Shown: positions 1-64,000 of the stretch, one piece after another
Numbering within the stretch: position 1 is the first letter of the stretch
How the letters are laid out: each line of letters begins with the position of its first letter
Source of the DNA: Candidatus Hodarchaeota archaeon
GTDB lineage: Archaea; Asgardarchaeota; Lokiarchaeia; Sigyniarchaeales; SOKP01
Reading direction: 5' to 3'
Length of the DNA: 64,000 nt
Assembly (NCBI GenBank): GCA_048886685.1
Contig: JBHLKM010000013.1
Coordinates: 81,755 to 145,754, forward strand
Program-made: the position numbers and the translations under genes
The notes under the pieces: generated by a model
The model's input: only the letters and a program-made list of their open reading frames with translations
Database searches by the model: none
What the model was told of the DNA's origin: nothing

Positions 1-227
1 AAATGTCCCTTATCAACTCTAATAGGCCATTAACTGGACTATCAAAAATAAAACAAAAGCTTAAAGAAATTTGTTCTTTAAATAACCATCAGCTTTTCCA
101 GCTTTATAATCTAGGGTTAAATATTGAGTCAGTCTTTAATTACCCTCAAGATATTGAATGGGCTATAGAAAAGGATATCTTATACACCCTCCAAAGTCGC
201 CCCATTATAACTCTGAGAAAAATATAA
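1..227 (+). CDS. C-terminal part of a PEP/pyruvate-binding (PPDK/PEP synthase N-terminal) domain protein, probably truncated by the window start
   Basis: PQDIEWA...LQSRPI motif; stop follows directly, so the ATP-grasp part is not fused to downstream domains. Confidence 0.8.
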   Translation, partial: MSLINSNRPLTGLSKIKQKLKEICSLNNHQLFQLYNLGLNIESVFNYPQDIEWAIEKDILYTLQSRPIITLRKI

Positions 228-250
228 TAAGAAAAGAATAAACTTATTAA

Positions 251-718
251 TTACTTCAGAAATGTTCTCTTTCCTAAATAAATAAAAAGTTCTGATAACT
301 CAAAGAGCGTCAATGGCATTACTAAATTTGCCATATCAGTACGAAGCTCTTCTTTGTCTTTTCCTGCAAGTATTAAAGTCCGTATATCTTCGACATAATC
401 ATCCATATTTAAGAATAATATTTCTATCTTATCTACTCCCGTCAGCTCTTCAATATCTTTATCTAAATGTTGTTCAACATCATTAAGTAAGCCCAACTTC
501 AATTTAGGATTAAGATTATATTTAATAATAAGTTTATTCATTTCTTCGATGATGATATTCAAAGATAAATTCCAATCTGCATTTTCTTTATATTTAGGAA
601 TAAGAATATCACTAATAATAATTTCAAAAAGGGTTGTTGGTGCCTTTTGGTCAAAATCTACTTCAATCCCTGTACTTAATTTTATCTTTTTGGTATCTTC
701 AGTCATACCCAATCTCAA
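251..718 (-). CDS. Hypothetical acidic helical protein (start may be the ATG near 706)
   Basis: 155-aa ORF filling the gap; no motif recognised. Confidence 0.6.
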   Translation of the reverse strand: MRLGMTEDTKKIKLSTGIEVDFDQKAPTTLFEIIISDILIPKYKENADWNLSLNIIIEEMNKLIIKYNLNPKLKLGLLNDVEQHLDKDIEELTGVDKIEILFLNMDDYVEDIRTLILAGKDKEELRTDMANLVMPLTLFELSELFIYLGKRTFLK

Positions 719-878
719 CTTGAATCTAAAATTATAATATCCTTAATAATTAATGGATTACGATTTAATAAATATTTTTAATCATCATTCCATTTGAAAA
801 ATTTACAATTAATTTTTTAAGGATCGATAATAATTCAATCAGTAAATTATATATCCAAACTTAGCTTTATTACGGTAT

Positions 879-2147
879 ATGGGACTAAATATATTACTAG
901 TAAATCCTAATAGGTTTCACAGTCCTCCAGTAATCCCAATAGGTTTAGAATATTTAGCTACTGCATTAGAAAAACACAACCATGATGTTGAGATCTTAGA
1001 CCTATGTTTTTCAGATAAACCAGAAAAGGATTTGGACAATATCCTTAAGAAGAAATCATTTGATTTAGTAGGATTTACTATTCGTAATATTGATTCAGCA
1101 ATTTACTTTAATAACGAATTTTTTTTACCCGACTTCAAGCCTCTAGTCCAGAGTGTTAAGGAACAAAATATTCCTGTAGTACTAGGAGGTTCAGGATTCT
1201 CTGCCATGCCTAACGAAATTCTCAACTTTCTTAAAGCTGATTATGGTATTATTGGTCCAGGGGAGATAATTTTTCCGAAGTTTTTAGAGTTAATGCAATC
1301 TAATAGTACAACACAAAAAATATTCGATGGTTGGGAGTCAGGTGTGGATAACTCATTAGTAAATATAAGGGGAAATAGAGTAGATTATCCCCAGTATTTA
1401 AAGGAGGAAGGTATAGTCGGATTTGAAACTCACACTGGCTGTAATAATCAATGTCCCTACTGTATAGAAGCTAATACCCGAGTACATTTCAAAGGTATTT
1501 CAAAAATTATAGAAGAACTAGCTCATCTTGTCAGTCAAGGGTATAATCATTTCCATACCTGTGATACTGAGTTTAATACTAACTTAAAGTTTTCAATAGA
1601 TTTTTGTTTAGCGTTAATTAAAAGAAATTTAGATATGAAATGGGCTCTTTATATGAAACCAACCCCATATAACGAAAAATTTTTTGAACTTTTACATAAA
1701 TCAAAAGCTTATTTAATTACTCTTTCAGTTGATAGTGATGAGAGAATTCAGAAATCAAATAAATATAATTATGATGATTTAAAGAAAATTGTAAACTATT
1801 GTCACAAATATGACCTTACATTGGCTATAGATTTATTAATTGGATATCCTAATGAACCATTAAAATCAATAAAAAAAATTATAGACTTCTTTAAAAATAA
1901 TCGCCCTTTTACAGTCGGAATAAGTTATAATTATCGCGCTTATAACTACACACCACTAGCAACCTTAATAAAGGAGGATCTTTCCTTACAAAAGAACTTA
2001 AATAAACAATATAGAGATGGTGAAACCTTTTTGGAACCAATTTTCTATAACCAACTGTCTCAGGAGACAATAGAAGAATTAATTGACAACGATGATCTGT
2101 TTAAGATTGCTGGAATTACCCCTGGGGTGAATTATCAACAAATTTAA
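879..2147 (+). CDS. Cobalamin-binding radical SAM protein (TsrM-like subfamily)
   Basis: N-terminal B12-binding domain (LVNPN...PIGLEYLA, VLGGSGFS), CNNQCPYC cluster motif, CDTEFN. Confidence 0.85.
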   Translation: MGLNILLVNPNRFHSPPVIPIGLEYLATALEKHNHDVEILDLCFSDKPEKDLDNILKKKSFDLVGFTIRNIDSAIYFNNEFFLPDFKPLVQSVKEQNIPVVLGGSGFSAMPNEILNFLKADYGIIGPGEIIFPKFLELMQSNSTTQKIFDGWESGVDNSLVNIRGNRVDYPQYLKEEGIVGFETHTGCNNQCPYCIEANTRVHFKGISKIIEELAHLVSQGYNHFHTCDTEFNTNLKFSIDFCLALIKRNLDMKWALYMKPTPYNEKFFELLHKSKAYLITLSVDSDERIQKSNKYNYDDLKKIVNYCHKYDLTLAIDLLIGYPNEPLKSIKKIIDFFKNNRPFTVGISYNYRAYNYTPLATLIKEDLSLQKNLNKQYRDGETFLEPIFYNQLSQETIEELIDNDDLFKIAGITPGVNYQQI

Positions 2148-2197
2148 AGATTTAAATTAAATAAAAAAACCGCAAAATTTTGATCGAGATCTAGAAC

Positions 2198-3102
2198 CTA
2201 TCCACCAATCTGAGCCTTTACTCCACAAGATTCAACAATCTTCTTGAGTCTTATCATATGGTCGTCGCTAGGGGGTTTAACATTTATAAGTTTATAATCT
2301 CTATCAAGTTGACCATATATTTGTGTACCAAAAATATGGTAGGGTAAAAGTTCAATCCTTTTGAGGTTATCTCCTAATTTAAAAGCGAATTTCGCTGTAT
2401 TTAATATGTTATCATCTGAATCATTACATCCTAGTACCAAGGGTATACGAATTATAATAGGACGGATAACAGAAGCTTTCCTTGCGTTTTTTAGGATTAA
2501 TTCACTAGAAACACCAGTGAGCTCTTTGTGCGCAAGAGTATCCATATGCTTTATGTCAAAATATATGAGATCTACATATGAAAGAAGTTTCTCCAGATAT
2601 TCCCACTTCACATATCCACAGGTTTCTATCGCAGTGTGTATATAGCTCTGCTTACACCTTTTAAGAAAAGCTGTAATAAATTCATGTTGCATTGTGGGCT
2701 CACCACCACCTACAGTGATCCCTCCATTTGAACGCCTATAAAACGGGCTATCTTTGATAACCTCTTGGAACAGTTCCTCAACTGTCATATATTTTCCCAC
2801 AAGATTCAGAGCTTGGTTAAGGCAGGTTTCAACACATTGACCGCAACTTGTACAGACCTCTCTGTCAATTATAATACCTTCCTCTTCGAATAATGTAATC
2901 GCATCAAGAGGATATATCTCAATACAGCGTCCACACATTTTGCAGTTAAGCCTAATATGAAGAATCTCAAAGGACGGTTTCTGGGTTTGGGAGATGAACA
3001 CCGTAGGCACATTAAGGGATATCCTTTCATATATATAAGGGTTCGAATTCCAGGACCATCATGGATGGCGAACCTTTGTATATCGTGTATTAAGCCTTTC
3101 AT
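2198..3102 (-). pseudogene. Frameshifted glycyl-radical enzyme activating enzyme (radical SAM with ferredoxin insert)
   Basis: N-terminus IQRFAIHDGPGIRT in ORF 2869..3102 and remainder (GGGEP, IETCG, DIKHMD, ELLPYH) in ORF 2198..3010; 1-nt loss near 2989-2991; CxxxCxxC reads YPLMCLRC. Confidence 0.85.
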
Positions 3103-3282
3103 TTCTCCACAGTGTATGCTCCTTATTATTTTGTAAAAATCTTTTCCCCTATTAATAACTTTTATTTTGAAATTAATGATTTTTTTATGATTATGAAATC
3201 TGGATTATTTACATCTTCTTATTTAAATCAATAATTTCTCGTATTTAAAATGGTATATTCTTATTCTGGGTAAGTAGAATAG

Positions 3283-3449
3283 AAAAAGCAAAAAATCGGA
3301 AACCATGAATCTTAAAAAATTAAAAAGAGGAGACGTATTTATCTAATAACAGGGTTAAGGGTTGAGGTATTTAGCCGATTGCTCGACTTTAGGTATAAGA
3401 ATATATTGTCGTTTCATGGTTCTCCGATCTTTTATTTTTGACAATATAT
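3283..3449. repeat. Interleaved inverted repeats in an intergenic region
   Basis: ATCGGAAACCATGAA (3295-3309) vs TTCATGGTTCTCCGAT (3413-3428), extendable through A/T-rich flanks; perfect 10-bp pair ATATATTGTC (3401-3410)/GACAATATAT (3440-3449). Confidence 0.7.
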
Positions 3450-3572
3450 GTTGAATTTTTCTACTATTTAAAAATTTCCTTTTTTTCATGTGAAAAAATT
3501 GAAAATTGTGTAAACAAGTATTCTCTAAATTTTGGAAAATTCTGAAAAATATATCAAAATAGAATAGAGGAT

Positions 3573-4790
3573 TTATAAAGATCCATAAACATTTTTTAAA
3601 CCTTTATTTAAACCGAAGAGAAATTTTTCATTAGAATGCTCTATTAGAGAATTTGTATACTCAATGATCTTTTTAGCAATTTCAGGGTTTCGAAGCATTT
3701 GAACCTCGACCTTTTCAGCTCTATCCCATAATAGGTATGGCGTATCTTCATATGGAACCTCTTTTTTAACTTCTTTTATCCAACTATCTGGTAATTCATT
3801 AGTTAATTCTACATCAAGCATTTTTGCTAAAAAAATACTCCAAGCTCTAGGGACAACAGTTATTAAATATCCTCCTCCTCCGAATGCAACCCATTTATCT
3901 TGACAATATTCTTTTGCACAAGTTTTCATCGTCTGGGCTATATCTCTATAAACTGCTAATGAAAAGCCCATCTGTGTTAAGGGATCATCAAAATAGGTAT
4001 CTACTCCTAACTGCGTTATTAAAATATCTGGGCTGTATGCTTCTAATAATTTTGGTGCTGTTTTCCTGAATAATTTTATGAAAGATTTATTATTTGTCCC
4101 TGGCAGTAATGGGAAATTAATAGAATAACCATTCCCATCTCCTTCTCCAGTTTCATTAATAAATCCCGTTCCAGGAAAGAGAAACCTTCCATCTTGATGG
4201 TATGATATTGTTAAAACGTTAGGATCGTCATAAAAAAGCCATTGAACACCATCACCATGATGACAATCAATATCAACATAGGCAATTTTAATGTCTTTTT
4301 TCAAAGTTTTTAAATGCTGAATAGAAATGGCAATGTCATTAAAGATACAAAAACCGGAAGCTTTTTCTCTCATTGCATGGTGAAGACCGCCTGCTGGATT
4401 GAATGCCACTTTTACCTCTTCTTCATTCCACACTTTATCTGCGGCAATAATACTTCCTCCAGATATTAAAGCAGAAGCTTCATACATTCCTTTGAAAATA
4501 GGGTTATCTCCTGGTCCTAAACCATATATATAAGGAGATAATGATTTGTCGTTAGGATTTTCACTTAATTTTTTTACGACATCAATATATTTCGGAGAAT
4601 GAACTCTTTCTAACTCTTCTCTGGTGGCCATTCGAGGCTCCAGAATATCTAATCTTTCATTTTCTAACAATTTTAGCTTATCCATAAGACTATACGTCAG
4701 CTTTAGCCTTAAGGGTCTCAGGGGATGATCTTTTCCAAAATTATACTTTTGATATTCTTTGGTATAAACAAGCCCGACTTTATCCACCAT
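3573..4790 (-). CDS. Histone deacetylase family / AcuC-like Zn-dependent deacetylase
   Basis: HPLRPLR, GGLHHA, SGFCIFND, DIDCHHGDG, GGGGY. Confidence 0.92.
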   Translation of the reverse strand: MVDKVGLVYTKEYQKYNFGKDHPLRPLRLKLTYSLMDKLKLLENERLDILEPRMATREELERVHSPKYIDVVKKLSENPNDKSLSPYIYGLGPGDNPIFKGMYEASALISGGSIIAADKVWNEEEVKVAFNPAGGLHHAMREKASGFCIFNDIAISIQHLKTLKKDIKIAYVDIDCHHGDGVQWLFYDDPNVLTISYHQDGRFLFPGTGFINETGEGDGNGYSINFPLLPGTNNKSFIKLFRKTAPKLLEAYSPDILITQLGVDTYFDDPLTQMGFSLAVYRDIAQTMKTCAKEYCQDKWVAFGGGGYLITVVPRAWSIFLAKMLDVELTNELPDSWIKEVKKEVPYEDTPYLLWDRAEKVEVQMLRNPEIAKKIIEYTNSLIEHSNEKFLFGLNKGLKNVYGSL

Positions 4791-4987
4791 TATAGTAAGT
4801 AAAATTAGGAGTACTATAAATTTTTTTTACATATTTTATAAGACATGATTTCAAAATTGCTTTATCTGTTTGATAATTTTAAGAAAAAAAAAGTAATATA
4901 TAAGAGAACTTGTATTATCAAAATATCATAAGAAAAAATAAATATATAATATATAGTTCATACAAAATTATTTTATCACTTTAAAGA

Positions 4988-5542
4988 ATGAGTGTTATAT
5001 TTCGAAAATTTTTAACTCGGGTTGGGCAACAGTCTGAATTTAAGCCTTTGAAGAATCAATTACTTAATTATTTGAAGAAGGAAAGTGAAAACAAATACAG
5101 GAATTACCCGAGATTAATAAAACTCATGAAGGATTATTGGCCTGAATATCAAGACCGTTCACGTATTTCTCATCTTTTAAAAGATCACCACGAGGAAATT
5201 TTTAAATTGTATTTAAATACCTTTTTTCATTTCCGTAAGCGAGGGCTTTCTTTTGAAGATCCAGAAGCCCCTACCCCTGTTGATTTTAAGTTAGTGTTTA
5301 AATACAGATATAATTCTAAAGAAATTGAAGTAGTAGAAGAAGTAATAAAGGATTTGAATATTGAAGCTAATACTGAATCAATACTGAAAAGGGTTTTTAT
5401 ATTTGCCATAAGCTCTTTCGGCTTTTTAGTAGAACAAATTTTTGGGAGACCATTTGCCTTTCAATTTTTCGATATAACAGCAAATCCTCTTCCTAATGAT
5501 GAGTGTGAAGTAGTAGCTATAATATCAGGAAGAGAGCAATAA
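4988..5542 (+). CDS. Hypothetical protein
   Basis: 184-aa ORF, no motif recognised. Confidence 0.6.
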   Translation: MSVIFRKFLTRVGQQSEFKPLKNQLLNYLKKESENKYRNYPRLIKLMKDYWPEYQDRSRISHLLKDHHEEIFKLYLNTFFHFRKRGLSFEDPEAPTPVDFKLVFKYRYNSKEIEVVEEVIKDLNIEANTESILKRVFIFAISSFGFLVEQIFGRPFAFQFFDITANPLPNDECEVVAIISGREQ

Positions 5543-5553
5543 TAATTCCATTG

Positions 5554-5979
5554 TTATTTAGTTAAAAATGATCCAAGGTCCATCAGATCATCACCACGTT
5601 TTACTTGGATCTTGCCTCTTATTCCTTTAACTTTCCGCTCTAAATATATTATGGCATCAAGAGGAATTTTTTTGGGAACCCCTCCTCTTTGTTGAATAAT
5701 TGCTAATAAATAATCTATGTTTTGTATGACCTCGGGATTTATTAACTCATTATAAATTGCGTGATATACATTCGGTTGCTTGTTTTTCAGACCATTCAAG
5801 TAATTATAAGCATCTGGAGCTAACACCACCTTGAGAACATATTCAACTTTTTCTGAAATTGTAACTACTCTATCTTTTACAAGTTCCTGATGTTTCTTCG
5901 CATCTATTATTGCTTTCATTTTTCTCATACGTATTTTTTCTAACTCATGCTGTTCAAAATCTTTATCGCTTTCATTCAT
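5554..5979 (-). CDS. PDCD5/TFAR19-like DNA-binding protein
   Basis: ELEKIRMRKM N-terminal helix, VLAPDAYNYL, C-terminal KIQVKR. Confidence 0.7.
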   Translation of the reverse strand: MNESDKDFEQHELEKIRMRKMKAIIDAKKHQELVKDRVVTISEKVEYVLKVVLAPDAYNYLNGLKNKQPNVYHAIYNELINPEVIQNIDYLLAIIQQRGGVPKKIPLDAIIYLERKVKGIRGKIQVKRGDDLMDLGSFLTK

Positions 5980-6143
5980 TTTATTGATTATCTCTGCTTA
6001 TTTAATCGTATATCTAAATAATTATATTAATAATTAATGGAGGTTAAAATAATAATTTTTTGAGAAATTTAATTCTAAATGAAAAATAATAATGATATCT
6101 TTACATCTTCTTATAAGAAGTTACATGAAAAATTAGAAAAAAA

Positions 6144-6327
6144 TGGTCCCTCCCCCCGGATTCTAGCGTGATCCGATATGGACCCTTATTTCGAGCCGGG
6201 GACCGTTCCCGGTATGGTCGATATGCACCATAACTCTCGGTTACGGCTGACGTAACTTCATTAGCTACAAGCTTTAGTACGCGACATTATCTACAGCCGA
6301 GCACTCTGACCACTGAGTTAGGGAGGG
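6144..6327 (-). tRNA. tRNA-Tyr(GTA) with three introns; exons 6327-6291, 6241-6236, 6205-6190, 6160-6144
   Basis: Joined exons give 76 nt: acceptor CCCTCCC/GGGAGGG (C1-G72), D stem ACTC/GAGT, anticodon stem CTCGG/CCGAG with loop CTGTAGA, T stem CCCGG/CCGGG, A73 and encoded CCA. Confidence 0.9.
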
Positions 6328-6615
6328 GATATGTTTTAAAATAAAATAATAATCTAATTAATTTATGTTTTATGTTTTTAGATTTAGACTAAGTAATAAC
6401 AAAAAGAAATCGATAGTTTTTTTGTACCCACAAAATTCTACCTTTTGATTAAGAAAACTTCAAATATGTTTACTTTATAAGAATATTAAACAAAAAATTT
6501 TCCAATAAAAAAAAGCAAATTACTTTTGTTGTGAAAAATTTTTATTGTCATAATTAATATTTTTATAAAAATTAACTATTATAATAATTACAATTTAAAT
6601 GTAAATTTTTTAAAG

Positions 6616-7134
6616 GTGATTATCATCAGGGAAGAAACTGATTATACTGAAGCAATCGAGGCGTATAAGAACGAACCTACTGTCATTCTAGAACCATGGG
6701 GTAGAAGTATCGATCACTTACGCTTAACAATCATCGGTAAAAAAGGAACTCCTTATGCAGATGGCAAATTTGTGTTTGAAATTAAATTTCCAGACAATTA
6801 TCCTTTCGCCCCTCCATATGCTTATGCTGTTACTCTAATGTGGCATCCTAATATCGATAGCTCTATTCCACCAGGAAAACTCAACATTTGTTTAGATTTG
6901 ATTAATCCAGATTTAGTTGGAAAAGTAGATGCATCAACTGGAGCAAGTGGTTGGACACCAAGTAAAACATTAACTAACATTATCGAAGCTCTCAAGGGAA
7001 TGATGCATGTTGAACCTCCATTCTTTAATCCCGGAGATCCATTGAATCACGAGGCAGGTGAGCAATATTTTAGGGCTCAGAAAAAGTTTGAGGCTAAAGC
7101 AACTGCTTGGACTAAGAAGTATGCCATGGACTAA
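6616..7134 (+). CDS. Ubiquitin-conjugating enzyme E2
   Basis: GTPY..G.F, FPDNYPFAPP, WHPNI, catalytic ICLDLI, WTP, DPLN..A. Confidence 0.95.
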   Translation: MIIIREETDYTEAIEAYKNEPTVILEPWGRSIDHLRLTIIGKKGTPYADGKFVFEIKFPDNYPFAPPYAYAVTLMWHPNIDSSIPPGKLNICLDLINPDLVGKVDASTGASGWTPSKTLTNIIEALKGMMHVEPPFFNPGDPLNHEAGEQYFRAQKKFEAKATAWTKKYAMD

Positions 7135-7320
7135 AAGATTTCAACCATTTTTTATATTCTATTTTTATTTTTTAAGTTATGAGATTTTAAACTTAGGAAA
7201 TTTCATTTTTCTAGATTTTATCAAATAGTTAAACATCCCAAATTCTTATAAATTTAGGATACCTATTTTTTTTCAATCAGAAATTTTAACAATTTTATCA
7301 TGCTCCCCTAATAAAGGCGT

Positions 7321-7716
7321 TTGATATTAAGATTTAAGTGGTATGATGTGAAGGGCGTAATAGGAATAGCTGATTCAATACCTGAGGAAATAGAACGAGG
7401 ATGGCGCCTATTAAACGAAGGGAAAGAAGATGAAGCGTATGATTTAATAACTGAATTCGAAAGTAAAGGAAACTTAACTCCAGAGGAGATTCTTAGATCC
7501 CTTTTAGAACCTATTGCAAACTTTTCAGTGTGTTATTTATATAAAGGACAGACTTATCTTGTTAAACAAAAATTAGCAAATTTTAAAACTCTCATCCAAG
7601 AGAATGCATCAATAGAACAAATTCTCGAGAAATTCGAAAAGACTAGTCAAGTACTTCAAATAGAGGATTTTCCTTTTCTTAAACCATTAATTACACAAAT
7701 CTTTATTAAAAAATGA
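7321..7716 (+). CDS. Hypothetical protein, possibly an internally deleted remnant of a TPR-type protein
   Basis: Single TPR-like helix pair (RGWRLLNEGKEDEAYDLI) followed by a short unrelated C-terminus; uncertain TTG start. Confidence 0.4.
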   Translation: MILRFKWYDVKGVIGIADSIPEEIERGWRLLNEGKEDEAYDLITEFESKGNLTPEEILRSLLEPIANFSVCYLYKGQTYLVKQKLANFKTLIQENASIEQILEKFEKTSQVLQIEDFPFLKPLITQIFIKK

Positions 7717-7862
7717 ATAAAAGATCTAAATGACATTTTTGCCGTAGTCTAATCTGATATATTTATTTTTTCATTTTATATCATTCTTCTTGTAATTAAA
7801 ATAAAATTATAAACCAAATATTTAAAATGATAAATGGATTAACCTAACTACTTAATCTTATA

Positions 7863-8744
7863 GTGGTTCGATTGATTAAAAAATCAAAAGGATTAAAAGC
7901 AAAGTTTATTGACAATACTAAATTCAAGATTTCTGTATTTCAGGACGAATTAGCAAAGGATGCCTCACAGATAATCCCTAAAATTTTTAAAGGGATTCAA
8001 AAAGCAAGAAAAGATTATAGAGAAGAGACTAAGGACTTGCCTCAAGAAACGAAATCAGCCCCAGAGGAATTATGGGATGAGATTATTCATATGGCAGAAT
8101 CATTAGGCATCGATCTCATTGGATTTGCTCCTATAGAGGAGAATCTAATTTTTGAGAATGATTATGTAGGTGGTATTGAGCTATTATATGAAAATGGAAT
8201 TGTTTTAGGGATGGAAATGGATTATGATGCTATTAATACTGCTCCTAATCCCCCTGCTGGTTTGGAATCGTTAAGAATATATGCAGAATTAGGAGAAGCT
8301 ACAAATAAACTGGCAGATTTTATAAGATCGAAAGGTTATAGAGCTATAGCATGCCATCCATTAGGTGGCCCTATTCTTTATCCTGCTATGGCAACTAAGG
8401 CTAATTTAGGGCAAATTGGTAGCCACGGCCTATTGATTACAAAGAAATTTGGACCAAGACAGCGATTATCATTGATCTCAATTAATGCAGGACCACTTCC
8501 AGAAACGAACCACGAAGAATTTGAAATTTCTAAGTTTTGTGAGAAATGTAAAAGGTGTATTAATTTTTGTCCCGTTAATGCTATTTTCGATAAACCAATT
8601 GCTAATGAAAATGGAACAATAACAAGAATAGATAGTGAGAAATGTTTTGAGTATTTTTATGAAACGACTGGATGTTCTGTATGCATAGAAAAATGTCCTT
8701 TACATAAAGTTGGGTACAAAGTACTGTTTTATAGGCAGATATAA
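7863..8744 (+). CDS. Reductive dehalogenase/epoxyqueuosine reductase-like 4Fe-4S dicluster protein
   Basis: A..ANLGQIGSHGLLITKKFGPRQRL, CEKCKRCINFCP, C-x8-CSVCIEKCP. Confidence 0.8.
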   Translation: MVRLIKKSKGLKAKFIDNTKFKISVFQDELAKDASQIIPKIFKGIQKARKDYREETKDLPQETKSAPEELWDEIIHMAESLGIDLIGFAPIEENLIFENDYVGGIELLYENGIVLGMEMDYDAINTAPNPPAGLESLRIYAELGEATNKLADFIRSKGYRAIACHPLGGPILYPAMATKANLGQIGSHGLLITKKFGPRQRLSLISINAGPLPETNHEEFEISKFCEKCKRCINFCPVNAIFDKPIANENGTITRIDSEKCFEYFYETTGCSVCIEKCPLHKVGYKVLFYRQI

Positions 8745-8771
8745 AAGAGTTAAATACTTAGGAGAATAATC

Positions 8772-9374
8772 ATGAATAATATCTCATTCACAGGCAAAAA
8801 ACTCATAGTATTTGATCTTGACGGTACTATCGTTAAACTATCAGCAGATTGGATGATTTTAAAAAATATTTTAGTTGAAAAATACAGAGAAATATATAAA
8901 GAACAATGTGATGTTGATAGGGTTTCAAAATGTTTAGATAAAATAGTAGAAAAAAATGATGAGCAAGTATTAGAGAAATTCTTTGACGAAATACGTAATT
9001 ATGAGCAAAAATTTCTAAAAGAAACCCAATTAATAGAAGAGACGATTTTTTTCATAAAGAATAAGAATTTGTTTAATGTAAAAAATGATGTTAAATTTGC
9101 AATTCTATCACTTAACACGAGAAACACAATAATCCAGGCTTTGAAATTAGCAAATATACAAGATAAAATAGATTACATTATAGGTAGAGAAGATGTAAGA
9201 AAATGGAAACCAGCTCCAGAGGGTCTCATAAAAATTAAAAATCACTTCAATGTAAAAAAAGAAGAAATGGTGTATTTTGGTGATTTAAAAATTGACCTTT
9301 TAACAGGAGAAAATGCAGGAATTGATACATATGTAATAAATGTTTTAATAAATCTAGTAAAAGAAATTGGATGA
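8772..9374 (+). CDS. HAD-family hydrolase
   Basis: FDLDGT, KPAPEG, GDLKID. Confidence 0.9.
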   Translation: MNNISFTGKKLIVFDLDGTIVKLSADWMILKNILVEKYREIYKEQCDVDRVSKCLDKIVEKNDEQVLEKFFDEIRNYEQKFLKETQLIEETIFFIKNKNLFNVKNDVKFAILSLNTRNTIIQALKLANIQDKIDYIIGREDVRKWKPAPEGLIKIKNHFNVKKEEMVYFGDLKIDLLTGENAGIDTYVINVLINLVKEIG

Positions 9375-9394
9375 AAAATAGAAAGAAATATTAT

Positions 9395-10978
9395 TCACAT
9401 AAAAGCAATAACAACATTAAACTTTTTAATTTCTGATTCTGCTAATGCTTTTCCTAATGGACTCAGTGTAATTATGTCATTGCTTTTTATTTTGAGAGAA
9501 GTCAGTTTAATATTTGGGTCCTTTAATGAGGGCATATAGGGATTCCAATAGATTTCTTTAGTCATAGGATTTGTAATCATCCATAATTCTGAATCTAAGG
9601 TGTGTCCTGATATTTCCATTGCTTCGAATATATAACCTACATTTGCATCAAATGGAACTACAATTTGAACATTTTCTTCGCCTTCTATTTTTCCACAGGC
9701 AAGACAATCATCCCTTTTCAGGATATTTAAGTGATCAAATTGACCATATATGCCATTATAATTGACATATGGTGGATCCATTGGAGCACCAATATTTCGT
9801 CCATTAACTCTAAATAAAAGTTTTAGCGCTTCTTGAGATTGAATGCTAGAGATGACAGAGCTAACTGTTTGTATCGCAGCTATTTTATTTCCTAAAATAT
9901 TTTCCATCTCCTCAAATTTATAATTCGGTCCGAATGTTTCTCTAATATTATTTTTCCAATCTTCAATTTGTTCTTCGGTTAAAGAATCTCTTTCTTCTAG
10001 AGGGACGTTCTCATCAAAAACTCTTTCTCTTAATTTTTCCAATTCCATTTGGGCAATCTCTTTTAACTTAAGCACCTCATCATTTAAATTCAGATCTGGC
10101 TTATGACCATATTTTTTTTCAAATTCAACCTCAGCTTTAATAACACAATGATTTCTGTTGCGGGGTAATCCTTTTAAAGTGCACGCAGCAACTAACTTAT
10201 CATCAGCAGGAGGAATTGGAACTAAACACCTATAACATGGGGTTTGATCTAATAATTCAGGTGCAAACTTCCAATCAAAAACCAATTCTATTTCTTTTCT
10301 TATTTTATTGACAATAGGATCGATTCTAGTGGATTTTATTCGCTCAATTTCTTCTTCTAATAATTCAATTTCTCTTTGAGCTCTATAATAATCGGGATAT
10401 TCAGTATCGGTAATTTCCCAAAGTCTTGCTTCTACTAAATTTTCGATTTCATTTTCTCTGCTTTTATATTTTAATCCTCCACCCTCAGGAATTACGATTT
10501 GTACATGTCCTTCAAAACCAACTGTTCCTCCCTCAACCATAGGTTTTTTCATTCTAAGGCATATTTTATTCAAATCTAATCTAGCATTAAAATTATCTAA
10601 CGCAGCAACAATAACATCTGATTCTTCATAAACTGACATAGGTAATTTCTGAAGTTTTTCAAAATAAAAATCAACATTTAAATACGGATTCATTTCTTTC
10701 AATCGTTCTGCGGCAACTTCTGCTTTTGGGCGTCCTTCATCTCCAGGTCTAAATAGCATTTGACGCGATAAGTTAGAAGTCTCAATTGTGTCAAGATCGA
10801 CTAATATCAATTTACCTATTCCCATGAGTGTAAAGTCTTTTGCAATTTCGCATCCTAAAGCCCCAACTCCAACGATCATAATGCAACCATTATTGATTAC
10901 TTCTTGATCCCATCCATCAATGAGCTGCTGTCGAGCATACATACGTGCTTTAACAATATCTTCGATTTTTTCAGTCAT
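9395..10978 (-). CDS. Ubiquitin-like protein-activating enzyme E1 (ThiF domain, catalytic Cys domain, probable C-terminal ubiquitin-fold domain)
   Basis: YARQ, GVGALG, DLDTIETSNLSRQ, ALDNFNAR, CYRC and CLAC Zn pairs, CTLKGLPRNRNHC. Confidence 0.93.
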   Translation of the reverse strand: MTEKIEDIVKARMYARQQLIDGWDQEVINNGCIMIVGVGALGCEIAKDFTLMGIGKLILVDLDTIETSNLSRQMLFRPGDEGRPKAEVAAERLKEMNPYLNVDFYFEKLQKLPMSVYEESDVIVAALDNFNARLDLNKICLRMKKPMVEGGTVGFEGHVQIVIPEGGGLKYKSRENEIENLVEARLWEITDTEYPDYYRAQREIELLEEEIERIKSTRIDPIVNKIRKEIELVFDWKFAPELLDQTPCYRCLVPIPPADDKLVAACTLKGLPRNRNHCVIKAEVEFEKKYGHKPDLNLNDEVLKLKEIAQMELEKLRERVFDENVPLEERDSLTEEQIEDWKNNIRETFGPNYKFEEMENILGNKIAAIQTVSSVISSIQSQEALKLLFRVNGRNIGAPMDPPYVNYNGIYGQFDHLNILKRDDCLACGKIEGEENVQIVVPFDANVGYIFEAMEISGHTLDSELWMITNPMTKEIYWNPYMPSLKDPNIKLTSLKIKSNDIITLSPLGKALAESEIKKFNVVIAFM

Positions 10979-11110
10979 TTAAAATATCCTCATTTCTTAC
11001 AAATATACTATTATAATTTAAACATCTAAATATAAACTCTTTCAGTTGATTAATTAAACTATAAGGATTATAGTTAAAATTTGAATTGTAATACAAAATA
11101 AAATGAGTTA

Positions 11111-14100
11111 TTATTTTTCTTTCCTTTTCTCGGCTTCCTTAATCATCCGTTTTAAATTATCTACTTCTTCTCTCTCTTTCGCCATTTGTAACTTTTCTTG
11201 GAATTCTTGTCTTTTATTTTCTTTTAACTTTAATTCTTCAATAAGTTCTTCTTTGATTTTTATCATGTCTCCCATCATACGTCTAAATTCTTTTGCCTCA
11301 TACTTTATCTCCTCCCTTTTCTGGGTATCTGCAATTTCCTGTTGTTTTCTCCTTTCTTCAATTAGATTAATAACTTCATTAGCAAGGGTACTAACTTCTC
11401 CGATAGTTTCTTTTAATTGCGCTTCCTCTGCTTTTCTGCGGCTTTCTTCAGAGGTTCTCTGCTTATCTAGTTGTTCTTGAATGCTTTGAATTTTTAATTC
11501 TTCACTTTCAACTCTTTTTTCGAGTTCTTTTGTATTTCTTATTTCAGTTTCAATATATTTTGTTTCTTCAAGCCAACCAATTTCTTTAAACTTTTCTTTT
11601 GCAGTCTCAAAATTCTGATAAGCTCTCTCAAAGTCATGATATGCTGCCCACTTTTTGCCCTCATCTATTAATTTTAATCCCTTGTCTCTAATTTCTTCCA
11701 TTCGACGTTTACTCAGGATTAATTCTCTATATTGCCTTTCCTGTTCTCTCTTTAGCTTTTCTTGTTCTATTCTTCTTGCTTTAATTTCCTTTTGAAAAAC
11801 TTCATACTCTTTTTGCCTTTGAATAAGAGTTTGTTCTTCTAAACGCTTCTTTTCTTGAAAACTAACTTGTTCTTGTTGTAGATCTTTGATTAATGCATTT
11901 AGATTATTTATTTCAGGTTCCCATCCAATATTATCTGCTAAAAGATTCCTAGCTTCAATATACAATGATATAGCTTTAGTATAGTCAGGACTTAATTGTT
12001 TCAAATATTTCCCAGCTTCATCTAACATGGAATATGCTGATTCTCTTATACTAGCTTGTTCTTGGACGATTCTTTCTCTTTCCTGAAGTGCTAACAATTG
12101 AGCTTTTTTCTTTTCCCTTTCTTGTCCTTGTCTTTCTTCAATAAGTAACTGTAAATCTTTTTCTTCTTGAATTTTTTCTATTTCTCTCTGAAATTGAAAT
12201 TCTTGCATTTCTTCTTTTTGTTTCATTAGCTGTTGTACTTTTGTTACCATGCCTTTAATGGAATCTGTGGGGAAATGCAACTCATTTAATATTAATTCTG
12301 CTTTTCTATAACTTTCGATAGCTTTATCATATTCAAAATTCTTTAGTAATTCCTCAGCAGCATCTAATATCTTGAATGCATCTTGTTTTGTTAATTCAAG
12401 TTTCTCTTTCAATTTTTCCATTTCTTCAAGTTGAACTTGCTTTGTTTGTAATCGCCCTGATTCTTTTTTAAACTCATCAGCGATATTGCGTTGGAATTCC
12501 CATTCTTCTTTTTCCTTTTGGATACTTGATTCTAGCTCCTTCTGTTTTTGTATTTGATGTTGTTTTTTCTTCTCTTGAACTTTTTGGATCATTTCGCGAA
12601 TTACTTCGGTTGGAAAGGCTATTTCATTTAAAATAATTTCAGCAGAGTGATAAGATTCAAGTGATTTATCATATTGAGCTTGATTCATATAGATTTCTGC
12701 TTCTTCAAGGAGGTTAAAAGCTTCTTCTTTTCTTCTTTCCATGTATTCATAAGACTCTCGTTGCTTTTCAAGCTTTTTCTGTTTAGATTTCATTTTTATC
12801 TCATTTATTTTTACATTTTCAGCGATTTTTCTCTGAAATTGAATTTCCTCTCTCTCTTTTTGTAAATTTATCTCTAAATCTTTCTGTTTCGACATAATCT
12901 CTTCTCTACTTTTTGATTGAATTTTATTTATCATTTCCTTAATTGCTCCAGTAGGAAATCCGATTTCGTATAAAATTAATTCTGCTTGACGATATTTTTC
13001 AATTGCTTTTTCATATTGCCTTGTATTTAAAGCTTTTTGAGCATTCTCTATTAATTGAAATGCATCTGACTTCTTTCTTTCAAAAATTGTTAGTAAATCC
13101 TCACGCTTTTGGATTTGGACTTTTTTTTCTCTTAATCTATTATTTTCACTCTGTATTAATTCATAAACCTTCCTCTGGAATTTTTCTTCCTCTTCTTTTT
13201 GGTTAAGTAATAATTGTTGCTTAGCTTTTTCACTTAATTCTAATTTTCTTTTCCTGATCTTAATAGTCTTGATAGTATCATTTAACAATTTTAAATAGGA
13301 CTCAGTCCAACCAATTTCGGTTAAAATATTAATAGCTTCGTTGTACTTGTTTAAAGCATCTTCAAAACTACTTTGTTTAAGAAATACTTCAGCATCCTCA
13401 ATAATCTTAAATGCTTCTTGTTGCTTAATTAGATTTTGCGCAGACATTTTTCTTTGCATTTCTATTGACTTTAATTCTTTCATAGCTATTTCTTTTTCAA
13501 GTTCTTTATGTAGATTGATTTGTTCTATAAATGAATAATTAGCCTTTTCTTCTTCAATTGCTTTTTCTAATTCTCTTTGTTGAATGATTATCTCTTTTCT
13601 TTTTCTCTTCTGGATATCATTTATAGCCTCTTGAATTATAGGTATTTCATCAACCCATTGTATTTGGGCAAATATATTAGTTACCTCATTATATAATCTG
13701 AGTGCATTATCATAATTACCTTGTGAAAGATGTACTTGAGCTTCATCTAATAATTTGAATGCGAGGTTCTTTTTTTCTTCGCGAAAAGCAAGTTCTTCTT
13801 CTTGCTTTCTGAGTTTAATTTCTCTTTGTTTTAATCGTTCTTGCTGAGTAGAAATTTCAAGTGCAATTTGAGCTTGAAAAGCCTTTTCAAGTTTTTCTTT
13901 TTCCAAAAGTTCTTCTAAATCTTTCTGTTTCTTTAATTCTGCTTCGCGCTTTTTATCTTCAACAGCTCTAATTGAATTCTGAATTAATTTTATTTCATCA
14001 TCCCAATGAATTTCTTTAAAGATTTTTAATGCCTCTTGATATAACACAATTGCTTTATCAAATTCTCCTGTGCCAATTTTGGTTTGTGCTTCTTCTAATA

Positions 14101-17100
14101 AATGAAATGCTTTTTCTTCCATTTTTTCAGTTTTTACTCTAATTTCTTCCTGTTTTTTTAGTTCCTCTTGCTTTTCCCTCATTTTTTCCTTTTCGATTCT
14201 TACTTTTTCAGAAATCTGCTGTTGAAACCTTAGATCCTCCTGTTCTTTCCTAAAGCTTAATTCTAATTCTTTCAGTCTATTCAATTCTTCTTCTCTTCTT
14301 CTTTCTTGAATCTTTTGAATCATTTCTCTAATTAATTCAGACGGATAACCAATTTCATTTAATATTAATTCAGCTTGTCTATATTTTTCTATAGATTTAT
14401 TATATTGACCTTGGTTTAATGAATTTTCTGCTTCATCCATTATAGTAAAAGCCTCTGCCTTACGAATTTCTATGATATTTAACATTTCTTCACGTTTTTG
14501 GAGCTGGATTTGTTTTTCTTTAATTCGATTTTGTTCTGTTTTCAAATATTCTGAAATTTTATTTTGAAATTCTTCTTCTTCTTGTTGATGTTTTAATTTT
14601 AATTCAAATTCAATTTGCTTTGATGTTTCGTCTTCTACTTTTTTATTTTGTATTGTAATAATTGTATCATCCAATAATTTCAAATAATCTATCCCCCAAC
14701 CAATAACTTTTAAAATCTCTCTCGCATTTTGATAATTTTTTATAGCTTCATCATATTTATAAACCTGAACTAAATTTTCTCCATCCTCCATTAGATCAAA
14801 TGCTTCTTCTTGTTTAGCCAAATTTTGTGCTGATAACGATTTTTGTTTCTCTTTAAATTCTAAATCTCTAAGAGCTTCTTGTTTTTCTCTTTCTCTCTGA
14901 TATTTTATTTTTTCGATAAAAGCTTTATCATTAACTTCTTTATTGATTGATTTTTGCAATTGTTTTTGTTTAAAGATTAATTCGTTCCTCCTCTTTTCCT
15001 CAATATCTTGGATTGCTTCTTTTAATAGTGGAATTTCATCTTTCCATTGAATTTGGGCAAAGATATTTAAAACCTTATAATAAATCTCGAGTACAGAATC
15101 ATAGTTATTAACAGCAACTAATTTTTGCGCCTCATCTAGCAATATAAATGCTTCTTCTTTCTTCTTTTCACGATATACGATTTCTTTTTCATGCTCTCTA
15201 ATAACTATTTCTTCTTTCTTTAGTCTTTCTTGACGTGTTTTTATTTCATTGGTTACTACTTTTTGAAATTCCTTTTCTTGCTTCTCTCTTTCTAACTCTG
15301 CTTGTAATCTTATCTGTGCCTGTAATTCAGCTTCCCTTTTTTTATTCTCAATTTCTATTATTGAAGCTTGAATTAAACTAATTTCATTTTGCCAATGAGC
15401 TTCCGCGAAAAAATTTAAGGCATCTTGAAGTATTTCAATAGCTTTGTCGAAATTTCCCTCAGATACTTCATTTTGTGCTTGTTCAAGTAGTTTAAATCCC
15501 GTTTCTCTTCTTTCTTCACGAAACTTTAATTCTTCTTCACGTTCTTTTAACTCTATTTCTCTTTTCTTAATTTTTTCACGTTCTTGTTTTAAATATTGAG
15601 TAATCTGCTTCTGGAATGCTTCTTCTTCTTTCTGTTTTTCTATCGTTTCTTGCATTCTTATTTGTTTTTGAATTCTCTGGTTTCTTCGTAGCTCCTCAAC
15701 TTTAAATATCGCATTTTCAATTAGAGGGATCTCATCTTTCCAATGAATTTCAGCAAAAATATTAGCCGTAGTTTGATAAGCTAATATCGCATTATCATAA
15801 TCTCCTTGATTTATATAATTAATTGCAGAATCCAATGATTTAAAAGCTTCTTTTTTACGTTGCTCCAGATAAATTATTTCTTTTTCTTTATCTTTCAATA
15901 TAATTTCTTTTTGTTGTAATAGCTTGCGTTCCTTATCTAATTGATCTGCAATTTGCTTTTGAAATTCCAGTTCTTCTTTTTCTCTTTTTTCTAATTTCTC
16001 TTGCATATCATATTTCTTCTTAAGTTGTGAATTCTCTATCTTTTGTATATTAGAGATAATATTATTAATGTTTGAAACATAAGTGTTCCATCCAGAACCC
16101 AATTTTTCTATGAATTTTAAAGCTTTCTGATATTCGTCTATCGCTTCCTCATATTTTTTCTTTTGTAAAGTACTATCTGCATTACTCAGTATCTTAAAAA
16201 ATTCTTTTTCTATTTTTACTTCATGATCTCTTTCTTCTTCAAACTTTAGTCTTCGTTTTTCTAGTTCCAATGCAGTTTGTTGAATTTCTTCTTCTTGCCT
16301 TCTATATATAGAATTTTGTAGAATTTTAAGATCTTTTTCTCTCTTTTCTTTTAACTGGAATGCTTTTCTTTCTCGTTCCTGCTTTTTTTTTATATCTTCT
16401 ATTAAAGTAATGATAGGATGGATGTATGAGTCCCATTCTATTGATTTGAATAATTCAACAGCTAATTCAAACTTTTGTATTGCTTGTTCATAATCTTTCT
16501 CCCTATCGAATTTTTTTCCAATATCTATTAAATTAAATGCTTTAGTTTGAATTTCTTCTTCCCTTCGCTTTTTTTCTTCAAATTCAATCAACTTAGCTTT
16601 TTTCAAATCTGATTCTGACTTATCAACAAATTTTTCTCCCACAGTTTTGCTTAAAATCTCAGTAGATGCTTGTTTTTGTCGATTTTGAAAATCTTCAAAT
16701 TGTTGCTTATCTTTCCTAAGTTTCTCAATAATAATTTCTATCTTCTTAGTCTGTTCATCCCAACCTATTGAATTCAATAACTCTATGGCGCTTTCATAAT
16801 TCATAATTGCGTTATCGAATTTTCTTTCTTTTTCAAATTCTTTAGCTTTATCTATATGAGCAAATGCGTGATTTTGTGTTTCTTCCTCTTGTTTCTTCCT
16901 TGATCTGTAACGGGCTATAGATTCTGCTTTTTCTCTGCTTGATCTTTCCCCGAATATGCCGACAACTTCAGGTTTTATATCTTCTATTTTTTGTAAATAT
17001 TCTTCAGGAGGAGACAATTCTTTTTGTTGTCTCTGGTGAATAAATTGTTCCTTTTTTAAAATATCAAAAAGGTTTTTTATTTTTAATCTTAAATTTTCTA

Positions 17101-17479
17101 ACTGAGTCTCAGACCAACCAGATTGATTTAATAAGTTAATGGCTGAAACGTATTGATTGATAGCCTCCTCAAAATAGCCACCAGATTCTAGTGTTTTCGC
17201 CCCTTCTAATAAGGCAAAAGCTTGGTTTTGAAGTTGTTCGGCTTGAGATTTTATTTGAGTCTGTTCAAACAATTTTTCTTGTTTTAAGGAGCTTTTTAAT
17301 TCCTCTATTCTTTCATATATTTCATTAACTCTATGCATTAAGTATCCACTTTGTTTTAGATAATCAGCAGCTTTTTGATAATTTGAGATTGCCTGTTCAA
17401 TATATTTTTCTTCTTCAAAATTTTGCGCAAGTTCTAAAAATTTTAAAGCTTCTTGAGCTAATTCTTCTGGATTTTGCAT
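11111..17479 (-). CDS. 2122-aa repeat protein: about 18 MIT/TPR-like helical modules separated by E/K/R/Q-rich long helices
   Basis: Recurrent AF.L...A......Y..AI..Y..A..I...I.W unit about every 115 aa. Confidence 0.85.
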   Translation of the reverse strand: MQNPEELAQEALKFLELAQNFEEEKYIEQAISNYQKAADYLKQSGYLMHRVNEIYERIEELKSSLKQEKLFEQTQIKSQAEQLQNQAFALLEGAKTLESGGYFEEAINQYVSAINLLNQSGWSETQLENLRLKIKNLFDILKKEQFIHQRQQKELSPPEEYLQKIEDIKPEVVGIFGERSSREKAESIARYRSRKKQEEETQNHAFAHIDKAKEFEKERKFDNAIMNYESAIELLNSIGWDEQTKKIEIIIEKLRKDKQQFEDFQNRQKQASTEILSKTVGEKFVDKSESDLKKAKLIEFEEKKRREEEIQTKAFNLIDIGKKFDREKDYEQAIQKFELAVELFKSIEWDSYIHPIITLIEDIKKKQERERKAFQLKEKREKDLKILQNSIYRRQEEEIQQTALELEKRRLKFEEERDHEVKIEKEFFKILSNADSTLQKKKYEEAIDEYQKALKFIEKLGSGWNTYVSNINNIISNIQKIENSQLKKKYDMQEKLEKREKEELEFQKQIADQLDKERKLLQQKEIILKDKEKEIIYLEQRKKEAFKSLDSAINYINQGDYDNAILAYQTTANIFAEIHWKDEIPLIENAIFKVEELRRNQRIQKQIRMQETIEKQKEEEAFQKQITQYLKQEREKIKKREIELKEREEELKFREERRETGFKLLEQAQNEVSEGNFDKAIEILQDALNFFAEAHWQNEISLIQASIIEIENKKREAELQAQIRLQAELEREKQEKEFQKVVTNEIKTRQERLKKEEIVIREHEKEIVYREKKKEEAFILLDEAQKLVAVNNYDSVLEIYYKVLNIFAQIQWKDEIPLLKEAIQDIEEKRRNELIFKQKQLQKSINKEVNDKAFIEKIKYQREREKQEALRDLEFKEKQKSLSAQNLAKQEEAFDLMEDGENLVQVYKYDEAIKNYQNAREILKVIGWGIDYLKLLDDTIITIQNKKVEDETSKQIEFELKLKHQQEEEEFQNKISEYLKTEQNRIKEKQIQLQKREEMLNIIEIRKAEAFTIMDEAENSLNQGQYNKSIEKYRQAELILNEIGYPSELIREMIQKIQERRREEELNRLKELELSFRKEQEDLRFQQQISEKVRIEKEKMREKQEELKKQEEIRVKTEKMEEKAFHLLEEAQTKIGTGEFDKAIVLYQEALKIFKEIHWDDEIKLIQNSIRAVEDKKREAELKKQKDLEELLEKEKLEKAFQAQIALEISTQQERLKQREIKLRKQEEELAFREEKKNLAFKLLDEAQVHLSQGNYDNALRLYNEVTNIFAQIQWVDEIPIIQEAINDIQKRKRKEIIIQQRELEKAIEEEKANYSFIEQINLHKELEKEIAMKELKSIEMQRKMSAQNLIKQQEAFKIIEDAEVFLKQSSFEDALNKYNEAINILTEIGWTESYLKLLNDTIKTIKIRKRKLELSEKAKQQLLLNQKEEEEKFQRKVYELIQSENNRLREKKVQIQKREDLLTIFERKKSDAFQLIENAQKALNTRQYEKAIEKYRQAELILYEIGFPTGAIKEMINKIQSKSREEIMSKQKDLEINLQKEREEIQFQRKIAENVKINEIKMKSKQKKLEKQRESYEYMERRKEEAFNLLEEAEIYMNQAQYDKSLESYHSAEIILNEIAFPTEVIREMIQKVQEKKKQHQIQKQKELESSIQKEKEEWEFQRNIADEFKKESGRLQTKQVQLEEMEKLKEKLELTKQDAFKILDAAEELLKNFEYDKAIESYRKAELILNELHFPTDSIKGMVTKVQQLMKQKEEMQEFQFQREIEKIQEEKDLQLLIEERQGQEREKKKAQLLALQERERIVQEQASIRESAYSMLDEAGKYLKQLSPDYTKAISLYIEARNLLADNIGWEPEINNLNALIKDLQQEQVSFQEKKRLEEQTLIQRQKEYEVFQKEIKARRIEQEKLKREQERQYRELILSKRRMEEIRDKGLKLIDEGKKWAAYHDFERAYQNFETAKEKFKEIGWLEETKYIETEIRNTKELEKRVESEELKIQSIQEQLDKQRTSEESRRKAEEAQLKETIGEVSTLANEVINLIEERRKQQEIADTQKREEIKYEAKEFRRMMGDMIKIKEELIEELKLKENKRQEFQEKLQMAKEREEVDNLKRMIKEAEKRKEK

Positions 17480-17685
17480 TTTAACAAAACTCCTTTAATC
17501 GTAATTTGAAATAAAAAATAACAATTCACTTTCTTACTTTAATTTATCCCAACTAAGTAATTAAATTTTTTATATTGTTATAATTATTTTAACTAAATTA
17601 CTAAATACGTTAATTTTTATCTAATTTACAAGAAGAATGAACACAGATTTTAAGAAAAAACATAAATTATTTATAAATATAGAAT

Positions 17686-19644
17686 ATGGATTTAAAAAAT
17701 AAAAAGATCATTATTGATTTTGAACCTATTTCAAGGAGGGTAATATTAACAAGTGATAAAGCACTTTATGATCTACTTTCAGATTTAAGTGTTCCAATTA
17801 GATCCATATGTGGTGGTTTAGGTACTTGTGGAAAATGTAAGTTATTAATTCAAAAAGGTAAAGAATTTTTTAACATACCAACTAGCACTGAAAGAAAATT
17901 CTTAGATCTAATAGATCTTGAAAATGGTTGGCGTTTAGCATGTCAAGCAAAAATAAATAAAAATAAACTTCAATTAATAGAAAAAATTGATGCGCCTCAA
18001 TTTCGAATATTTTTACCGAATGAGTTAATGTTGGAGGATTTTAATATCCTCACTGCCGGTGTCGGAAAGGGAGTAAATTTACTTCCCGCAATTAAGAAAT
18101 ACTATCTTGAGGTTGATCCCGCTTCCTTAGAAAAACCTCAAGCAGATTTTGAAAGGATTATTGAGAAGTTAATTTCTTCGAATAAAGAATTTAATAGAAA
18201 TAATCAATTTAATATCAATTTTGATTTATTAAGCGATTTACCTAACATTTTAAGAGAAAATAACCATAAAATCACTATTGCTTTATGGGATAACAAAACC
18301 ATAATCGCTTGTGAACCGGGTAATACCGTTGAGGAAAATTTTGGAATAGCCTTTGACATAGGAACGACAACTTTAGTCGGTTATTTAATCAATTTAAATA
18401 ATGGGAAGATTTATGCTTTAGATTCAAGTTTAAACAGCCAAACAGCATATGGAGAAGATGTGATCACCAGACTAACTTTTATAAAGAATGATAGAAATAA
18501 CCTTAAGGTATTGAATTCCTTAGTAATAAAAGACTTAAACGAAATACTTTTAAAAACATGTTCTCAAGCTAATATTAATCCATCTCGAGTTTATGAAGCC
18601 AGCATTGTTGGTAATTCTGTTATGCATCATATTTTTTTAAGGCTAGATCCTACTAATATTGGATTAAGTCCCTTTATTCCTATTATTCAAACGGGATTAA
18701 ATGTGAGTGCTAAAGATTTGAACCTTCATATTTCTAAAAATGGTAATGTGTATACTGCTCCAGTTATATCTGGTTTTGTTGGGGCAGATACCATTGGAGT
18801 TATTCTTTCTTCAAATATATGTAAGGAAAGAGACCTCACTTTAGCTATTGATATTGGGACTAATGGAGAGATTATAATAGGCAATCGGAAAGTCTTAGCT
18901 GTTGGTTCGTGCGCTGCTGGTTCAGCATTAGAAGGTGCTCATATTAGTGATGGCATGAGGGCTGCTGCTGGCGCAATTGATTCTTTAAAAATTGATCCTG
19001 ATAATCTAAAGGCGTCTTTTTCGACAATAATGGGTAAAAAACCAACAGGGATTTGTGGATCTGGTTTAGTAGATGCGGTTGCAGAGATGTTGAAATCCAA
19101 AATTCTTACAAGGAGTGGTAACTTCAATAAAGAACTTGTCAACCATGAGAGAATAATTAAAAATGGTAAATTTTTTGAGTTTATTATTGTTAAAAAAGAC
19201 GAAACTTCTATAGGAAAAGATATTACTATTTCTCAAAATGACATCAGGCAAATTCAAATGGCAAAAGCCGCATTTTATTCGGGTACAAGAATCATATTAC
19301 ATAACTCGGGTAATAAAGACATAGAAATCAAACAAGTATTTCTAGCTGGAGCTTTTGGAAATTATATCAAACCTGGAAATGCAAAATTTATCGGAATGAT
19401 CCCAGATATACCAGATGAAAAAATATATCAGATTGGTAATGCAGCGGGTATTGGAGCTCAATATTGTTTGTTAAATAAAGAATTAAGAAATAAAGCAAAA
19501 CAATTGTTAAATAGAATTCAATATATAGAAATAGCAGTTAAAGAAGAATTTCAAAAAGAATATGCAGAGGCTATGTATTTTCCTCATCTGAATCTCGATT
19601 ATTTTCCTACATTAAATGAGTATAAGGAAATCCAAAAGAGATAA
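17686..19644 (+). CDS. RACo/AcsV-type reductive activator of corrinoid proteins (2Fe-2S + ASKHA ATPase)
   Basis: CGGLGTCGKC...RLACQ, DIGTT, YGEDVITR, DIGTNGE, GICGSG, LAGAFG, GNAAG. Confidence 0.92.
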   Translation: MDLKNKKIIIDFEPISRRVILTSDKALYDLLSDLSVPIRSICGGLGTCGKCKLLIQKGKEFFNIPTSTERKFLDLIDLENGWRLACQAKINKNKLQLIEKIDAPQFRIFLPNELMLEDFNILTAGVGKGVNLLPAIKKYYLEVDPASLEKPQADFERIIEKLISSNKEFNRNNQFNINFDLLSDLPNILRENNHKITIALWDNKTIIACEPGNTVEENFGIAFDIGTTTLVGYLINLNNGKIYALDSSLNSQTAYGEDVITRLTFIKNDRNNLKVLNSLVIKDLNEILLKTCSQANINPSRVYEASIVGNSVMHHIFLRLDPTNIGLSPFIPIIQTGLNVSAKDLNLHISKNGNVYTAPVISGFVGADTIGVILSSNICKERDLTLAIDIGTNGEIIIGNRKVLAVGSCAAGSALEGAHISDGMRAAAGAIDSLKIDPDNLKASFSTIMGKKPTGICGSGLVDAVAEMLKSKILTRSGNFNKELVNHERIIKNGKFFEFIIVKKDETSIGKDITISQNDIRQIQMAKAAFYSGTRIILHNSGNKDIEIKQVFLAGAFGNYIKPGNAKFIGMIPDIPDEKIYQIGNAAGIGAQYCLLNKELRNKAKQLLNRIQYIEIAVKEEFQKEYAEAMYFPHLNLDYFPTLNEYKEIQKR

Positions 19645-19901
19645 TTAAGAGTATAAATGTATACAATTTTTTTTAATTTAAATTTTTTAAATGCCACAAT
19701 AATGTATAAATAAGGATTAGAACGATTATAATTCAAGCTAAATTTATATAAAAATATTTAACTTTTTAATATATTAAATCTATAATTTAATTTGTATTAG
19801 TAAATTAAATAAATTATTAAATATCATAATTTTATAATTAATTTATATACATAACTAAAAAATATTAAAAATACCAAAATAATCGACGAGAGTGGAGCTT
19901 A

Positions 19902-20426
19902 ATGTCAAGTTTTAAACTAAAGGTATTACTCACTGGCGCTGCTGCCGTTGGAAAAACCTCACTTGTACAAAGATTTATTAAGAATCGTTTTCAAGCTAAT
20001 TATAAACTGACTGTAGGAGTTGATATTCTTACAAAAGATGTAGAATTTAGATCTGGTGAAGTAGCAACGCTTTCTATATGGGATATTGGAGGTCAGCAGC
20101 GATTTGAGTTTATACGTAGTACTTTTTACAAAGGAGCTGCGGGTGCACTTTTAGTATTTGATTTAACGAGAGAGCAAACATACACAGAAACTAGAAAATG
20201 GTTGACGGAGATACGTCAATTTGCGGGAGAGAATATTCCTTTTGTATTTATCGGAAATAAAGCAGATTTAATCGAGGATGTTGGATTAGTTATAGATAAA
20301 GATGATGCTCGTTCGTTTGCAGAAAACGAAGGGAGTATTTACATTGAAACATCTGCTAAAACGGGTGTAAATGTTGATGAAGTATTTACTGAATTAACCC
20401 GTCGAATTATAGATTCCAGAACTTAG
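19902..20426 (+). CDS. Rab-like small GTPase
   Basis: GAAAVGKTS, TVGVD, WDIGGQ, NKAD, ETSAK. Confidence 0.95.
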   Translation: MSSFKLKVLLTGAAAVGKTSLVQRFIKNRFQANYKLTVGVDILTKDVEFRSGEVATLSIWDIGGQQRFEFIRSTFYKGAAGALLVFDLTREQTYTETRKWLTEIRQFAGENIPFVFIGNKADLIEDVGLVIDKDDARSFAENEGSIYIETSAKTGVNVDEVFTELTRRIIDSRT

Positions 20427-20514
20427 TAGATATTATTTGTTTTCTTTTTCTTAATCTGTAATAGTTTTAAGGATATTATATAGGTATTTAAAGTGTATTA
20501 AATTCTATTTAGGA

Positions 20515-21918
20515 TTAAAATTCTTCATATAAATCGTCATGAATTATTGTAATTGCTTCTGATAATTTTTCTCTATTTATGACAATTGATAAATTTAATT
20601 CATCATAGCTCTGAGAAATTGCTTTAACTTTAATGTGTTTTTTATCTAATGCATTGAATATTTCTGCTTTAGTTTTAGTTTCAAGGATTTTTGATCCTGT
20701 TATATTTATTACTGCCACATCATCACTTTTTATATCAAAAAATTCTGAAAAAGACTTTGAATTGTTTAATGCTTGGATTGCTTTTTCCGAATCTTCTGCA
20801 CTCACAATAAAAGAAGTGCTTATTTCAGAAGAACTTTGTGCTACTAAAGATACACTTATTTTATTTTTGCTCATAGTTTTGAAAATTTTTGCTAAAACTC
20901 CAGGAACATCAACTAAACTTCCGGAACTTACTGTTATTATTGTTGCCAACTCAACAGCAGAAATTCCCTTAATCTGTTCTTTATCTGTCCGATCTGAAAT
21001 TTCAGTAAAATCCTCATCTAAAGGTTTATCAAAATTCCTAATCTCAAGGGGTATTTTATATCTCTCTATTGCTTCTAAACATTTTGGATGAAGAATTTTA
21101 GCTCCAAAATTAGCAATGTGTTTCGCTTCATTGTAATCTAGATTCTTTATAAGTGAAGATCCAGAGACATATTTTGGATTTATCGCCAATAATCCATCAA
21201 CATCTTTCCATAATATAACTTTAATATCCTTATCATCCCCAATACTAAAAAGAGAATGAGCTACTATTGTAGCAGTATAATCTGAACCTCCTCTTCCTAA
21301 GGTCGTAATATATCCTATTTTATTTCTTCCAATAAACCCGGTTAAACATATTATGGTATCTTTTTTAGGATTCTCTAAAAGAGGGGTTAAAAGATTTTTA
21401 ATTCGAGAATTTGTTAATTCATACAATGGATAAGCATTATTAAATTCATCATTTGTAATTATAATTTTATTTGCTGGAATATATACAGAATCTAATCCAT
21501 TGCTTAGAAGATATTGATTCAAAATATAGGTTGAAAGTATCTCCCCAAAACTAAGAACAAAATCTCTATAATACGGCTCCAATCCAAATTCTTTTATATC
21601 AGCAAAAGCGTCGTCTAACTCACTTAATTTATCGTCAATCCAATCTTTGGCTTTCATATAATATTCAGAATCTTCTTCAAATATCTGTTCAATTATATCA
21701 ATATGCCGTTTTTCAATTAAAGAGATAGATTCATCAGTTATTTTAGTATCTTCTAATTTTTGAGCTGTTTTCAGAAGTAAATCTGTTATCCCGTTTAATG
21801 CTGAAATAACATAAATTTTCCTTACATCTTTATAGAGATTAGTAATGTTGAGAATCTTTTTAAAAGCCATTTTGTCGGTCAAACATGAACCTCCAAATTT
21901 CATAATAATTATCGGCAT
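20515..21918 (-). CDS. lysC: Aspartate kinase with two ACT domains
   Basis: MKFGGS, TTLGRGGSDYTA, KDVDG, FGAKILHP. Confidence 0.93.
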   Translation of the reverse strand: MPIIIMKFGGSCLTDKMAFKKILNITNLYKDVRKIYVISALNGITDLLLKTAQKLEDTKITDESISLIEKRHIDIIEQIFEEDSEYYMKAKDWIDDKLSELDDAFADIKEFGLEPYYRDFVLSFGEILSTYILNQYLLSNGLDSVYIPANKIIITNDEFNNAYPLYELTNSRIKNLLTPLLENPKKDTIICLTGFIGRNKIGYITTLGRGGSDYTATIVAHSLFSIGDDKDIKVILWKDVDGLLAINPKYVSGSSLIKNLDYNEAKHIANFGAKILHPKCLEAIERYKIPLEIRNFDKPLDEDFTEISDRTDKEQIKGISAVELATIITVSSGSLVDVPGVLAKIFKTMSKNKISVSLVAQSSSEISTSFIVSAEDSEKAIQALNNSKSFSEFFDIKSDDVAVINITGSKILETKTKAEIFNALDKKHIKVKAISQSYDELNLSIVINREKLSEAITIIHDDLYEEF

Positions 21919-22031
21919 ATATTTTTAACACCTCTGTTTAAACTGTAATTCTTGTACACTTATATTTTTTTCAAATCCTGCTATGAACTTTTAAAGAAAG
22001 AGTAAAAATTTAGAATTAATTTTTATATCAT

Positions 22032-22904
22032 GTGATTGATCTTCACCTTCATTCAACTGCTTCTGATGGTTTAAATACACCGTCCCAATTAATCAAAAAA
22101 GCATTAGAACTGAACTTAAAGGGTATTGCCTTAACAGATCATGATACAATTGATGGTTTGGGAGAATTTTTATCTTATGGGGAAAAAAAAGATTTAATTG
22201 TATTACCGGGAATTGAAATCTCAGTAAAACATGAACCACAAAGGGAATTAATAGATATACATATTCTTGGCTTAAATATTGATCACAATTCAACAAAATT
22301 AATAAATTCAATAGAGAATCAAATTAAAGGCAGATGGGAACAAAAAAAAGCGATTTGTAGTCGTCTTAGAAATGAATTTAATTATGATATTACTTTCAAA
22401 GAAGTTAAAGCTTTAGCAGGAGGAAAGGTTGTTGGACGCCCTCATATTGTTGAGATTTTGATAAAAAATAATCCAGATAAGATTAAAGGACAATCTAAAA
22501 AGGATCTTTTTAAGATGATTAGTATGGGTGGTGCCGCATTTGTAGAAAGAGAAATAGAACTTAATTTTGAAGAATCTATTGATTTAATTAAATCTGTCGG
22601 AGGTATTCCTATTCTTGCCCATCCAGGAGTCTATCAAGTATCAAATCGAGAAAAGTTTATCCAATTATGTGTTGATGTAGGAATCGAAGGGATTGAAATT
22701 GAATACACTTATGGGAATAATAGACCATTTTATGAAACAGATAAAGCTAAATGGGCACAAGAATTTTTTCCAAATTATTACAGAGATATTGCTGAAAAAT
22801 ATAGTTTAATAAAATCAGGTGGTTCCGATTATCATGGAGGGAAAAAGGGAATAAAGATTGGGGGTGCGAGGGTACCAGATAAATATTTAAATAGTTTTAT
22901 TTAA
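22032..22904 (+). CDS. PHP-domain metallophosphoesterase (TrpH/YciV-like)
   Basis: DLHLHSTASDG, TDHDT, GRPH, LAHP, GGSDYHG. Confidence 0.92.
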   Translation: MIDLHLHSTASDGLNTPSQLIKKALELNLKGIALTDHDTIDGLGEFLSYGEKKDLIVLPGIEISVKHEPQRELIDIHILGLNIDHNSTKLINSIENQIKGRWEQKKAICSRLRNEFNYDITFKEVKALAGGKVVGRPHIVEILIKNNPDKIKGQSKKDLFKMISMGGAAFVEREIELNFEESIDLIKSVGGIPILAHPGVYQVSNREKFIQLCVDVGIEGIEIEYTYGNNRPFYETDKAKWAQEFFPNYYRDIAEKYSLIKSGGSDYHGGKKGIKIGGARVPDKYLNSFI

Positions 22905-22991
22905 TTTTTGAATCCATAAATATTCTTTATAAGGAGTCTTACTGGTTTATTATGCTAAAATTTTATTAGCTAGGATTAATTACTATTAAAG

Positions 22992-24935
22992 TTAATCTTT
23001 TAAGAGTTTTTCCAGCTCTTTAATTTGATTATCAATTTTTTCTTCATAATCCTTTATTTTTTTTTTTTTCTCGTCAAGTTCATGTTCAGAAAGTTCGCCC
23101 ATAAGTGCTTTCATATCAAAATCTATGCTCATTTTGTTTAAATCTGCTTTTTTTAGTTTTAGTTCAATCAATGTTTTTTTGGCATGCTCTATTTGAAGCT
23201 CATCAATCTTAGGTTTTTGTTGTTCAGACGTAATAATATCTTTCGAATTTGTCTCCGAAATAGTTTCTTTAGGCATTTCATTTGATTTTAATGTTTCCTG
23301 GGTTATAGGGGATTGAATAGATATTGATGGGATGTCTACTTTTATTAATTCTGAAGGATGGGAAGGTTTTTCTACTTTTGATGCTTCTTCAGTAATTTCT
23401 ATTGATAAAGGATCTTTTATTTTTGTTTGACTAACACTTACTTCATTTTTGGAGGGGGATATATTTTTAACATGACCAAATGCAGAAGTTTTTAATTTTG
23501 ATTTAGCATCTTTTGGAACAGATCCTAGAGTTTTTGGTCTGATTTTTACCATAAAATCATCAGGATTTAATTTCAAACCAACATCCTTAGTTTCGATTTG
23601 AGATTCCGTAATTTTATTTTGTTCCTGCATAATCTGGGGAGACTTAATCAAATCTATTGAAGAACCTTGCTCTGTTTGTGGTAACTCTGTTGTATTATGG
23701 TCTATCGCTTGTTCTATTATTTCTTTTTGAGCTGGAAGTTTAGGCGCAGGTGATTTAGGCATTTCTAATGTTTCAATTGTAATAGTTGGTTTTGAAACAA
23801 TAGCTTTTTTTGGTGATTCTGGTTTCTCTGAAGCTTTAGATTGTTCTGTTCTGTCTGTTTCTATTGGAATGGCTGGTGTTGGTTGAGGAGCTCCAACTTG
23901 TTCTAACATAACCTTAATTTTTTGTGATTTCTCAAAAAATTCCTTCCCTAATGAATCATCTCCCAATTCTACGCATAGAAAGCTAATTTTATCAAACAGA
24001 AATGCAGCTTTTTCAAAATCTGCGGACTTCAATGCTGCTGTCGCTTCTTCTATTAACTTGTCTCGCTCTAGAAGCGGCTTTAACAAAGGAGAGATTTCTG
24101 CGCTCATTTCCAATATATCTGCAATAATTTGTATCATTTTATCCCGATTTTGAGGATCTTTTGCGATCATGGAGTATGCTTTTAACCCTAAAATCCTTTC
24201 AATTTGAGTAGGATGAATAGCACCTTTCAAATCTTGTTTGTTTCCAATTACTGCTGTATGTGCATGTGGAGATTGTTGTTTTATTAATTCTAAGAAAAAC
24301 TTGCTTTTCTCAACATTTTCTAAGGTCGAATCCGTAATTAAAAGCGCAGCATCGCTACCTTTAATAAAATTATTCCAAAGATAACTAAATTGTTCTTGAC
24401 CAGCAAAATCCCATAAATGAAAATGCAACTTTCCTATTCTTACAGTAGCAATATCACCTGTAATTGTAGGTATATGTTGCATTGGTATCTCTTCTGCCCT
24501 TATCAATTTAGTTATAGTTGTTTTTCCTACTCCAGAAAAGCCAATTAAAGATATCTTTGGTCGAAGATTCTTGTGGATTGTATCTACTATGGGATCAAAC
24601 ACTTCGAATGTTTTTGCATCAAAACGAAGTTGTAATATTTCTTCAAATAAATTAACAAATTCATTCCTACACTTCACTAACTCTTTTTTAATATTATCAA
24701 ATTTGTCGGTTAAACCAGTAACAAATAAAACTATTATTCCAATACTTTTTTGGGTTATGTATGATACTCTAAATTTATAATAATCATGGAATTCCAATCT
24801 ATCTTCCTCTCGAGTAGATTCATCTTCCATAATTTCAGATATAAGATAATCAAGAGCTTCATGTTTTAATGCCTTTCCAAAATGCCTATAATACAGAAGT
24901 TCCTCTCCCTTATAAATGAATACTTGTCTTAACAT
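22992..24935 (-). CDS. Longin-like domain + small GTPase + helical domain + disordered linker + C-terminal helical hairpin
   Basis: GFSGVGKTT, PTIT, WDFAGQ, NKQD; ~120-aa N-terminal alpha/beta domain with longin-like pattern. Confidence 0.85.
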   Translation of the reverse strand: MLRQVFIYKGEELLYYRHFGKALKHEALDYLISEIMEDESTREEDRLEFHDYYKFRVSYITQKSIGIIVLFVTGLTDKFDNIKKELVKCRNEFVNLFEEILQLRFDAKTFEVFDPIVDTIHKNLRPKISLIGFSGVGKTTITKLIRAEEIPMQHIPTITGDIATVRIGKLHFHLWDFAGQEQFSYLWNNFIKGSDAALLITDSTLENVEKSKFFLELIKQQSPHAHTAVIGNKQDLKGAIHPTQIERILGLKAYSMIAKDPQNRDKMIQIIADILEMSAEISPLLKPLLERDKLIEEATAALKSADFEKAAFLFDKISFLCVELGDDSLGKEFFEKSQKIKVMLEQVGAPQPTPAIPIETDRTEQSKASEKPESPKKAIVSKPTITIETLEMPKSPAPKLPAQKEIIEQAIDHNTTELPQTEQGSSIDLIKSPQIMQEQNKITESQIETKDVGLKLNPDDFMVKIRPKTLGSVPKDAKSKLKTSAFGHVKNISPSKNEVSVSQTKIKDPLSIEITEEASKVEKPSHPSELIKVDIPSISIQSPITQETLKSNEMPKETISETNSKDIITSEQQKPKIDELQIEHAKKTLIELKLKKADLNKMSIDFDMKALMGELSEHELDEKKKKIKDYEEKIDNQIKELEKLLKD

Positions 24936-24960
24936 GATGGTTCACCAATGAAATATAAAA

Positions 24961-25452
24961 TTAGCTAGAGACGTGTTTTACTAGATCTTTTATAATTGAA
25001 TATTTTTCTTTTTTTATTTCTTCTTGTTTTAGGGTATCTTCTATTTTTGATAACTCTTTTGAGAAATTAAAGATTGAAAATTCTTTTATCTCCTCATCTT
25101 TCGAACTTTCGCTTAACTTTTTTAAGAAAACACTAATGCTGGGCATAAATTTTGCTAAATTAACATTTAGATCAAGTTTTGAAATCAAAATCAATTTTTC
25201 TGAAAATGAAAATAAATAATTGTTTTCTTGAGCCTCGAGTGCGAATGAGTTTATCTTTTCTAATCTTAATTCTTTAGCAATCTCATTCGAACCTGAGATT
25301 AGTGATAGAATTTTTTGAGGAATTACTTTCCCCTTAGAAAATTCTTTTATTTTGGTGCCTAATATGACACCATACTTATTCGCTATAGCACACTCAGCAT
25401 TTAAATCAGATTTTAATTGTGTGATAATTTCCTCGTAATTAATTTGACTCAT
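24961..25452 (-). CDS. Roadblock/LC7-like domain protein
   Basis: Helix, then CAIANKYGVILG hairpin, helix, three strands, helix; 25 bp upstream of the longin-GTPase. Confidence 0.6.
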   Translation of the reverse strand: MSQINYEEIITQLKSDLNAECAIANKYGVILGTKIKEFSKGKVIPQKILSLISGSNEIAKELRLEKINSFALEAQENNYLFSFSEKLILISKLDLNVNLAKFMPSISVFLKKLSESSKDEEIKEFSIFNFSKELSKIEDTLKQEEIKKEKYSIIKDLVKHVSS

Positions 25453-25562
25453 AAAATAGAATTTTATTTTTTATTAAATAATGAAACCCAATTTATTTAT
25501 ATTTATTTGTTATTAAACTCATTATATCAATTAGATTTTGATGAATTAAAAATATACTCAAA

Positions 25563-26360
25563 TTGAAAGTATACAAAACACACTTTTCAGAAAAAGAATC
25601 TGACATAACTATTTTTTCAGAATCAAAAACTGCAATATTAAAAGCAAAACAAATTTTTTACATACATCGGAGAAGTTTAGAGAAATATGTGTCTAAAAAT
25701 AATCTGTTTTTAACATCACTATCTCCTATTAAAGTGAATACGGAAATAAAAATTATTAATCTAATGGCTGATGCTGCTTATATTTGTGATGTGGGTCCTA
25801 TGGCTGCAGTTGCGGGTGCTCTAGCAGATCTTATGTTAGAGGCTATGAAAAATGAAAATGAGGCAGAAGAGTCCGATTTTATTGAAGCTCAAATTGCTTT
25901 AGTTGAAAATGGTGGTGAAATAGCGGTAGATACTATAGAACCTATGAATATTGCGTTATTTGCTGGAAATAATGAATTAAATTTGAATATTGGATTCATA
26001 ATTGAAAAAAAAGATTGTCCCCTTGGTATTGGAACAAGTTCTGCAACAATTGGGCATGCTATTAGTTTTGGACAAGCTGATACAGTTACTATTTTTGCTA
26101 CAAATGCAACTTTAGCTGATGCAGCGGCAACTAGAGTGGCAAATTCAGTAAAAGGAAAAGATGTTGAGAAATCAATAAAACTAGGATTAGATATTGCTGA
26201 TGATATTGAGGGTGTCATAGGTACTTTCATTAGCAGGGATGATAAGATAGGGCAAGCAGGCAAATTACCAAAATTGATGAAAATTGAAGGAGATAAAAGA
26301 CAAATTTTACGAGGAAAAGTAGATGATAAATTTCTTGGAGATTATGAGATTTTTAAATGA
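25563..26360 (+). CDS. UPF0280 (ApbE-like) protein
   Basis: VGPMAAVAGA, VENGGEIA, TSSATIGHAISFGQAD, ADAAAT. Confidence 0.9.
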   Translation: MKVYKTHFSEKESDITIFSESKTAILKAKQIFYIHRRSLEKYVSKNNLFLTSLSPIKVNTEIKIINLMADAAYICDVGPMAAVAGALADLMLEAMKNENEAEESDFIEAQIALVENGGEIAVDTIEPMNIALFAGNNELNLNIGFIIEKKDCPLGIGTSSATIGHAISFGQADTVTIFATNATLADAAATRVANSVKGKDVEKSIKLGLDIADDIEGVIGTFISRDDKIGQAGKLPKLMKIEGDKRQILRGKVDDKFLGDYEIFK

Positions 26361-28638
26361 CCCAAAATATTGGTGTTTCCCCACCCTCCTCTATTTTTGA
26401 GGAACATATTTTATCTAAATAATCAAGACTGTAATATGTTTCTAATTCATCTTGTGATAACTTTCCAAATAGTTCAAATCCTTTATTTATTATATACGTA
26501 TCAGAAAACATAATATATACATCTGTATTATAATCTTCCTTAACTTGTTTTAAGATATTCGTTCCATTTTCATCAAAATGATTTTCAGGGGGAAATAAAT
26601 CAATTTCGTACTTTAGATTGTAAACATTCCCTTCATATGGAGGGGTAACATTTATATTATTATGGGTATAACTATAGTATTTAAATACATTAGTCCAACC
26701 GAATTCAGTAATTAAAACATTTTTATCAGAAGTATTGTTCGAATACCATTGAATAGGGCTTATATCTCTTCTCCTTAAAGTAAAAACCTCAAAACTAACA
26801 GATTCATAGAAGTAAGTAGTTAATAATGAAAAAACAATGATAAAGAAAATTATAAATTTCATACGAATTGTCTCGATCTTTTTTAATTTAATAATTTTAT
26901 ATATATAAGAAATAAATCCAATCACGATAATAGGAGGGATTAGATATAATATTCTCTGCCAAATCATATTACTTAATATCAGTATATTGAAAACAAATCC
27001 TATACCTAATAAAATGAAAAGACCTATACCCCAGATAAATAATGGTTTTCCTCTTGGCTTTTTTTGATATACTATTAAACCCCATATAGCAAAAGCACTA
27101 AGTAATATGATTTCAGATATGTAAAATATATTAGTAATTTCTATTTCTATCCAAATTAGATTTACAATTAGTAAGCTAATAGTAATTACGATTAAAATAC
27201 TGAAAATAAGAGGAATTATAACTTTATCTTCAATTTTTTTAAAATACTTGTTTTTTTTCCCTAATATTGCTGACTTAAATCTACTTTTATTGAACTTAAT
27301 TGATTTCTGTAATTTCCATAGTAAAATTCCCCCCGCCAAAATCCCCCCTCCCCCAATTAAAAGTAAGAAATACCAAGAGAAGTTAAGTGGGATGAAGAAC
27401 CAATAATGACCACTCCCTATGCCAAAAATATTTAAAATCAAAAAAATCCCCATTAGACTACATAGGAAAATAAAATCTATTCCTCTTCTATAATCCTTCA
27501 AGAAATAAATTAGATATAGCCATAAAAATGAAAACAAAAAGATTATAGACGTAATTACATGTGTGAGTACTGAACTTACAAATACCATAAGAGTTAAAAT
27601 GTAAATCAAAAAAACGTTTGAAATAATTTCCCTTTTAGTTGGACGTTCTAATTGAATGAATTTCTGTAATCTAATATAAAGAAGGAGAAATATTGCTAAA
27701 CATTTAATTAATGCTGATCCTGAAGGCCAATACTGAAGCATCATGTTAGAAAATCCCAGAGAAGAAAATTCAATAATAAAAACGCTAAAGAGAGATAGAT
27801 TCTTCCTTTTAAATATCCTCAATGAGATGCTATAGAAGAGAATAGCAGAAAGAAAGAATGTATAAATTAAAAAATATTTTGGAATCAATATGTGACTTAC
27901 TCCTGAAAAAAAATTGATAACTGCTCCAAAAATACTAATTCCCATCGTTCCATGGTATCCTTTAAGCGGAAGAATATTCTCTTCAGTTATTATTCTACTA
28001 TTAAGAATGTGAAGCCATGGGTCAGTTCCAAGGAAGATACTAAATTTAGTTATATTGAGAATACAAATTAGGGATAAAAAAACAACAAGTAATAATGAAT
28101 TTAAAGTAATTTTATTTTTAAGGTATTTAAAGAGGGAAAACTTATCTAGTTTCTCACTATTGTCTATTAAATGATATATTGGTTTAAAAAATACGTAGGT
28201 CTCCTTTTTAAACTCAAAAAAGACTATATAGCATATAATAATTAGAAATGGAATCATTGTTCCAAAGAAGAATAAAAAACCTGATATTGAAATACCAACC
28301 CAATATCCGAAATATCCTAAAAATATAAAGAAAGCGGAATTTACAACAATAGTCAAACCTAATTTTTCTAAAACAGTGAACACCTGCCTTTTTAGAATTA
28401 TGAAAAAAATGGGATAGAAGGGTAAAAATAATATAACAAAGATAGAACTAAAAATTACTATAAGCTGATATATAACTTCAAGGCCAATTATATCTGATAT
28501 ACCTATAATGGTGTTAAAATCTATTAATTTAAAAAAAACAAACAACATAGATACAATCGAAACTAAGAAGATGAAGCAATTAATTCTAGAATGGATGAAG
28601 AAAAGAATTCTATTAAACCTTAGTCTCATATGGCTCAT
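26353..28638 (-). CDS. Polytopic membrane protein, possibly GT-C fold glycosyltransferase-like
   Basis: Many TM segments, GTDPWLH loop motif, soluble C-terminal domain; borders the glycan cluster. Confidence 0.6.
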   Translation of the reverse strand: MSHMRLRFNRILFFIHSRINCFIFLVSIVSMLFVFFKLIDFNTIIGISDIIGLEVIYQLIVIFSSIFVILFLPFYPIFFIILKRQVFTVLEKLGLTIVVNSAFFIFLGYFGYWVGISISGFLFFFGTMIPFLIIICYIVFFEFKKETYVFFKPIYHLIDNSEKLDKFSLFKYLKNKITLNSLLLVVFLSLICILNITKFSIFLGTDPWLHILNSRIITEENILPLKGYHGTMGISIFGAVINFFSGVSHILIPKYFLIYTFFLSAILFYSISLRIFKRKNLSLFSVFIIEFSSLGFSNMMLQYWPSGSALIKCLAIFLLLYIRLQKFIQLERPTKREIISNVFLIYILTLMVFVSSVLTHVITSIIFLFSFLWLYLIYFLKDYRRGIDFIFLCSLMGIFLILNIFGIGSGHYWFFIPLNFSWYFLLLIGGGGILAGGILLWKLQKSIKFNKSRFKSAILGKKNKYFKKIEDKVIIPLIFSILIVITISLLIVNLIWIEIEITNIFYISEIILLSAFAIWGLIVYQKKPRGKPLFIWGIGLFILLGIGFVFNILILSNMIWQRILYLIPPIIVIGFISYIYKIIKLKKIETIRMKFIIFFIIVFSLLTTYFYESVSFEVFTLRRRDISPIQWYSNNTSDKNVLITEFGWTNVFKYYSYTHNNINVTPPYEGNVYNLKYEIDLFPPENHFDENGTNILKQVKEDYNTDVYIMFSDTYIINKGFELFGKLSQDELETYYSLDYLDKICSSKIEEGGETPIFWVI

Positions 28639-28814
28639 TTCTCAAATATACATTAAGGTAAATTTAAATTAAATTTTATCATAAAAAATCTCATATCCTA
28701 TAAAAATATTCATAAAATTGAAATTCTGAGAAAAGCTATTATTTTTTTTCTTTTTAAATGCTTCTATGCTTCAAAATATAAAAATAGAGCAAAAAAATTT
28801 GGGTAAAGTTATTT

Positions 28815-30128
28815 TTATAAATACTCTTTTCTTTCTGGAAGACTTTTCCAATCCAATAATAGAACTAAGCCACCTATTAATGCTACGGTTATCCAAAGTA
28901 AAAAAGCAGCCCAAGAACCCGCAGCACCAATAAGAGCTCCTGAAGTAAATGTTGTAATTGCAGCTCCAATATATCCCCAACCATCGATAAATCCCGTAGC
29001 AGCAGATGCTGCTTTTCGCGTCCCAAATTCCATAGGTATTGTAGAAACTAGAAGTGCATGCGGCGCAAAATTCAAAATTCCAATTAAGATCAATACAGGA
29101 ATCCCAAAAACAATATCAAGTGGGGGAAGTAATGTATAAATCAACAATATTATAGATAATAATATAAAAAAAGCACATATTACAGGTATTCTTCTTTTTC
29201 CAGCAAATTTATCAGAAATCCACGCACCTACAAGAACACCAATTGTACCTCCAATGGGGTAGAATATAGATTTCCATACAACAAATTTATCAGCACCAGT
29301 TACTTCAGGACTGAGTAAATATGGAAGCCAATCTGTCAATCCATATCTAACCATATTCAAACAAAATAAACCAAAACAAGCAAAAAGAACGGTTTTTGTA
29401 AAGAACACTGTTTTAGCCGTGTACTTAAAACCTACAAATTCATCATCACGGCAATCACCCAATTCCATTTTCCCCTCAAATTCTTCTTCAATAGTTGGTA
29501 AGCCACATTCTTCTGGAGCATTTCGACAACGGATGAAAAAATGAATTGCCATGAATAACATAATTACTCCGGGAGTAATAAAAGAGAATCGCCAATCTAA
29601 ATTAAGTCTTTCAGTTATAAATATAGCAATTATCCACGATACTACACCCCCAAGTAAATATGACGTAGCAAGTCTACTTGACCACTTCCCTCTCTCTTCT
29701 GCTGGGTGCCAATTTGCAATCGTTTTTACAGAAGGAGCCCATCCCATTGATTGGAAATATCCATTCAAACCCCACAGTAAAAATGCAACCCAAATAAAAT
29801 CAAAAGCAACTCCCATAAATATATTGATGACGGAAGAAACTATCAATCCTATTGTAATAAAACGTCTTGCCCCTACTTTATCACCTAAAAATCCATTAAC
29901 AAATTGACCAAATGCGTAAGCAAGAAAAAAAGTTGAACCGATAAGGCCCATAACTGCTTCTTCAATTCCGAATTCAGTTATGATAAATGGTTTCGCTATT
30001 GAAATATTTGTACGTCCAATATAGTAGATCATATAGGTAATCCAAACCGTAAAAAATATACGCGTTCTCCATGATTTAAATGTTTTCTTTACCTCAATCT
30101 CACTACTAGAATTTAAGTTTTTACTCAT
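28815..30128 (-). CDS. MFS organophosphate:Pi antiporter (GlpT/UhpT/OPA family)
   Basis: YYIGRTN, NGYFQSMGW, W...ERG, P...GLP, ATGFIDGWGYIG. Confidence 0.88.
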   Translation of the reverse strand: MSKNLNSSSEIEVKKTFKSWRTRIFFTVWITYMIYYIGRTNISIAKPFIITEFGIEEAVMGLIGSTFFLAYAFGQFVNGFLGDKVGARRFITIGLIVSSVINIFMGVAFDFIWVAFLLWGLNGYFQSMGWAPSVKTIANWHPAEERGKWSSRLATSYLLGGVVSWIIAIFITERLNLDWRFSFITPGVIMLFMAIHFFIRCRNAPEECGLPTIEEEFEGKMELGDCRDDEFVGFKYTAKTVFFTKTVLFACFGLFCLNMVRYGLTDWLPYLLSPEVTGADKFVVWKSIFYPIGGTIGVLVGAWISDKFAGKRRIPVICAFFILLSIILLIYTLLPPLDIVFGIPVLILIGILNFAPHALLVSTIPMEFGTRKAASAATGFIDGWGYIGAAITTFTSGALIGAAGSWAAFLLWITVALIGGLVLLLDWKSLPERKEYL

Positions 30129-30158
30129 ATTTTATTTCACTTAGCTAATTATTTTTTA

Positions 30159-31082
30159 TTATATTTTACCATCTTTTATTAATTCTTTAGCATATTCATA
30201 ATCTTCTTCTGTATCCATCTCTACCCATTCTCTCTGAATATCAACTGAATGCATCGAATATCCTCGTAAAATAAGTTCTTCAATCATATCTGTTAAGTAT
30301 GCTTTTTGCATTGTCGTTGCATCGTGAAATCTTCCCTCAAATTTACAAGTTTTATTGTATTTCGCACGATTATAATTACGGATTAAGATTTCTGCACCTT
30401 TTTTTGTAAATTTACCAAGTCCTATGAATTCTCCATATGCAACATCTGGATTATAAAATTTTGATAGATTCTTTATTTTCCCGTGTTCTACAATAGCTAA
30501 TTCAGCTTCGTCTGTAGGATGTTTCATACGTCCTTCATATCTTTTCCTCCAGTCAGTATCTATGATAAAACTAAAATCATGAGGTGAATCCAATAGTTTT
30601 TTAACGACATTTTTACTGTACAAGATATCTGAATAGGTGAAAATAAATCCATCTTTCATTGCCTCCTCAGCATAAAACAAGGATTCGAGAATATTATTGT
30701 TATAATAATCATCATTATCATAGTATGTAATATTTGGTAAGTCAATTTTTTCTTTTTGATATCCTCGAATAATTACAAAATCATCAAGACCAAAATATTT
30801 AAAATTATCCAAAGTCCGTTCAAGAATGCTTTTTCCTTCAATTTCTAATAAACACTTTGGTTTATATTCAGTTAGAGGTCTTAATCTTGTACTTGGGCCA
30901 GCAGCTATAATAATTACTTTCATCTCTTTTACATCTATATTTTCCTCATATCTTCTTACAACGCGCTCTAGAAGCGAAATGTGCTCATTGAATTTTTCAG
31001 ATGTTTTTTTATATCCGACTTTTTTAACACTCTCATAAATCTTCTTAATTTCTTCAGGATCTGTATATTTTCGTGTCGGCAT
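30159..31082 (-). CDS. LicC/PntC-like cytidylyltransferase with ~50-aa N-terminal HTH-like extension
   Basis: IIAAGPSTRLRPLT..KPKCLL, YSDILY, GEFIGL, WVEMDT..DY. Confidence 0.85.
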   Translation of the reverse strand: MPTRKYTDPEEIKKIYESVKKVGYKKTSEKFNEHISLLERVVRRYEENIDVKEMKVIIIAAGPSTRLRPLTEYKPKCLLEIEGKSILERTLDNFKYFGLDDFVIIRGYQKEKIDLPNITYYDNDDYYNNNILESLFYAEEAMKDGFIFTYSDILYSKNVVKKLLDSPHDFSFIIDTDWRKRYEGRMKHPTDEAELAIVEHGKIKNLSKFYNPDVAYGEFIGLGKFTKKGAEILIRNYNRAKYNKTCKFEGRFHDATTMQKAYLTDMIEELILRGYSMHSVDIQREWVEMDTEEDYEYAKELIKDGKI

Positions 31083-31362
31083 ATTTTTTTATGAATAGTT
31101 TGATAACTTCAAAAGTACACTTACCTATATAAACTTTTACAATTTTGATCTTCAACAAAAACTTTTATTAGATAGAAATCTATGAAATCTTATATAGGTA
31201 AGCTAATTAAATTTTCACTTAATTATTAGGTATTCTGATTATTATTTGCCTAAACTCAATTATATCATCATTCTTATTCAACAATCTATTAAAACTCTTA
31301 GGAGCGTCAAAAGAAATTTGTTTTTAATTAAATCGGATCTTTAAGAGGAATTCAAGAATTAG

Positions 31363-32865
31363 TTATTTGTAAAATTTTCTAATATGCTTATTAAAATATA
31401 GAGGGAAATACAAAATCCAGACCAGAATTTCCTTCCATCTTTGCAATAGAAGTTTTCTTCGCTTGATTAAAGATCTGATTACAAATTTCAAATAACCTGT
31501 GTCTTTAATTTGATCTGATACATTATTTAATTCTGTATCTAATATTATGAATTTTTTCGTGTATTTTTGATATTTCCTTCGTAATTTTTTTAAACCATAA
31601 CCAGTCATTCTATTATAGATTAAGATCGTAATGAGACTGTAATTTTTAATGGAATTGAAAGTATTAACCTCAGATAATTTTATTATTTTATTTTTATTTT
31701 TTAGATTTTCTTTAAGAAATATTACTAATTGAGGAGGGAACTGGTTTGGAATTAGGATGTTCTCAGACTCTAGAGAAGCTAAGAAACTTTGATTATATAT
31801 ATCATTTAAAGTATTTTTTAATATTTCATAAGCTTTTTTTTCAGTTTTTAAATAGAATCGAAACATTTCATTAAAGATTTTTGGATTTGAATTCCTTAAA
31901 TCTAATTTTTCCAATGGGTCTTCACTTAAATTATATAAAGTAAATTTTCCATTAATATTCAGAAGTTTCCACTCATCTTTGGTGATCATCGTTTTTTTAA
32001 TCGTTTGAAACATTAAATAACAGTCTCCTCTTATTTTTCTTTCTTTATTAACATCGTTGTCTTCCTCAATTAATTCCTTGAAAGAAATTGATTCTCTTTC
32101 ATGACTTGCTTCGATATTTAAATAATCAAGAACAGTCTCCATAACATCTATTAAATAAACTTGCCTTTCAATTGTTTTTGGTTGTGTTTTTGTTAAATTT
32201 GGTGGAATTTTAATAAATAAAATTGGGCGCATTGAAGATTGGTGAATATCGTCGAAATGCATTATTTTTCTCTTTTTATATAAATTGTGATCATAATAAC
32301 CATGATCAGAACTAAAAATGAAAATAGAATTATCCCATAAACTTTTATCTTTAAAATAATCTATAGTTTTGTTTAAATATAAATCAGTATGAGGGTCACT
32401 TGCCCTGAAAAATAAAAGAAAGAAATTGTTTTCGCTAGGTATAAAATGTTCCATTTTTTGGATGAAAATTTGATATACTTCCTTCGCATCTAACCAACGA
32501 TCTCCCGGATATAAATTTTTAGTGTAATATGGATTGAGAATATTTTTAGTAATAATTACTTGTTCTCTTCCAAATATAATTGATTGGATATTGTAATTAG
32601 CTTTTTTCAAAGGAGAAATATTATTATCTTTAAAACTCGGAAGTTTATCAATAGAACGATAATAATCAGGAATTAAGTAATAAGGGAATCGCCCAGTTAA
32701 AAATGAAAGAAGAGATAAGTTAGTTGATGGGAATTGAGAAATTGCATTTTCAAAATAAAAGCCTTCCTTATTTTTTTTTAAACTATTGAAGACAGGAAGT
32801 AACCCATGTAAATCAGTTCTTTCATAATTGCAGATTCCATCAATTATAATCCAAAAAATATTCAT
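31363..32865 (-). CDS. Divergent sulfatase-like (alkaline phosphatase superfamily) protein
   Basis: NIFWIIID, FPSTNLS..SFLTG, SSDHG, YNLSEDPLE; no CxPxR. Confidence 0.8.
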   Translation of the reverse strand: MNIFWIIIDGICNYERTDLHGLLPVFNSLKKNKEGFYFENAISQFPSTNLSLLSFLTGRFPYYLIPDYYRSIDKLPSFKDNNISPLKKANYNIQSIIFGREQVIITKNILNPYYTKNLYPGDRWLDAKEVYQIFIQKMEHFIPSENNFFLLFFRASDPHTDLYLNKTIDYFKDKSLWDNSIFIFSSDHGYYDHNLYKKRKIMHFDDIHQSSMRPILFIKIPPNLTKTQPKTIERQVYLIDVMETVLDYLNIEASHERESISFKELIEEDNDVNKERKIRGDCYLMFQTIKKTMITKDEWKLLNINGKFTLYNLSEDPLEKLDLRNSNPKIFNEMFRFYLKTEKKAYEILKNTLNDIYNQSFLASLESENILIPNQFPPQLVIFLKENLKNKNKIIKLSEVNTFNSIKNYSLITILIYNRMTGYGLKKLRRKYQKYTKKFIILDTELNNVSDQIKDTGYLKFVIRSLIKRRKLLLQRWKEILVWILYFPLYFNKHIRKFYK

Positions 32866-33031
32866 TTAGATACCTTCATAATATTTACTTTGCGAGAATT
32901 ACTATTTTCATAAAGAAAATTTTTGAAAGGATAAAAACTTAATTCCTTTTTATTGAATAAGAGATTTAAAATAGCGAGGGAATATAAATTTAAAATCAAC
33001 AATTAATTAATTGCTTCAATTTTCAAACTTT

Positions 33032-34144
33032 TTATTGCTTTAGACATTTATCATAAATATTTAATACCGTTTGAGCACTTTCTTCCCAGGAATATAATTT
33101 AACGCGTTCCAATCCTTTTTTTATTAAAATATTTCGCAATTTATCATTTTCTAGTACTTCTATCATTTTATTTGCTAATTCAACGTGATCAGAATTGTTT
33201 TTTAGAATTAATGCCGCATCTCCTACTATTTCTGGAATAGCAAAGGCGTTTGAAGTAATAACTGGACAACCACAAGCCATGGCCTCTAAATTGGGCATAC
33301 CAAAACCCTCAAAAAAAGAAGGAAAAACAAACACTTCTGCCAAATTTAGAAGTCCAATAACATCTCTTCTAGGGATAAAACCAGGAAAAACAATATCATT
33401 AAGTAAATTTTGTTGTCTGGTAAATTCAATTACTTCTTTATTTTTCCATCCACTTCCTCCTAAAACTAATTTTATTGAATTTTCTTGTTTTTTTAGTATT
33501 TGAAATGCTTTTAGTAGTGTCCAGGGATTTTTTCTCATACTATACCTACTTAAATGAAAAATGAAAGGAGAATCTATGCCATATTTTTTTTTTAATTCTA
33601 TTGGTTTTTTATTATAAACCTTGAAATCATCATCTACGGCATTATATGTGAGATAGATTTTATCTTTATTTACTCGATAATAGTTTATAATCTGTCTTTT
33701 AGTAATTCGAGAAACAGTAAAAATATATTCCAATTTTCGCGCATAATAAGGTCTAATTGTTTTGGCATGCAACCTTTTAATAATATTATATTTACGGGCA
33801 AAATAAAGTTCATATGCACCACCGCCATGAATTGTAGCAATCTTCTTCGGTTTTTTTAACCAGACAGGAGATAATATAGTTAAAGGAGAAAAATGTAATA
33901 TATCAAATTTTTCTTTTCTGAGTTTAGAGGATGCGATAATTGGATTTTTAGATATGATCAATTCATCAGTTCTTTTATAAATCTCCTTATTATTCTTAGA
34001 ATGGTGTATTAGAATTATGTTAAATCTATCATTAATATCCAAGATACGATTTACTAGTTGCCTTAAATGACTACCACTTCCACTAGTTCCTTGATCTATT
34101 GGTTTAGTAAAAATACCAACTTTGGGTTTGTTATTTAACGGCAT
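33032..34144 (-). CDS. GT4 glycosyltransferase
   Basis: RKNP, FPSFFEGFGMPNLEAMACG. Confidence 0.93.
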   Translation of the reverse strand: MPLNNKPKVGIFTKPIDQGTSGSGSHLRQLVNRILDINDRFNIILIHHSKNNKEIYKRTDELIISKNPIIASSKLRKEKFDILHFSPLTILSPVWLKKPKKIATIHGGGAYELYFARKYNIIKRLHAKTIRPYYARKLEYIFTVSRITKRQIINYYRVNKDKIYLTYNAVDDDFKVYNKKPIELKKKYGIDSPFIFHLSRYSMRKNPWTLLKAFQILKKQENSIKLVLGGSGWKNKEVIEFTRQQNLLNDIVFPGFIPRRDVIGLLNLAEVFVFPSFFEGFGMPNLEAMACGCPVITSNAFAIPEIVGDAALILKNNSDHVELANKMIEVLENDKLRNILIKKGLERVKLYSWEESAQTVLNIYDKCLKQ

Positions 34145-34177
34145 ATATCTTCATTAATCTTAATTTGCTCACCAATT

Positions 34178-34990
34178 CTACTTAGATTGTTGAATGGCAA
34201 TGATATCTTTTGTAATACTTCTTGATTTGATAATAATAAATGATGAAAAAACAAGAGACATAAACACAAAATAACAAATCATGATGATTTCTAATATCTG
34301 AAAATGACCAGAATATATAAATATTATATTCCCAACAAAAAACACTGTCGTAATGAGATGAGTATGACTAAAAGCATTGATAAGATTAAATATAATTTTT
34401 TTTATCAGCTTGAAAAAACTTTTTGAGGATTTTTCTTGGTTAACTTCTTCTTTTTGATTAATTATCTCTTTTACCTCTTTCTTGGTAGAAGCTATAATAG
34501 CTATCTTTCGAACCGTTCTTATTCCTAATATAAATATTGTCGTAAGAAAACCAAATATTATGTATAGAAATTCTGAATTAATTCTATAAATATTAAATCC
34601 AAAAGAAGAGAAAAAGCATCCCAAAAAGATAAAATGGCACACTTGATCATAATACATCCCTTTTATTGACACCTGTTTTTTATATCTTGCTACTTCTCCA
34701 TCGATTTCATCACTAAGAAAGTATAGATATAGTAAAATAAAACCAACGATAATGAATAAGCTATTACCAAATCCTATAAATAATAACCCAAGTAAGCCAA
34801 TCATACAACCAAAAATAGTGACGAAATTTGCAGTAATAGGCGTTTTTACTAAAATCCATGTTATATATTTGGATATAAATGTAAATGGATAATGCCACCA
34901 ATCATTTCTTCTTTTTCTATCTTCCAGTTTTTTACCTTGAGTTATCTCTTTGAATTCTTTAAAGCTTTGAGATGTCATTTTAATCTTCAA
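34178..34990 (-). CDS. CDP-alcohol phosphotransferase family protein
   Basis: TANFVT, DEIDGEVAR-x8-G-x3-D; TM helices. Confidence 0.9.
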   Translation of the reverse strand: MKIKMTSQSFKEFKEITQGKKLEDRKRRNDWWHYPFTFISKYITWILVKTPITANFVTIFGCMIGLLGLLFIGFGNSLFIIVGFILLYLYFLSDEIDGEVARYKKQVSIKGMYYDQVCHFIFLGCFFSSFGFNIYRINSEFLYIIFGFLTTIFILGIRTVRKIAIIASTKKEVKEIINQKEEVNQEKSSKSFFKLIKKIIFNLINAFSHTHLITTVFFVGNIIFIYSGHFQILEIIMICYFVFMSLVFSSFIIIKSRSITKDIIAIQQSK

Positions 34991-35287
34991 TTTTTCTTTA
35001 ATGATTCAATAAAATGATTTTAAACATAATAATTAACTTGAAATAAAATCAATTAGAAAACTTGAAATCCTACTGATTTTTGTTGTGAATCTAATCATTC
35101 AAATTTACCTTGAATCTTATTATTCTCCTATATAATGCAGAAAAATATTTTAAAAATATATTTTTTATTAATTTGGTTCTAATTACATTCTGAAACTTTA
35201 AGATTCATAAAATCATAAATTTAATTTTATAATAACAATTCCCAATTTAAAATAATTTAGATTCTGCAATTCTTTTTAATTCTTGCA

Positions 35288-36937
35288 ATGTCAATTGAAG
35301 ATAATAACCCATTACATGACAATAAAGAGTATAAAAATCTAGCTAGGAACACTTTTTATGCTTTTTTAATGAATTATGGATCACATTTTTTTACATTTAT
35401 AATCTCTTTTCTATTGGCACGATTGATTACAGATGCAAATTGGCAATTCCTAATATTAGCACTCTCTTATATGGCAATTATTACAATTATAACCTCATTA
35501 TTACCACCAGGTCAAGATTATTCCCTGAATTATTATATTCCAAGATATCTTGCTTTAAATCAAAAATCAAAAATCAAATCTTTGATTAAAAATGCATTTA
35601 TTATAAAAATTTTATTTCTAATTCCTGTTTTTATTGTAAGTATCATCATCTTTTCTGTTTTTGCTGATATTTTCGCAATTAATTTGGAGACAAAAGTAGT
35701 TCTTTTATATATTTTATCACCCGTCATTATCACCAATGGATTAACTAAAATATTGGATGCTATTAACCGAGGTTTTAGTAGGTTCAAATTGCTATTTATT
35801 TTATTGATGGTGAAAAATGCTTTTCACATCACACCTCTATTTCTTTACTACTTCTTCAGAATTGGCATTACTGTAGAAACTATTGCACTAATATATATGA
35901 TATCCTACTTGATTCCTTTTAGCTTAAACCTCTTATTCGTAATAAAAAAAGTTTATAATATTGAATCAATAAAAAGTGAAAAAGAATCATTGAAAGAAGA
36001 TTTCAACAAAGCTATTAGATATGGTAGCTTTATAGGATTTTCTAATATTATTGCAAGACTTTGGAAAGAAGCACAGTTTCAAGGAATTGGCTTTTTTGAA
36101 TCACCAGGTGCGGTAACAGGATACAACATTGCTTGGAATTATAAAGATATAGGAGCCTATTCGGTACATTCATTCAATCTTCCCTTATTAACTTCATTTA
36201 CCAGTCTAAATACTAAAGAGAATTACGATCAAATTAAGAAGATTTTTAAGGTTTCATATAAAATTACACTATTTTTATTATTAATAATAGCTGGTTTCTT
36301 ATTTTTTAGTGTAGATTTTCTAATAGATTTTATTTTTTTAGAAACCCGACTCGTTTATTCAATATTTCTCAAATTAATGTTAATAGCGACAGTATTTAGT
36401 GTTTTAGAGAAATTCGTTCAAAATCTCTTAAATTCAAGTAATAAAGTCAAAATACCTTTTCTGTTAAAAATATTTGATATGTCCTATTCTGTACCACTCT
36501 TCTTCATTGGACTGATATATTTTGGAGTTGAGGGAGCTATAATCTTTGGATTGATAATAGGATTTATTATATCTACAATAATCCAAATCATAGCAACTCG
36601 AAGATTTGGAAATGTTACGCTAAATATTAGGAAGATTTTTGTTCAATATTTATCATTCTTTATACCTTTGGGTATAACTATGGTTTTTGAATTCTTATTA
36701 TTCAAGAGAATGAGTTTTAGAATAATCGAAGGTCTAGGACTCTCACTCTTTAAAAACTTTGATTTTTTTTCAATAGGAACCTTTATTATACTCTTCGTTT
36801 CAATGAATTTAGTTTTAAAAACAGTTACCTCTGCCGATATCGAAATCTTTGAGTCCCTTTTAAATAAAGATCGATCTATTGATAGAATTCTAATTAAAGG
36901 TCTTAACCTTTTAAAAAAATTTACAAGAAAACAGTAA
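35288..36937 (+). CDS. Wzx/MOP-superfamily oligosaccharide flippase
   Basis: About 14 hydrophobic segments, LARNT...LARL start, GVEGA; glycan cluster context. Confidence 0.85.
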   Translation: MSIEDNNPLHDNKEYKNLARNTFYAFLMNYGSHFFTFIISFLLARLITDANWQFLILALSYMAIITIITSLLPPGQDYSLNYYIPRYLALNQKSKIKSLIKNAFIIKILFLIPVFIVSIIIFSVFADIFAINLETKVVLLYILSPVIITNGLTKILDAINRGFSRFKLLFILLMVKNAFHITPLFLYYFFRIGITVETIALIYMISYLIPFSLNLLFVIKKVYNIESIKSEKESLKEDFNKAIRYGSFIGFSNIIARLWKEAQFQGIGFFESPGAVTGYNIAWNYKDIGAYSVHSFNLPLLTSFTSLNTKENYDQIKKIFKVSYKITLFLLLIIAGFLFFSVDFLIDFIFLETRLVYSIFLKLMLIATVFSVLEKFVQNLLNSSNKVKIPFLLKIFDMSYSVPLFFIGLIYFGVEGAIIFGLIIGFIISTIIQIIATRRFGNVTLNIRKIFVQYLSFFIPLGITMVFEFLLFKRMSFRIIEGLGLSLFKNFDFFSIGTFIILFVSMNLVLKTVTSADIEIFESLLNKDRSIDRILIKGLNLLKKFTRKQ

Positions 36938-36964
36938 AGATAATAGTTGTGAACTTGATTACAC

Positions 36965-38146
36965 TCACCATTCCGGAGACTTGTTTCCTATTAATTTATA
37001 ATTAACTTCAAAAGTTTTAATATTATTCTCCCATAGATATTCTTCTTCAATTTTTCTTATTCCATTTTCTTTAAATTTTTTTCGTAGATTTTCGTCCTTT
37101 AGAAGTCTTTCTATAGACATTGCGTAGCATTTGTAATTTTCAGTTTCACATAGAAGCCCGTTTTTCAAATGAGTAATTAAATCTCTTGTACCCGTAATAT
37201 TACTTGTTACTATTGGAACTTGATAAATCATTGCTTCCATTAAAACACCAGCTAAGCCCTCACCTCTACTGGGAAGAAAAAATATATCTGCTATTTTATA
37301 AAAATTATGAACATCAAATCTATTCCCTACAAATATGACTTTGTCATCTAAACCAGAATTAGAGACAGATTTAATAGATTTTTCTCTCTCAGGTCCATCG
37401 CCGACCACTAAAAATTTGATATTTTTATCCTTTAATAACTGAGCAGTTTTTATGATTAAGTCAATGCCCTTCCTTTTATTAATATGTCCTACAAATAAAA
37501 CTATTTTATCACTATGTTTAATATTAAAAACTTCTCTGATATCTTTATCTGGAGTCTTTGTATCTAAATTGATCCCTGTAGGAGTAACTCTTACTTTATT
37601 CTCAGGGACTCTTATCTTTTCTGTATATTTGAGAAAGGAATTCCCATAAACTGTTATATAATTGGAAGCGAAAAATGCAAGTTTTCCTATGGTTCTATAA
37701 AAAATTTTAAATAACACATCTAAGACATTAGATATCTTAAAAGAATAGGAAGGGATTGTATCCATAGTAAGAATTAATTTTTTTTTTTTAAAAAATAAGA
37801 TTTTTAACATGCAGATTGAAAATGTATTTGGATAGAATGGGACCCAAACATGTATTATATCATTTTCCTTTAAAATCTTCCAACTTTTTTTAAAAAACTC
37901 CCAGTTAGTAGGAATAGGCCAAATATAACCAGAAGATTTCGTCCAGATAGGATATGTTAATAGGTTAATTCCTTTAAAATTGTCGTAATGTCTAGATTCT
38001 TTTCTCTTTATATCAGATTTTTTTCTTGGTGTTAAAATTGATACACTATAATCTTTTTCCTTTAAAATATTCATTATGGCAGAAATTGGTCTTCTGATGT
38101 GAATACCAGTATTCACAAAACATATTCTTTTGTATTGTTTGCTCAC
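36965..38146 (-). CDS. GT4 glycosyltransferase
   Basis: RKGID, VGDGP, PSRGEGLAGVLMEAM. Confidence 0.92.
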   Translation of the reverse strand: MSKQYKRICFVNTGIHIRRPISAIMNILKEKDYSVSILTPRKKSDIKRKESRHYDNFKGINLLTYPIWTKSSGYIWPIPTNWEFFKKSWKILKENDIIHVWVPFYPNTFSICMLKILFFKKKKLILTMDTIPSYSFKISNVLDVLFKIFYRTIGKLAFFASNYITVYGNSFLKYTEKIRVPENKVRVTPTGINLDTKTPDKDIREVFNIKHSDKIVLFVGHINKRKGIDLIIKTAQLLKDKNIKFLVVGDGPEREKSIKSVSNSGLDDKVIFVGNRFDVHNFYKIADIFFLPSRGEGLAGVLMEAMIYQVPIVTSNITGTRDLITHLKNGLLCETENYKCYAMSIERLLKDENLRKKFKENGIRKIEEEYLWENNIKTFEVNYKLIGNKSPEW

Positions 38147-38201
38147 AAATAAGGAAAAGAATTATGAAATATTTATATTATTCTTTTTAAATACATTATG
38201 T

Positions 38202-38993
38202 CTAACTATTTTTTATTGCTTTAATTAAGACAATTGGATTAATATCTTTTAAAAAGTTAATTGGGACAAATCTTGTTCTTATAATTTTAAAACGTAAGCC
38301 TATTTTGCGTTTGATAACTCTCCAATCAAAATTTTTATGTCCAGTCTCTCTCGCATATTCTTTATGTCCTATATATTCAGGTCTTATTTTTGGTCTTTTT
38401 AAAATGATAATTCGAATCAGTTCTTTTAAACCATATTTTGGTCTTTTGAAATTAACCATTTTCCCTATCATAGTCCTTATTAATAAAGAAATGCCAATTT
38501 CAACAGGAAGAGTGCAGATTAATATTCCGTTTCTTCTTAAAACGCGAAAAACTTCATTTATAAATTGATCTGGATTTTTTACATGCTCTAAAACTTCAAG
38601 ACAAAAAACTAAATCAAATTTATTATCTCTAAATGGTAATGCTTGACCATCTGAGCAAGCTAAATTAATCTTTTTTACATTTTTTAATTTATTATCAACT
38701 AAATTTTTTGATTCTCTAATAAATTCTTCATTTATATCATTGGCAACAATTGATCTTGCATATTGATTCAGAGTTGGTAAAAATGGTCCATCAGCACAAC
38801 CAATATCGAGAACTCGGGAATGTTCTGAAAATCTTATGTACTTTAACGAAAAAACAAAAGGAAGATAGGCATAATACCTAATTAGAAATGATTTGGAGTT
38901 ATACAAATAACAAGAGTATTGATCTTTTAAAGATTCATCATTGCTACCATCTGCGGGTACCCTAATAATTCTATATTTTTCCCGTAATTTCAT
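38202..38993 (-). CDS. Class I SAM-dependent methyltransferase
   Basis: VLDIGCADG, LPF...FDLV, EVLEHV. Confidence 0.9.
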   Translation of the reverse strand: MKLREKYRIIRVPADGSNDESLKDQYSCYLYNSKSFLIRYYAYLPFVFSLKYIRFSEHSRVLDIGCADGPFLPTLNQYARSIVANDINEEFIRESKNLVDNKLKNVKKINLACSDGQALPFRDNKFDLVFCLEVLEHVKNPDQFINEVFRVLRRNGILICTLPVEIGISLLIRTMIGKMVNFKRPKYGLKELIRIIILKRPKIRPEYIGHKEYARETGHKNFDWRVIKRKIGLRFKIIRTRFVPINFLKDINPIVLIKAIKNS

Positions 38994-39024
38994 ATTAAAT
39001 AATAACTGAGAAATTTTCTTTTTA

Positions 39025-39993
39025 TTAATTTTTATCTATCTCTATTTGCCATTCATAAGTTTTTCTTAAGCCCTCATCAATAGGAACTTGAGGGGAATAA
39101 TTTAAAACTTTGGTTGCTTTTGTAATATCTGCATGAGTTATGTCCATATCTCCTTTTTTCTTTTCTTTATATTTAACTCTCTTAGGCTTATTAGTAATAT
39201 CATAAATTTTGTTTACTAATTGATTAATACTTATTGGATTAGACAAACCCAAGTTAAATGCTTGACCTGAAGATTCTTTTATTTCAGACGCTAATATTAA
39301 TCCATTTATGATATCTGAAATATAAGTAAAGTCTCTCAATTGTTCTCCATCTCCGTATATTATTAATTCTTTATTCTGTAAAACTAAGTTAAAAAATTTT
39401 CCCACAACCATATCTGGTCTTCCTCTAGGTCCGTATACGGAGTAAAATCGAAGTGAGGTTATAGGTGTTGAATATTCTCTAAAATAATAATCTGCATAAA
39501 TCTCACCGCATAATTTTGATAAACCATAGGGACATATCGGATTTTTTGGATGATCTTCATCTACAGGGGTATAAGTTGGATTACCATAAACTGTAGAAGA
39601 TGATGCATAAACAAACTTTTTAATATCTTTATTTTTTATAAATTCTAAAAGATTTAATAAACCTCCTATATTATTCCTAGTAACTTGTTCAGCATTGTGC
39701 ATTGAATATTGTACTCCCGCATGAGCAGCAAGGTGGAAGACGATATCAATTTTATCTGAAATTTTGCTATAAATTGAGTTATCTAATAAATCACCTTTGA
39801 TTAAATTATACTCTTTTATATTTTCATAATCTTGCGTAACACTTGCTAAATTTTCTTCTTTTCCGGAATAATAACATTGATTAAAGTTATCAATCATCTC
39901 AATATAATTATTTTCTTGTATAAGGGTCTTAAAAAGATGCGTTCCAATAAATCCTGCTCCACCTGTAATTAATACATTTTTATTTTTTATCAT
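39025..39993 (-). CDS. NAD-dependent nucleotide-sugar epimerase (UDP-glucuronate 4-epimerase-like SDR)
   Basis: TGGAGFIG, HLAAHAGV, ASSSTVYG, YGLSK, VYGPRGRPDM. Confidence 0.9.
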   Translation of the reverse strand: MIKNKNVLITGGAGFIGTHLFKTLIQENNYIEMIDNFNQCYYSGKEENLASVTQDYENIKEYNLIKGDLLDNSIYSKISDKIDIVFHLAAHAGVQYSMHNAEQVTRNNIGGLLNLLEFIKNKDIKKFVYASSSTVYGNPTYTPVDEDHPKNPICPYGLSKLCGEIYADYYFREYSTPITSLRFYSVYGPRGRPDMVVGKFFNLVLQNKELIIYGDGEQLRDFTYISDIINGLILASEIKESSGQAFNLGLSNPISINQLVNKIYDITNKPKRVKYKEKKKGDMDITHADITKATKVLNYSPQVPIDEGLRKTYEWQIEIDKN

Positions 39994-40278
39994 TTTAACT
40001 TAAAGTTTAATATTTTAACTAAAAGATTATATAATATATTAAAATAAAATTTTAAGCAGTCTTTAAAGATTACCTAATAAATATTTGGCTTCATGGAAAT
40101 TTTAAGAGATTAAAAGTCTTTTGTTAACTATTAGGATTATAATTTTTTAAATTTTTGACTTAATAGCAATAAATTGTATTTGGGATTCGAACTTAAGAAA
40201 AATTTAAGTTTTTCAAATTTTTTTTAATAATAATTAAAAAGTTTTTGAAATTTTCAAATTTCTACAAATTCTAACACA

Positions 40279-41817
40279 ATGGAGAAGCCAAACATTATTT
40301 TAATAATTCTGGACACTTTTAGAGCAGATAAACTCTTAACTAACAATGAGGGTAGAGAATTAACCCCTTTTATTAAAACTTTAATGAAAAACTCATATTA
40401 TTTTGAAAATTGCATAGCTAATAGTCCATGGACAGTACCATCTCATATTAATATATTTACAGGACTGTATGCAACTCAAATGAAAAATTTGACTAAAAAG
40501 GTTGATACCCTTGGTAATAAAATTCCAGTTTTAACTGAAATTCTTAAAGATTGGGGATACCATACAATCTGTTTCACAGAAAATCCCCACATTAATAAAA
40601 AGGAGGGCTTTGCAAGAGGTTTTGAAATATTCATTGATAATTGGCAGAGTTTTTTAACACATCCCAAAAGATTCTGGGTGGATCGAATTGAAAAAATCCT
40701 TCCAATCTCAAAAATTGCATCTCGAGTTAGTACCTATATAAAGAAAAGAATAGAATCTTCGGACGTTATTCTATTTAAAATAAAAAAAATATTAAAAAAT
40801 TTAAAAAATCAATTATTTTGGAAAAAAATTCTTTCGAATAAAACAACAACTCTCGATCAATTAGAAAAAATAGGAGATATATTAAAAAAAAAAAATAATA
40901 CAAACCCATTTTATCTTTTTTTAAACATAATGGCGACGCATTATCCTTATGTTCCTACAAGACAAATTCTTAATAAGTTTAAAATTAGAAATAAGCAAAT
41001 AAAGACCATTAGGAATTTTCTTCTAACAAATCCTAAAGATCTTATAAATTTAACAGAATCTAAACCTTTATCGGAAAATAAAATTGATATAATTAAAAAA
41101 TTATACAATACAAGTGTATTTTACGCTGATCAAATAGTAAAAGAATTATTCTCAATTTTAGAAAATCTCGGTTTATTAGAAAACTCATATGTAGTTATTA
41201 CATCCGATCATGGAGAACATTTATGTGATGAATCAGATCATTTCTTATGTGATCATACAACATATTTCAGTCTATATGAATCTCTATTACGGGTACCCCT
41301 ACTTATATATCATAAAAATTATAAAAATAAAGTTATCAAGAATCAGGTACAATTGAAAGATCTTTATCATACTATTCTTTCATTTACAAATCATAACTCA
41401 ACTAATATTAAGTATTTTAAAAAAGAAAAATCACTATTATATCAAATTGAAACTAATTCTACTCCAAAATTTATTTTGGGGGAATATTTGAAACCAAAAA
41501 ATAAAGTATATAATTTAATTCATAGATATCGAAATATTATAAAAAAGAATCTAATCTCTAAGATAATAAATGATGTGTACTTTCTGAGAACTGAAAAATT
41601 AAAATTTATTGATTTTAATTCAATAAAGGAATTATATCAAATAGAAACTGATCCTCAAGAGCGATTTAATATTACAGGCAAAAATCTTAAAGTTCAAAAA
41701 GAGATAAAAAAGGCCTATGACTTAATTAAAGAAAAAATTAATAAGAAAGAAGATTTAATAGAATTGACTACAGAAAAAGAAAAAGATTTAATTAAGAGAA
41801 GTATTAAATTACTCTAA
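40279..41817 (+). CDS. Sulfatase-like (alkaline phosphatase superfamily) protein with Thr at the nucleophile position
   Basis: PNIILIILDTFRAD, SPWTVPSH...FTG, THYPY, TSDHGE, ELY....DPQE. Confidence 0.88.
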   Translation: MEKPNIILIILDTFRADKLLTNNEGRELTPFIKTLMKNSYYFENCIANSPWTVPSHINIFTGLYATQMKNLTKKVDTLGNKIPVLTEILKDWGYHTICFTENPHINKKEGFARGFEIFIDNWQSFLTHPKRFWVDRIEKILPISKIASRVSTYIKKRIESSDVILFKIKKILKNLKNQLFWKKILSNKTTTLDQLEKIGDILKKKNNTNPFYLFLNIMATHYPYVPTRQILNKFKIRNKQIKTIRNFLLTNPKDLINLTESKPLSENKIDIIKKLYNTSVFYADQIVKELFSILENLGLLENSYVVITSDHGEHLCDESDHFLCDHTTYFSLYESLLRVPLLIYHKNYKNKVIKNQVQLKDLYHTILSFTNHNSTNIKYFKKEKSLLYQIETNSTPKFILGEYLKPKNKVYNLIHRYRNIIKKNLISKIINDVYFLRTEKLKFIDFNSIKELYQIETDPQERFNITGKNLKVQKEIKKAYDLIKEKINKKEDLIELTTEKEKDLIKRSIKLL

Positions 41818-42209
41818 AATAAATTCCCAATTTTATTGTTTGCTTAATTCCATCATAGAAACTTTTTCTATTGAAAATAGTCGAGCTGGACCATCTCTCT
41901 AAAAATAACGAAAAGAGTTATAAAATTTTTAAATTACTATTTTCAAGAAGAAATTGAAAGCCTTAGTATATAATTAGCTAAACTTAAATTTAGTTAAAAA
42001 AGTATTAATTAAAGTGCACCTCGTTAAGTCTATGGGAATATCAAACGCAGAAAATTATTAAGAAGACTATTAAATAAAGATTTAATTATTAAAATAAAAT
42101 TATTTTTTATATTACGGAATATTTTAACAAATATCAAAACTTTAATAATTAATTTAAGGAAAAATAATTACATAAATATCCTCCTTTAAGTTTTAATGGG
42201 GTTTCTATA

Positions 42210-43046
42210 TTGAAGACGACGTTGCCATCTGAGAATACAGAACATCGCATAAAAAAAAACAATGTAAAATCAAGTAATATAAATTATCTTTTTCCTGGAT
42301 TAAAAGTTGGTATAATAATTCCTGCTTTTAATGAAGAAATGAATATTGGGGGAACATTAGCCCAAATTCCTAAAAATATATCTGAAGAATTGGAGATTAT
42401 TGTTGTAGACGATGGCTCATCTGATAATACAATTTCAATTGCTAATAAATACAACATCACTCTTTTAAAACACCCAAAAAATCGGGGTAATGGTGCTGCA
42501 ACTAAAACAGGATTAGAATTTTGTAAAGATAGGGATCATAAAATTGCTATCATACTGGATGCTGATGGTCAACACAATCCAAAATATATAAGTGATTTTA
42601 TAATACCTATTATGGAGGATAGTATAGAATTTGTAATAGGTAATCGATTTCAACATTATTATAATATGGATATCAACAGGAAATTATGTTCGAAATTGAT
42701 GACAGCCTTCTATTTCTTGTTCTTGCATAGAAAGATAGCAGATCCTACAAATGGTTATAGAGCTTTATCTTCCGAGTTAATACAAAATCTTGAATTTGAA
42801 TCTGAATATTCTCTTACCCAAGAAATGCTTTTTAAAATTGTGCCTACTTATAAATATAAGCAAATTCCGATAAAAGTAAATCCGAGAGGTCAAGGAGAAT
42901 CTTTTATAAAAATTAAAAATTATTTACTCAAAATAGTATTACTATTTATAAAGTTCTATATTTTTCCCAAAATTAAGAGATTAACTCACAAAATCTTAAG
43001 TGAAGAGTTCAGAAATAGAGTCAAAACATATTATTTGAAAACTTAA
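42210..43046 (+). CDS. GT2 glycosyltransferase (DPM1-like)
   Basis: IIPAFNEE, VDDGSSD, NRGNG, DADGQH, DPTNGYRA. Confidence 0.92.
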   Translation: MKTTLPSENTEHRIKKNNVKSSNINYLFPGLKVGIIIPAFNEEMNIGGTLAQIPKNISEELEIIVVDDGSSDNTISIANKYNITLLKHPKNRGNGAATKTGLEFCKDRDHKIAIILDADGQHNPKYISDFIIPIMEDSIEFVIGNRFQHYYNMDINRKLCSKLMTAFYFLFLHRKIADPTNGYRALSSELIQNLEFESEYSLTQEMLFKIVPTYKYKQIPIKVNPRGQGESFIKIKNYLLKIVLLFIKFYIFPKIKRLTHKILSEEFRNRVKTYYLKT

Positions 43047-43170
43047 TTTGATTTCACCATGATTCTGGAATTGATTTCCGTAATTTAAATAAATCCTTTC
43101 ATTTCAAGGTATTGTAAATATTTTTAAGAAGAAAGTCTATGTTTCTTATATGGGAAATAACACATAATTT

Positions 43171-44805
43171 GTGAGAAATAACTTGGATAAACAACGAATT
43201 CTAAGGGAAGCTCAAAGAATAGCAAAAGAATTCTCTTTTTGGATGGTTTCTGGAAATATTGCTCATCTGTATGGATATATTTATGAAACTCCAGAGAAAA
43301 AATTTGAATTAGAGATAAAATTTGATGAAACATTTCCAAATAATCCCCCTCAGTTGTTATATCATAGTGAGATTAAGGAATTATTAGGAGAAATTCAATT
43401 AGAAAGATATAAAAATTGGACACCAGAATCTAAAGTTGTTGATATCATAAATGAGCTTAAGCTTAAAATTCAAGAAGCGATACAAATTCCTAAAACAATA
43501 TCAGAAGAAGAATTGAGTCCCATAAAGACTAGTGAAAAATCTAATGATTTTTTAGAGCCTGAAGAATATATTAATCCAGATCTAAATGCATACCCTCCAG
43601 ATTATCAAACAGAAGATTATATAATACCTTCAGAATCTAATAACAATTTATTGAATGATTTATCGGAAAGTGATGAGGAAAGATCGAATGATGAGCCTTT
43701 TTATGATGGGAGTGAGCAATTAAGCTTAGAATTGACAACAGAATTAGGATTGATTCAACAAGAGTATGCTTATGACCAAGAAGGTTCAAGGGCTTCTCAA
43801 ATTAATGTCTATATTACAATTACACTCACAAAAACCTTTATTGTCGCTATTGATTTTACCAATTTTCCTCAGAAGCCAAAAATTTCATTAACTGATGAAG
43901 TTATAGATATTATAAAAGACCCAAATACTTCATTAACTACATTGAGCACCTGGAATTCAAAAAAGCCTCCTCATATTGTAGATGTAATACGTGAGTTGGA
44001 AAAGAAACTCTATTTCATTAAAGATATAGAATCTCAATACAAAAATATATCTGGAGAATATCGGTGTACAAAAACTTCAGATAGTTTAACTATTATAAAT
44101 GTACATCTACTTACATACGGATTTAAGGAATATTCTGTAAAGGTGGATTTAGAACCTTATCCTAAACCCCCTACAGTAGAATTACCTATTGAGCTTCAAC
44201 AAATCATCAATAAACCAATTCAAGAATTAAACGCTTATAAAAATTGGATAGATAATGATTCTAATGTAGTAGAAATAATAAGAGAGATTTCTTGGCTAGT
44301 AGATAAAAATTCTCGAATCAATTTTGAAATTGATCTTCTAAAAGATCATTATAAAAACATAAGATTTGAACCCTCAGCGGCAATTTTACATGTTGAGATG
44401 GAAGGAAAAATGAAAACTGAAGATCTCACTTTTGAATTTCAAATTAATTTACCTCCAGATTACCCTATGAAAATGCCTGAAGTGAAAGTTATAAATGAAT
44501 TTGAAATAGAAGCTCATGAGAAAATAAAAAATGATTTACATGTCTCATTTAATAACTTTTTCAAAGAATGGACCCCTTTTAGTTATCTTGTTGATTTATT
44601 TAATTTAATTTCAAAGAAAATTTTCGAAGTTTCAGTAGTATCATGTGTAATATGTCACAAAATTGAATGCCCAAGTTGTACAAAAAAAATCGCTGGTGAA
44701 GATAGTTGTCATATAGAGTGCCCACATTGTAACAGAGCTTACCATCGTCACTGTTGGGAACAAACAATACAATCATTTGGCAAATGTGGTTTCTGTCTCA
44801 GATAA
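43171..44805 (+). CDS. Four catalytically inactive UBC/RWD-fold domains plus C-terminal RING-type zinc finger; putative E3 ligase
   Basis: Four repeats with (F/Y)PxxP and W...VV/IV.II.E patterns, no HPN/Cys; C-terminal CVIC..CPSC..CPHC...YHRHC..CGFC. Confidence 0.8.
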   Translation: MRNNLDKQRILREAQRIAKEFSFWMVSGNIAHLYGYIYETPEKKFELEIKFDETFPNNPPQLLYHSEIKELLGEIQLERYKNWTPESKVVDIINELKLKIQEAIQIPKTISEEELSPIKTSEKSNDFLEPEEYINPDLNAYPPDYQTEDYIIPSESNNNLLNDLSESDEERSNDEPFYDGSEQLSLELTTELGLIQQEYAYDQEGSRASQINVYITITLTKTFIVAIDFTNFPQKPKISLTDEVIDIIKDPNTSLTTLSTWNSKKPPHIVDVIRELEKKLYFIKDIESQYKNISGEYRCTKTSDSLTIINVHLLTYGFKEYSVKVDLEPYPKPPTVELPIELQQIINKPIQELNAYKNWIDNDSNVVEIIREISWLVDKNSRINFEIDLLKDHYKNIRFEPSAAILHVEMEGKMKTEDLTFEFQINLPPDYPMKMPEVKVINEFEIEAHEKIKNDLHVSFNNFFKEWTPFSYLVDLFNLISKKIFEVSVVSCVICHKIECPSCTKKIAGEDSCHIECPHCNRAYHRHCWEQTIQSFGKCGFCLR

Positions 44806-44962
44806 GAACCTCAAGCCATATTATTACAATAAATTACAAGTCTTTAATTCATACCTTTTTATTTCTTCTTAAACTTAACGATTCATACTTAAAAATTTAT
44901 TGAGTCTTCATTAAATTTTTTAGTTTTAACTTCTTATTATAAACATTCACATTTTTAACTAG

Positions 44963-47900
44963 ATGATTTACGTGGAATTATTAGAGAAGAAGCTAAATTT
45001 ACCTGAATTAGAAGAAAAAATATTGAAATTCTGGGAAGAAAAAAAGATCTATTCAATGATAAAAAAAAAAGAAGAAGGAAAAGAGACTTGGAGATTTATT
45101 GATGGACCCCCTTATACTACGGGTTCAATTCATTTAGGAACTGCTTGGAATAAAATTCTCAAAGATTATCTTATAAAATACAAAAGAATGAGAGGATTCA
45201 AGGTCACAGACACTCCTGGTTATGACACTCATGGATTACCAATAGAAGTACAAATGGAAAAGGAGTTGGGAATAGAAAATAAGCAAGAAATCTTAGAATA
45301 TGGTGTTGACAAGTTTATCCGAAACTGCAAGGAATTTGCTCAAAAGAATTTAGTAATAATGAATGACCAATTTAAACGTTTAGGATGCTTTTTTTGGGAT
45401 TGGGATAATCCATATATTACCTTCAAAAATAGTTATATTGAAGGAATTTGGTGGACTTTAAAGAAAGCTTGGGAGAATAATTTGCTTTACCAATTTTACA
45501 GACCCTTAAATTGTTGTCCTAGATGTGCAACTGCTCTTGCTAAACATGAACATGATTATAAAAACATAATCGATGTGAGTTTATTCCTTAAAATAAAATC
45601 TGTTGATTTGAAAGATACGTATTTTATCATTTGGACGACAACTCCATGGACTCTAGTTGCTAATGAGGCTATAATGGCAAATCCAATTGCAGAATATGCT
45701 AGAGTGTATATTGAAGATTTAGATGAATATTGGATATTGTCTAAAGCTTCGATAGTGCATTTAATTTCAGGAGAATTAGGGTATAAATATAAAATTGTAC
45801 AAGAATATATTGGTGAAGATTTAGAGGGGATGAGATATATTCATCCATTAGTAGAGGAAGTCCCATATCAAAGAGAACTAGAAAAAGAAAGTGAAAAAGT
45901 TCATACAATAATCCTTTCTAGTGAGTATGTTTCTGCTTCTGAGGGTGTTGGGCTAGTCCATTCTGCCCCAGGGCACGGACCTGAAGATTTTGAAGTAGGT
46001 GTGGTAAATGATATTCCTGTGTTTAATCCAGTTGATATTAGAGGTAGATATACGAAAGAAGCAGGTATTTATGAAGGCAAGTTTGTTTTCGATGCTAATG
46101 CAGAAATATTAGATCTTTTAAAAAAAAAAGGAACTCTTATATTCACTAGTGAAATAGAGCATGAATATGCTCATTGTTGGAGATGTGATTCAAAATTAGT
46201 TTATAGAGCCACTAATCAATGGTTTTTTAAAACAGAAAGTCTTGTGCCAGATTTATTAGAAAAAAACAGTGAAATCTACTGGGTTCCAGATTGGGCAGGA
46301 GAGAGATGGTTTAAAAGTTGGTTAAGCACTTTAAAAGACTGGTGTATTTCACGACAACGATTTTGGGGGATACCACTTAGTGTATGGATTTGTGATGATG
46401 AAAATTGCAATGATATCACAGTAATAGGATCATCTAAAGAGTTAAAAGAATTTTCTGGAGAAGTTCCTAAGGATTTACATCGTCCTTGGATTGATCAAGT
46501 TACATGGGAATGTAAAAAATGCAATAGAGGTACAAAAAAAAGAATTCCAGACATTTTAGATGTTTGGTTAGATTCTGGGTCAGTTATGTGGGCGGCGCAG
46601 GAAGTCTACGACGGTGAAAGTCATTACGATACATGGATTCCAGCAGATTTCATCCTTGAGGGAAAGGACCAAATTAGAGGGTGGTTTAACACATTGTTAT
46701 GTAGTGCAATGGTATCTTCTGGACGTAAAAACTACGACGCTTGCTACATGCATGGATGGACCTTGAGAAATAGGTTAAAGATGAGTAAATCGAGAGGAAC
46801 ACAAATTTTTCCTGAACATCTAATTGAAGGTACGTTAGATGAATTAATAAGGAATAAATCCTACTCAAAAATAAAAGGAATTGAGACCTTTCGCTTTTAC
46901 TCTATTGGAGTAACTCAACCAGGCCGCGATTTTAACTTTAATACAAAGGAGTATGCAGATACTTATAAAGTTATTAATACGATTTGGAATATTTATGTAT
47001 ATACAAGTGAGAAATTAAACTTAGCTGAATTTAATCCCTTAAAGGTTCAAATTGATAAGAATATTTTGAGTTTATTGGATAAATGGATAATTTCAAGGTT
47101 AAATTCTACGATAAAAAGAATAACTGCGTTATCAGATAGCTATAAACTCCCATGGGTTACTAGTGAATTGAGAGAGTTAATTATCAATGATATCAGCAGA
47201 TGGTATATAATGTTGAATCGAGAAAAATTGGATATATATTCTGAGAGTCCGGATAAATTCACAATAATGGCAGTGTTGTTTGATATTCTACTAAAAGTCA
47301 TCTTATTATTGGCACCAATTAATCCTATGTTAACCGAGGAACTTTATCAAAAAATGTTCAAACCATATATGAATTCAATGGGTTTAGATGAAACTGATAG
47401 CGTTCATTTACAAAATTGGCCTAGTGTTGAGGAAACAAAAATAAATATAGAATTAGAAGATCAAATGCTATTTACCAAAGATTTAATTGAATTCATTCGC
47501 GCTTTAAAAGAAGAAAATAAAATAAGAATGAGATGGCCAAATAAAAAATTAATAATCGAACCGAAAGAGGGAATGCCTAAAATTAATTTCCCTGAGATTG
47601 TTAAACAAGTTGGAAATGTTAAAGATTTAGTGATTAAGGACTCTGTAAAATTAGATGATAATTTAATTAAAGTAGAATCAAAATATTGCAATATTTATCT
47701 GGATACCAGCCTTGATGATGATTTATTAGCTGAACGTGTGATAAATGAATTAATAAGAAACATACAATATTCTCGTAAGAAAAACAATTTCAGAGTTGGT
47801 GAAAAAATTGCTTTATCAATTGGTACGAATTCAGAATATTTAAAAAATTATATTGAAAGAAACAAAGAGATGCTTTCTGATAGAGTAACTGCCAAAAACC

Positions 47901-48109
47901 TTGAGATTAAACTTGGTGATCTAACAAAAGAAAAGGATGAAATTTTAGGTGTTTTAAACATTTGCTCTAATAAAGATTGCTCAGCTTCATTAAAAGAGAA
48001 TACGCTCTCAAAGTTAAAGAAGAATATTGAAATTAGCTGTCCCTATTGTAATAAAGATTTAAAGGAAGACAATATCAATTTGATAAAATTTAAATTTTTT
48101 AAGATTTAA
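44963..48109 (+). CDS. ileS: Isoleucyl-tRNA synthetase (archaeal/eukaryotic type)
   Basis: DGPPY..G..HLGT, WTTTPWTL, DWCISRQRFWG, EGKDQIRGWF, KMSKS. Confidence 0.97.
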   Translation: MIYVELLEKKLNLPELEEKILKFWEEKKIYSMIKKKEEGKETWRFIDGPPYTTGSIHLGTAWNKILKDYLIKYKRMRGFKVTDTPGYDTHGLPIEVQMEKELGIENKQEILEYGVDKFIRNCKEFAQKNLVIMNDQFKRLGCFFWDWDNPYITFKNSYIEGIWWTLKKAWENNLLYQFYRPLNCCPRCATALAKHEHDYKNIIDVSLFLKIKSVDLKDTYFIIWTTTPWTLVANEAIMANPIAEYARVYIEDLDEYWILSKASIVHLISGELGYKYKIVQEYIGEDLEGMRYIHPLVEEVPYQRELEKESEKVHTIILSSEYVSASEGVGLVHSAPGHGPEDFEVGVVNDIPVFNPVDIRGRYTKEAGIYEGKFVFDANAEILDLLKKKGTLIFTSEIEHEYAHCWRCDSKLVYRATNQWFFKTESLVPDLLEKNSEIYWVPDWAGERWFKSWLSTLKDWCISRQRFWGIPLSVWICDDENCNDITVIGSSKELKEFSGEVPKDLHRPWIDQVTWECKKCNRGTKKRIPDILDVWLDSGSVMWAAQEVYDGESHYDTWIPADFILEGKDQIRGWFNTLLCSAMVSSGRKNYDACYMHGWTLRNRLKMSKSRGTQIFPEHLIEGTLDELIRNKSYSKIKGIETFRFYSIGVTQPGRDFNFNTKEYADTYKVINTIWNIYVYTSEKLNLAEFNPLKVQIDKNILSLLDKWIISRLNSTIKRITALSDSYKLPWVTSELRELIINDISRWYIMLNREKLDIYSESPDKFTIMAVLFDILLKVILLLAPINPMLTEELYQKMFKPYMNSMGLDETDSVHLQNWPSVEETKINIELEDQMLFTKDLIEFIRALKEENKIRMRWPNKKLIIEPKEGMPKINFPEIVKQVGNVKDLVIKDSVKLDDNLIKVESKYCNIYLDTSLDDDLLAERVINELIRNIQYSRKKNNFRVGEKIALSIGTNSEYLKNYIERNKEMLSDRVTAKNLEIKLGDLTKEKDEILGVLNICSNKDCSASLKENTLSKLKKNIEISCPYCNKDLKEDNINLIKFKFFKI

Positions 48110-48394
48110 TCGCAAATTTCTTAGACCTTTTTTGTAAGGCAAGAATATAATCAATTTTTTCTATATATCTCTTTTAACTTTTCAAGCTATGAATAATAAA
48201 TCTATCAGCAAACTATGCATATAAATAAACTACAATATTGTGAAATGTTAATTGAAAACCAATTTGGATATAGAATTAAGTCTGAAAATTAATTATGGAT
48301 AAATTAATTAACATTCTAAATTGTAGTAAGCTAATACAAAACCCAATGATAAATTTAAAATGGTATTTAAATAAAGAAATCTTAAATATAAATT

Positions 48395-50452
48395 ATGTCA
48401 ACTAAATCTAAATTAATAATTGGAATTGTATTATTAGCAGTTGGTGCTGGCTTAGTACCAACAGGGCTAGTAGTAAATGATTATTTAATAAATGAAGTCT
48501 ATGAGGGAATTCCAGAAGCTATGACAAAAATCAAAAATGATGCCGTTCCAGCTTTGATGGAACGAATACCTAAGTCTGGCACTCCAGAAGTCCTGACAGG
48601 TGTAAAAGCACAAGCCATTCCGGAATTGGAGCTGCACATACCCGTAATGGCTACTCCTGAAATTTTAGATGAGCTTAGAGATGAAGCTTTAGTTCAATTA
48701 CCGTTCATAATTAACGGATCAGGAGTCGCAAAAGCTATCAATGGCACTCTTTATGCTGCTAGTCTTGCAACAGGTATGACTTTAGCTAAGGAGAATTTCT
48801 TTAACAGCCCTACTTTCCAAGATAACTATACTGTATGGTTAGGATCCCCAGTGATGATGGGTGTTTCCAATTATTGGGATGGTATTTTAGCTGGAGGCTT
48901 AGACATACTTAACCTTTCCTATTCAACAAACGCTCAAGATTTTCTCCTAAATGGAAATCTAGGATTACCTGGATTAATTACTGATCTTGAATTAGGATTT
49001 GGAGTATTAGGTTTTATGGAATTATATCTTAATGCATCTTTAGGTGATATGGCTCTAAACCTTACTATGCAAGCAGGTTATAATGCTACATGGAACCAAA
49101 TTGAATTACTAGCTGGGTATATACAAAATTACTTATGGGATGTTATTGTTGCTGCTGAATACTCAGGTATGACTATAGAAGAGTACGCGGAAATTGTATT
49201 TCATTCTCAATGGGCAAATGGTACTATTGTTGAAGATGGGATTGATTTAAGTCTTTTTTATCCTGGTTTACCACCAAATACTAAAGGATTAGAAGCTGGT
49301 ATTCCCATTCCTACAAATATAACAATAGCTAGTTGTATGGGTCTTTGGGAAGATTCAAATATTTTATCATTTGTAAATGATACTGGTATAGAAGCTTGGA
49401 TGGATCCTGCTTATATGAGCAGTATAACTACAACCTTTGGTATTGATACAACTCAATATACAATGATTCTATCATGGTTAGGTGATTTCATGACAAATCT
49501 TGTTCCAATGTTTCTACTTGGTGAAACAGGATATACAATCCCAGAACTAGCAGTATTAGCGTTTTATGAACAATGGGCAAACGGTACCATCTTTGGTAAT
49601 GTAGTACTCCCATTTGGATTTCTTGCCATGATTAATTCTTTTTGGGCTGGAGCACCATATTTCGAAGTTGGTTTACCGACTGCGAGTGGTCTTTCATTGA
49701 CAGAAACTATGAATCTTTGGGATGCAGGAAACGAAAAAACATTTCTTGATAGTGAAGGTTTTGAGAACTATTGGATCAACGCTATGGATGGAGATGCAGG
49801 AAATAAAACTGCTTTAATTACTGAATTTGGTATTAGCGCAGGTGAACTAGACGCAACTTTGACATGGTTAGCAAATCTCATGAATTACGGAGAAAACTTA
49901 AAAATGGCAGATGGTAGAATTGCTGACTTAATAGAATACGATTATGGTATGAGTTTAACTCAAATCGCAACATCAGCACTTTATGAACAATGGTCTGAAG
50001 GAACTGTTTTTGGTCAATCGATACTTCCTGATGGATTTCTTAGTCTACGAACCCCTCCTATTCCTGGTCCACCCTATTTTGAAGTTGGTCTGACATCACA
50101 TCCTCTATCATTGACCACTACGCAAAGATTAGCACTTTGGGATGATACTAGTGAATATTCATTGCTAACTGTAAGTGGAGTCAAAAAATGGTATCAAGCG
50201 GAAATTGGAAATGAGATTTTTGCGACTCTGCAAATAGAAAATGGTGGATTGGCTCCTTTTCAAATGATAGGAATTTTAGATTGGATACCACAATTCAGAG
50301 ATTATGTTGTGAATAAACTCGCAAAAGATGACAGAAATCTCCCTATGGAACCATATGACTTAGGTCAAACATTGTCGATGAGTTTAGGTCTCGGTGGTGG
50401 AGCATTAGCCGCACTTGGTGTCGTATTTCTTATATTATCAAGAAGATCATAG
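48395..50452 (+). CDS. Putative cell-surface glycoprotein with N- and C-terminal hydrophobic helices and three internal repeats
   Basis: Hydrophobic termini; repeats QW(A/S)(N/E)GT...E(V/A)G...LW(D/E); about 12 N-x-S/T sequons. Confidence 0.75.
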   Translation: MSTKSKLIIGIVLLAVGAGLVPTGLVVNDYLINEVYEGIPEAMTKIKNDAVPALMERIPKSGTPEVLTGVKAQAIPELELHIPVMATPEILDELRDEALVQLPFIINGSGVAKAINGTLYAASLATGMTLAKENFFNSPTFQDNYTVWLGSPVMMGVSNYWDGILAGGLDILNLSYSTNAQDFLLNGNLGLPGLITDLELGFGVLGFMELYLNASLGDMALNLTMQAGYNATWNQIELLAGYIQNYLWDVIVAAEYSGMTIEEYAEIVFHSQWANGTIVEDGIDLSLFYPGLPPNTKGLEAGIPIPTNITIASCMGLWEDSNILSFVNDTGIEAWMDPAYMSSITTTFGIDTTQYTMILSWLGDFMTNLVPMFLLGETGYTIPELAVLAFYEQWANGTIFGNVVLPFGFLAMINSFWAGAPYFEVGLPTASGLSLTETMNLWDAGNEKTFLDSEGFENYWINAMDGDAGNKTALITEFGISAGELDATLTWLANLMNYGENLKMADGRIADLIEYDYGMSLTQIATSALYEQWSEGTVFGQSILPDGFLSLRTPPIPGPPYFEVGLTSHPLSLTTTQRLALWDDTSEYSLLTVSGVKKWYQAEIGNEIFATLQIENGGLAPFQMIGILDWIPQFRDYVVNKLAKDDRNLPMEPYDLGQTLSMSLGLGGGALAALGVVFLILSRRS

Positions 50453-50520
50453 ACAATCTGAAAAATCTTACAAAGATAATTCAAAATTTTTTTTTTATCA
50501 ATTTTTTTATTATTTTTCTT

Positions 50521-51579
50521 TCAAATTTTCGATTTAATTAAGATTTCAGTTCTGTAATAATCTAGCCAGTAATTAAACATTTCTTTTAATGTAGTTTCGA
50601 TAGGGATCCTAGGTTGCCATCCCAATTCTTCTTTTATCTTCGAATTATCACCAACTATTATGTCTTCATCTACTTTTCGTAGTTTATCGGGAAAATTTTC
50701 CACAACTTCAATTTGTTCTTTAGAAAAACTTAACACTATGTCTAAGAGCCTGCGAATTTGTATTCTTTTATTTGTACATATATTATATGTCTCTCCAGGC
50801 TTTCCTTTTGTTGCTGCTAACCATATTGCATTTACTGAATCCTTTATATCCGTAAAATCCCGGTAGGAGTCTAAATTTCCTACTTGAATGACAGGTTCCA
50901 TCAATCCTAACTCAATTTTAGCTACCTTAGATACAAAATCAGCACATACATCACCAACTTTTCTTGGACCTGTTTGATTAAAGAATCTCAAATTAACAAT
51001 TTCTATTCCAAAATTTAAATAGTATTGACGAGCAAGGAGTTCAGTAGCTATTTTACTAATTCCATAAGGATGAACTGCTAATAATGGGTCTTCTTCATTT
51101 AAAGGGCGCTTTAATGAAGTAGTTGTACCGTATTCAGCACTAGTACACGCAACTATGGTTCTAGGATTAATCTCAGACTTTTTGATTGCTTCAAAGAGAT
51201 TAATCGTCCCAATAACATTTATTTCAATAGTGTCTACTGGATTTTCCCATGATGGTATCACATAGGGTTGTGCGGCAAAATGGAAAATAAACTTTGGTTT
51301 AACACAGTTGATTATTTTATCCAATAGACTCGCGTTTTTTATATCACACTCAATAATATTTAAATTTTCATTATCCGTGGGAATTTGAATAATTTCGCCA
51401 AAAATTGTTAACATTTCTGTTTTTGAAAAATTAGATTTTCCTTTAGTGTAATGAATTAAATTCCTGTAAGATTGATTAGGCCTATCAATACCATAAATTT
51501 CAAAATTGTTTTTAATACAAAAATCAATTAAATGAGATCCTATGAACCCATTTGCTCCAGTAACAACTATTTTATCCAT
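50521..51579 (-). CDS. GDP-sugar dehydratase/reductase SDR (Gmd/Rmd-like)
   Basis: TGANGFIG, FHFAAQ..V..SW, SAEYG, YGISK, GNLDSYRDFTD. Confidence 0.88.
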   Translation of the reverse strand: MDKIVVTGANGFIGSHLIDFCIKNNFEIYGIDRPNQSYRNLIHYTKGKSNFSKTEMLTIFGEIIQIPTDNENLNIIECDIKNASLLDKIINCVKPKFIFHFAAQPYVIPSWENPVDTIEINVIGTINLFEAIKKSEINPRTIVACTSAEYGTTTSLKRPLNEEDPLLAVHPYGISKIATELLARQYYLNFGIEIVNLRFFNQTGPRKVGDVCADFVSKVAKIELGLMEPVIQVGNLDSYRDFTDIKDSVNAIWLAATKGKPGETYNICTNKRIQIRRLLDIVLSFSKEQIEVVENFPDKLRKVDEDIIVGDNSKIKEELGWQPRIPIETTLKEMFNYWLDYYRTEILIKSKI

Positions 51580-51729
51580 AATAAAATTTAATTTTATTTT
51601 TCGTTTAATTTTAATATAATTTTTAAAAAACAGCCAAAAAATTTAAAGGATTTTTTAATACACAAATAATTAAACCATAATTAAATGTAGATTTTTTCAG
51701 AGAATTCAAATATTAAATTACATGCTATT

Positions 51730-52743
51730 ATGATTGTTCGCTCTAAAGCACCATTCAGAGTAAGCTTCGGTGGTGGGGGTACTGATATGCCCCCATATTG
51801 CACAGAACATGGAGGATGTGTTATTAGTACAACAATAGATCGCCATATATATGTCTCTATTGAACCTAGGGATGATAAGAAAGTTTGGGTTTTTTCTATT
51901 AATAATAATAAAGAAATACTGTTTAATGTTGGAGATAAAGGTTATACAGAAGATTTTGAGATCTTTAAGGGCGTAATAAACGTTTTAAATATAAAGGACG
52001 GGTTTAATATTACAACTTATTCAGAATTACCTCCGGGATCAGGTATGGGAGGTTCCTCTTCATTATGTGTAGCACTTATAGGTGGATTTAATGAATACTT
52101 TAATTTTCAATTAAATAAACATGATATAGCATTAAAAGCTTACGAGATAGAACGAATTGAATTAAACCAAAAAGGAGGATACCAGGATCAGTTCGCTGCA
52201 GCTTATGGTGGATTCAATTTCATTGAATTCTTTGATGATATAAAAGTAACTCCTTTAAAAACAACAGAAGAAATGATAAATGAATTACAATATAATTTAA
52301 TCCTTTATTATGTTGGAGGATCCCACTTTTCTTCTGAGATTCAAATTGAGGTTTTAAAAGGTTACGAATTTAAAAAGAAATCTTATATGGAAGCAATGCA
52401 AGATCTAAAAAATGTTGCTTATTCAATGAAAGAGATTATAGAGTCTAAAGATATAACTCAACTAGATAAATTTGGTGAATTTTTGCATAAAGGTTGGCTA
52501 GCTAAAAAAAGCTTAAGTTCAAAAATTTCAAATCAAAATATTGAAAACTTTTATTTAACTTCAAGAAAATATGGCGTTTTAGGAGGTAAATTGCTAGGTG
52601 CAGGAGGTGGTGGCCATTTACTGCTATTCTCTAAGTCAGAAAAAAAATTTGATGTTATAAAAAAATTAGAAGAAATTGGGGGAAAAATAGTTAATTTTCA
52701 TTTTAATCCAAGGGGATTAGAAGTTTGGAAATTAAATAATTAA
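51730..52743 (+). CDS. hddA: D-glycero-alpha-D-manno-heptose-7-phosphate kinase (GHMP)
   Basis: APFRVSFGGGGTD, PPGSGMGGSS, GGYQDQ, GGKLLGAGGGG; next to gmhA/gmhB. Confidence 0.88.
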   Translation: MIVRSKAPFRVSFGGGGTDMPPYCTEHGGCVISTTIDRHIYVSIEPRDDKKVWVFSINNNKEILFNVGDKGYTEDFEIFKGVINVLNIKDGFNITTYSELPPGSGMGGSSSLCVALIGGFNEYFNFQLNKHDIALKAYEIERIELNQKGGYQDQFAAAYGGFNFIEFFDDIKVTPLKTTEEMINELQYNLILYYVGGSHFSSEIQIEVLKGYEFKKKSYMEAMQDLKNVAYSMKEIIESKDITQLDKFGEFLHKGWLAKKSLSSKISNQNIENFYLTSRKYGVLGGKLLGAGGGGHLLLFSKSEKKFDVIKKLEEIGGKIVNFHFNPRGLEVWKLNN

Positions 52744-52772
52744 TTAAGGTTTCTATTGCAATATAAAAAAGA

Positions 52773-53357
52773 ATGACAAGATTGATTATTATGGAAGATG
52801 AAATAATTTCAATATTGGACGATTGTATTAAAGTTAAGCAAGGAATTAAAGACTTAGTTCCCATTATTAGTAAAATATCTGAGGAAATTATCACAACATA
52901 TAGAAATAGGAAAAAAGTAATTCTATTTGGTAATGGGGGAAGCGCAGCAGATGCTCAACATATCGCAGCAGAATTTGTGGGAAAATTTTATAAAGATCGT
53001 GAATCACTTCCCTCGTTGGCACTTCATACCAATACATCTGTTCTCACTGCTACAGCAAACGATTTTGGATATGACATGGTCTTTGAACGACAGGTATCTT
53101 CATTTGTAGAGCAAGGTGACATTGCTATTGGACTTAGTACTTCAGGGAATTCCCCAAATGTAATTAAAGGTCTGGTAAAAGCTAAAGAGAAAGGTGCAAT
53201 TACTATTGGGTTTACTGGGCAAAAAGAAAATGAAATTGAAAAAATTGTAGATTATTGCCTAAAAATTCCCTCCATTGATACTCCTCGAATCCAAGAAGGT
53301 CATATTACAGTAGGGCATATCATCTGCTATTTAGTTGAAAAGGAATTATTTGGATAA
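52773..53357 (+). CDS. gmhA: Sedoheptulose-7-phosphate isomerase (start may be 52791)
   Basis: GNGGSAADAQH, TANDFG, STSGNS, RIQEGH. Confidence 0.95.
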   Translation: MTRLIIMEDEIISILDDCIKVKQGIKDLVPIISKISEEIITTYRNRKKVILFGNGGSAADAQHIAAEFVGKFYKDRESLPSLALHTNTSVLTATANDFGYDMVFERQVSSFVEQGDIAIGLSTSGNSPNVIKGLVKAKEKGAITIGFTGQKENEIEKIVDYCLKIPSIDTPRIQEGHITVGHIICYLVEKELFG

Positions 53358-53429
53358 AAAAGTTCTACAAGACAAGAGATATTGTTTCAACTAAGTGAAA
53401 TAAATTGTTATTATGTTAGGAGAACTTAG

Positions 53430-53978
53430 ATGAGTATAACTAATAAAAATCGTGCTATTTTTTTAGATAGAGATGGTGTTATTAATAGAGAAGTAAATTA
53501 TTTATCAGATCCCGATCTTTTTGAGTTTATTCCAGGATCAATAGAGGCTCTTAAAATTTTAAAACAGAAGGGCTTTCTTCTAATAGTTATAACAAACCAA
53601 GCTGGGATAGCTCGTGGTTATTTCTCAGAGGAGACTCTTAATCAAATACATGACAAAATGAATAGAATTTTATATGAAAATAATATTATTTTAGATGATC
53701 TTTTTTATTGCCCCCATCATCCAGATTTCACAGGAGCATGTAATTGCAGAAAACCTAATCCTGGTATGATGCTAAAAGCTAAAAAAAAATATAATATAGA
53801 CCTTCAAGCTTCATTTATGGTAGGAGATACCTTAATTGATATTGAAACAGGCAAATTAGCAAATTGTAAAACTATTTTAGTATTAACTGGTTATGGTACA
53901 AAGCAACGTAAAAAAATAGATTCAATTAAGCCAGATTTTATTTATGACAGTCTATTAGAATTTGCTAAAAATTTATAA
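53430..53978 (+). CDS. gmhB: Heptose-1,7-bisphosphate phosphatase
   Basis: FLDRDGVIN, TNQAGI, CPHHP...CNCRKP, VGD. Confidence 0.93.
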   Translation: MSITNKNRAIFLDRDGVINREVNYLSDPDLFEFIPGSIEALKILKQKGFLLIVITNQAGIARGYFSEETLNQIHDKMNRILYENNIILDDLFYCPHHPDFTGACNCRKPNPGMMLKAKKKYNIDLQASFMVGDTLIDIETGKLANCKTILVLTGYGTKQRKKIDSIKPDFIYDSLLEFAKNL

Positions 53979-54028
53979 TTTAAATGATTATTATAATCTA
54001 TTAACAAAAGTAAATTTGGGTAGAAAAT

Positions 54029-54685
54029 ATGAAGTTTTTTATAGATACAGCAAACCTAAAGCAGATTAAAGAGATGCAACAATTAGGTATAATTGATGGG
54101 GTAACAACTAACCCTACACTGCTCTCAAGGGAAGGAGTGGAACCTGTAGAACAGTTAAAAAAGATTTGTGAAATTGTTGATGGACCTGTAAGCGCGGAAG
54201 TTATTGGATTAAATACGGAGGAAATGGTGAAAGAAGCAAGGGAATTAGCAAAATTGGCTTCAAATATAGTGATAAAAATTCCGATGACTAAGGAAGGAAT
54301 TAAAGCAGTCAAAATTCTCGAAGCTGAAGGAATAAAGACAAACGTGACTCTTGTTTTTTCACAAAATCAAGTTCTTATAGCTGCTAAAGCAGGCGCATCC
54401 TACATAAGTCCGTTTATAGGAAGACTGATGGATAATGGTCAGAATGAAATAGATATGCTTTGGGAAACAATGGATATTATTAATGCATATGATTTCAAAT
54501 CAGAAATTATTGTTGCATCTATTAGAAATGCAAGACACGTTATTGAATCTGCAAAAATGGGAGCACATATAGCTACAATTCCATTCCCTGTACTTGAAAA
54601 GATGTTTATTCATCCAAATACTGAAAAAGGATTGGATGCATTCTTGAAAGATTGGGAGAAATTACAAAATCAATTAAAAAAGTAA
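54029..54685 (+). CDS. tal: Transaldolase (short Fsa/TalC family)
   Basis: [38 protein letters not shown]. Confidence 0.92.
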
Positions 54686-54701
54686 TAAACTACTCTTTCA
54701 C

Positions 54702-55694
54702 ATGTCTCTTATAGATAATATTAAGGATTGGAATCAAAAAAAAGTTTTAATCATTGGAGAAGCTTTAGTAGATAAATACATATTTGGTTTTGCTGATTCT
54801 ATCTCTCCTGATGCTCCAGTTCCAAATATTAAAATAGAAAATAGCTCGACATATATAGGAGCTATTGGCTTAGTTTTACAATTTATAAAATCTCTTGGGG
54901 GGATTCCTGAAGTTTGTACTCTAATAGGTAATGATTTTGAAGGGGATTTTTTCTTGAAGAATATTAAGAAGTTAAACATCGATTCTTCAAGTTTAATTGT
55001 AGAAGATGACATTAAAACACCTCAAATCACTCGTATAAAAGCAATGAACCAGCATTTATTGCGATTAGAAACGGACTATAATACTGAAATTTCCTCCAAT
55101 ATAACAAAAAGATTAATCGATGCGATTGGGAGTAAAGTCGAAGATGTTGCATCAATATTAATATTAGACTATGGAACAGGAGGGTTGTTTAAAGATCTCT
55201 TCATTCAGAATTTATTGAATAAATTGAGTGAAAATTCTAATAAAACTCCAATAATTGTACGTCCTACCAAGAATAATTATTATTTGTATGAAAAAGTTGA
55301 TTTCATCAAAATGAATCTTCAAAAAGCATTAGATACATTCTCAATTGATTGTTGCACTGAAACTAGTATCTTAATTGCAGGAAGAAGAATTTTAAACGCC
55401 TCTAAATGCAAGAATCTGTTATTAAACTATCTAGAGTTGGATTCATATCTATTTTTTAAGGAACAAGAGAAAATAGAAAAGTTTAAGCCTATATTACGAC
55501 AACCTGTTAGAAGTTATGTTGCAGTGGGGAGTGTTATAATGGCAGTATTAGGTTTAAGCTTAGCATCGAAAATTCCTGTAGTAGATGCCGTAAGAATTGC
55601 TCTATCCGCTGCTGCCTATACCGCTTCTTTACCTCCTGTTGATTTCTTTAGCTCAAAAAGGTTAAGTGATTATATTAAAACTATTACCAACTAA
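54702..55694 (+). CDS. RfaE/HldA-like PfkB-family heptose kinase homolog with degenerate active site
   Basis: LVDKYIFG...ISPDAPVP, QHLLRLE, ILDYGTG; GAGD replaced by AVGS. Confidence 0.75.
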   Translation: MSLIDNIKDWNQKKVLIIGEALVDKYIFGFADSISPDAPVPNIKIENSSTYIGAIGLVLQFIKSLGGIPEVCTLIGNDFEGDFFLKNIKKLNIDSSSLIVEDDIKTPQITRIKAMNQHLLRLETDYNTEISSNITKRLIDAIGSKVEDVASILILDYGTGGLFKDLFIQNLLNKLSENSNKTPIIVRPTKNNYYLYEKVDFIKMNLQKALDTFSIDCCTETSILIAGRRILNASKCKNLLLNYLELDSYLFFKEQEKIEKFKPILRQPVRSYVAVGSVIMAVLGLSLASKIPVVDAVRIALSAAAYTASLPPVDFFSSKRLSDYIKTITN

Positions 55695-55784
55695 TCAATC
55701 TATTATTCAATTTTAAATCAAATTCAAAATAATACTAATTAATTTTGATTTATTATTTATTTACAAATAAATACTTAATTACTC

Positions 55785-56768
55785 ATGAATTTTGAAGATA
55801 AAAAAATACTTGTTACTGGAGTTGCTGGTTTTATCGGAAGTAATCTCGCTTATAGATTATTAGAATTAGGAGCTCAGGTAACTGGAATTGATAATTTTTT
55901 TAATGGAAATTTTGATAGTATAGAAGATTTTTATAAAAACAAAGACTTTCGACTGGTTAAAGGGGATATAAGAGATTATGACCTACTCTTGGATCTTTTT
56001 AAAGATATAGATATAGTTTATCATGAAGCCGCATTTACTAGTGTCCCTTTATCAATATTAATGCCACAATCCTGCAATGATGTTAATATAAATGGAACTC
56101 TAAATGTCTTAAATGCTGCTAGGAAAAGAGACGTTGAAAAAATTATTCAGGCATCGAGCGCTTCTGTGTATGGAGACACACCGACCCTTCCTAAGAAGGA
56201 GAATATGCCAAGGATCCCAATTTCTCCTTATGGGGTTTCAAAATTAACATGTGAAGCATATATGCAAGCTTTTTATCATACTTATGGATTGAAAACAGTA
56301 TCATTACGATATTTTAATGTGTATGGTCCAAGGCAAGAGGATTCTCCTTATAGTGGAGTGATTGCGATTTGGCTTGGAAGAATTATTAAAAACAAAGATT
56401 TAATGATATTTGGTAATGGAGAACAGTCAAGAGATTTCATATATATCAAAGATGTAATTGAGGTAAATCTCCTAGCCGCAGAATATGATGTTCCTGGAGA
56501 GGTTTTCAATATCGGGGCAGGGTCTCCAATAAAACTTACTGATCTAGCAAAGTTAATGTTAAAATTGACAAAAAAAGAAGAATTAAAAATACTCTATTCA
56601 GATCCTAGAGCTGGAGACATCTTACATAGTTTTGCAGATATAACGAAAGTGAAAAATCTCTTAAAATTTCAACCTAAATACACCCCAGAACAAGGATTAC
56701 GAGACTATTTCAATTGGTATAGTAAAAAATTTAATATAAATTTATTAGTAGATGAAGGAAATTCGTAA
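55785..56768 (+). CDS. NAD-dependent nucleotide-sugar 4-epimerase (WbpP/GalE-like SDR)
   Basis: TGVAGFIGS, HEAA..SVP, YGVSK, RYFNVYGPRQ....YSGVI. Confidence 0.9.
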   Translation: MNFEDKKILVTGVAGFIGSNLAYRLLELGAQVTGIDNFFNGNFDSIEDFYKNKDFRLVKGDIRDYDLLLDLFKDIDIVYHEAAFTSVPLSILMPQSCNDVNINGTLNVLNAARKRDVEKIIQASSASVYGDTPTLPKKENMPRIPISPYGVSKLTCEAYMQAFYHTYGLKTVSLRYFNVYGPRQEDSPYSGVIAIWLGRIIKNKDLMIFGNGEQSRDFIYIKDVIEVNLLAAEYDVPGEVFNIGAGSPIKLTDLAKLMLKLTKKEELKILYSDPRAGDILHSFADITKVKNLLKFQPKYTPEQGLRDYFNWYSKKFNINLLVDEGNS

Positions 56769-56770
56769 AA

Positions 56771-57628
56771 ATGGGATTGTCTAAAGCAAATGAGAGAAAA
56801 CTCCAGATAGAAATTCTGCAAATAAAGAAAGATATTTTAAATATGATTTATCATGCTCAATCTGGTCATCCTGGTGGTTCACTATCATGTGCTAACTTAA
56901 TTTATTTGCTCTATAACAATGTTATGAGAATTAATCGCGAAAATTCTCAATGGGAAAATAGAGACATGTTTATATTAAGCAAGGGGCATGCGGCTCCCGC
57001 CTTATATGCTGTTTTATCCAAAATTGGGTTTATAGAAAGAAATACATTGCTTACTTTAAGGAAATTTGGCTCAAAACTACAAGGACATCCTGTAAAAAAT
57101 ACAGAGTATGGAATTGAAGTCTCATCAGGATCTTTAGGTATGGGATTATCTATTGGAATTGGATGCGCTTTAGCATCAAAATTAGATAAAAAAGAAAAAA
57201 GATATATATATGTACTGTTAGGTGATGGTGAATTAAATGAAGGTGCTATTTGGGAAGCAGCAATGGCTGCAAGTCATTTTAAATTAGATAATTTAATTGC
57301 CATTGTCGATAGAAATGGAATCCAAAATGATGGTTCAACAGAAGAAATAATGGCCTTAGAACCTTTGGTAGAGAAATGGAAAGCATTTGGATGGATGGTT
57401 TTTGAAGTTGACGGTTCGAATATAAGTGAAATTTTAGAGACTTTTAAAAAAGCTAAAAATATTGTTGGAAAACCCTCAGTGTTGATCTCCTATTTGATTA
57501 AAGGAGCTGATGTTTCTTTCATGGAACACACTAGAAAATTCCATGGCCGTGCTCCAAATAGTGAAGAATATAAAGCGGCTATTGAAGAAATTGAAAATAT
57601 TCAAAAAAATTTGGCAGGTGATCCATAA
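56771..57628 (+). CDS. Transketolase, N-terminal (TPP-binding) subunit
   Basis: SGHPGGSLS, LSKGHA, LQGHP, GSLGMG, GDGELNEG. Confidence 0.94.
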   Translation: MGLSKANERKLQIEILQIKKDILNMIYHAQSGHPGGSLSCANLIYLLYNNVMRINRENSQWENRDMFILSKGHAAPALYAVLSKIGFIERNTLLTLRKFGSKLQGHPVKNTEYGIEVSSGSLGMGLSIGIGCALASKLDKKEKRYIYVLLGDGELNEGAIWEAAMAASHFKLDNLIAIVDRNGIQNDGSTEEIMALEPLVEKWKAFGWMVFEVDGSNISEILETFKKAKNIVGKPSVLISYLIKGADVSFMEHTRKFHGRAPNSEEYKAAIEEIENIQKNLAGDP

Positions 57629-57632
57629 AAAC

Positions 57633-58562
57633 ATGTCTGAACCTATGCTCCGAGATACTTTTGGTGATTTTTTAGTACAATTTGGAAAGGATAATAAAAA
57701 TATAGTTGTTTTAGACTCAGATCTATCAATTTCAACTCGTACTTATAAATTTGGTAAGATTTTTCCTGACCGATTTTTTAATATGGGTGTTGCTGAACAG
57801 AATACGGTCGGAACAGCCATAGGATTAGCCATCTCCGGAAAAATTCCCGTTGTTAGTGGTTTTTCCATATTTATAACAGGAAGAGCTTGGGAATTTATAA
57901 GATTAGCTTGTCATGACAATTTAAATGTGAAATTTATTACCACCCATGGAGGTTTTGTAGGAGAAGATGGAAGTACTCACCATGCTTTAGAAGATTTAAG
58001 CCTGATGTCGTCACTTTCAAATATAAAAATTATGATACCATCAGATAACATAGAACTTATCAAAATCTTAGAATACTGTTTTAGTGTGGAGGGTCCTTTT
58101 TATATAAGGCTACCTAGAGGTTCTTTTCCTAAAATCCATACTGAAGATTATAAGTTTTCTTTGGGAGAACCAGATTTATTAAAAGAGGGTAAGGATATTT
58201 GTTTAATTGGAACGGGTTATGGTAGTATTTTAGCGCGAGAATCTGCAATAAAACTAGAAAAGGAATTGAATGTATCAATTAAAGTTTTAAATCTTCCATG
58301 TATTAAACCAATAGATAATCAAAAATTGATTAAAGAACTTGATAAAATTAAAGGAATTATAATTATTGAGGAACATAATATATATTGTGGATTTGGGAGC
58401 ATCTTAGCTAGAATTATCTCTAAAGCTTTTGCTAGACCTATGAGATTTATAGGCATTGAGAATTCTTTTGGACAATCAGGAGATAAAAAAGCCTTATTAA
58501 ATGCATACAACTTAAATAAAGAGAAAATTAAGGAATACATTAAAGAGTTATTAGATCTATAA
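57633..58562 (+). CDS. Transketolase, C-terminal subunit (true start ATG 57633, not 57510)
   Basis: RFFNMGVAEQN, GEDGSTHH, YIRLPR, EEH; GGTGAT RBS at 57617-57622. Confidence 0.93.
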   Translation: MSEPMLRDTFGDFLVQFGKDNKNIVVLDSDLSISTRTYKFGKIFPDRFFNMGVAEQNTVGTAIGLAISGKIPVVSGFSIFITGRAWEFIRLACHDNLNVKFITTHGGFVGEDGSTHHALEDLSLMSSLSNIKIMIPSDNIELIKILEYCFSVEGPFYIRLPRGSFPKIHTEDYKFSLGEPDLLKEGKDICLIGTGYGSILARESAIKLEKELNVSIKVLNLPCIKPIDNQKLIKELDKIKGIIIIEEHNIYCGFGSILARIISKAFARPMRFIGIENSFGQSGDKKALLNAYNLNKEKIKEYIKELLDL

Positions 58563-59087
58563 TAATAATCCTCTTTTTTCTAATTCATCAAGAACGATTT
58601 CTTTACTCTGTTTAACTGTTTGCTTATCAGTTTCAACTATTATATCTGGATTGTCAGGTTCTTCAAAAGGATGATTAACTCCTGTAAAGTCTTTTATTTC
58701 GCCATCTCTGGCTTTAGCATACATACCTTTAGTATCTCGGTTTTCACACTCCTCAAGTGAGCATTTTACATAAACTAAGATATAATCCCTAATTTCTTTA
58801 CGTGAGTATTCTCTAATTTTGTTATATGGTGATACAAATGAAGCTAAAACAGCAACTCCGTTACGAGTCAGCAACTTCGCAACAAAAGTTACTCTTTCTA
58901 TATTCATATTTCGATCTTCTTCAGAAAAACCTAAATCTCTTGTTAAACTCTTTCTCACTATATCTCCATCAAGACGCTCTACTTTCATACCGCGGTTTTT
59001 CAAATCTTCTGCTATAGCATCCGCTAGAACTGTTTTCCCAGAACATGGGAGTCCTGTAAACCATAATGTAAACCCTTTGTGTTCCAT
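58557..59087 (-). CDS. cysC: Adenylyl-sulfate kinase
   Basis: WFTGLPCSGKT, LDGDIVR, DLGFSEEDR, RDTKGMY, FTGV..PFE.P. Confidence 0.96.
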   Translation of the reverse strand: MEHKGFTLWFTGLPCSGKTVLADAIAEDLKNRGMKVERLDGDIVRKSLTRDLGFSEEDRNMNIERVTFVAKLLTRNGVAVLASFVSPYNKIREYSRKEIRDYILVYVKCSLEECENRDTKGMYAKARDGEIKDFTGVNHPFEEPDNPDIIVETDKQTVKQSKEIVLDELEKRGLLL

Positions 59088-59101
59088 TTTATTAACTTTT
59101 T

Positions 59102-60487
59102 CTAAAATTTAATAATTTCCCCTTCCATATCATCGGGAACATCAATTCCTAAAACTTTTAAAGAGGTGGGAGCAATATCTAGTATATTTTTTTTTCCGAG
59201 GTTCTTGCCAATTCTTTTTTTTGGATCATAAATAATAAAAATTCCATAATAATCATGCACAGCATCATCTGGCCCTGTATCATTTTCTTTCAAATACATT
59301 GTATCATAACCAACTGTCCCTGCTGATCTCCAGTTCAAATCATCAAAATACACCATTAAATCAGGAGGATCTCCACGAATTATTGGGAACAATTCTTCAG
59401 GTTTATATACCTTCGTTTCCATCGGCTTACCTTTATCATCTTCTATATTTTTGATTTTTTCTGCAATTTCTTTGCGTACCTTTTCATAATCTTCTTTTTT
59501 AATAATACCCAATGGCTCTCTTCCCTCAACATTTAAAAAGATCCGAGCATAATAACCCCCCCAACCCCAAGCATAGGTATTATTCCAATCAATCTCAGAA
59601 TTCCCAATCTTAGTCCCTGGTCTTGGTTTATTTTTGAATTTCAATAAACCTAAATTCTCGAGTGCCATATTAACACAAATTAAACCCTTCATAGCTTTAG
59701 CACCATGATCTGAAACGACCATAATAAGAGTATCATCATCACATAATTTTAGCACTTCCCCTACCTGCTTATCTAAAAATTTATAAAATTTCTTCATCTC
59801 AAACTCATATTTATTTCCAGGTTCATGTAGTTGGTGATCTACATCGTAATACTTCCAAAATGCATGATGAAATCTATCTAACCCAATAATCACAAACTGA
59901 AAATAATTCCAAGTTTTATTACTTATCAAATATTTTATTGTTTTAAATTGAACTTCAGTCATTTCATAAATTTCTTTTAACAGCTTTTCTTTTGATTCTA
60001 CTCTAAAATTAACATCTAAAATGTACTTACCAACATTCTCCTTTATCTCCTCTTTTAATTCAGGAGGATATGTATAGTTTGAAGTAGTATCAGGTGCTAT
60101 AAATCCAGCAACTAAGGATCCATTTATATGTTGAACAGGATAAGTTGGAGGTAAACCTACAATACAAGATTTAAGACCCTTCTCACCGATTATATCCCAA
60201 ATTTTCCTTTCTTTAATTGAATAAGAAGATGCTATCCAATAATCAGTGTAAGCATTTTTTTTCCGATGACGAAATCCATACAATCCTAATGTACCTGCTT
60301 TTTTTCCAGTAACCATAACCATCCATGCAGGAATCGTAATTGGGGGATCAGAACTTCTTAGTTTTCCATACACTCCATCATTCATTAACTTTTGAATGTT
60401 AGGACATTCCTCCAAAAAATCTTTGAAAAGCGTTTTTGGAGATGCGCAATCAAGACCAATAACTACTAACTTCTTATTTTGATTCAT
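59102..60487 (-). CDS. Alkaline phosphatase superfamily / nucleotide pyrophosphatase-like protein
   Basis: VIGLDCA, PPITIPAW...TG, DRFHH, VSDHG, H...GIF. Confidence 0.9.
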   Translation of the reverse strand: MNQNKKLVVIGLDCASPKTLFKDFLEECPNIQKLMNDGVYGKLRSSDPPITIPAWMVMVTGKKAGTLGLYGFRHRKKNAYTDYWIASSYSIKERKIWDIIGEKGLKSCIVGLPPTYPVQHINGSLVAGFIAPDTTSNYTYPPELKEEIKENVGKYILDVNFRVESKEKLLKEIYEMTEVQFKTIKYLISNKTWNYFQFVIIGLDRFHHAFWKYYDVDHQLHEPGNKYEFEMKKFYKFLDKQVGEVLKLCDDDTLIMVVSDHGAKAMKGLICVNMALENLGLLKFKNKPRPGTKIGNSEIDWNNTYAWGWGGYYARIFLNVEGREPLGIIKKEDYEKVRKEIAEKIKNIEDDKGKPMETKVYKPEELFPIIRGDPPDLMVYFDDLNWRSAGTVGYDTMYLKENDTGPDDAVHDYYGIFIIYDPKKRIGKNLGKKNILDIAPTSLKVLGIDVPDDMEGEIIKF

Positions 60488-60508
60488 AAGTATATAACCT
60501 TAAATAAT

Positions 60509-61678
60509 TCAACTTACAAAAGGATTAGAGTATTCTAAAATAACCTTAGCTACTTCGGGGCGCATTATATCTGGTCCAGGAAACTTTCCTTCTTTCAGTG
60601 CTTCTCTTATTTCTCTACCCGCAAAGAAATTTTGCATTTCAGGAGGGTGTGGACATATCTTATCATTGATTATAAAACCACATTTATTGCATTTTGAAAA
60701 TGATCTAAATTTTATGGGCTCAATTCCCAAATCCGGGAATTGGTCAAAAATCTCATGCGCATCATAGGGACCATAGTAATCACCTACACCTGCGTGATCC
60801 CTTCCTATTATAATGTGATCACATCCAAAATTTTTTCTTGTTATAGCATGAAAAATTGCTTCTTTGGGTCCTGCGTATCGCATCTCAGTTTCAAACGTAC
60901 TGAAAACAACTCGATCTTTTGGGAAATATTCTTCTATTAATTTACGGTAAGCTGTGATTATTACTTCATCTAAAAAATCCCCAACCTTTTTTTTTCCTAT
61001 CACAGGATTTATAAAAAGGCCATCCACATAAGTAAGACCTGCTTTTTGAACGTATTCATGTCCTAAATGAGGGGGATTTCTGGTTTGAAATGCTACAACT
61101 CTTTTCCATTTTTTTTCTTTAAATAAGACTCTTGTTTCTATTGGTTTTAGGTCTAATTCTGGAAACACAGCTTTAGGCTCATTAATTAGAAAAATTTCTC
61201 CCCCGACTAGCTTTTCTGCTTGATTGAACACTGCATTAACTCCAGGATGGTTAGGATCAATTGTATTGTATGTCTTTTCTGCAAATTCTTTTTTATCATA
61301 ATCATAAATATCTTCGACATTCATGAGTGCTATAGGATTTTCTATTGGATCTACTAGTATGACTCTATCATCAATATTAAATGTTTTTACTTTAGCTTTG
61401 GGAACATCTAATACAATAGGAAAGGGCCATGCTACGTTATTTTCAAGATACATATGTTCAAGTACATAATGATAATCGTTCTCATTCATAAATCCTTCTA
61501 ATGGACTAAAAACACCAAAACTAATGTTTTTAATTACTTTTATAATATTAGGTTGAACCTGAATCTTTTCAAATTCATCTAATTGACTTTCTATACGCTT
61601 TTTTTCAATCCTTGGTAAATCTTTATTTATTAAATTTCCCCCATGAGGTTGTATCATTTTTGAAACCTCTTTACTCAA
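60509..61678 (-). CDS. sat: Sulfate adenylyltransferase (ATP sulfurylase)
   Basis: PHGG, FSPLEGFM, QTRNPPHLGHE, MRYAGPKEA, GRDHAGVG. Confidence 0.96.
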   Translation of the reverse strand: MSKEVSKMIQPHGGNLINKDLPRIEKKRIESQLDEFEKIQVQPNIIKVIKNISFGVFSPLEGFMNENDYHYVLEHMYLENNVAWPFPIVLDVPKAKVKTFNIDDRVILVDPIENPIALMNVEDIYDYDKKEFAEKTYNTIDPNHPGVNAVFNQAEKLVGGEIFLINEPKAVFPELDLKPIETRVLFKEKKWKRVVAFQTRNPPHLGHEYVQKAGLTYVDGLFINPVIGKKKVGDFLDEVIITAYRKLIEEYFPKDRVVFSTFETEMRYAGPKEAIFHAITRKNFGCDHIIIGRDHAGVGDYYGPYDAHEIFDQFPDLGIEPIKFRSFSKCNKCGFIINDKICPHPPEMQNFFAGREIREALKEGKFPGPDIMRPEVAKVILEYSNPFVS

Positions 61679-61914
61679 TCTATATATCCTAAATCCCTTA
61701 AACGTTGTTTGACTTTTTCTTCTTCTTCCTTTGTAAAAGCTTGCTTTGAGCGCTCTTCTTCCTCAATAGATGATAATACTTGTCTTATTACGTAAGTAAC
61801 ATAGCTAGAGACACTTGCAAAACCAGTTCCCCTCATTCTCTCTTTTATTTTATCAGCTAATGGCTTTGGGATTGAGACTGTTGTATATTCAACTTTATGT
61901 TCATCATCAGGCAT
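61675..61914 (-). CDS. Ribbon-helix-helix (CopG-like) protein with C-terminal EEEEKVKQRLRDLGY tail
   Basis: TTVSIPKPL strand-helix, SVSSYV..VIR second helix; stop overlaps the sat start (TTGA). Confidence 0.88.
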   Translation of the reverse strand: MPDDEHKVEYTTVSIPKPLADKIKERMRGTGFASVSSYVTYVIRQVLSSIEEEERSKQAFTKEEEEKVKQRLRDLGYID

Positions 61915-62143
61915 AATTTTGATATCACACTATTTATAAAAACAATTATTAATAATTATTAATTAAAACATATTTAAATATTTAATTATATATAATTAAA
62001 TTTAATTATCCAAAATATTTAGATGCTAATTCTTAACCTTAATTTTACTTAACTCTCAAAAAAGGTTGCAAATTTAATAAATACCATGTTTAATTTAATG
62101 ATATTAGGATCAGTTTCAGCAAATTAAATCCTGCATGTGAAGA

Positions 62144-64000
62144 ATGAAAGTTTTAGTTTTATATAATTACTTTAATTATCAATACAAATTTATCCCCCGG
62201 TTTATTAATAAATTTCTAAGAAGGTTTGAGAAAACTGAATTAAATTCATTAATTAAACATTTAAGAAAGATACATAAAGAAAACCTTGAAATTAAAATCA
62301 TTAATGCTGAAGATAGAAAATTAGATCTTCACTCAGATATTCATATTGAAGATCTTTCATCTTTGAGAATCGAACTTGAGCATAATGAATATTTAAACAT
62401 CCTTGATAAAGTTACTAATAACACAAAGCAAAATCTCACAGCTTTTTACAATAATCTTGACTCTGTAAAACTACTTAAAGAAATGCATATTGCTAAACCA
62501 TTGGAATTTAGCTTTGTTTTGTTTCTAAATGAATTATTTGGTAGTTTTGAGCTAATAAAACGAGTACTGTTAGCAGAAGAATTTGATAAAATTATTCTGT
62601 TTAATTGTAATAAATTTTGTATCAATATAGTTAGATCTCTGAATTCTATTCAAGAAAGAATTAAAGTGTACAATAGTAAGATTTTCTTAAAGAACATCAA
62701 AATCTTAAATTATATCAATGCTATTTTCTATACTATTCTTACTATTGGTGTTTTTTTTAAAAGAATATTAGTAAAGTCAAATCTTAAGAAAAGCCTTATA
62801 AAAAAGAATGATAAACAACAAATCTTATTTCTAGCAGATTCGGAAAACCAAATAAGAAGTATAAGACCCGTCTATGAATTTTTGAAAAAAATTGATCATG
62901 TTAATCCAATTCATTATAGAAGTGAAACTTATCTTTCTTTAAGAAATATAACAAGACTCTTAAAACATATTTTCTATTTTAGGAAGTTAATATATCATTA
63001 TAAAAAATATCTCTCAAGAAATATGAAATATGATAGTTTAAGATTGGGAGAAATTCTAAAAATTTACTATTCTAGGAATCTATTTATCGAATTAATCAAA
63101 GGTTTCAATGTTTGGAACAATTTAAAAAAGTTTACGAAAAAAATGTCCCCTAATATAGTTATAATTACTAATGATTTTCTTACAATTCCAAGATTAATTT
63201 CGATATATTTTAAATCAAATTCAATCCCCACATTGCATATTCCACACGCAGCAGTTCCGATTATTGATGAGATGATAACTGAAAATAGTGTTGAATATTT
63301 TGCCTTAGGTAGTGAATTTGAGAGGGAGTATTATATGGGGAAGGGTGTCTTGGAAGAAAAAATAGAAATTACAGGTATTCCTCGTTATGAATATTTTCAT
63401 AAGAATCAATTTCAAATATTAGATGAAGTAATTGATATTTTCGATGGAAGAAAATATAACTTTTCAAAGCATGATTTTACAATTTTATTGACAACTAATC
63501 CTATTGATGATAGATCAAATGAGAAAATAATTACAGCTACGATTGAATCTCTAAATAAGTTAAATCTTATTAAAAATTTGATTATAAAACTACATCCTCG
63601 AGAGGATGGGAAGATTCACAAGAGAATTCTAAAGAGATTTAACCTGGATACAATAATTGTAAAAGATTACAAGATTTTAAACCTTATAAAATCATGTGAT
63701 TTATTATTATCCCAAAAATCAACTACTATTTTAGAAGCTATGCTAGTTGGTACACCTATTATAGTTTTAGATTTTATTAATAAAGAATTCAATGAGACTA
63801 GTAAATATTTATTTTTAAATAAAAAATTCGTGCTATCCGTGAAGGAACAACCCAAATTGACCCAAAAAATAAAGGATTTAATAATTAATAACGAATTGAG
63901 AGAAAATTATCGCCAAAATCTTATAAAAAATGCAAAGAAATTCATTTCATATGATCCTGAAAATCCCCCGATTCAAAAGATATCTGAATTAATAATGAAA
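62144..64000 (+). CDS. GT-B fold TagF/CDP-glycerol glycerophosphotransferase- or capsule-polymerase-like protein; runs off the window and is missing from the ORF track
   Basis: Read by hand from ATG 62144 (MKVLVLYNY...); motifs HIPHA, ITGIPRYE, IIKLHPRE, STTILEAMLVGTP. Confidence 0.8.
   Translation, partial: MKVLVLYNYFNYQYKFIPRFINKFLRRFEKTELNSLIKHLRKIHKENLEIKIINAEDRKLDLHSDIHIEDLSSLRIELEHNEYLNILDKVTNNTKQNLTAFYNNLDSVKLLKEMHIAKPLEFSFVLFLNELFGSFELIKRVLLAEEFDKIILFNCNKFCINIVRSLNSIQERIKVYNSKIFLKNIKILNYINAIFYTILTIGVFFKRILVKSNLKKSLIKKNDKQQILFLADSENQIRSIRPVYEFLKKIDHVNPIHYRSETYLSLRNITRLLKHIFYFRKLIYHYKKYLSRNMKYDSLRLGEILKIYYSRNLFIELIKGFNVWNNLKKFTKKMSPNIVIITNDFLTIPRLISIYFKSNSIPTLHIPHAAVPIIDEMITENSVEYFALGSEFEREYYMGKGVLEEKIEITGIPRYEYFHKNQFQILDEVIDIFDGRKYNFSKHDFTILLTTNPIDDRSNEKIITATIESLNKLNLIKNLIIKLHPREDGKIHKRILKRFNLDTIIVKDYKILNLIKSCDLLLSQKSTTILEAMLVGTPIIVLDFINKEFNETSKYLFLNKKFVLSVKEQPKLTQKIKDLIINNELRENYRQNLIKNAKKFISYDPENPPIQKISELIMK

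Follow-up and report, generated by a model that had tools for sequence, protein, structure and literature searches.

A three-intron tRNA-Tyr(GUA) gene with a 6-nt exon and a probable intronic kink-turn in an Asgard archaeon

Positions 6327-6144 on the minus strand of the window (the whole 64,000-nt stretch of DNA that was analysed) very probably constitute a functional tRNA-Tyr(GUA) gene interrupted by three introns, which would be removed by the tRNA-intron endonuclease EndA before the exons are joined by the ligase RtcB.

Gene structure and spliced product

The minus strand of this region is composed of four G+C-rich blocks with three A+T-rich blocks between them. The four exons, once joined, form a sequence of 76 nt that ARAGORN identifies as tRNA-Tyr(gta) with all four stems fully paired. 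The initial annotation had proposed a tRNA-Tyr with three introns and a 6-nt exon, and splicing at the junctions that it named indeed gives this product. The positions and lengths of the introns (49, 30 and 29 nt) agree with the sequence, with the ARAGORN result and with the alleles of congeneric genomes described below. The features of the locus are as follows.

6335..6356, minus strand: AT-rich stretch upstream of the gene, a possible TATA-type promoter as judged by reading the sequence
6144..6327, minus strand: tRNA-Tyr(GUA) gene, four exons and three introns, 184 nt; spliced product is an ARAGORN tRNA-Tyr
6291..6327, minus strand: exon 1 (37 nt), tRNA positions 1-37; acceptor 5' strand, D arm, anticodon stem 5' strand and anticodon GUA
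6242..6290, minus strand: intron 1, 49 nt, canonical position 37/38
6236..6241, minus strand: exon 2, 6 nt (ACCGAG), positions 38-43
6206..6235, minus strand: intron 2, 30 nt, position 43/44, relaxed HBh' motif
6190..6205, minus strand: exon 3 (16 nt), positions 44-59; variable loop, T stem 5' strand and most of the T loop
6161..6189, minus strand: intron 3, 29 nt, position 59/60 in the T loop
6144..6160, minus strand: exon 4 (17 nt), positions 60-76; T stem 3' strand, acceptor 3' strand, A73 and CCA
6146-6144, minus strand: encoded CCA of exon 4
6137..6143, minus strand: run of seven T directly after CCA, a probable archaeal transcription stop

The spliced tRNA is a class I cloverleaf with a 7-nt anticodon loop, the anticodon GUA, a C1-G72 pair, A73 and an encoded CCA. 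C1 is a requirement of archaeal TyrRS (PMC3695527). The presence of introns at both 37/38 and 43/44 accounts for the 6-nt exon 2, which is small without being another kind of exon. Orthologues of the gene are also trailed by T-rich sequence. Position 54 (6195 in the window) is C rather than the usual U, and A in a second clade of congeners; the C is confirmed by congener alleles that lack intron 3, and the other tRNAs of the same genome have U54. This departure is unusual but conserved, and therefore gives no sign of decay.

Conservation among congeners and position of the junctions

A DNA search of 60 relatives, 35 of which belong to the same genus, identified the locus in 30 of the 35 congeners, which are kin and do not count as independent samples. 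The same three junction rules parse 29 loci, and each of the 29 spliced products is called tRNA-Tyr(gta) by ARAGORN. The exons are the same as those of the window in about 20 species (exon 1 is 100% identical in L001-L011, L013-L018 and L020, where L001 is the genome of the window), and intron 3 and the flanks diverge. Members of the second clade carry different acceptor and T stems, in which the differences compensate each other at pairs 4:69, 5:68, 7:66 and 49:65, and these link exon 1 with exon 4 and exon 3 with exon 4, that is, across introns. Invariant exons and compensatory stem changes set against divergent flanks indicate purifying selection on the spliced product.

The introns differ in their distribution. 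Intron 1 occurs in all 30 congener loci, with a length of 49 nt, or of 55 nt in four genomes where a 6-nt duplication-like insert is present. Intron 2 is found in 8 of the 29 loci, is homologous in the two clades, and has an inner hairpin that covaries among congeners; it is precisely absent from the other 21, which read ACCGAG|CGGUC with exon 2 contiguous with exon 3. Intron 3 is present in 21 of the 29 and precisely absent from 8, where the T loop is a plain 7-nt loop. All three introns occur together in four genomes (that of the window, L002, L003 and L023). These natural intron-less alleles fix the 43/44 junction uniquely and the 59/60 junction up to a GAA repeat. No allele lacks intron 1, whose junction is therefore set only by the cloverleaf and the bulge-helix-bulge (BHB) register.

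Splicing enzymes

The genome carries two genes for tRNA-intron endonucleases at separate loci, one of 198 codons and the other of 200. The best solved-structure match of the first product is the alpha subunit of Aeropyrum pernix EndA (3P1Z chain B, E = 5e-34). It keeps the catalytic Tyr/His/Lys triad and carries a K-P-R motif that aligns with K44-P-R46 of the Crenarchaea-specific loop in that chain. In A. pernix, this loop and above all K44 have been shown experimentally to confer cleavage of non-canonical or relaxed motifs (PMC3241643). The second paralogue has a Thr at the position of the catalytic His, as expected for a structural subunit. The pair is thus of the (alpha-beta)2 type with a broad-specificity lysine loop, and is predicted from its sequence to assemble into a heterotetramer with a correspondingly wide substrate range. 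A gene for the RtcB ligase is also present. The initial annotation had reasoned that such a gene would need an EndA of relaxed specificity and had suggested identifying the enzyme type; both points are answered by this combination of a catalytic alpha subunit bearing the K-P-R loop and a non-catalytic paralogue.

Splicing motifs and proposed processing

The BHB motifs were scored with bulge 1 defined as the last two nucleotides of the 5' exon plus the first of the intron, the central helix as the four nucleotides preceding bulge 1 paired with intron nucleotides n-5 to n-2, and bulge 2 as the last two intron nucleotides plus the first of the 3' exon. The three motifs are as follows.

Intron 1, 37/38: central helix CUGU/GCCG, 3/4 pairs; outer helix is the anticodon stem, 5/5 pairs; inner helix weak and in competition with a conserved hairpin
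Intron 2, 43/44: central helix ACCG/CGGG, 3/4 pairs; no outer helix (HBh'); good inner hairpin
Intron 3, 59/60: central helix CUCG/CUAG, 3/4 pairs; outer helix is the T stem, extended to 6/6 pairs; inner helix partial and set off by a small loop

The scoring reproduces the three central helices proposed initially, each with one mismatch. All three introns thus have relaxed BHB motifs with splice sites after bulge nucleotide 2, and none is a strict hBHBh'. Single-sequence folds do not surpass those of shuffled sequences (z = -0.2 to -0.5), and for none of the three introns is the BHB fold the one of minimum energy. For the anticodon arm with intron 1, the minimum-energy fold takes up a rival register in which nucleotides 29-34 pair with CAGCCG.

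In the proposed pathway, a precursor of about 184 nt would be transcribed from the gene, an (alpha-beta)2 EndA would cut two nucleotides into each bulge at 37/38, 43/44 and 59/60, and RtcB would ligate exons of 37, 6, 16 and 17 nt into the 76-nt tRNA. Intron 1 would be presented on the anticodon stem and intron 3 on the T stem, these stems serving as outer helices; intron 2, which has none, would borrow nucleotides 38-41 from the 3' strand of the anticodon stem. The motifs of introns 1 and 2 would then form in alternative conformers and be cut in separate events.

Nucleotides 39-41 can pair either with 29-31, in the outer helix of intron 1, or with the GGG near the 3' end of intron 2. Since these pairings are exclusive, the two motifs cannot coexist. 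The earlier observation that exon 2 enters different pairings for introns 1 and 2 therefore holds. The ordered splicing deduced from it does not follow, as constrained folding places the rival conformers only about 2-6 kcal/mol apart, gaps too small to establish a fixed order. In these calculations (acceptor, D and T stems fixed; 37 C nearest-neighbour energies, which are rough for mismatched motifs), the best fold of the full precursor, at -62.3 kcal/mol, already contains the intron-2 helix, and the intron-1 BHB (anticodon stem plus H1) lies at -56.6 kcal/mol, about 5.7 kcal/mol above it. After removal of intron 1, opening the anticodon stem to present intron 2 would cost about +2.1 kcal/mol; after removal of intron 2, the intron-1 BHB would stand about +1.6 kcal/mol over its rival. 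These modelled gaps suggest a weak preference for intron 2 first rather than a programme.

An obligate, programmed order, imposed because exon 2 is needed in two pairings, is a possible but on the whole unlikely alternative. Its sharper version supposes that, before intron 1 is removed, its CAGCCG tail pairs with nucleotides 29-34 and frees exon 2, that intron 2 is cut first, and that the anticodon stem can form afterwards to present intron 1. The exclusive pairing of nucleotides 39-41 and the cheaper intron-2 helix in the full precursor agree with such an order, and the 29-34:CAGCCG and intron-2 helices are mutually compatible; however, the reverse order is accessible, since the intron-2 helix costs just about 2 kcal/mol once intron 1 is out, and the roughness of the energies for these mismatched motifs applies here as well. 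Moreover, CAGCCG is equally conserved in the 21 congeners without intron 2 and so did not evolve for freeing exon 2.

It is improbable that the actual cut sites differ from those proposed, with a product that would be the same or nearly so, for example if EndA cut intron 3 at 57/58 or read intron 1 as a bulge-helix-loop. Because GAA is repeated at either end of intron 3, four registers lead to an identical mature sequence. Among the registers that leave the mature sequence unchanged, 38/39, 58/59 and 56/57 have 0-1 of the 4 central pairs. The 57/58 register retains 3/4 central pairs but is without an outer helix: only at 59/60 is the T stem kept in that role (6/6 pairs), and the 59/60 intron of the second clade forms a perfect 4-bp central helix and an inner helix in the same register. 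At intron 1, formation of the conserved hairpin places the 5' splice site in an AU-rich loop of 8-10 nt instead of a clean 3-nt bulge, which leaves some room for recognition of another kind.

Genome context and search for a second gene

The host genome is a metagenome-assembled genome of 4.42 Mb in 47 contigs, with 30.9% G+C and an estimated contamination of 8%. Close relatives of its EndA gene, with up to 93% identity, come from Promethearchaeota / Promethearchaeia MAGs, which places the genome in Lokiarchaeia, within the Asgard group. A gene for an E2 ubiquitin-conjugating enzyme adjoins the tRNA-Tyr gene and fits this placement.

The unspliced locus is missed by ARAGORN with and without -i, by the Rfam library at gathering thresholds and by Rfam at E<=10 on a 371-nt region; it is also not among the 30 hits of a genome-wide search with the Rfam tRNA model. 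This supports the earlier suspicion that standard annotation may overlook the gene, ARAGORN and the Rfam tRNA model both being blind to its unspliced form. A search of the assembly for a second tRNA-Tyr with ARAGORN -i, the Rfam tRNA model, BLAST (queries: the mature tRNA-Tyr of both clades) and a GUA anticodon-arm scan that permitted introns of 0-200 nt found none. Use of another tRNA-Tyr gene, the finding that would have told against the initial annotation, is thus not seen in the 47-contig draft, and 6327-6144 is apparently the sole tRNA-Tyr gene of the genome, as far as this assembly goes. That the locus is decaying or unused, and that a working gene lies elsewhere, on unassembled DNA or as split halves, is very improbable: the assembly is a draft and standard tools (ARAGORN, Rfam tRNA model) detect just 30-35 tRNAs in it, but the exons stay invariant and the stems compensate between clades where the flanks diverge, and the locus is single in the 30 congeners that have it, one-contig genomes among them.

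Two other candidates were set aside. A similar locus on C33 is a tRNA-Asn(GUU) with a T-loop intron of its own, and a "Tyr(ata)" reported by ARAGORN, also on C33, is a tRNA-Glu(UUC) with a D-arm intron. Non-canonical introns are therefore carried by both of these tRNA genes as well. Paralogues of the three tRNA-Tyr introns were not found elsewhere in the genome by blastn-short.

A conserved, probable kink-turn in intron 1

Unlike intron 3, intron 1 is nearly as conserved as the exons, with a mean column identity of 94% among 23 congeners. The genus alignment contains the invariant blocks UCGCG, AUGA and ACGUCAGC. RNAalifold predicts a 5-bp helix and an apical 3-bp hairpin, with compensatory changes in each. 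The asymmetric loop between them bears the hallmarks of a kink-turn. Its 3' strand has, after the hairpin stem, three bulged nucleotides and then G-A; on its 5' strand an A directly precedes the hairpin stem and is itself preceded by A or G. Its elements in the window are the following.

6250..6282, minus strand: kink-turn hairpin in intron 1 (RNAalifold, covariance model, covariation)
6282-6278 with 6254-6250, minus strand: NC stem
6273-6263, minus strand: apical C-stem hairpin
6259-6258, minus strand: G1b and A2b
6274, minus strand: A1n
6244..6249, minus strand: CAGCCG at the 3' end of intron 1; BHB strand and complement of nucleotides 29-34

When 149 genomes of the class were searched with a sequence pattern, most yielded intron-bearing tRNA-Tyr anticodon arms, and 127 gave some match. 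A covariance model, R1, built from the genus alignment and whose E-values are rough, matches 29 of 29 loci end to end, in seven families. In the resulting class-wide alignment, pairing reaches 99% in one helix and 92% in the other, and double-sided changes occur in six of the eight pairs. All pairing measures exceed those of 500/500 shuffles and of every slid control (94.8% paired against at most 45%). Because the alignment was fitted to R1, it is somewhat biased towards the structure; visual inspection of the raw sequences reveals the same pattern. All 29 class-wide sequences have G1b and A2b, and 28 have U at L3. On the opposite strand, an automated scan of the same 29 found the canonical GA in 15 and AA in 7; the remaining 7, the copy of the window included, were not parsed by the scan and were inspected visually. 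The copy of the window has the C stem, a 3-nt bulge (AAU), G1b.A1n and the NC stem, but its 2b.2n is A.A, the rarer form. An A.A pair at this position occurs in rare natural kink-turns such as Kt-23 of Thelohania.

The genome carries two genes of the L7Ae family, and the kink-turn of intron 1 probably binds L7Ae, as judged from its sequence. The literature searched yielded no report of a kink-turn within a tRNA-Tyr intron, and within that literature this module goes beyond published descriptions.

The CAGCCG tail and a possible role of intron 1

The CAGCCG segment serves a double duty. Its GCCG is the intron strand of the BHB central helix, and the whole segment is the perfect complement of nucleotides 29-34. 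Both RNAalifold and RNAfold favour the fold in which it pairs with 29-34; there, U35 and A36 remain without partners at the base of the helix that bears the kink-turn. All 29 class-wide sequences have UCAG immediately 3' of the hairpin, even in several genera whose BHB intron strand is supplied by another segment, 10-20 nt further downstream, so that the BHB does not explain the UCAG(C) element.

These features suggest a tentative and rather doubtful reading, by analogy with guide RNAs, in which intron 1 would be a class-wide L7Ae-binding module acting in cis. Its invariant UCAGC tail would pair with nucleotides 31-34 (29-34 here) and hold the precursor so that U35 and A36 lie open at the base of a helix, 5-7 bp below the kink-turn, much as an H/ACA guide holds its target. 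Cbf5, or Pus7, would then make pseudouridine 35 before splicing, and in this gene the same refolding would free exon 2 and time the removal of intron 2 before that of intron 1. The genome encodes Cbf5 and a full-length TruD/Pus7 homologue, so gene content favours neither route to pseudouridine 35. An absence of Pus7, considered as an argument for a guide, was accordingly discarded, since the full-length homologue is there.

Intron 1 is not itself an H/ACA RNA: it has no conserved ACA and no lower stem of its own, and its pocket is one-sided, only the 3' side (CAGCCG) being able to pair with a target while the 5' side runs on into the target strand itself. If it did act as a guide, it would be an atypical one. 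It is not a box C/D sRNA either, as it contains one kink-turn, no box pairs and no guides; its spacers are helical and of 5-7 nt, and no Rfam C/D match was obtained on the minus strand. If the cis-module reading is correct, an Asgard tRNA-Tyr intron would be kept for modification of the precursor, as is the eukaryotic tRNA-Tyr intron.

Relation to known systems

The three-intron tRNA gene itself is of a known kind, in Thermoproteales as well as in Asgard archaea. In Thermoproteales three introns per tRNA gene are the reported maximum (PMC4033280). The initial annotation considered multi-intron tRNAs to be best known from that order; this view is now too narrow, as Asgard archaea carry up to five introns per tRNA gene (bioRxiv 10.64898/2026.10.13.758758). 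The same preprint reports that about a quarter to a third of the intervening sequences are missed by tRNAscan-SE and that most Asgard genomes have two EndA paralogues. The multi-intron tRNA genes of Thermoproteales (Sugahara et al. 2007, 2008; PMC4033280, PMC4090602) share with the present gene relaxed hBH/HBh' motifs and an (alpha-beta)2 EndA. The host here is, in contrast, a mesophile-like Asgard archaeon of 31% GC and not a hyperthermophilic crenarchaeon, and whereas intron transposition has been inferred in Thermoproteales, BLAST reveals no near-identical intron family elsewhere in this genome.

The Asgard archaea of the preprint (bioRxiv 10.64898/2026.10.13.758758) are closer in several respects: the superphylum, several introns per gene at BHB-compatible sites, patchy gain and loss, annotation misses and two EndA paralogues. 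That study centres on Jordiarchaeia and Atabeyarchaeia, and neither "Lokiarchae-" nor "Tyr" appears in its main text. The present junctions differ in being set by presence and absence of introns among 29 congeners of one Lokiarchaeia genus. As for the enzyme, A. pernix EndA (PDB 3P1Z; PMC3241643) is similar in its triad, in the K44/R46 loop residues and in having a second, non-catalytic paralogue; however, the second subunit here is closer to the M. jannaschii alpha4 enzyme than to crenarchaeal beta subunits.

Two kinds of archaeal RNA resemble intron 1 in part. The box C/D sRNA in the euryarchaeal tRNA-Trp intron (Singh et al. 2004, in PMC4090602) likewise combines an intron at the canonical position with an L7Ae-type kink-turn and, as outlined in that source, acts on its own precursor. 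Intron 1 differs from it by its single kink-turn, with no C/D plus C'/D' pairs and no guide of 10-12 nt. H/ACA sRNAs of Sulfolobales and A. pernix guide formation of pseudouridine 35 in pre-tRNA-Tyr (PMC2651775); like intron 1 they have a kink-turn 5-7 bp above the point where a target would be held, and the putative target of intron 1 is the same, U35 of pre-tRNA-Tyr. The element described here lies instead in cis, inside the intron, and is without a two-sided pocket, a lower stem of its own or an ACA box (compare PMC2651775). Since a full-length TruD/Pus7 homologue is encoded, a guide is not obviously needed. Eukaryotic tRNA-Tyr introns are short and are not known to contain a kink-turn. They are similar to intron 1 in their canonical position and in being kept across a major lineage, and are tied to modification of the precursor (PMC12168002); the likeness is one of description, and homology is not claimed.

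Conclusions

The gene provides an example of tRNA gene fragmentation in the closest archaeal relatives of eukaryotes, and one in which an essential tRNA is wholly missed by default gene finders. Alleles with and without introns within a single genus locate two non-canonical junctions from DNA alone, that at 59/60 up to the GAA repeat. With three relaxed motifs, one of them without an outer helix, and a 6-nt exon, the locus is a defined substrate for the range of an Asgard EndA. Finally, the conserved kink-turn raises the question of whether this Asgard tRNA-Tyr intron may be kept, as in eukaryotes, for modification of the precursor.

Variation of the tRNA-Tyr introns

The introns of tRNA-Tyr(GUA) are not uniform within the genus. 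Four congeners (loci L006, L015, L024 and L028) carry a 6-nt insert, AUUGAA or AUAGAA, at the 3' end of intron 1, directly 5' of exon 2 (ACCGAG). This insert looks like a duplicate of the GCCGAA unit. It provides a new bulge-helix-bulge strand (3 of 4 pairs) together with a bulge, so that the predicted splice site is kept. In one further congener (L030), approximately 30 extra nt near positions 7-9, on the 5' side of the D arm, split the 5' acceptor/D region; they would represent one more intron position within the gene.

In the window's gene, intron 2 (6206-6235, minus strand) and intron 3 (6161-6189, minus strand) are built along similar lines overall and have the same loop, CAUAUCG. Most congeners do not show this likeness, which could be due to chance or to local gene conversion.

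The T loop opens with C54 (window 6195), where U54 is near-universal. The departure from U54 is confirmed by alleles devoid of intron 3. The sister family also has C54, the second clade of the genus has A54, and U54 is present in other tRNAs of the same genome.

Genomic context and other tRNA genes

Two protein genes lie around tRNA-Tyr, the first, which adjoins it, encoding a eukaryote-like protein typical for Asgard archaea:

6616-7134, plus strand: ubiquitin-conjugating (E2) enzyme ORF, 172 aa (Pfam UQ_con, E = 2e-26)
3573-4790, minus strand: histone-deacetylase-family gene

Elsewhere in the host assembly (G000), T-loop introns occur in tRNA-Asn(GUU) and tRNA-Lys(CUU) and a D-arm intron in tRNA-Glu(UUC). 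The first three entries below give the loci of these three genes, the fourth that of a tRNA-Sec gene:

C33:9864-9985, plus strand: tRNA with non-canonical intron(s)
C33:10058-10160, minus strand: tRNA with non-canonical intron(s)
C16:73590-73700, plus strand: tRNA with non-canonical intron(s)
C1:221073-221165, minus strand: tRNA-Sec(UCA), recognised both by the Rfam tRNA model and by ARAGORN

Given the called tRNA-Sec(UCA) gene, use of selenocysteine by the organism is probable. Standard tools detected just 30-35 tRNAs despite a genome rating of 100% completeness, and a dozen or more tRNAs are therefore probably hidden by introns in the same way.

What the first reader, a model, noticed from the sequence alone, without database searches (positions are those of the whole stretch)
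31363..41817. Two 'sulfatases' without the formylglycine motif among biosynthetic glycosyltransferases, likely transferases
Seen: 40279..41817 has WTVPSH and 31363..32865 has PSTNLS where true sulfatases have C/SxPxR. Both keep the N-terminal Asp and SDHG metal ligands, and neither shows an obvious signal peptide. They are interspersed with GT4s, flippase and epimerase. Established: Thr-nucleophile members of this fold (LtaS, EptA, OpgB) are transferases. Inference: these add sulfate (or a phospho-group) to lipid-linked glycans and are the acceptor-side half of the proposed relay. 40279 ends EKEKDLIKRSIKLL, like a tail helix lacking GY.
Basis: partly seen in the sequence, partly recalled or inferred. 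Interest (0 to 1): 0.72.

Follow-up and report, generated by a model that had tools for sequence, protein, structure and literature searches.

The report
Threonine-type sulfatase-fold glycan head-group transferases
Two genes of an Asgard archaeon look like sulfatases but have a plain threonine where real sulfatases need a modified cysteine. They sit in a variable surface-sugar gene island, so they most likely attach charged groups to the sugar coat rather than remove sulfate: a phosphonate or phosphate head group for one, and possibly sulfate for the other.

Summary
40279-41817 (P0001) has WTVPSH and 31363-32865 (P0002) has PSTNLS at the formylglycine position. Thr is invariant in 98 P0001 relatives, and the position is Thr or Ser in all 115 P0002 relatives. 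Both keep the Asp and SDHG metal ligands and have no signal peptide or TM segment.

The two are separate clades with different partners.

**P0002.** It is a fixed member of a syntenic Promethearchaeota locus: CDP-alcohol phosphotransferase (4th Asp replaced by His), GT4, P0002, LicC/PntC-like cytidylyltransferase, GlpT/UhpC-like transporter. In 14 of 19 informative related loci a PEP mutase::NTP-transferase, Fe-ADH, NTP-transferase and phosphonopyruvate decarboxylase cassette follows. That cassette is cleanly missing here. P0002 is therefore a candidate phosph(on)o head-group transferase, not a sulfate enzyme.

**P0001.** It is an accessory island gene. Its bacterial relatives end in LxxLGY, the same tail as the small protein heading this window's PAPS operon. 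Sulfatase-fold sulfotransferases (Agl30, Agl31) have been shown genetically in Halobacterium. Sulfate transfer is plausible for P0001 but unproven.

Nothing here was tested biochemically, and the Agl30/31 sequences could not be fetched. This scan has flagged the same enzyme group before on other DNA, in about 46 genomes.

The parts
40279..41817 (+). P0001: soluble sulfatase-fold protein with Thr52 at the formylglycine position (W-T-V-P-S-H). Accessory gene of the glycan island, with a truncated family tail ...EKEKDLIKRSIKLL.
   Evidence: Pfam Sulfatase 1.3e-40 plus an N-terminal Phosphodiest match. T52 and H56 invariant in 98 homologues. No TM segment. Absent from the equivalent position in related loci. 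Homologues found in 17 of 133 genomes of the same family.
31363..32865 (-). P0002: compact soluble sulfatase-fold protein (core 1-350) with a P-S-T48 nucleophile motif, plus a C-terminal alpha/beta domain and a long basic helix (365-500). Candidate phosph(on)o head-group transferase.
   Evidence: AlphaFold2 model with pLDDT 94.7. VIA-align Z 28-32 to S1 sulfatases, 29 to YejM, 27-28 to LtaS/LtaP. Conserved synteny in 24 loci.
34178..34990 (-). CDP-alcohol phosphotransferase-family membrane protein with motif D-x2-D-G-x2-A-R-x8-G-x3-D-x3-H (fourth Asp replaced by His).
   Evidence: Pfam CDP-OH_P_transf 1.3e-06. Motif read. His present in 12 of 12 orthologues next to P0002.
33032..34144 (-). GT4 glycosyltransferase directly upstream of P0002.
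   Evidence: Pfam Glycos_transf_1 1.8e-38. Conserved neighbour. P0002-like domains occur fused to GT4 in P0227, P0238 and P0254.
30159..31082 (-). LicC/PntC-like nucleotidyl (probably cytidylyl) transferase.
   Evidence: Pfam NTP_transf_3. Best solved relatives are LicC 1jyk (2.6e-14) and the PntC fusion 6pd1. Present next to P0002 in 16 related loci.
28815..30128 (-). MFS transporter of the organophosphate:phosphate antiporter type (PgtP/UhpC/GlpT-like).
   Evidence: NCBIfam TIGR00881 2e-69, with UhpC and GlpT models also matching. Paired with the nucleotidyltransferase in 14 related loci.
28639..28814 (.). Junction where related genomes carry a ~4.85 kb phosphonate cassette (PEP mutase::NTP-transferase, Fe-ADH, NTP-transferase, phosphonopyruvate decarboxylase). 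Here the two flanks abut cleanly.
   Evidence: Alignment of this spacer with both flanks of the cassette in L041. No PEP mutase anywhere in this genome.
35288..36937 (+). Wzx/MATE-like flippase. The most constant neighbour of P0002 besides the GT4.
   Evidence: Pfam Polysacc_synt. 53-61% identical orthologues beside P0002 in 12 loci.
36965..39993 (-). GT4, SAM methyltransferase and NAD-dependent epimerase/dehydratase of the same island.
   Evidence: Pfam. P0001 homologues elsewhere lie next to a 296-aa SAM methyltransferase in about 10 of 16 loci.
42210..43046 (+). GT2 glycosyltransferase at the island's edge.
   Evidence: Pfam Glycos_transf_2 2.2e-26.
26353..28638 (-). 761-aa polytopic membrane protein (about 14-16 TM segments) with no Pfam match. 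It is the conserved flank of the variable island.
   Evidence: Hydropathy. Orthologues flank both P0002-type and P0001-type islands. ESM Atlas lead to DUF2206/DUF6541-type proteins.
58557..61914 (-). PAPS operon 17 kb away: a 79-aa protein ending RLRDLGYID, ATP sulfurylase, an NPP-type alkaline-phosphatase-superfamily protein, and APS kinase. Possible supplier for P0001 only.
   Evidence: Pfam. Sequences. The same tail ends bacterial members of P0001's clade.

Best explanation
Both genes encode cytoplasmic alkaline-phosphatase-superfamily enzymes of the sulfatase fold. Each uses a plain Thr hydroxyl and a metal bound by Asp, Asp and His. Neither can make formylglycine. They most likely act as transferases that decorate a lipid-linked surface glycan on the cytoplasmic face, before a Wzx-like flippase exports it. 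They belong to two separate clades with different supply lines.

**P0002 (31363-32865)** is the fixed centre of an organophosph(on)ate head-group module.
- A GlpT/UhpC-like transporter and a LicC/PntC-like cytidylyltransferase provide a CMP-activated small phosph(on)ate. In most relatives an adjacent PEP mutase / Ppd / Fe-ADH / NTP-transferase cassette does this instead, and should make CMP-2-hydroxyethylphosphonate.
- Inferred step: P0002 takes the phosph(on)yl group onto Thr48. The donor is either the CMP conjugate directly, or a lipid made from it by the neighbouring His-variant CDP-alcohol phosphotransferase.
- Inferred step: P0002 then passes the group to a sugar built by the adjacent GT4.
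- In this genome the phosphonate cassette has been cleanly lost, so the substrate would be imported or would be a phosphate ester.

**P0001 (40279-41817)** is an accessory, patchily distributed tailoring enzyme of the W-T-x-P-S-H clade. It probably adds an anionic group too. Sulfate, in the manner of Agl31, is the leading candidate, with a phospho group second.

Shown here: motifs, fold, conservation, synteny and fusions. Inferred: transfer rather than hydrolysis, the donors and the acceptors.
For: Motif and fold:
- Thr at the formylglycine position, conserved across both families.
- P0002 model pLDDT 94.7. Z 28-32 to S1 sulfatases, 27-29 to LtaS, LtaP and YejM.
- No TM segment or signal peptide.
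- On the tree the PST clade (support 97) and the P0001 clade (99) are separate from each other and from this genome's 15 CxPxR sulfatases. The genome also has an anaerobic sulfatase maturase.

P0002 context:
- 24 orthologous loci. 14 carry a PEP mutase (TIGR02320, 349 bits against a cut-off of 319.55) and a Ppd (TIGR03297, 422 against 312.5), with an Fe-ADH and NTP-transferases right after the module.
- In 80 loci of the wider family the commonest neighbours are a small NTP_transf_3 gene (48 loci), GT4 (46), SAM methyltransferases (30 and 21), Wzx (17), Wzy (15), CDP-OH phosphotransferase (13), Ppd (7) and PEP mutase (6).
- P0002-like domains occur fused to GT4.
- dN/dS against L041 is 0.13-0.19 for the module's genes, and the ORFs are intact although the cassette is gone.

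Literature:
- PF12804 nucleotidyltransferases fused to Ppm make CMP-phosphonates. The later tailoring steps are called enigmatic (PMC6697681).
- Phosphonate clusters with 'multiple sulfatases' have been noted (PMC8942020).

P0001:
- Homologues lie in glycan islands with Wzm/Wzt-like ABC transporters, rhamnose genes, GT2s and an adjacent methyltransferase.
- Tail shared with the PAPS-operon small protein.
- Agl30 and Agl31 as a genetic precedent (PMC11980604).
Against: - No enzyme of either clade has been assayed, so transfer versus hydrolysis rests on context alone.
- Known Thr-nucleophile transferases of this fold (LtaS, EptA) are membrane-anchored, act outside the cell and use lipid donors. 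These proteins are soluble.
- This genome has no PEP mutase. Four genomes keep P0002 without one. The phosphonate link is therefore indirect for this window.
- L047 keeps P0002 without the cytidylyltransferase or the transporter.
- By sequence and structure both proteins are nearer to true sulfatases than to LtaS.
- For P0001 no donor-supplying gene is adjacent. Its tail lacks the Gly-aromatic end. Its His-rich site (H56, H221, H314, H326) would suit a second metal and phosphoryl chemistry as well as sulfate.
Confidence: 0.5

Rival explanations
1. One reading: both proteins are the acceptor-side half of a PAPS-fed sulfate relay and put sulfate on lipid-linked glycans.
For: - Sulfatase-fold proteins Agl30 and Agl31 sulfate the DolP-linked N-glycan of Halobacterium, shown by deletion and heterologous expression (PMC11980604).
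- A PAPS operon lies in the window.
- P0001's clade shares an LxxLGY-type tail with the operon's small protein.
- APS kinase is present in 15 of 17 genomes with a P0001 homologue, against 56 of 116 without.
- More distant Thr-type paralogues sit beside NPP-like genes near PAPS operons in G030, G112, G131 and G056.
Against: - P0002 orthologues have no PAPS gene nearby in 0 of 24 loci, and P0001 homologues in 0 of 16.
- P0002 is fixed to cytidylyltransferase and phosphonate genes and has no such tail.
- The Arg of CxPxR that binds sulfate is lost in both proteins.
- The co-occurrence is not corrected for relatedness and is weak within genus g1 (9/11 against 25/41).
- Kinship to Agl30/31 was not tested.
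Confidence: 0.12
2. They are hydrolases: phosphodiesterases or phosphonate-monoester hydrolases. They would trim, edit or recycle head groups or nucleotide conjugates (for example removing CMP, as FomD does), or release imported organophosph(on)ates for nutrition.
For: - Many Thr-nucleophile members of the superfamily (NPP, PhnA, PafA) are hydrolases.
- P0001's T-x-P-x-H motif matches the NPP profile over residues 7-65.
- P0002 lies beside an organophosphate transporter.
- Phosphonate monoester hydrolases score Z 28.5 against the P0002 model.
Against: - Constant placement among GT4, Wzx, Wzy and nucleotidyltransferase genes, and fusion to GT4, points to building rather than scavenging.
- No catabolic phosphonate genes were seen in the loci.
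Confidence: 0.22
3. They are non-catalytic or regulatory sulfatase-fold proteins, like YejM/PbgA/LapC, that sense or scaffold glycan or lipid assembly.
For: YejM/PbgA is a top structural match to the P0002 core (Z 29).
Against: The full metal site and the hydroxyl nucleophile are invariant across hundreds of diverged sequences, as expected of an active enzyme. There is no TM anchor such as YejM has.
Confidence: 0.05

Closest known systems
Agl31 (VNG1057C, soluble) and Agl30 (VNG1056C, membrane-associated), N-glycan sulfotransferases of Halobacterium salinarum (PMC11980604)
   Same: Alkaline-phosphatase-superfamily proteins that look like sulfatases. They are encoded in an archaeal glycosylation cluster. 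Agl31 is cytosolic. They act on a lipid-linked glycan and add rather than remove an anionic group.
   Different: Sequence kinship and the residue at the nucleophile position could not be checked here because the sequences could not be fetched. Their donor is unknown. P0002's fixed partners are cytidylyltransferase and phosphonate genes, not sulfate genes.
LtaS / LtaP, EptA / MCR-1 / EptC, OpgB, BcsG: phospho-alcohol transferases of the PF00884 branch
   Same: Same fold (LtaS and LtaP Z 27-28, EptC 21). Thr or Ser nucleophile with an Asp / Asp-His metal site. They move a phospho-alcohol head group onto a glycan or lipid through a covalent enzyme intermediate.
   Different: Those enzymes have an N-terminal multi-TM domain, work outside the cytoplasm and take the group from membrane phospholipids. 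P0001 and P0002 are soluble with no TM segment, and P0002 travels with nucleotide-activation genes.
Type I (S1) formylglycine sulfatases and phosphonate monoester hydrolases
   Same: Closest by sequence (profile E down to 2e-34) and by structure (Z 28-32), including the C-terminal sulfatase subdomain.
   Different: No C/S-x-P-x-R motif. Thr replaces the formylglycine precursor, and Arg is replaced by His (P0001) or Leu (P0002). They form clades apart from this genome's 15 CxPxR sulfatases.
Phosphonyl tailoring (Pnt) and Lic pathways: PntC or LicC cytidylyltransferase followed by a LicD-type transferase; Fom1 (CMP-HEP)
   Same: The same logic of importing or making a small phosph(on)ate, activating it with CMP and transferring it to a surface glycan. 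The relatives' cassette (Ppm::PF12804, Ppd, Fe-ADH) matches the known CMP-2-hydroxyethylphosphonate route (PMC6697681).
   Different: No LicD was recognised among the annotated neighbours. A sulfatase-fold enzyme and a His-variant CDP-alcohol phosphotransferase stand where the transferase is expected.
Nucleotide pyrophosphatase/phosphodiesterases (NPP, PF01663)
   Same: P0001's nucleophile motif T-V-P-S-H-x-x-I-F-T-G-L-Y resembles the NPP T-F-P-N-H...TGLY signature. The Pfam Phosphodiest match over residues 7-65 has E 4.7e-09.
   Different: Over the full length P0001 is a Sulfatase-family protein (E 1.3e-40). The NPP signature itself is quoted from memory, not tested here.

Membership tests
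S1 formylglycine sulfatases | C/S-x-P-x-R motif whose Cys or Ser is converted to formylglycine | tested here: not met
   T52-V-P-S-H in P0001 and T48-N-L-S-L in P0002 align on the Cys...Arg of solved sulfatases. Thr is invariant in 98 relatives and Thr/Ser in 115.
S1 formylglycine sulfatases | Sulfatase alpha/beta fold with an N-terminal Asp and a D-H/N-G metal site | tested here: met
   Pfam PF00884. P0002 model Z 28-32 to S1 sulfatases over residues 1-350. D12/D9 and SDHG conserved.
LtaS/EptA-type phospho-alcohol transferases | Thr or Ser nucleophile in an alkaline-phosphatase-type metal site | tested here: met
   Structural match to LtaS and LtaP Z 27-28, EptC 21, EptA 18.
LtaS/EptA-type phospho-alcohol transferases | N-terminal multi-TM domain with an extracytoplasmic catalytic domain | tested here: not met
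   No hydrophobic 19-mer reaches 1.6. The maxima are 1.12 (P0001) and 0.92 (P0002), and there is no signal peptide.
LtaS/EptA-type phospho-alcohol transferases | Phospholipid head group as donor, with a covalent phospho-Thr intermediate | not testable with these tools
   Needs biochemistry. A dedicated CDP-alcohol phosphotransferase next to P0002 would be compatible with a lipid donor.
Agl30/Agl31 sulfatase-fold N-glycan sulfotransferases | Sequence kinship to VNG1056C or VNG1057C | not tested
Only the paper's description was available.
Agl30/Agl31 sulfatase-fold N-glycan sulfotransferases | Genomic link to glycosylation genes and to a supply of sulfate | tested here: inconclusive
   Glycan link met for both proteins. 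PAPS genes within 10 kb in 0 of 24 loci (P0002) and 0 of 16 (P0001). In this window the PAPS operon is 17 kb from P0001. APS kinase is present in 15 of 17 genomes with a P0001 homologue.
Phosphonyl tailoring (Pnt) gene clusters | PEP mutase with EDKx5NS, Ppd and a PF12804 nucleotidyltransferase in the same cluster | tested here: not met
   Not met in this window or genome: no PEP mutase. Met in 14 of 19 informative orthologous loci of P0002. In MK-D1 the cassette lies 300 kb from the orthologue.
NPP (PF01663) | Full-length match to the Phosphodiest profile | tested here: not met
   In P0001 only residues 7-65 match (36.7 bits), while the Sulfatase profile scores 140 bits. P0002 is below the cut-off.

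The most novel reading that the evidence does not exclude
Soluble Thr/Ser-type sulfatase-fold enzymes form one large, unassayed class of 'anionic head-group transferases' that work through a covalent Thr intermediate on the cytoplasmic face. The PST clade (P0002) would be the long-sought enzyme that attaches CMP-activated phosphonates, or imported organophosphates, to glycans. The W-T-x-P-S-H clade (P0001) would transfer sulfate and would dock to the PAPS-making enzymes through its LxxLGY-type C-terminal tail. Asgard archaea would then swap these modules in a hypervariable surface-glycan island.
Probability: 0.25. Interest if true: 0.8.

Novelty: new variant of a known kind. Interest (0 to 1): 0.55.

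Why it matters
**An open step in phosphonate biology.** How phosphonates are attached to cell-surface glycans is unresolved. PMC6697681 calls the steps after CMP activation enigmatic. The P0002 clade is a concrete, widely distributed candidate: 79 clusters at E below 1e-30 and 80 metagenomic loci. It is also present in the cultured Promethearchaeum syntrophicum MK-D1, which has the phosphonate cassette too.

**A possible mechanism for archaeal sulfation.** Sulfatase-fold sulfotransferases have only genetic support so far (Agl30 and Agl31), with no known donor or mechanism. A conserved Thr nucleophile and a shared tail give testable hypotheses.

**Annotation.** These genes are routinely labelled 'sulfatase' or 'sulfatase-like hydrolase/transferase'. 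That inflates the inferred sulfatase repertoires of Asgard and marine genomes.

**Asgard cell surface.** The locus shows that Lokiarchaeia vary their surface glycans by cassette exchange between fixed flanks, as bacteria do at O-antigen loci.

Tried and rejected
- **Single-sequence AlphaFold2 of P0001** gave a useless model (pLDDT 36) and used one of the two jobs, so P0001 has no model.
Contexts came from the search for related loci, the genome search and the fetch from genomes instead.
- **A3 was too diverse for the search for related loci**. A tighter alignment, A4, was used.
- **C-terminal domain of P0002 (345-500):** the ESM Atlas gave no usable hit. Whole-model fold searches were filled by the sulfatase core, so that domain stays unassigned.
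- **Methylphosphonate synthase:** two 414-423 aa neighbours of P0002-like genes in marine loci had no PDB relative, so the idea was dropped.
- **The listing of cluster members** gave no names or taxa for the wider family.
- **Haloferax Agl7 (HVO_2046):** the papers held do not state its family and the supplement is not held.
- **Papers not held:** Metcalf 2012 (Science) and Yu 2014 (J Bacteriol). My recollection that the Nitrosopumilus methylphosphonate cluster contains sulfatase homologues is memory only.
- **Genome-wide scan for LxxLGY-like tails in G000:** 16 hits against 14 expected from shuffling. The motif is not enriched as a bare pattern, and only the PAPS-operon protein is convincing.
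- **Longer fused forms of P0001:** only two were found, a tandem form and an MprF-like TM fusion, with no PAPS-enzyme fusion.
- **'Degenerate, decaying sulfatases' rejected:** the motifs are invariant, dN/dS is 0.13-0.19, and the clades are old and separate.

Full report
**What is there.** The window comes from an Asgard archaeon. It has Ras/Arf-type GTPases, an E2/RWD protein and about 29% G+C. Close homologues are labelled Promethearchaeota or Lokiarchaeia. The two ORFs are real: 40279-41817 (+), 512 aa (P0001), and 31363-32865 (-), 500 aa (P0002). Both hit Pfam Sulfatase. P0001 matches over its whole length (1.3e-40) and has an extra N-terminal match to the NPP profile. P0002 matches only from residue 160 on (1.8e-10).

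**The motif.**
- For P0001, alignment to a solved sulfatase puts T52 on the formylglycine Cys and H56 on the Arg of CxPxR.
- In 98 homologues of P0001, which include bacterial proteins at 24-29% identity, D12, R15, T52, H56, H221, D310, H311 and H326 never vary.
- For P0002, profile-profile comparison with the P0001 family (probability 99.5) and a profile alignment to sulfatase 6hr5 both put T48 on the nucleophile position.
- In 115 relatives of P0002 the position is T (82) or S (33). S47, D9, D18, D157, D187, H188, G189 and H203 are conserved.
- Neither protein has a TM segment or signal peptide.
- An AlphaFold2 model of P0002 (pLDDT 94.7) has a core (1-350) that matches S1 sulfatases at Z 28-32, YejM at 29, LtaS and LtaP at 27-28, and EptC, NPP and EptA at 18-21. 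It also has an unassigned C-terminal alpha/beta domain and a long basic helix.
- The genome holds about 15 ordinary CxPxR sulfatases and an anaerobic sulfatase maturase elsewhere. On a tree the P0002 clade (support 97) and the P0001 clade (99) are separate from these and from each other.
It is a family property, not decay.

**P0002 and its module.**
- A scan of one genome per species found 24 orthologous loci, all Promethearchaeota, including the cultured P. syntrophicum MK-D1.
- They share one arrangement: E2/RWD, GT2, GT4, epimerase, flippase (opposite strand), CDP-alcohol phosphotransferase, GT4, P0002, NTP-transferase, MFS transporter, [PEP mutase::NTP-transferase, Fe-ADH, NTP-transferase, TPP decarboxylase], epimerase, a 761-aa membrane protein, two small proteins and a GTPase.
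- The bracketed cassette is present in 14 of 19 loci with enough flank.
- Its PEP mutase and phosphonopyruvate decarboxylase pass NCBI's equivalog cut-offs (349 against 319.55 bits, and 422 against 312.5). The PEP mutase has the EDKx5NS signature. The Fe-ADH is closest to the phosphonate-type model.
- This is the known route to 2-hydroxyethylphosphonate with CMP activation (PMC6697681).
- The window's own nucleotidyltransferase is closest to LicC (1jyk) and to the PntC fusion 6pd1. The transporter belongs to the PgtP/UhpC/GlpT organophosphate antiporters.
- In this genome the cassette is missing. The transporter gene abuts the 761-aa gene, and the spacer aligns with both flanks of the cassette in the nearest relative. 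No PEP mutase exists anywhere in the assembly, which is estimated 100% complete. Three other genomes show the same state.
- The remaining genes are intact, with dN/dS 0.13-0.19 against the nearest relative.

**The wider P0002 family.**
- A profile search of 1.84 billion representatives gave 79 clusters below 1e-30.
- In 80 metagenomic loci of this wider family the commonest neighbours are a small PF12804-like nucleotidyltransferase (48 loci), GT4 (46), two SAM methyltransferases (30 and 21), UDP-glucose dehydrogenase (25), epimerase (22), Wzx (17), Wzy (15), an AsnB-like enzyme (15), CDP-alcohol phosphotransferase (13), Wzz (7), Ppd (7) and PEP mutase (6). PEP mutase or Ppd is often directly adjacent.
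- Three representatives fuse the P0002-like domain to a GT4.
- No orthologous locus holds a PAPS gene (0 of 24). In the wider family 3 of 80 loci hold a homologue of the NPP-like gene that lies inside the window's PAPS operon.
- I read P0002 as the candidate enzyme that moves a CMP-activated phosph(on)o head group onto a glycan during cytoplasmic assembly. The transfer could be direct, or could go through a lipid made by the adjacent CDP-alcohol phosphotransferase. In that enzyme the fourth Asp is His in the window and in all 12 orthologues.
- The chemistry is inferred by analogy with LtaS and EptA. It is not shown.

**P0001.**
- It is not part of the conserved module. It is absent from the same position in related loci, which also show a local rearrangement. 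Close homologues occur in only 17 of 133 genomes of the same family.
- In those genomes it lies in a different version of the same chromosomal island, between the 761-aa membrane protein and E2/RWD-IleRS. Its neighbours there are Wzm/Wzt-like ABC transporter genes, rhamnose biosynthesis genes, GT2s and CmcI-like O-methyltransferases. In about 10 of 16 loci a 296-aa SAM methyltransferase is adjacent.
- No nucleotide-activation or PAPS gene is adjacent.

**The sulfate question for P0001.**
1. A 2025 paper shows by deletion and heterologous expression that the sulfatase-like, alkaline-phosphatase-superfamily proteins Agl30 (membrane) and Agl31 (soluble) sulfate the dolichol-phosphate-linked N-glycan of Halobacterium salinarum. 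Donor and mechanism are not addressed (PMC11980604).
2. The window's PAPS operon (58557-61914) begins with a 79-aa protein ending RLRDLGYID and holds an NPP-type enzyme between ATP sulfurylase and APS kinase. Eleven to fourteen of the bacterial members of P0001's clade end in the same L-[KR]-x-L-G-Y tail. The Asgard family has a diverged tail...TEKEKDxVKxIIxxIKIKGI, with no GY in 80 sequences.
3. APS kinase is present in 15 of 17 genomes with a P0001 homologue, against 56 of 116 without. Fisher's p is 0.003, but it is uncorrected for relatedness, and within genus g1 the split is only 9/11 against 25/41.

More distant Thr-type paralogues sit beside NPP-like genes 4-20 kb from PAPS operons in four other Asgard genomes.

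Against the sulfate idea: the sulfate-binding Arg is lost, the site is rich in His, and no PAPS gene is within 10 kb in any of the 16 homologue loci.

I could not obtain the Agl30/31 sequences, so kinship is untested.

**Verdict.**
Both proteins are very probably glycan-tailoring enzymes rather than sulfatases. However, they are not a pair.
- P0002 belongs to phosph(on)ate chemistry (about 0.55). P0001's group is unresolved: sulfate about 0.35, a phospho group about 0.3, hydrolase or other for the rest.
- Similar enzymes have been flagged many times in this scan on other DNA. Those notes gave me the Agl30/31 and tail leads, which I then checked against the paper and my own sequence sets.
- Nothing here is biochemical evidence.

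Noticed in passing
window 34178-34990 (-): The CDP-alcohol phosphotransferase next to P0002 has His in place of the fourth Asp of the family motif (DEIDGEVAR-x8-G-x3-D-x3-H). The same His is in all 12 orthologues beside P0002 and in 3 of 7 such genes in the wider loci.
   Followed up: partly
window 28639-28814: Clean absence of a ~4.85 kb phosphonate cassette that the nearest relatives (89-95% identical flanking proteins) carry between the MFS transporter and the 761-aa membrane protein. The spacer aligns with both cassette flanks. No PEP mutase is left anywhere in the genome.
   Followed up: yes
window 26353-28638 (-): A 761-aa protein with about 14-16 TM segments and no Pfam or NCBIfam match. 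It is the conserved flank of a hypervariable glycan island whose other flank is E2/RWD-IleRS. The ESM Atlas points to DUF2206/DUF6541-type membrane proteins, so it may be a GT-C-like transferase or a polymerase.
   Followed up: partly
window 59102-60487 (-): An NPP-type alkaline-phosphatase-superfamily protein (PF01663, 8e-45; probable Thr nucleophile in PPITIPAW) lies between ATP sulfurylase and APS kinase. This order is conserved in G112 and G131. In G030 the operon lacks it, and a distant NPP-like gene lies about 12 kb away.
   Followed up: partly
window 61675-61914 (-); L159, L161, L162: The 79-aa protein heading the PAPS operon ends RLRDLGYID and is 81-86% identical in three other genomes. 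APS kinases of G030 and G112 end ...MGYL(PD), while the window's ends ...KRGLLL.
   Followed up: partly
G000 contig C10 (outside the window), C1:170121-173014: The genome has about 15 cytoplasmic-looking CxPxR sulfatases, most of them in one cluster on contig C10. An anaerobic sulfatase maturase lies next to a sulfatase on C1. One paralogue (C10:10735-12108) has T-M-P-A-R, that is Thr with the Arg kept.
   Followed up: no
P0227, P0238, P0254 (representative proteins): Proteins of about 955 aa join a P0002-like sulfatase-fold domain to a C-terminal GT4 glycosyltransferase. This mirrors the GT4-P0002 gene pair of the window.
   Followed up: partly
L167 (G150 = P. syntrophicum MK-D1, C1:1152.5-1157 kb): The cultured Asgard archaeon carries PEP mutase (EDKx5NS), Ppd, Fe-ADH, an NTP-transferase and a methyltransferase in a row. 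This lies 300 kb from its P0002 orthologue, which sits beside the cytidylyltransferase and MFS transporter.
   Followed up: partly
window 40001-42000: The P0001 gene lies in the window's lowest G+C stretch (23.4%, against 27-31% around it). This fits a recently acquired accessory gene.
   Followed up: no

What the first reader, a model, noticed from the sequence alone, without database searches (positions are those of the whole stretch)
58557..61914. PAPS operon with a free-standing 'RLxxLGY' tail protein: candidate non-canonical sulfate-transfer relay
Seen: a tight minus-strand operon RHH-sat-AP superfamily-cysC (TTGA overlap, then gaps of 21 and 14 nt) inside a glycan region. No P-loop sulfotransferase and no APS/PAPS reductase is recognisable in the window. 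The 79-aa RHH ends in EEEEKVKQRLRDLGYID. Established: Sat + CysC make PAPS; an acidic-helix RLxxLGY tail is a common C-terminus of sulfatase/AP-family proteins; in the DltX/MBOAT pathway a terminal Tyr motif acts as a covalent shuttle. All three AP-fold proteins here lack the tail. Inference: the RHH supplies it in trans. The AP protein (Thr nucleophile, PPITIPAW) could move sulfate from PAPS to this Tyr, and sulfatase-like enzymes could pass it to glycans. Being on a DNA-binding domain, the tail could also link Tyr loading to autoregulation.
Basis: partly seen in the sequence, partly recalled or inferred. Interest (0 to 1): 0.9.

Follow-up and report, generated by a model that had tools for sequence, protein, structure and literature searches.

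The report
Tyrosine-tail sulfate carrier relay
A short tyrosine-ending tail, here attached to a small gene regulator, travels with the enzymes that make activated sulfate in many archaea and bacteria and probably carries sulfate from them to sugar-modifying enzymes, a hand-over route not described before and not yet shown by experiment.

Summary
The operon RHH-sat-AP1-cysC is real, in an Asgard (Promethearchaeota) genome where no P-loop sulfotransferase or PAPS reductase was found. One correction: Sat probably starts at ATG 61657, a 17-nt gap, not a TTGA overlap.

The core inference, that the tail is supplied in trans, is well supported. Tyr77 is invariant (133/133), while the other aromatic sites swap Phe and Tyr. 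AP1 co-occurs with RHH-tail in 53/54 Asgard genomes. In bacteria the same tail sits on RHH, on CysC or on AP1 itself (27/28 genomes). AP1 and a small P-loop sulfotransferase exclude each other almost completely, and both travel with the tail (38/40 against 3/40 controls). A complex model docks the tail in AP1's active-site cleft (0.84 against best control 0.03). The sulfatase-fold sulfotransferases Agl30 and Agl31 end in the same LxxLGY. A repeat unique in the genome lies upstream of RHH.

Best reading: AP1 sulfates the tail tyrosine, which then donates sulfate to AP-fold glycan enzymes. The loading step is strongly inferred, the hand-over to glycan less so, and no step is shown biochemically. 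Other scan notes proposed the same idea on other genomes.

The parts
61675..61914 (-). RHH protein (79 aa): ribbon-helix-helix core (about 10-48), long helix and C-terminal Tyr tail
   Evidence: 692 homologues; 2006 clusters at 50% identity reach E<=0.001
61678..61737 (-). Tyr tail, residues 60-79 (helix 62-75 then LGY); proposed sulfate carrier; Tyr77 codon 61684-61686
   Evidence: Tyr in 133/133; 97% identity among Loki loci against 73-86% for the other proteins; docks on AP1
60509..61657 (-). Sat, ATP sulfurylase (382 aa from ATG 61657; makes APS)
59102..60487 (-). AP1, COG3379-like alkaline-phosphatase-superfamily enzyme; Thr51 nucleophile, metal ligands D13, D204, H208, D260, H261, H411; proposed tail-loading sulfotransferase
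   Evidence: co-occurrence and exclusion
58557..59087 (-). CysC, APS kinase (makes PAPS); no appended tail here
61983..62008 (.). Three TAATTA boxes at 10-bp spacing upstream of RHH; candidate RHH operator
   Evidence: pair motif in 34/39 homologous upstream regions, 0.2 in shuffles, 5/1823 genome background; the triple occurs once in the genome
40279..41817 (+). Sulfatase-like enzyme with Thr52 and no CxPxR motif, ending in a Tyr-less pseudo-tail; candidate glycan acceptor enzyme
   Evidence: link to the relay is inferred
31363..32865 (-). Divergent sulfatase-like enzyme (Thr48), no tail; may instead move a phospho-substituent
   Evidence: neighbours are an NTP transferase, a CDP-alcohol phosphotransferase and a GlpT-like transporter

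Best explanation
Sat and CysC make APS and PAPS (established enzymes). AP1 binds the C-terminal tail of the RHH protein in its active-site cleft (modelled). Through its Thr51 and two metals it moves the sulfuryl group from PAPS, or possibly APS, onto the hydroxyl of Tyr77 (inferred). The Tyr-O-sulfate is an aryl-sulfate donor that sulfatase-fold enzymes lacking the formylglycine motif, such as 40279-41817, use to sulfate surface glycans (inferred, weakest step). The tail is a mobile carrier module: elsewhere it is fused to CysC, CysD, AP1 or the acceptor enzymes, and a small P-loop sulfotransferase does AP1's job. The RHH part represses its own operon at the upstream repeat (inferred), possibly sensing tail loading (speculative).
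For: Tyr invariant and never Phe while the aromatics at positions 38, 41 and 60 swap freely. AP1: 54/54 with Sat and 53/54 with RHH-tail in 200 Asgard genomes, the exception being a contig edge. In a bacterial phylum 27/28 AP1 genomes have the tail, on RHH, on CysC (7 operons without RHH) or on AP1 in cis (3; these nest inside the AP1 clade). AP1 and the small P-loop sulfotransferase swap in the same slot (L043, L096, L184 against L118, L144, L183) and exclude each other: 0/53 against 8/13 among RHH-positive Asgard genomes; overlap 1 where 6.7 is expected in bacteria. The tail is in 38/40 genomes with the small sulfotransferase and 3/40 with neither enzyme. Complex model: score 0.84, best control 0.03; the mark was reached by 58 of 80 solved and 2 of 110 mismatched pairs; runs agree in at least 78% of contacts; partner pLDDT at least 69; the interface includes T51, F72, R205, D407 and tail 71-79. 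No like complex was found among solved structures. Agl30 and Agl31, AP-fold enzymes needed for glycan sulfation (PMC11980604), end in LxxLGY according to that paper's cloning primers.
Against: No biochemical data for any step. The model output lists no direct T51-Y77 pair among its best pairs. Genomes in the samples are related, so the counts overstate independence. The Thr-sulfatase-like clade is found in 8 of about 35 Asgard genomes where no RHH-tail was found, and in about 5/19 Sat-negative against 19/32 Sat-positive genomes of this family: enriched but not exclusive. 30/54 AP1 genomes also have larger P-loop sulfotransferases that could use PAPS directly. CysC was not found in 14/16 DPANN-like genomes with RHH-tail, so the donor is unsettled. 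AP1's nearest solved folds are NPP hydrolases, which attack phosphorus.
Confidence: 0.55

Rival explanations
1. Tyr sulfation happens but is a signal only: AP1 or the small P-loop enzyme marks the tail to report PAPS supply and switch RHH repression, while glycans are sulfated directly from PAPS by other enzymes.
For: The tail is most often on an RHH that heads the operon (132/148 loci near a sulfate-activation gene); a conserved operator-like repeat exists; linkage to acceptor enzymes is loose.
Against: The tail also sits on CysC, CysD, AP1 and acceptor enzymes with no DNA-binding domain; Agl30/31 carry it; this genome has no other recognisable PAPS user.
Confidence: 0.17
2. The tail is a non-covalent subunit or plug: it completes or blocks the AP1 active site, and AP1 sulfates a glycan, lipid or small molecule directly.
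For: Most top-ranked model contacts are between the tail helix and a conserved groove (interface conservation 0.64 against 0.48); cis fusions to AP1 look like a split subunit.
Against: The same tail accompanies a P-loop sulfotransferase of unrelated fold just as tightly, which suits a shared substrate better than a shared subunit; Phe is never tolerated.
Confidence: 0.13
3. AP1 acts like an NPP: it attacks the phosphorus of APS, PAPS or PAP, either hydrolysing them or moving AMP onto Tyr77 as a regulatory mark.
For: Thr nucleophile and full two-metal ligand set; nearest folds ENPP1/ENPP3/Xac NPP; no DHH PAP phosphatase of the operon type found in this genome.
Against: Phe72 stands where NPPs have the conserved Asn (alignment; Asn role from own knowledge); a separate DHH phosphoesterase sits beside AP1 in several operons; interchange with a sulfotransferase points to sulfuryl transfer.
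Confidence: 0.1

Closest known systems
Agl30 (VNG1056C) and Agl31 (VNG1057C), N-glycan sulfotransferases of Halobacterium salinarum (PMC11980604)
   Same: Alkaline-phosphatase-like fold, glycan-cluster location, needed for sulfation; both, and VNG1063H, end in LxxLGY according to the published primers.
   Different: Their mechanism and donor were not determined and the tail was not discussed in the text I read; they carry it in cis. I could not obtain their sequences, so orthology to 40279-41817 was not tested. AP1 is a separate operon-embedded clade.
DltB-DltX-DltD and PatA-PatB tyrosine acyl shuttles (PMC12148441)
   Same: An invariant Tyr in a short C-terminal motif, either on a separate small protein or fused to an enzyme, carries a group between two enzymes to a surface polymer.
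   Different: They move acyl groups across a membrane with MBOAT and SGNH folds and an FXYXXF motif. Here the group would be sulfate, the enzymes AP-fold or P-loop, the proteins soluble, and the motif unrelated.
Cpz8/Cpz4 two-step sulfation in caprazamycin synthesis (as summarised in PMC6731281)
   Same: PAPS-dependent loading of a shuttle, then PAPS-independent transfer to a sugar.
   Different: The shuttle is a small pyrone; the second enzyme is an arylsulfate sulfotransferase (fold from own knowledge: not AP superfamily).
Nucleotide pyrophosphatases/phosphodiesterases (ENPP1, ENPP3, Xac NPP)
   Same: Fold (Foldseek E about 1e-17, TM about 0.55), Thr nucleophile, two-metal ligand set.
   Different: 13-16% identity; Asn replaced by Phe72; obligatory peptide partner; operon link and fusion with Sat (atlas cluster of 61 members).
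NikR/Arc/CopG ribbon-helix-helix regulators
   Same: Core fold (rmsd 1.0-1.4 A over about 42 residues) and a repeat upstream of its own gene.
   Different: No ligand-binding domain; instead a mobile Tyr tail shared with enzymes.

Membership tests
NPP clade of the AP superfamily | AP-superfamily fold with two-metal ligand set | tested here: met
   pLDDT 95.5 model, nearest folds ENPP1/3; D13, D204, H208, D260, H261, H411 conserved
NPP clade of the AP superfamily | Thr nucleophile | tested here: met
   T51 invariant in 71 sequences and aligned to the Xac NPP Thr
NPP clade of the AP superfamily | Conserved Asn 21 residues after the nucleophile | tested here: not met
   Phe72, Phe or Tyr in orthologues
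NPP clade of the AP superfamily | Hydrolysis of nucleotide phosphodiesters | not testable with these tools
   needs assay
Formylglycine-dependent sulfatases | [CS]xPxR motif | tested here: not met
   AP1, 40279-41817 and 31363-32865 all have Thr and no such motif; many other sulfatases in the genome do have it
P-loop PAPS-dependent sulfotransferases | PF00685/PF13469 domain | tested here: not met
   none in AP1 or in the genome
Agl30/Agl31-type AP-fold sulfotransferases | Sulfatase-like AP core in a glycan cluster | tested here: met
   40279-41817 PF00884 E 1e-40 among glycosyltransferase and flippase genes
Agl30/Agl31-type AP-fold sulfotransferases | Orthology to Agl30/31 and need for glycan sulfation | not testable with these tools
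   sequences not obtainable here; needs genetics
MBOAT-linked Tyr acyl shuttles (DltX, PatA) | MBOAT and SGNH partners and FXYXXF motif | tested here: not met
   motif is LxxLGY; operon partners are Sat, AP1, CysC
MBOAT-linked Tyr acyl shuttles (DltX, PatA) | Invariant C-terminal Tyr found both free-standing and fused | tested here: met
   (works-like feature only)
MBOAT-linked Tyr acyl shuttles (DltX, PatA) | Covalent Tyr intermediate | not testable with these tools
   needs MS or labelling
RHH transcription factors | Strand-helix-helix fold | tested here: met
RHH transcription factors | Sequence-specific binding to its operator | tested here: inconclusive
   conserved repeat found; binding untested

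The most novel reading that the evidence does not exclude
A widespread archaeal and bacterial sulfation route uses a protein tyrosine as a mobile covalent sulfate carrier. Either of two unrelated loaders (an AP-fold enzyme or a small P-loop enzyme) charges it, formylglycine-free sulfatase-fold enzymes discharge it onto glycans, and one carrier form is also the operon's repressor. This would give the missing mechanism of Agl30/31 and reassign a large set of 'sulfatase-like' and COG3379 genes as sulfotransferases.
Probability: 0.5. Interest if true: 0.95.

Novelty: categorically new. Interest (0 to 1): 0.85.

Why it matters
Many archaea and bacteria make PAPS inside glycan clusters yet have no recognisable sulfotransferase, and the only shown AP-fold sulfotransferases (Agl30, Agl31) have no known mechanism or donor. 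This reading supplies both and is testable with a 20-residue peptide, one soluble enzyme and PAPS, or with single Tyr-to-Phe changes in a genetically tractable haloarchaeon. It would be a protein-borne sulfate carrier, of which I found no description in the literature searches, and would extend the tyrosine-shuttle logic of cell-envelope acylation to sulfation with unrelated folds. 'Categorically new' refers to that system and depends on the covalent step; if rival 2 or 3 holds it falls to a new variant of a known kind.

Tried and rejected
Strict complementarity (RHH only where all enzymes lack tails): rejected; tailed and pseudo-tailed enzymes both occur beside RHH-tail, and some operons have two tails. 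General exclusion of AP1 and all P-loop sulfotransferases: only partial (30/54 have both); the clean exclusion is with the small, about 190-aa family. Tail as proteasome HbYX signal: rejected, the Tyr is third from the end in 89/133. Tail as mere helix cap like the LxxxGY end of ordinary CysC or P-loop enzymes: rejected for the appended module, which follows the normal CysC helix as a second copy. Pfam has no family for the RHH. phmmer of AP1 against solved structures gave nothing. Related-locus search with the diverse alignment failed for lack of conserved stretches, so viral contigs were not scanned. No RNA holder was listed. Literature searches for this tail, operon or mechanism found nothing beyond Agl30/31. 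Only one complex job was available, so docking on 40279-41817 was not modelled.
Full report
VERDICT. The operon and the tail are real. Comparative evidence strongly ties the tail to AP1 and to sulfate transfer. The covalent carrier mechanism is the best reading (0.55) but is not shown.

OBSERVATION. The four minus-strand genes are at the stated coordinates. Sat and CysC pass curated cut-offs; AP1 matches PF01663. Close homologues are annotated as Promethearchaeota. Sat most likely starts at ATG 61657 like its 382-aa homologues, so the TTGA overlap is probably an artefact. In the whole genome (100% complete, 8.4% contamination) I found no PF13469, PF00685 or PF01507, no AprA over cut-off, and no CysD or small sulfotransferase. 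The RHH is the only ORF ending in LxxLGY. The model shows an RHH core and a separate tail helix.

THE TYROSINE. Among 150 representatives clustered at 50% identity, all 133 with LxxLG at the end have Tyr next. In the same alignment Tyr38, Tyr41 and Phe60 exchange Phe and Tyr. Across 38 Loki loci the tail is 97% identical to the window's, against 86% for the RHH core, 83% CysC, 76% Sat and 73% AP1. This points to a chemical role for the hydroxyl (inference).

CONTEXT. RHH-tail usually heads a sulfate-activation operon, whichever of the two unrelated ATP sulfurylases is used (Sat or CysD/CysN): 132 of 148 loci have such a gene within 3 kb (a redundant, Loki-biased set). In 200 Asgard genomes all 54 with AP1 have Sat and 53 have RHH-tail. 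Haloarchaeal plasmids show RHH-tail beside tail-less sulfatase-like genes in glycan clusters.

THE TAIL IS A MOBILE MODULE. In 28 AP1 loci from one bacterial phylum the tail is on an adjacent RHH, appended to CysC after its normal last helix in seven operons without RHH, or fused to AP1 in three (one cut by a contig end just before the Tyr). One more genome has RHH-tail elsewhere; one has none. The cis-tailed proteins nest inside the well-supported AP1 clade (tails trimmed before building). The tail also ends CysD, CysC-RHH fusions and many acceptor-type AP-fold enzymes. So the tail does not need a DNA-binding host, and AP1 almost never lacks it.

AP1 STANDS IN FOR A SULFOTRANSFERASE. A roughly 190-aa P-loop sulfotransferase (PF00685 over cut-off) fills AP1's slot in otherwise identical operons, with or without a DHH phosphoesterase alongside. 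In Asgard genomes it is in 8/13 RHH-positive genomes without AP1 and 0/53 with AP1. In the bacterial phylum 48 genomes have it, 28 have AP1 and one has both. The tail profile matches 38/40 genomes with the small enzyme and 3/40 with neither. Relatedness inflates these counts, but the pattern repeats in two distant phyla. Two unrelated enzymes that exclude each other and share one peptide are best read as alternative loaders of one substrate (inference).

STRUCTURE. AP1 folds confidently (pLDDT 95.5), nearest to ENPP1/3 and Xac NPP at 13-16% identity, with Phe72 in place of the NPP Asn. The complex of AP1, two Zn and RHH 46-79 scored 0.84 against a best control of 0.03. That mark was reached by 58 of 80 solved complexes and 2 of 110 mismatched pairs; the counts hold only roughly here. 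Runs agree in at least 78% of contacts; partner pLDDT is at least 69. The interface includes T51, F72, R205 and D407, with F72-Y77 among the best pairs; a direct T51-Y77 pair is not listed. Interface residues are more conserved than the rest (0.64 against 0.48). No like complex turned up among solved structures. This supports binding but does not show it.

THE ACCEPTOR ARM. Agl30 and Agl31 are AP-fold proteins needed for N-glycan sulfation in Hbt. salinarum, mechanism unknown (PMC11980604). The paper's cloning primers translate to C-termini ending LxxLGY. Related enzymes with an invariant Thr mostly end either in the Tyr tail or in a helix of the same register without the Tyr. The window's 40279-41817 is of the second kind, as are most Asgard members; none of those examined had the Tyr. 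However, such enzymes also occur in eight genomes where no RHH-tail was found, which may reflect assembly gaps or a different job. 31363-32865 lies among phospho-substituent genes. This arm is the least secure.

REGULATION. Upstream regions of 34/39 Loki RHH genes carry a hexamer pair with strictly 4-nt spacing (0.2 expected by shuffling, 5/1823 in the genome background). The triple copy at 61983-62008 is unique in the genome. Autoregulation is likely; coupling to tail loading is speculation.

MECHANISM AND STATUS. Established: Sat and CysC chemistry. Shown here: conservation, mobility, co-occurrence, exclusion. Modelled: tail binding in the AP1 cleft. Inferred: Tyr sulfation by AP1 (about 0.7), then hand-over to glycan enzymes (about 0.55 overall). 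The donor is open, because 14/16 DPANN-like genomes with the tail showed no CysC (small, possibly incomplete genomes).

COMPARISON. It would work like the DltX/PatA Tyr shuttles (PMC12148441) and the Cpz8/Cpz4 two-step sulfation (PMC6731281), but shares no family-defining parts with either. It fails membership of formylglycine sulfatases and P-loop sulfotransferases, and one tested feature of NPPs.

EARLIER SCAN NOTES. Several first readers proposed the same tail idea on other genomes, and two follow-ups favoured AP1 as a new sulfotransferase. These are not independent support; the tests above are my own.

Noticed in passing
L039, L098, L105, L115, L254, L259, L262 (RHH-cysD-cysN operons): CysD carries its own Tyr tail, a short 230-260-aa AP-fold protein often sits in the operon, and CysC was not found in 14/16 such DPANN-like genomes: possible use of APS as donor.
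   Followed up: partly
L094:7803-8390, L236:9152-9754; PDB 7yq0: The tail resembles the normal last helix of CysC and in tailed CysC follows it as a second copy, so it may have arisen by duplication of that helix.
   Followed up: partly
window 40279-41817; L029, L031, L253, L257, L259, L260, L267: Many acceptor-type AP-fold enzymes end in a Tyr-less pseudo-tail, often with Phe, Leu or Ile at the Tyr position; possibly a placeholder for the docking groove.
   Followed up: partly
window 28815-34990: GlpT-like transporter, NTP transferase, CDP-alcohol phosphotransferase and a divergent AP-fold gene cluster: possible phospho-polyol decoration of glycan or lipid.
   Followed up: no
window 51730-58562: Heptose pathway (HddA-like kinase, GmhA, GmhB, HldE-like) with transaldolase, epimerase and a split transketolase whose last gene overlaps the end of cysC by 6 nt.
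   Followed up: no
G000 contig C10, about 1-37 kb: Cluster of more than ten sulfatase genes, most with the CxPxR motif, apparently degradative and separate from this system.
   Followed up: no
L089, L093, L255: 770-910-aa fusions containing Sat (and CysC in some) behind an N-terminal region that reads like pyruvate kinase (by eye, untested), directly after RHH and AP1.
   Followed up: no
L321:2033-2227, L322:1307-1477: Two Asgard RHH genes beside the small sulfotransferase have lost the tail: exceptions to the pattern.
   Followed up: no
P0243, P0245, P0249-P0255, L042:9815-10195: Longer two-RHH fusion proteins that still end in the Tyr tail.
   Followed up: no
window 11111-17479: 2122-aa ORF, not examined.
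   Followed up: no
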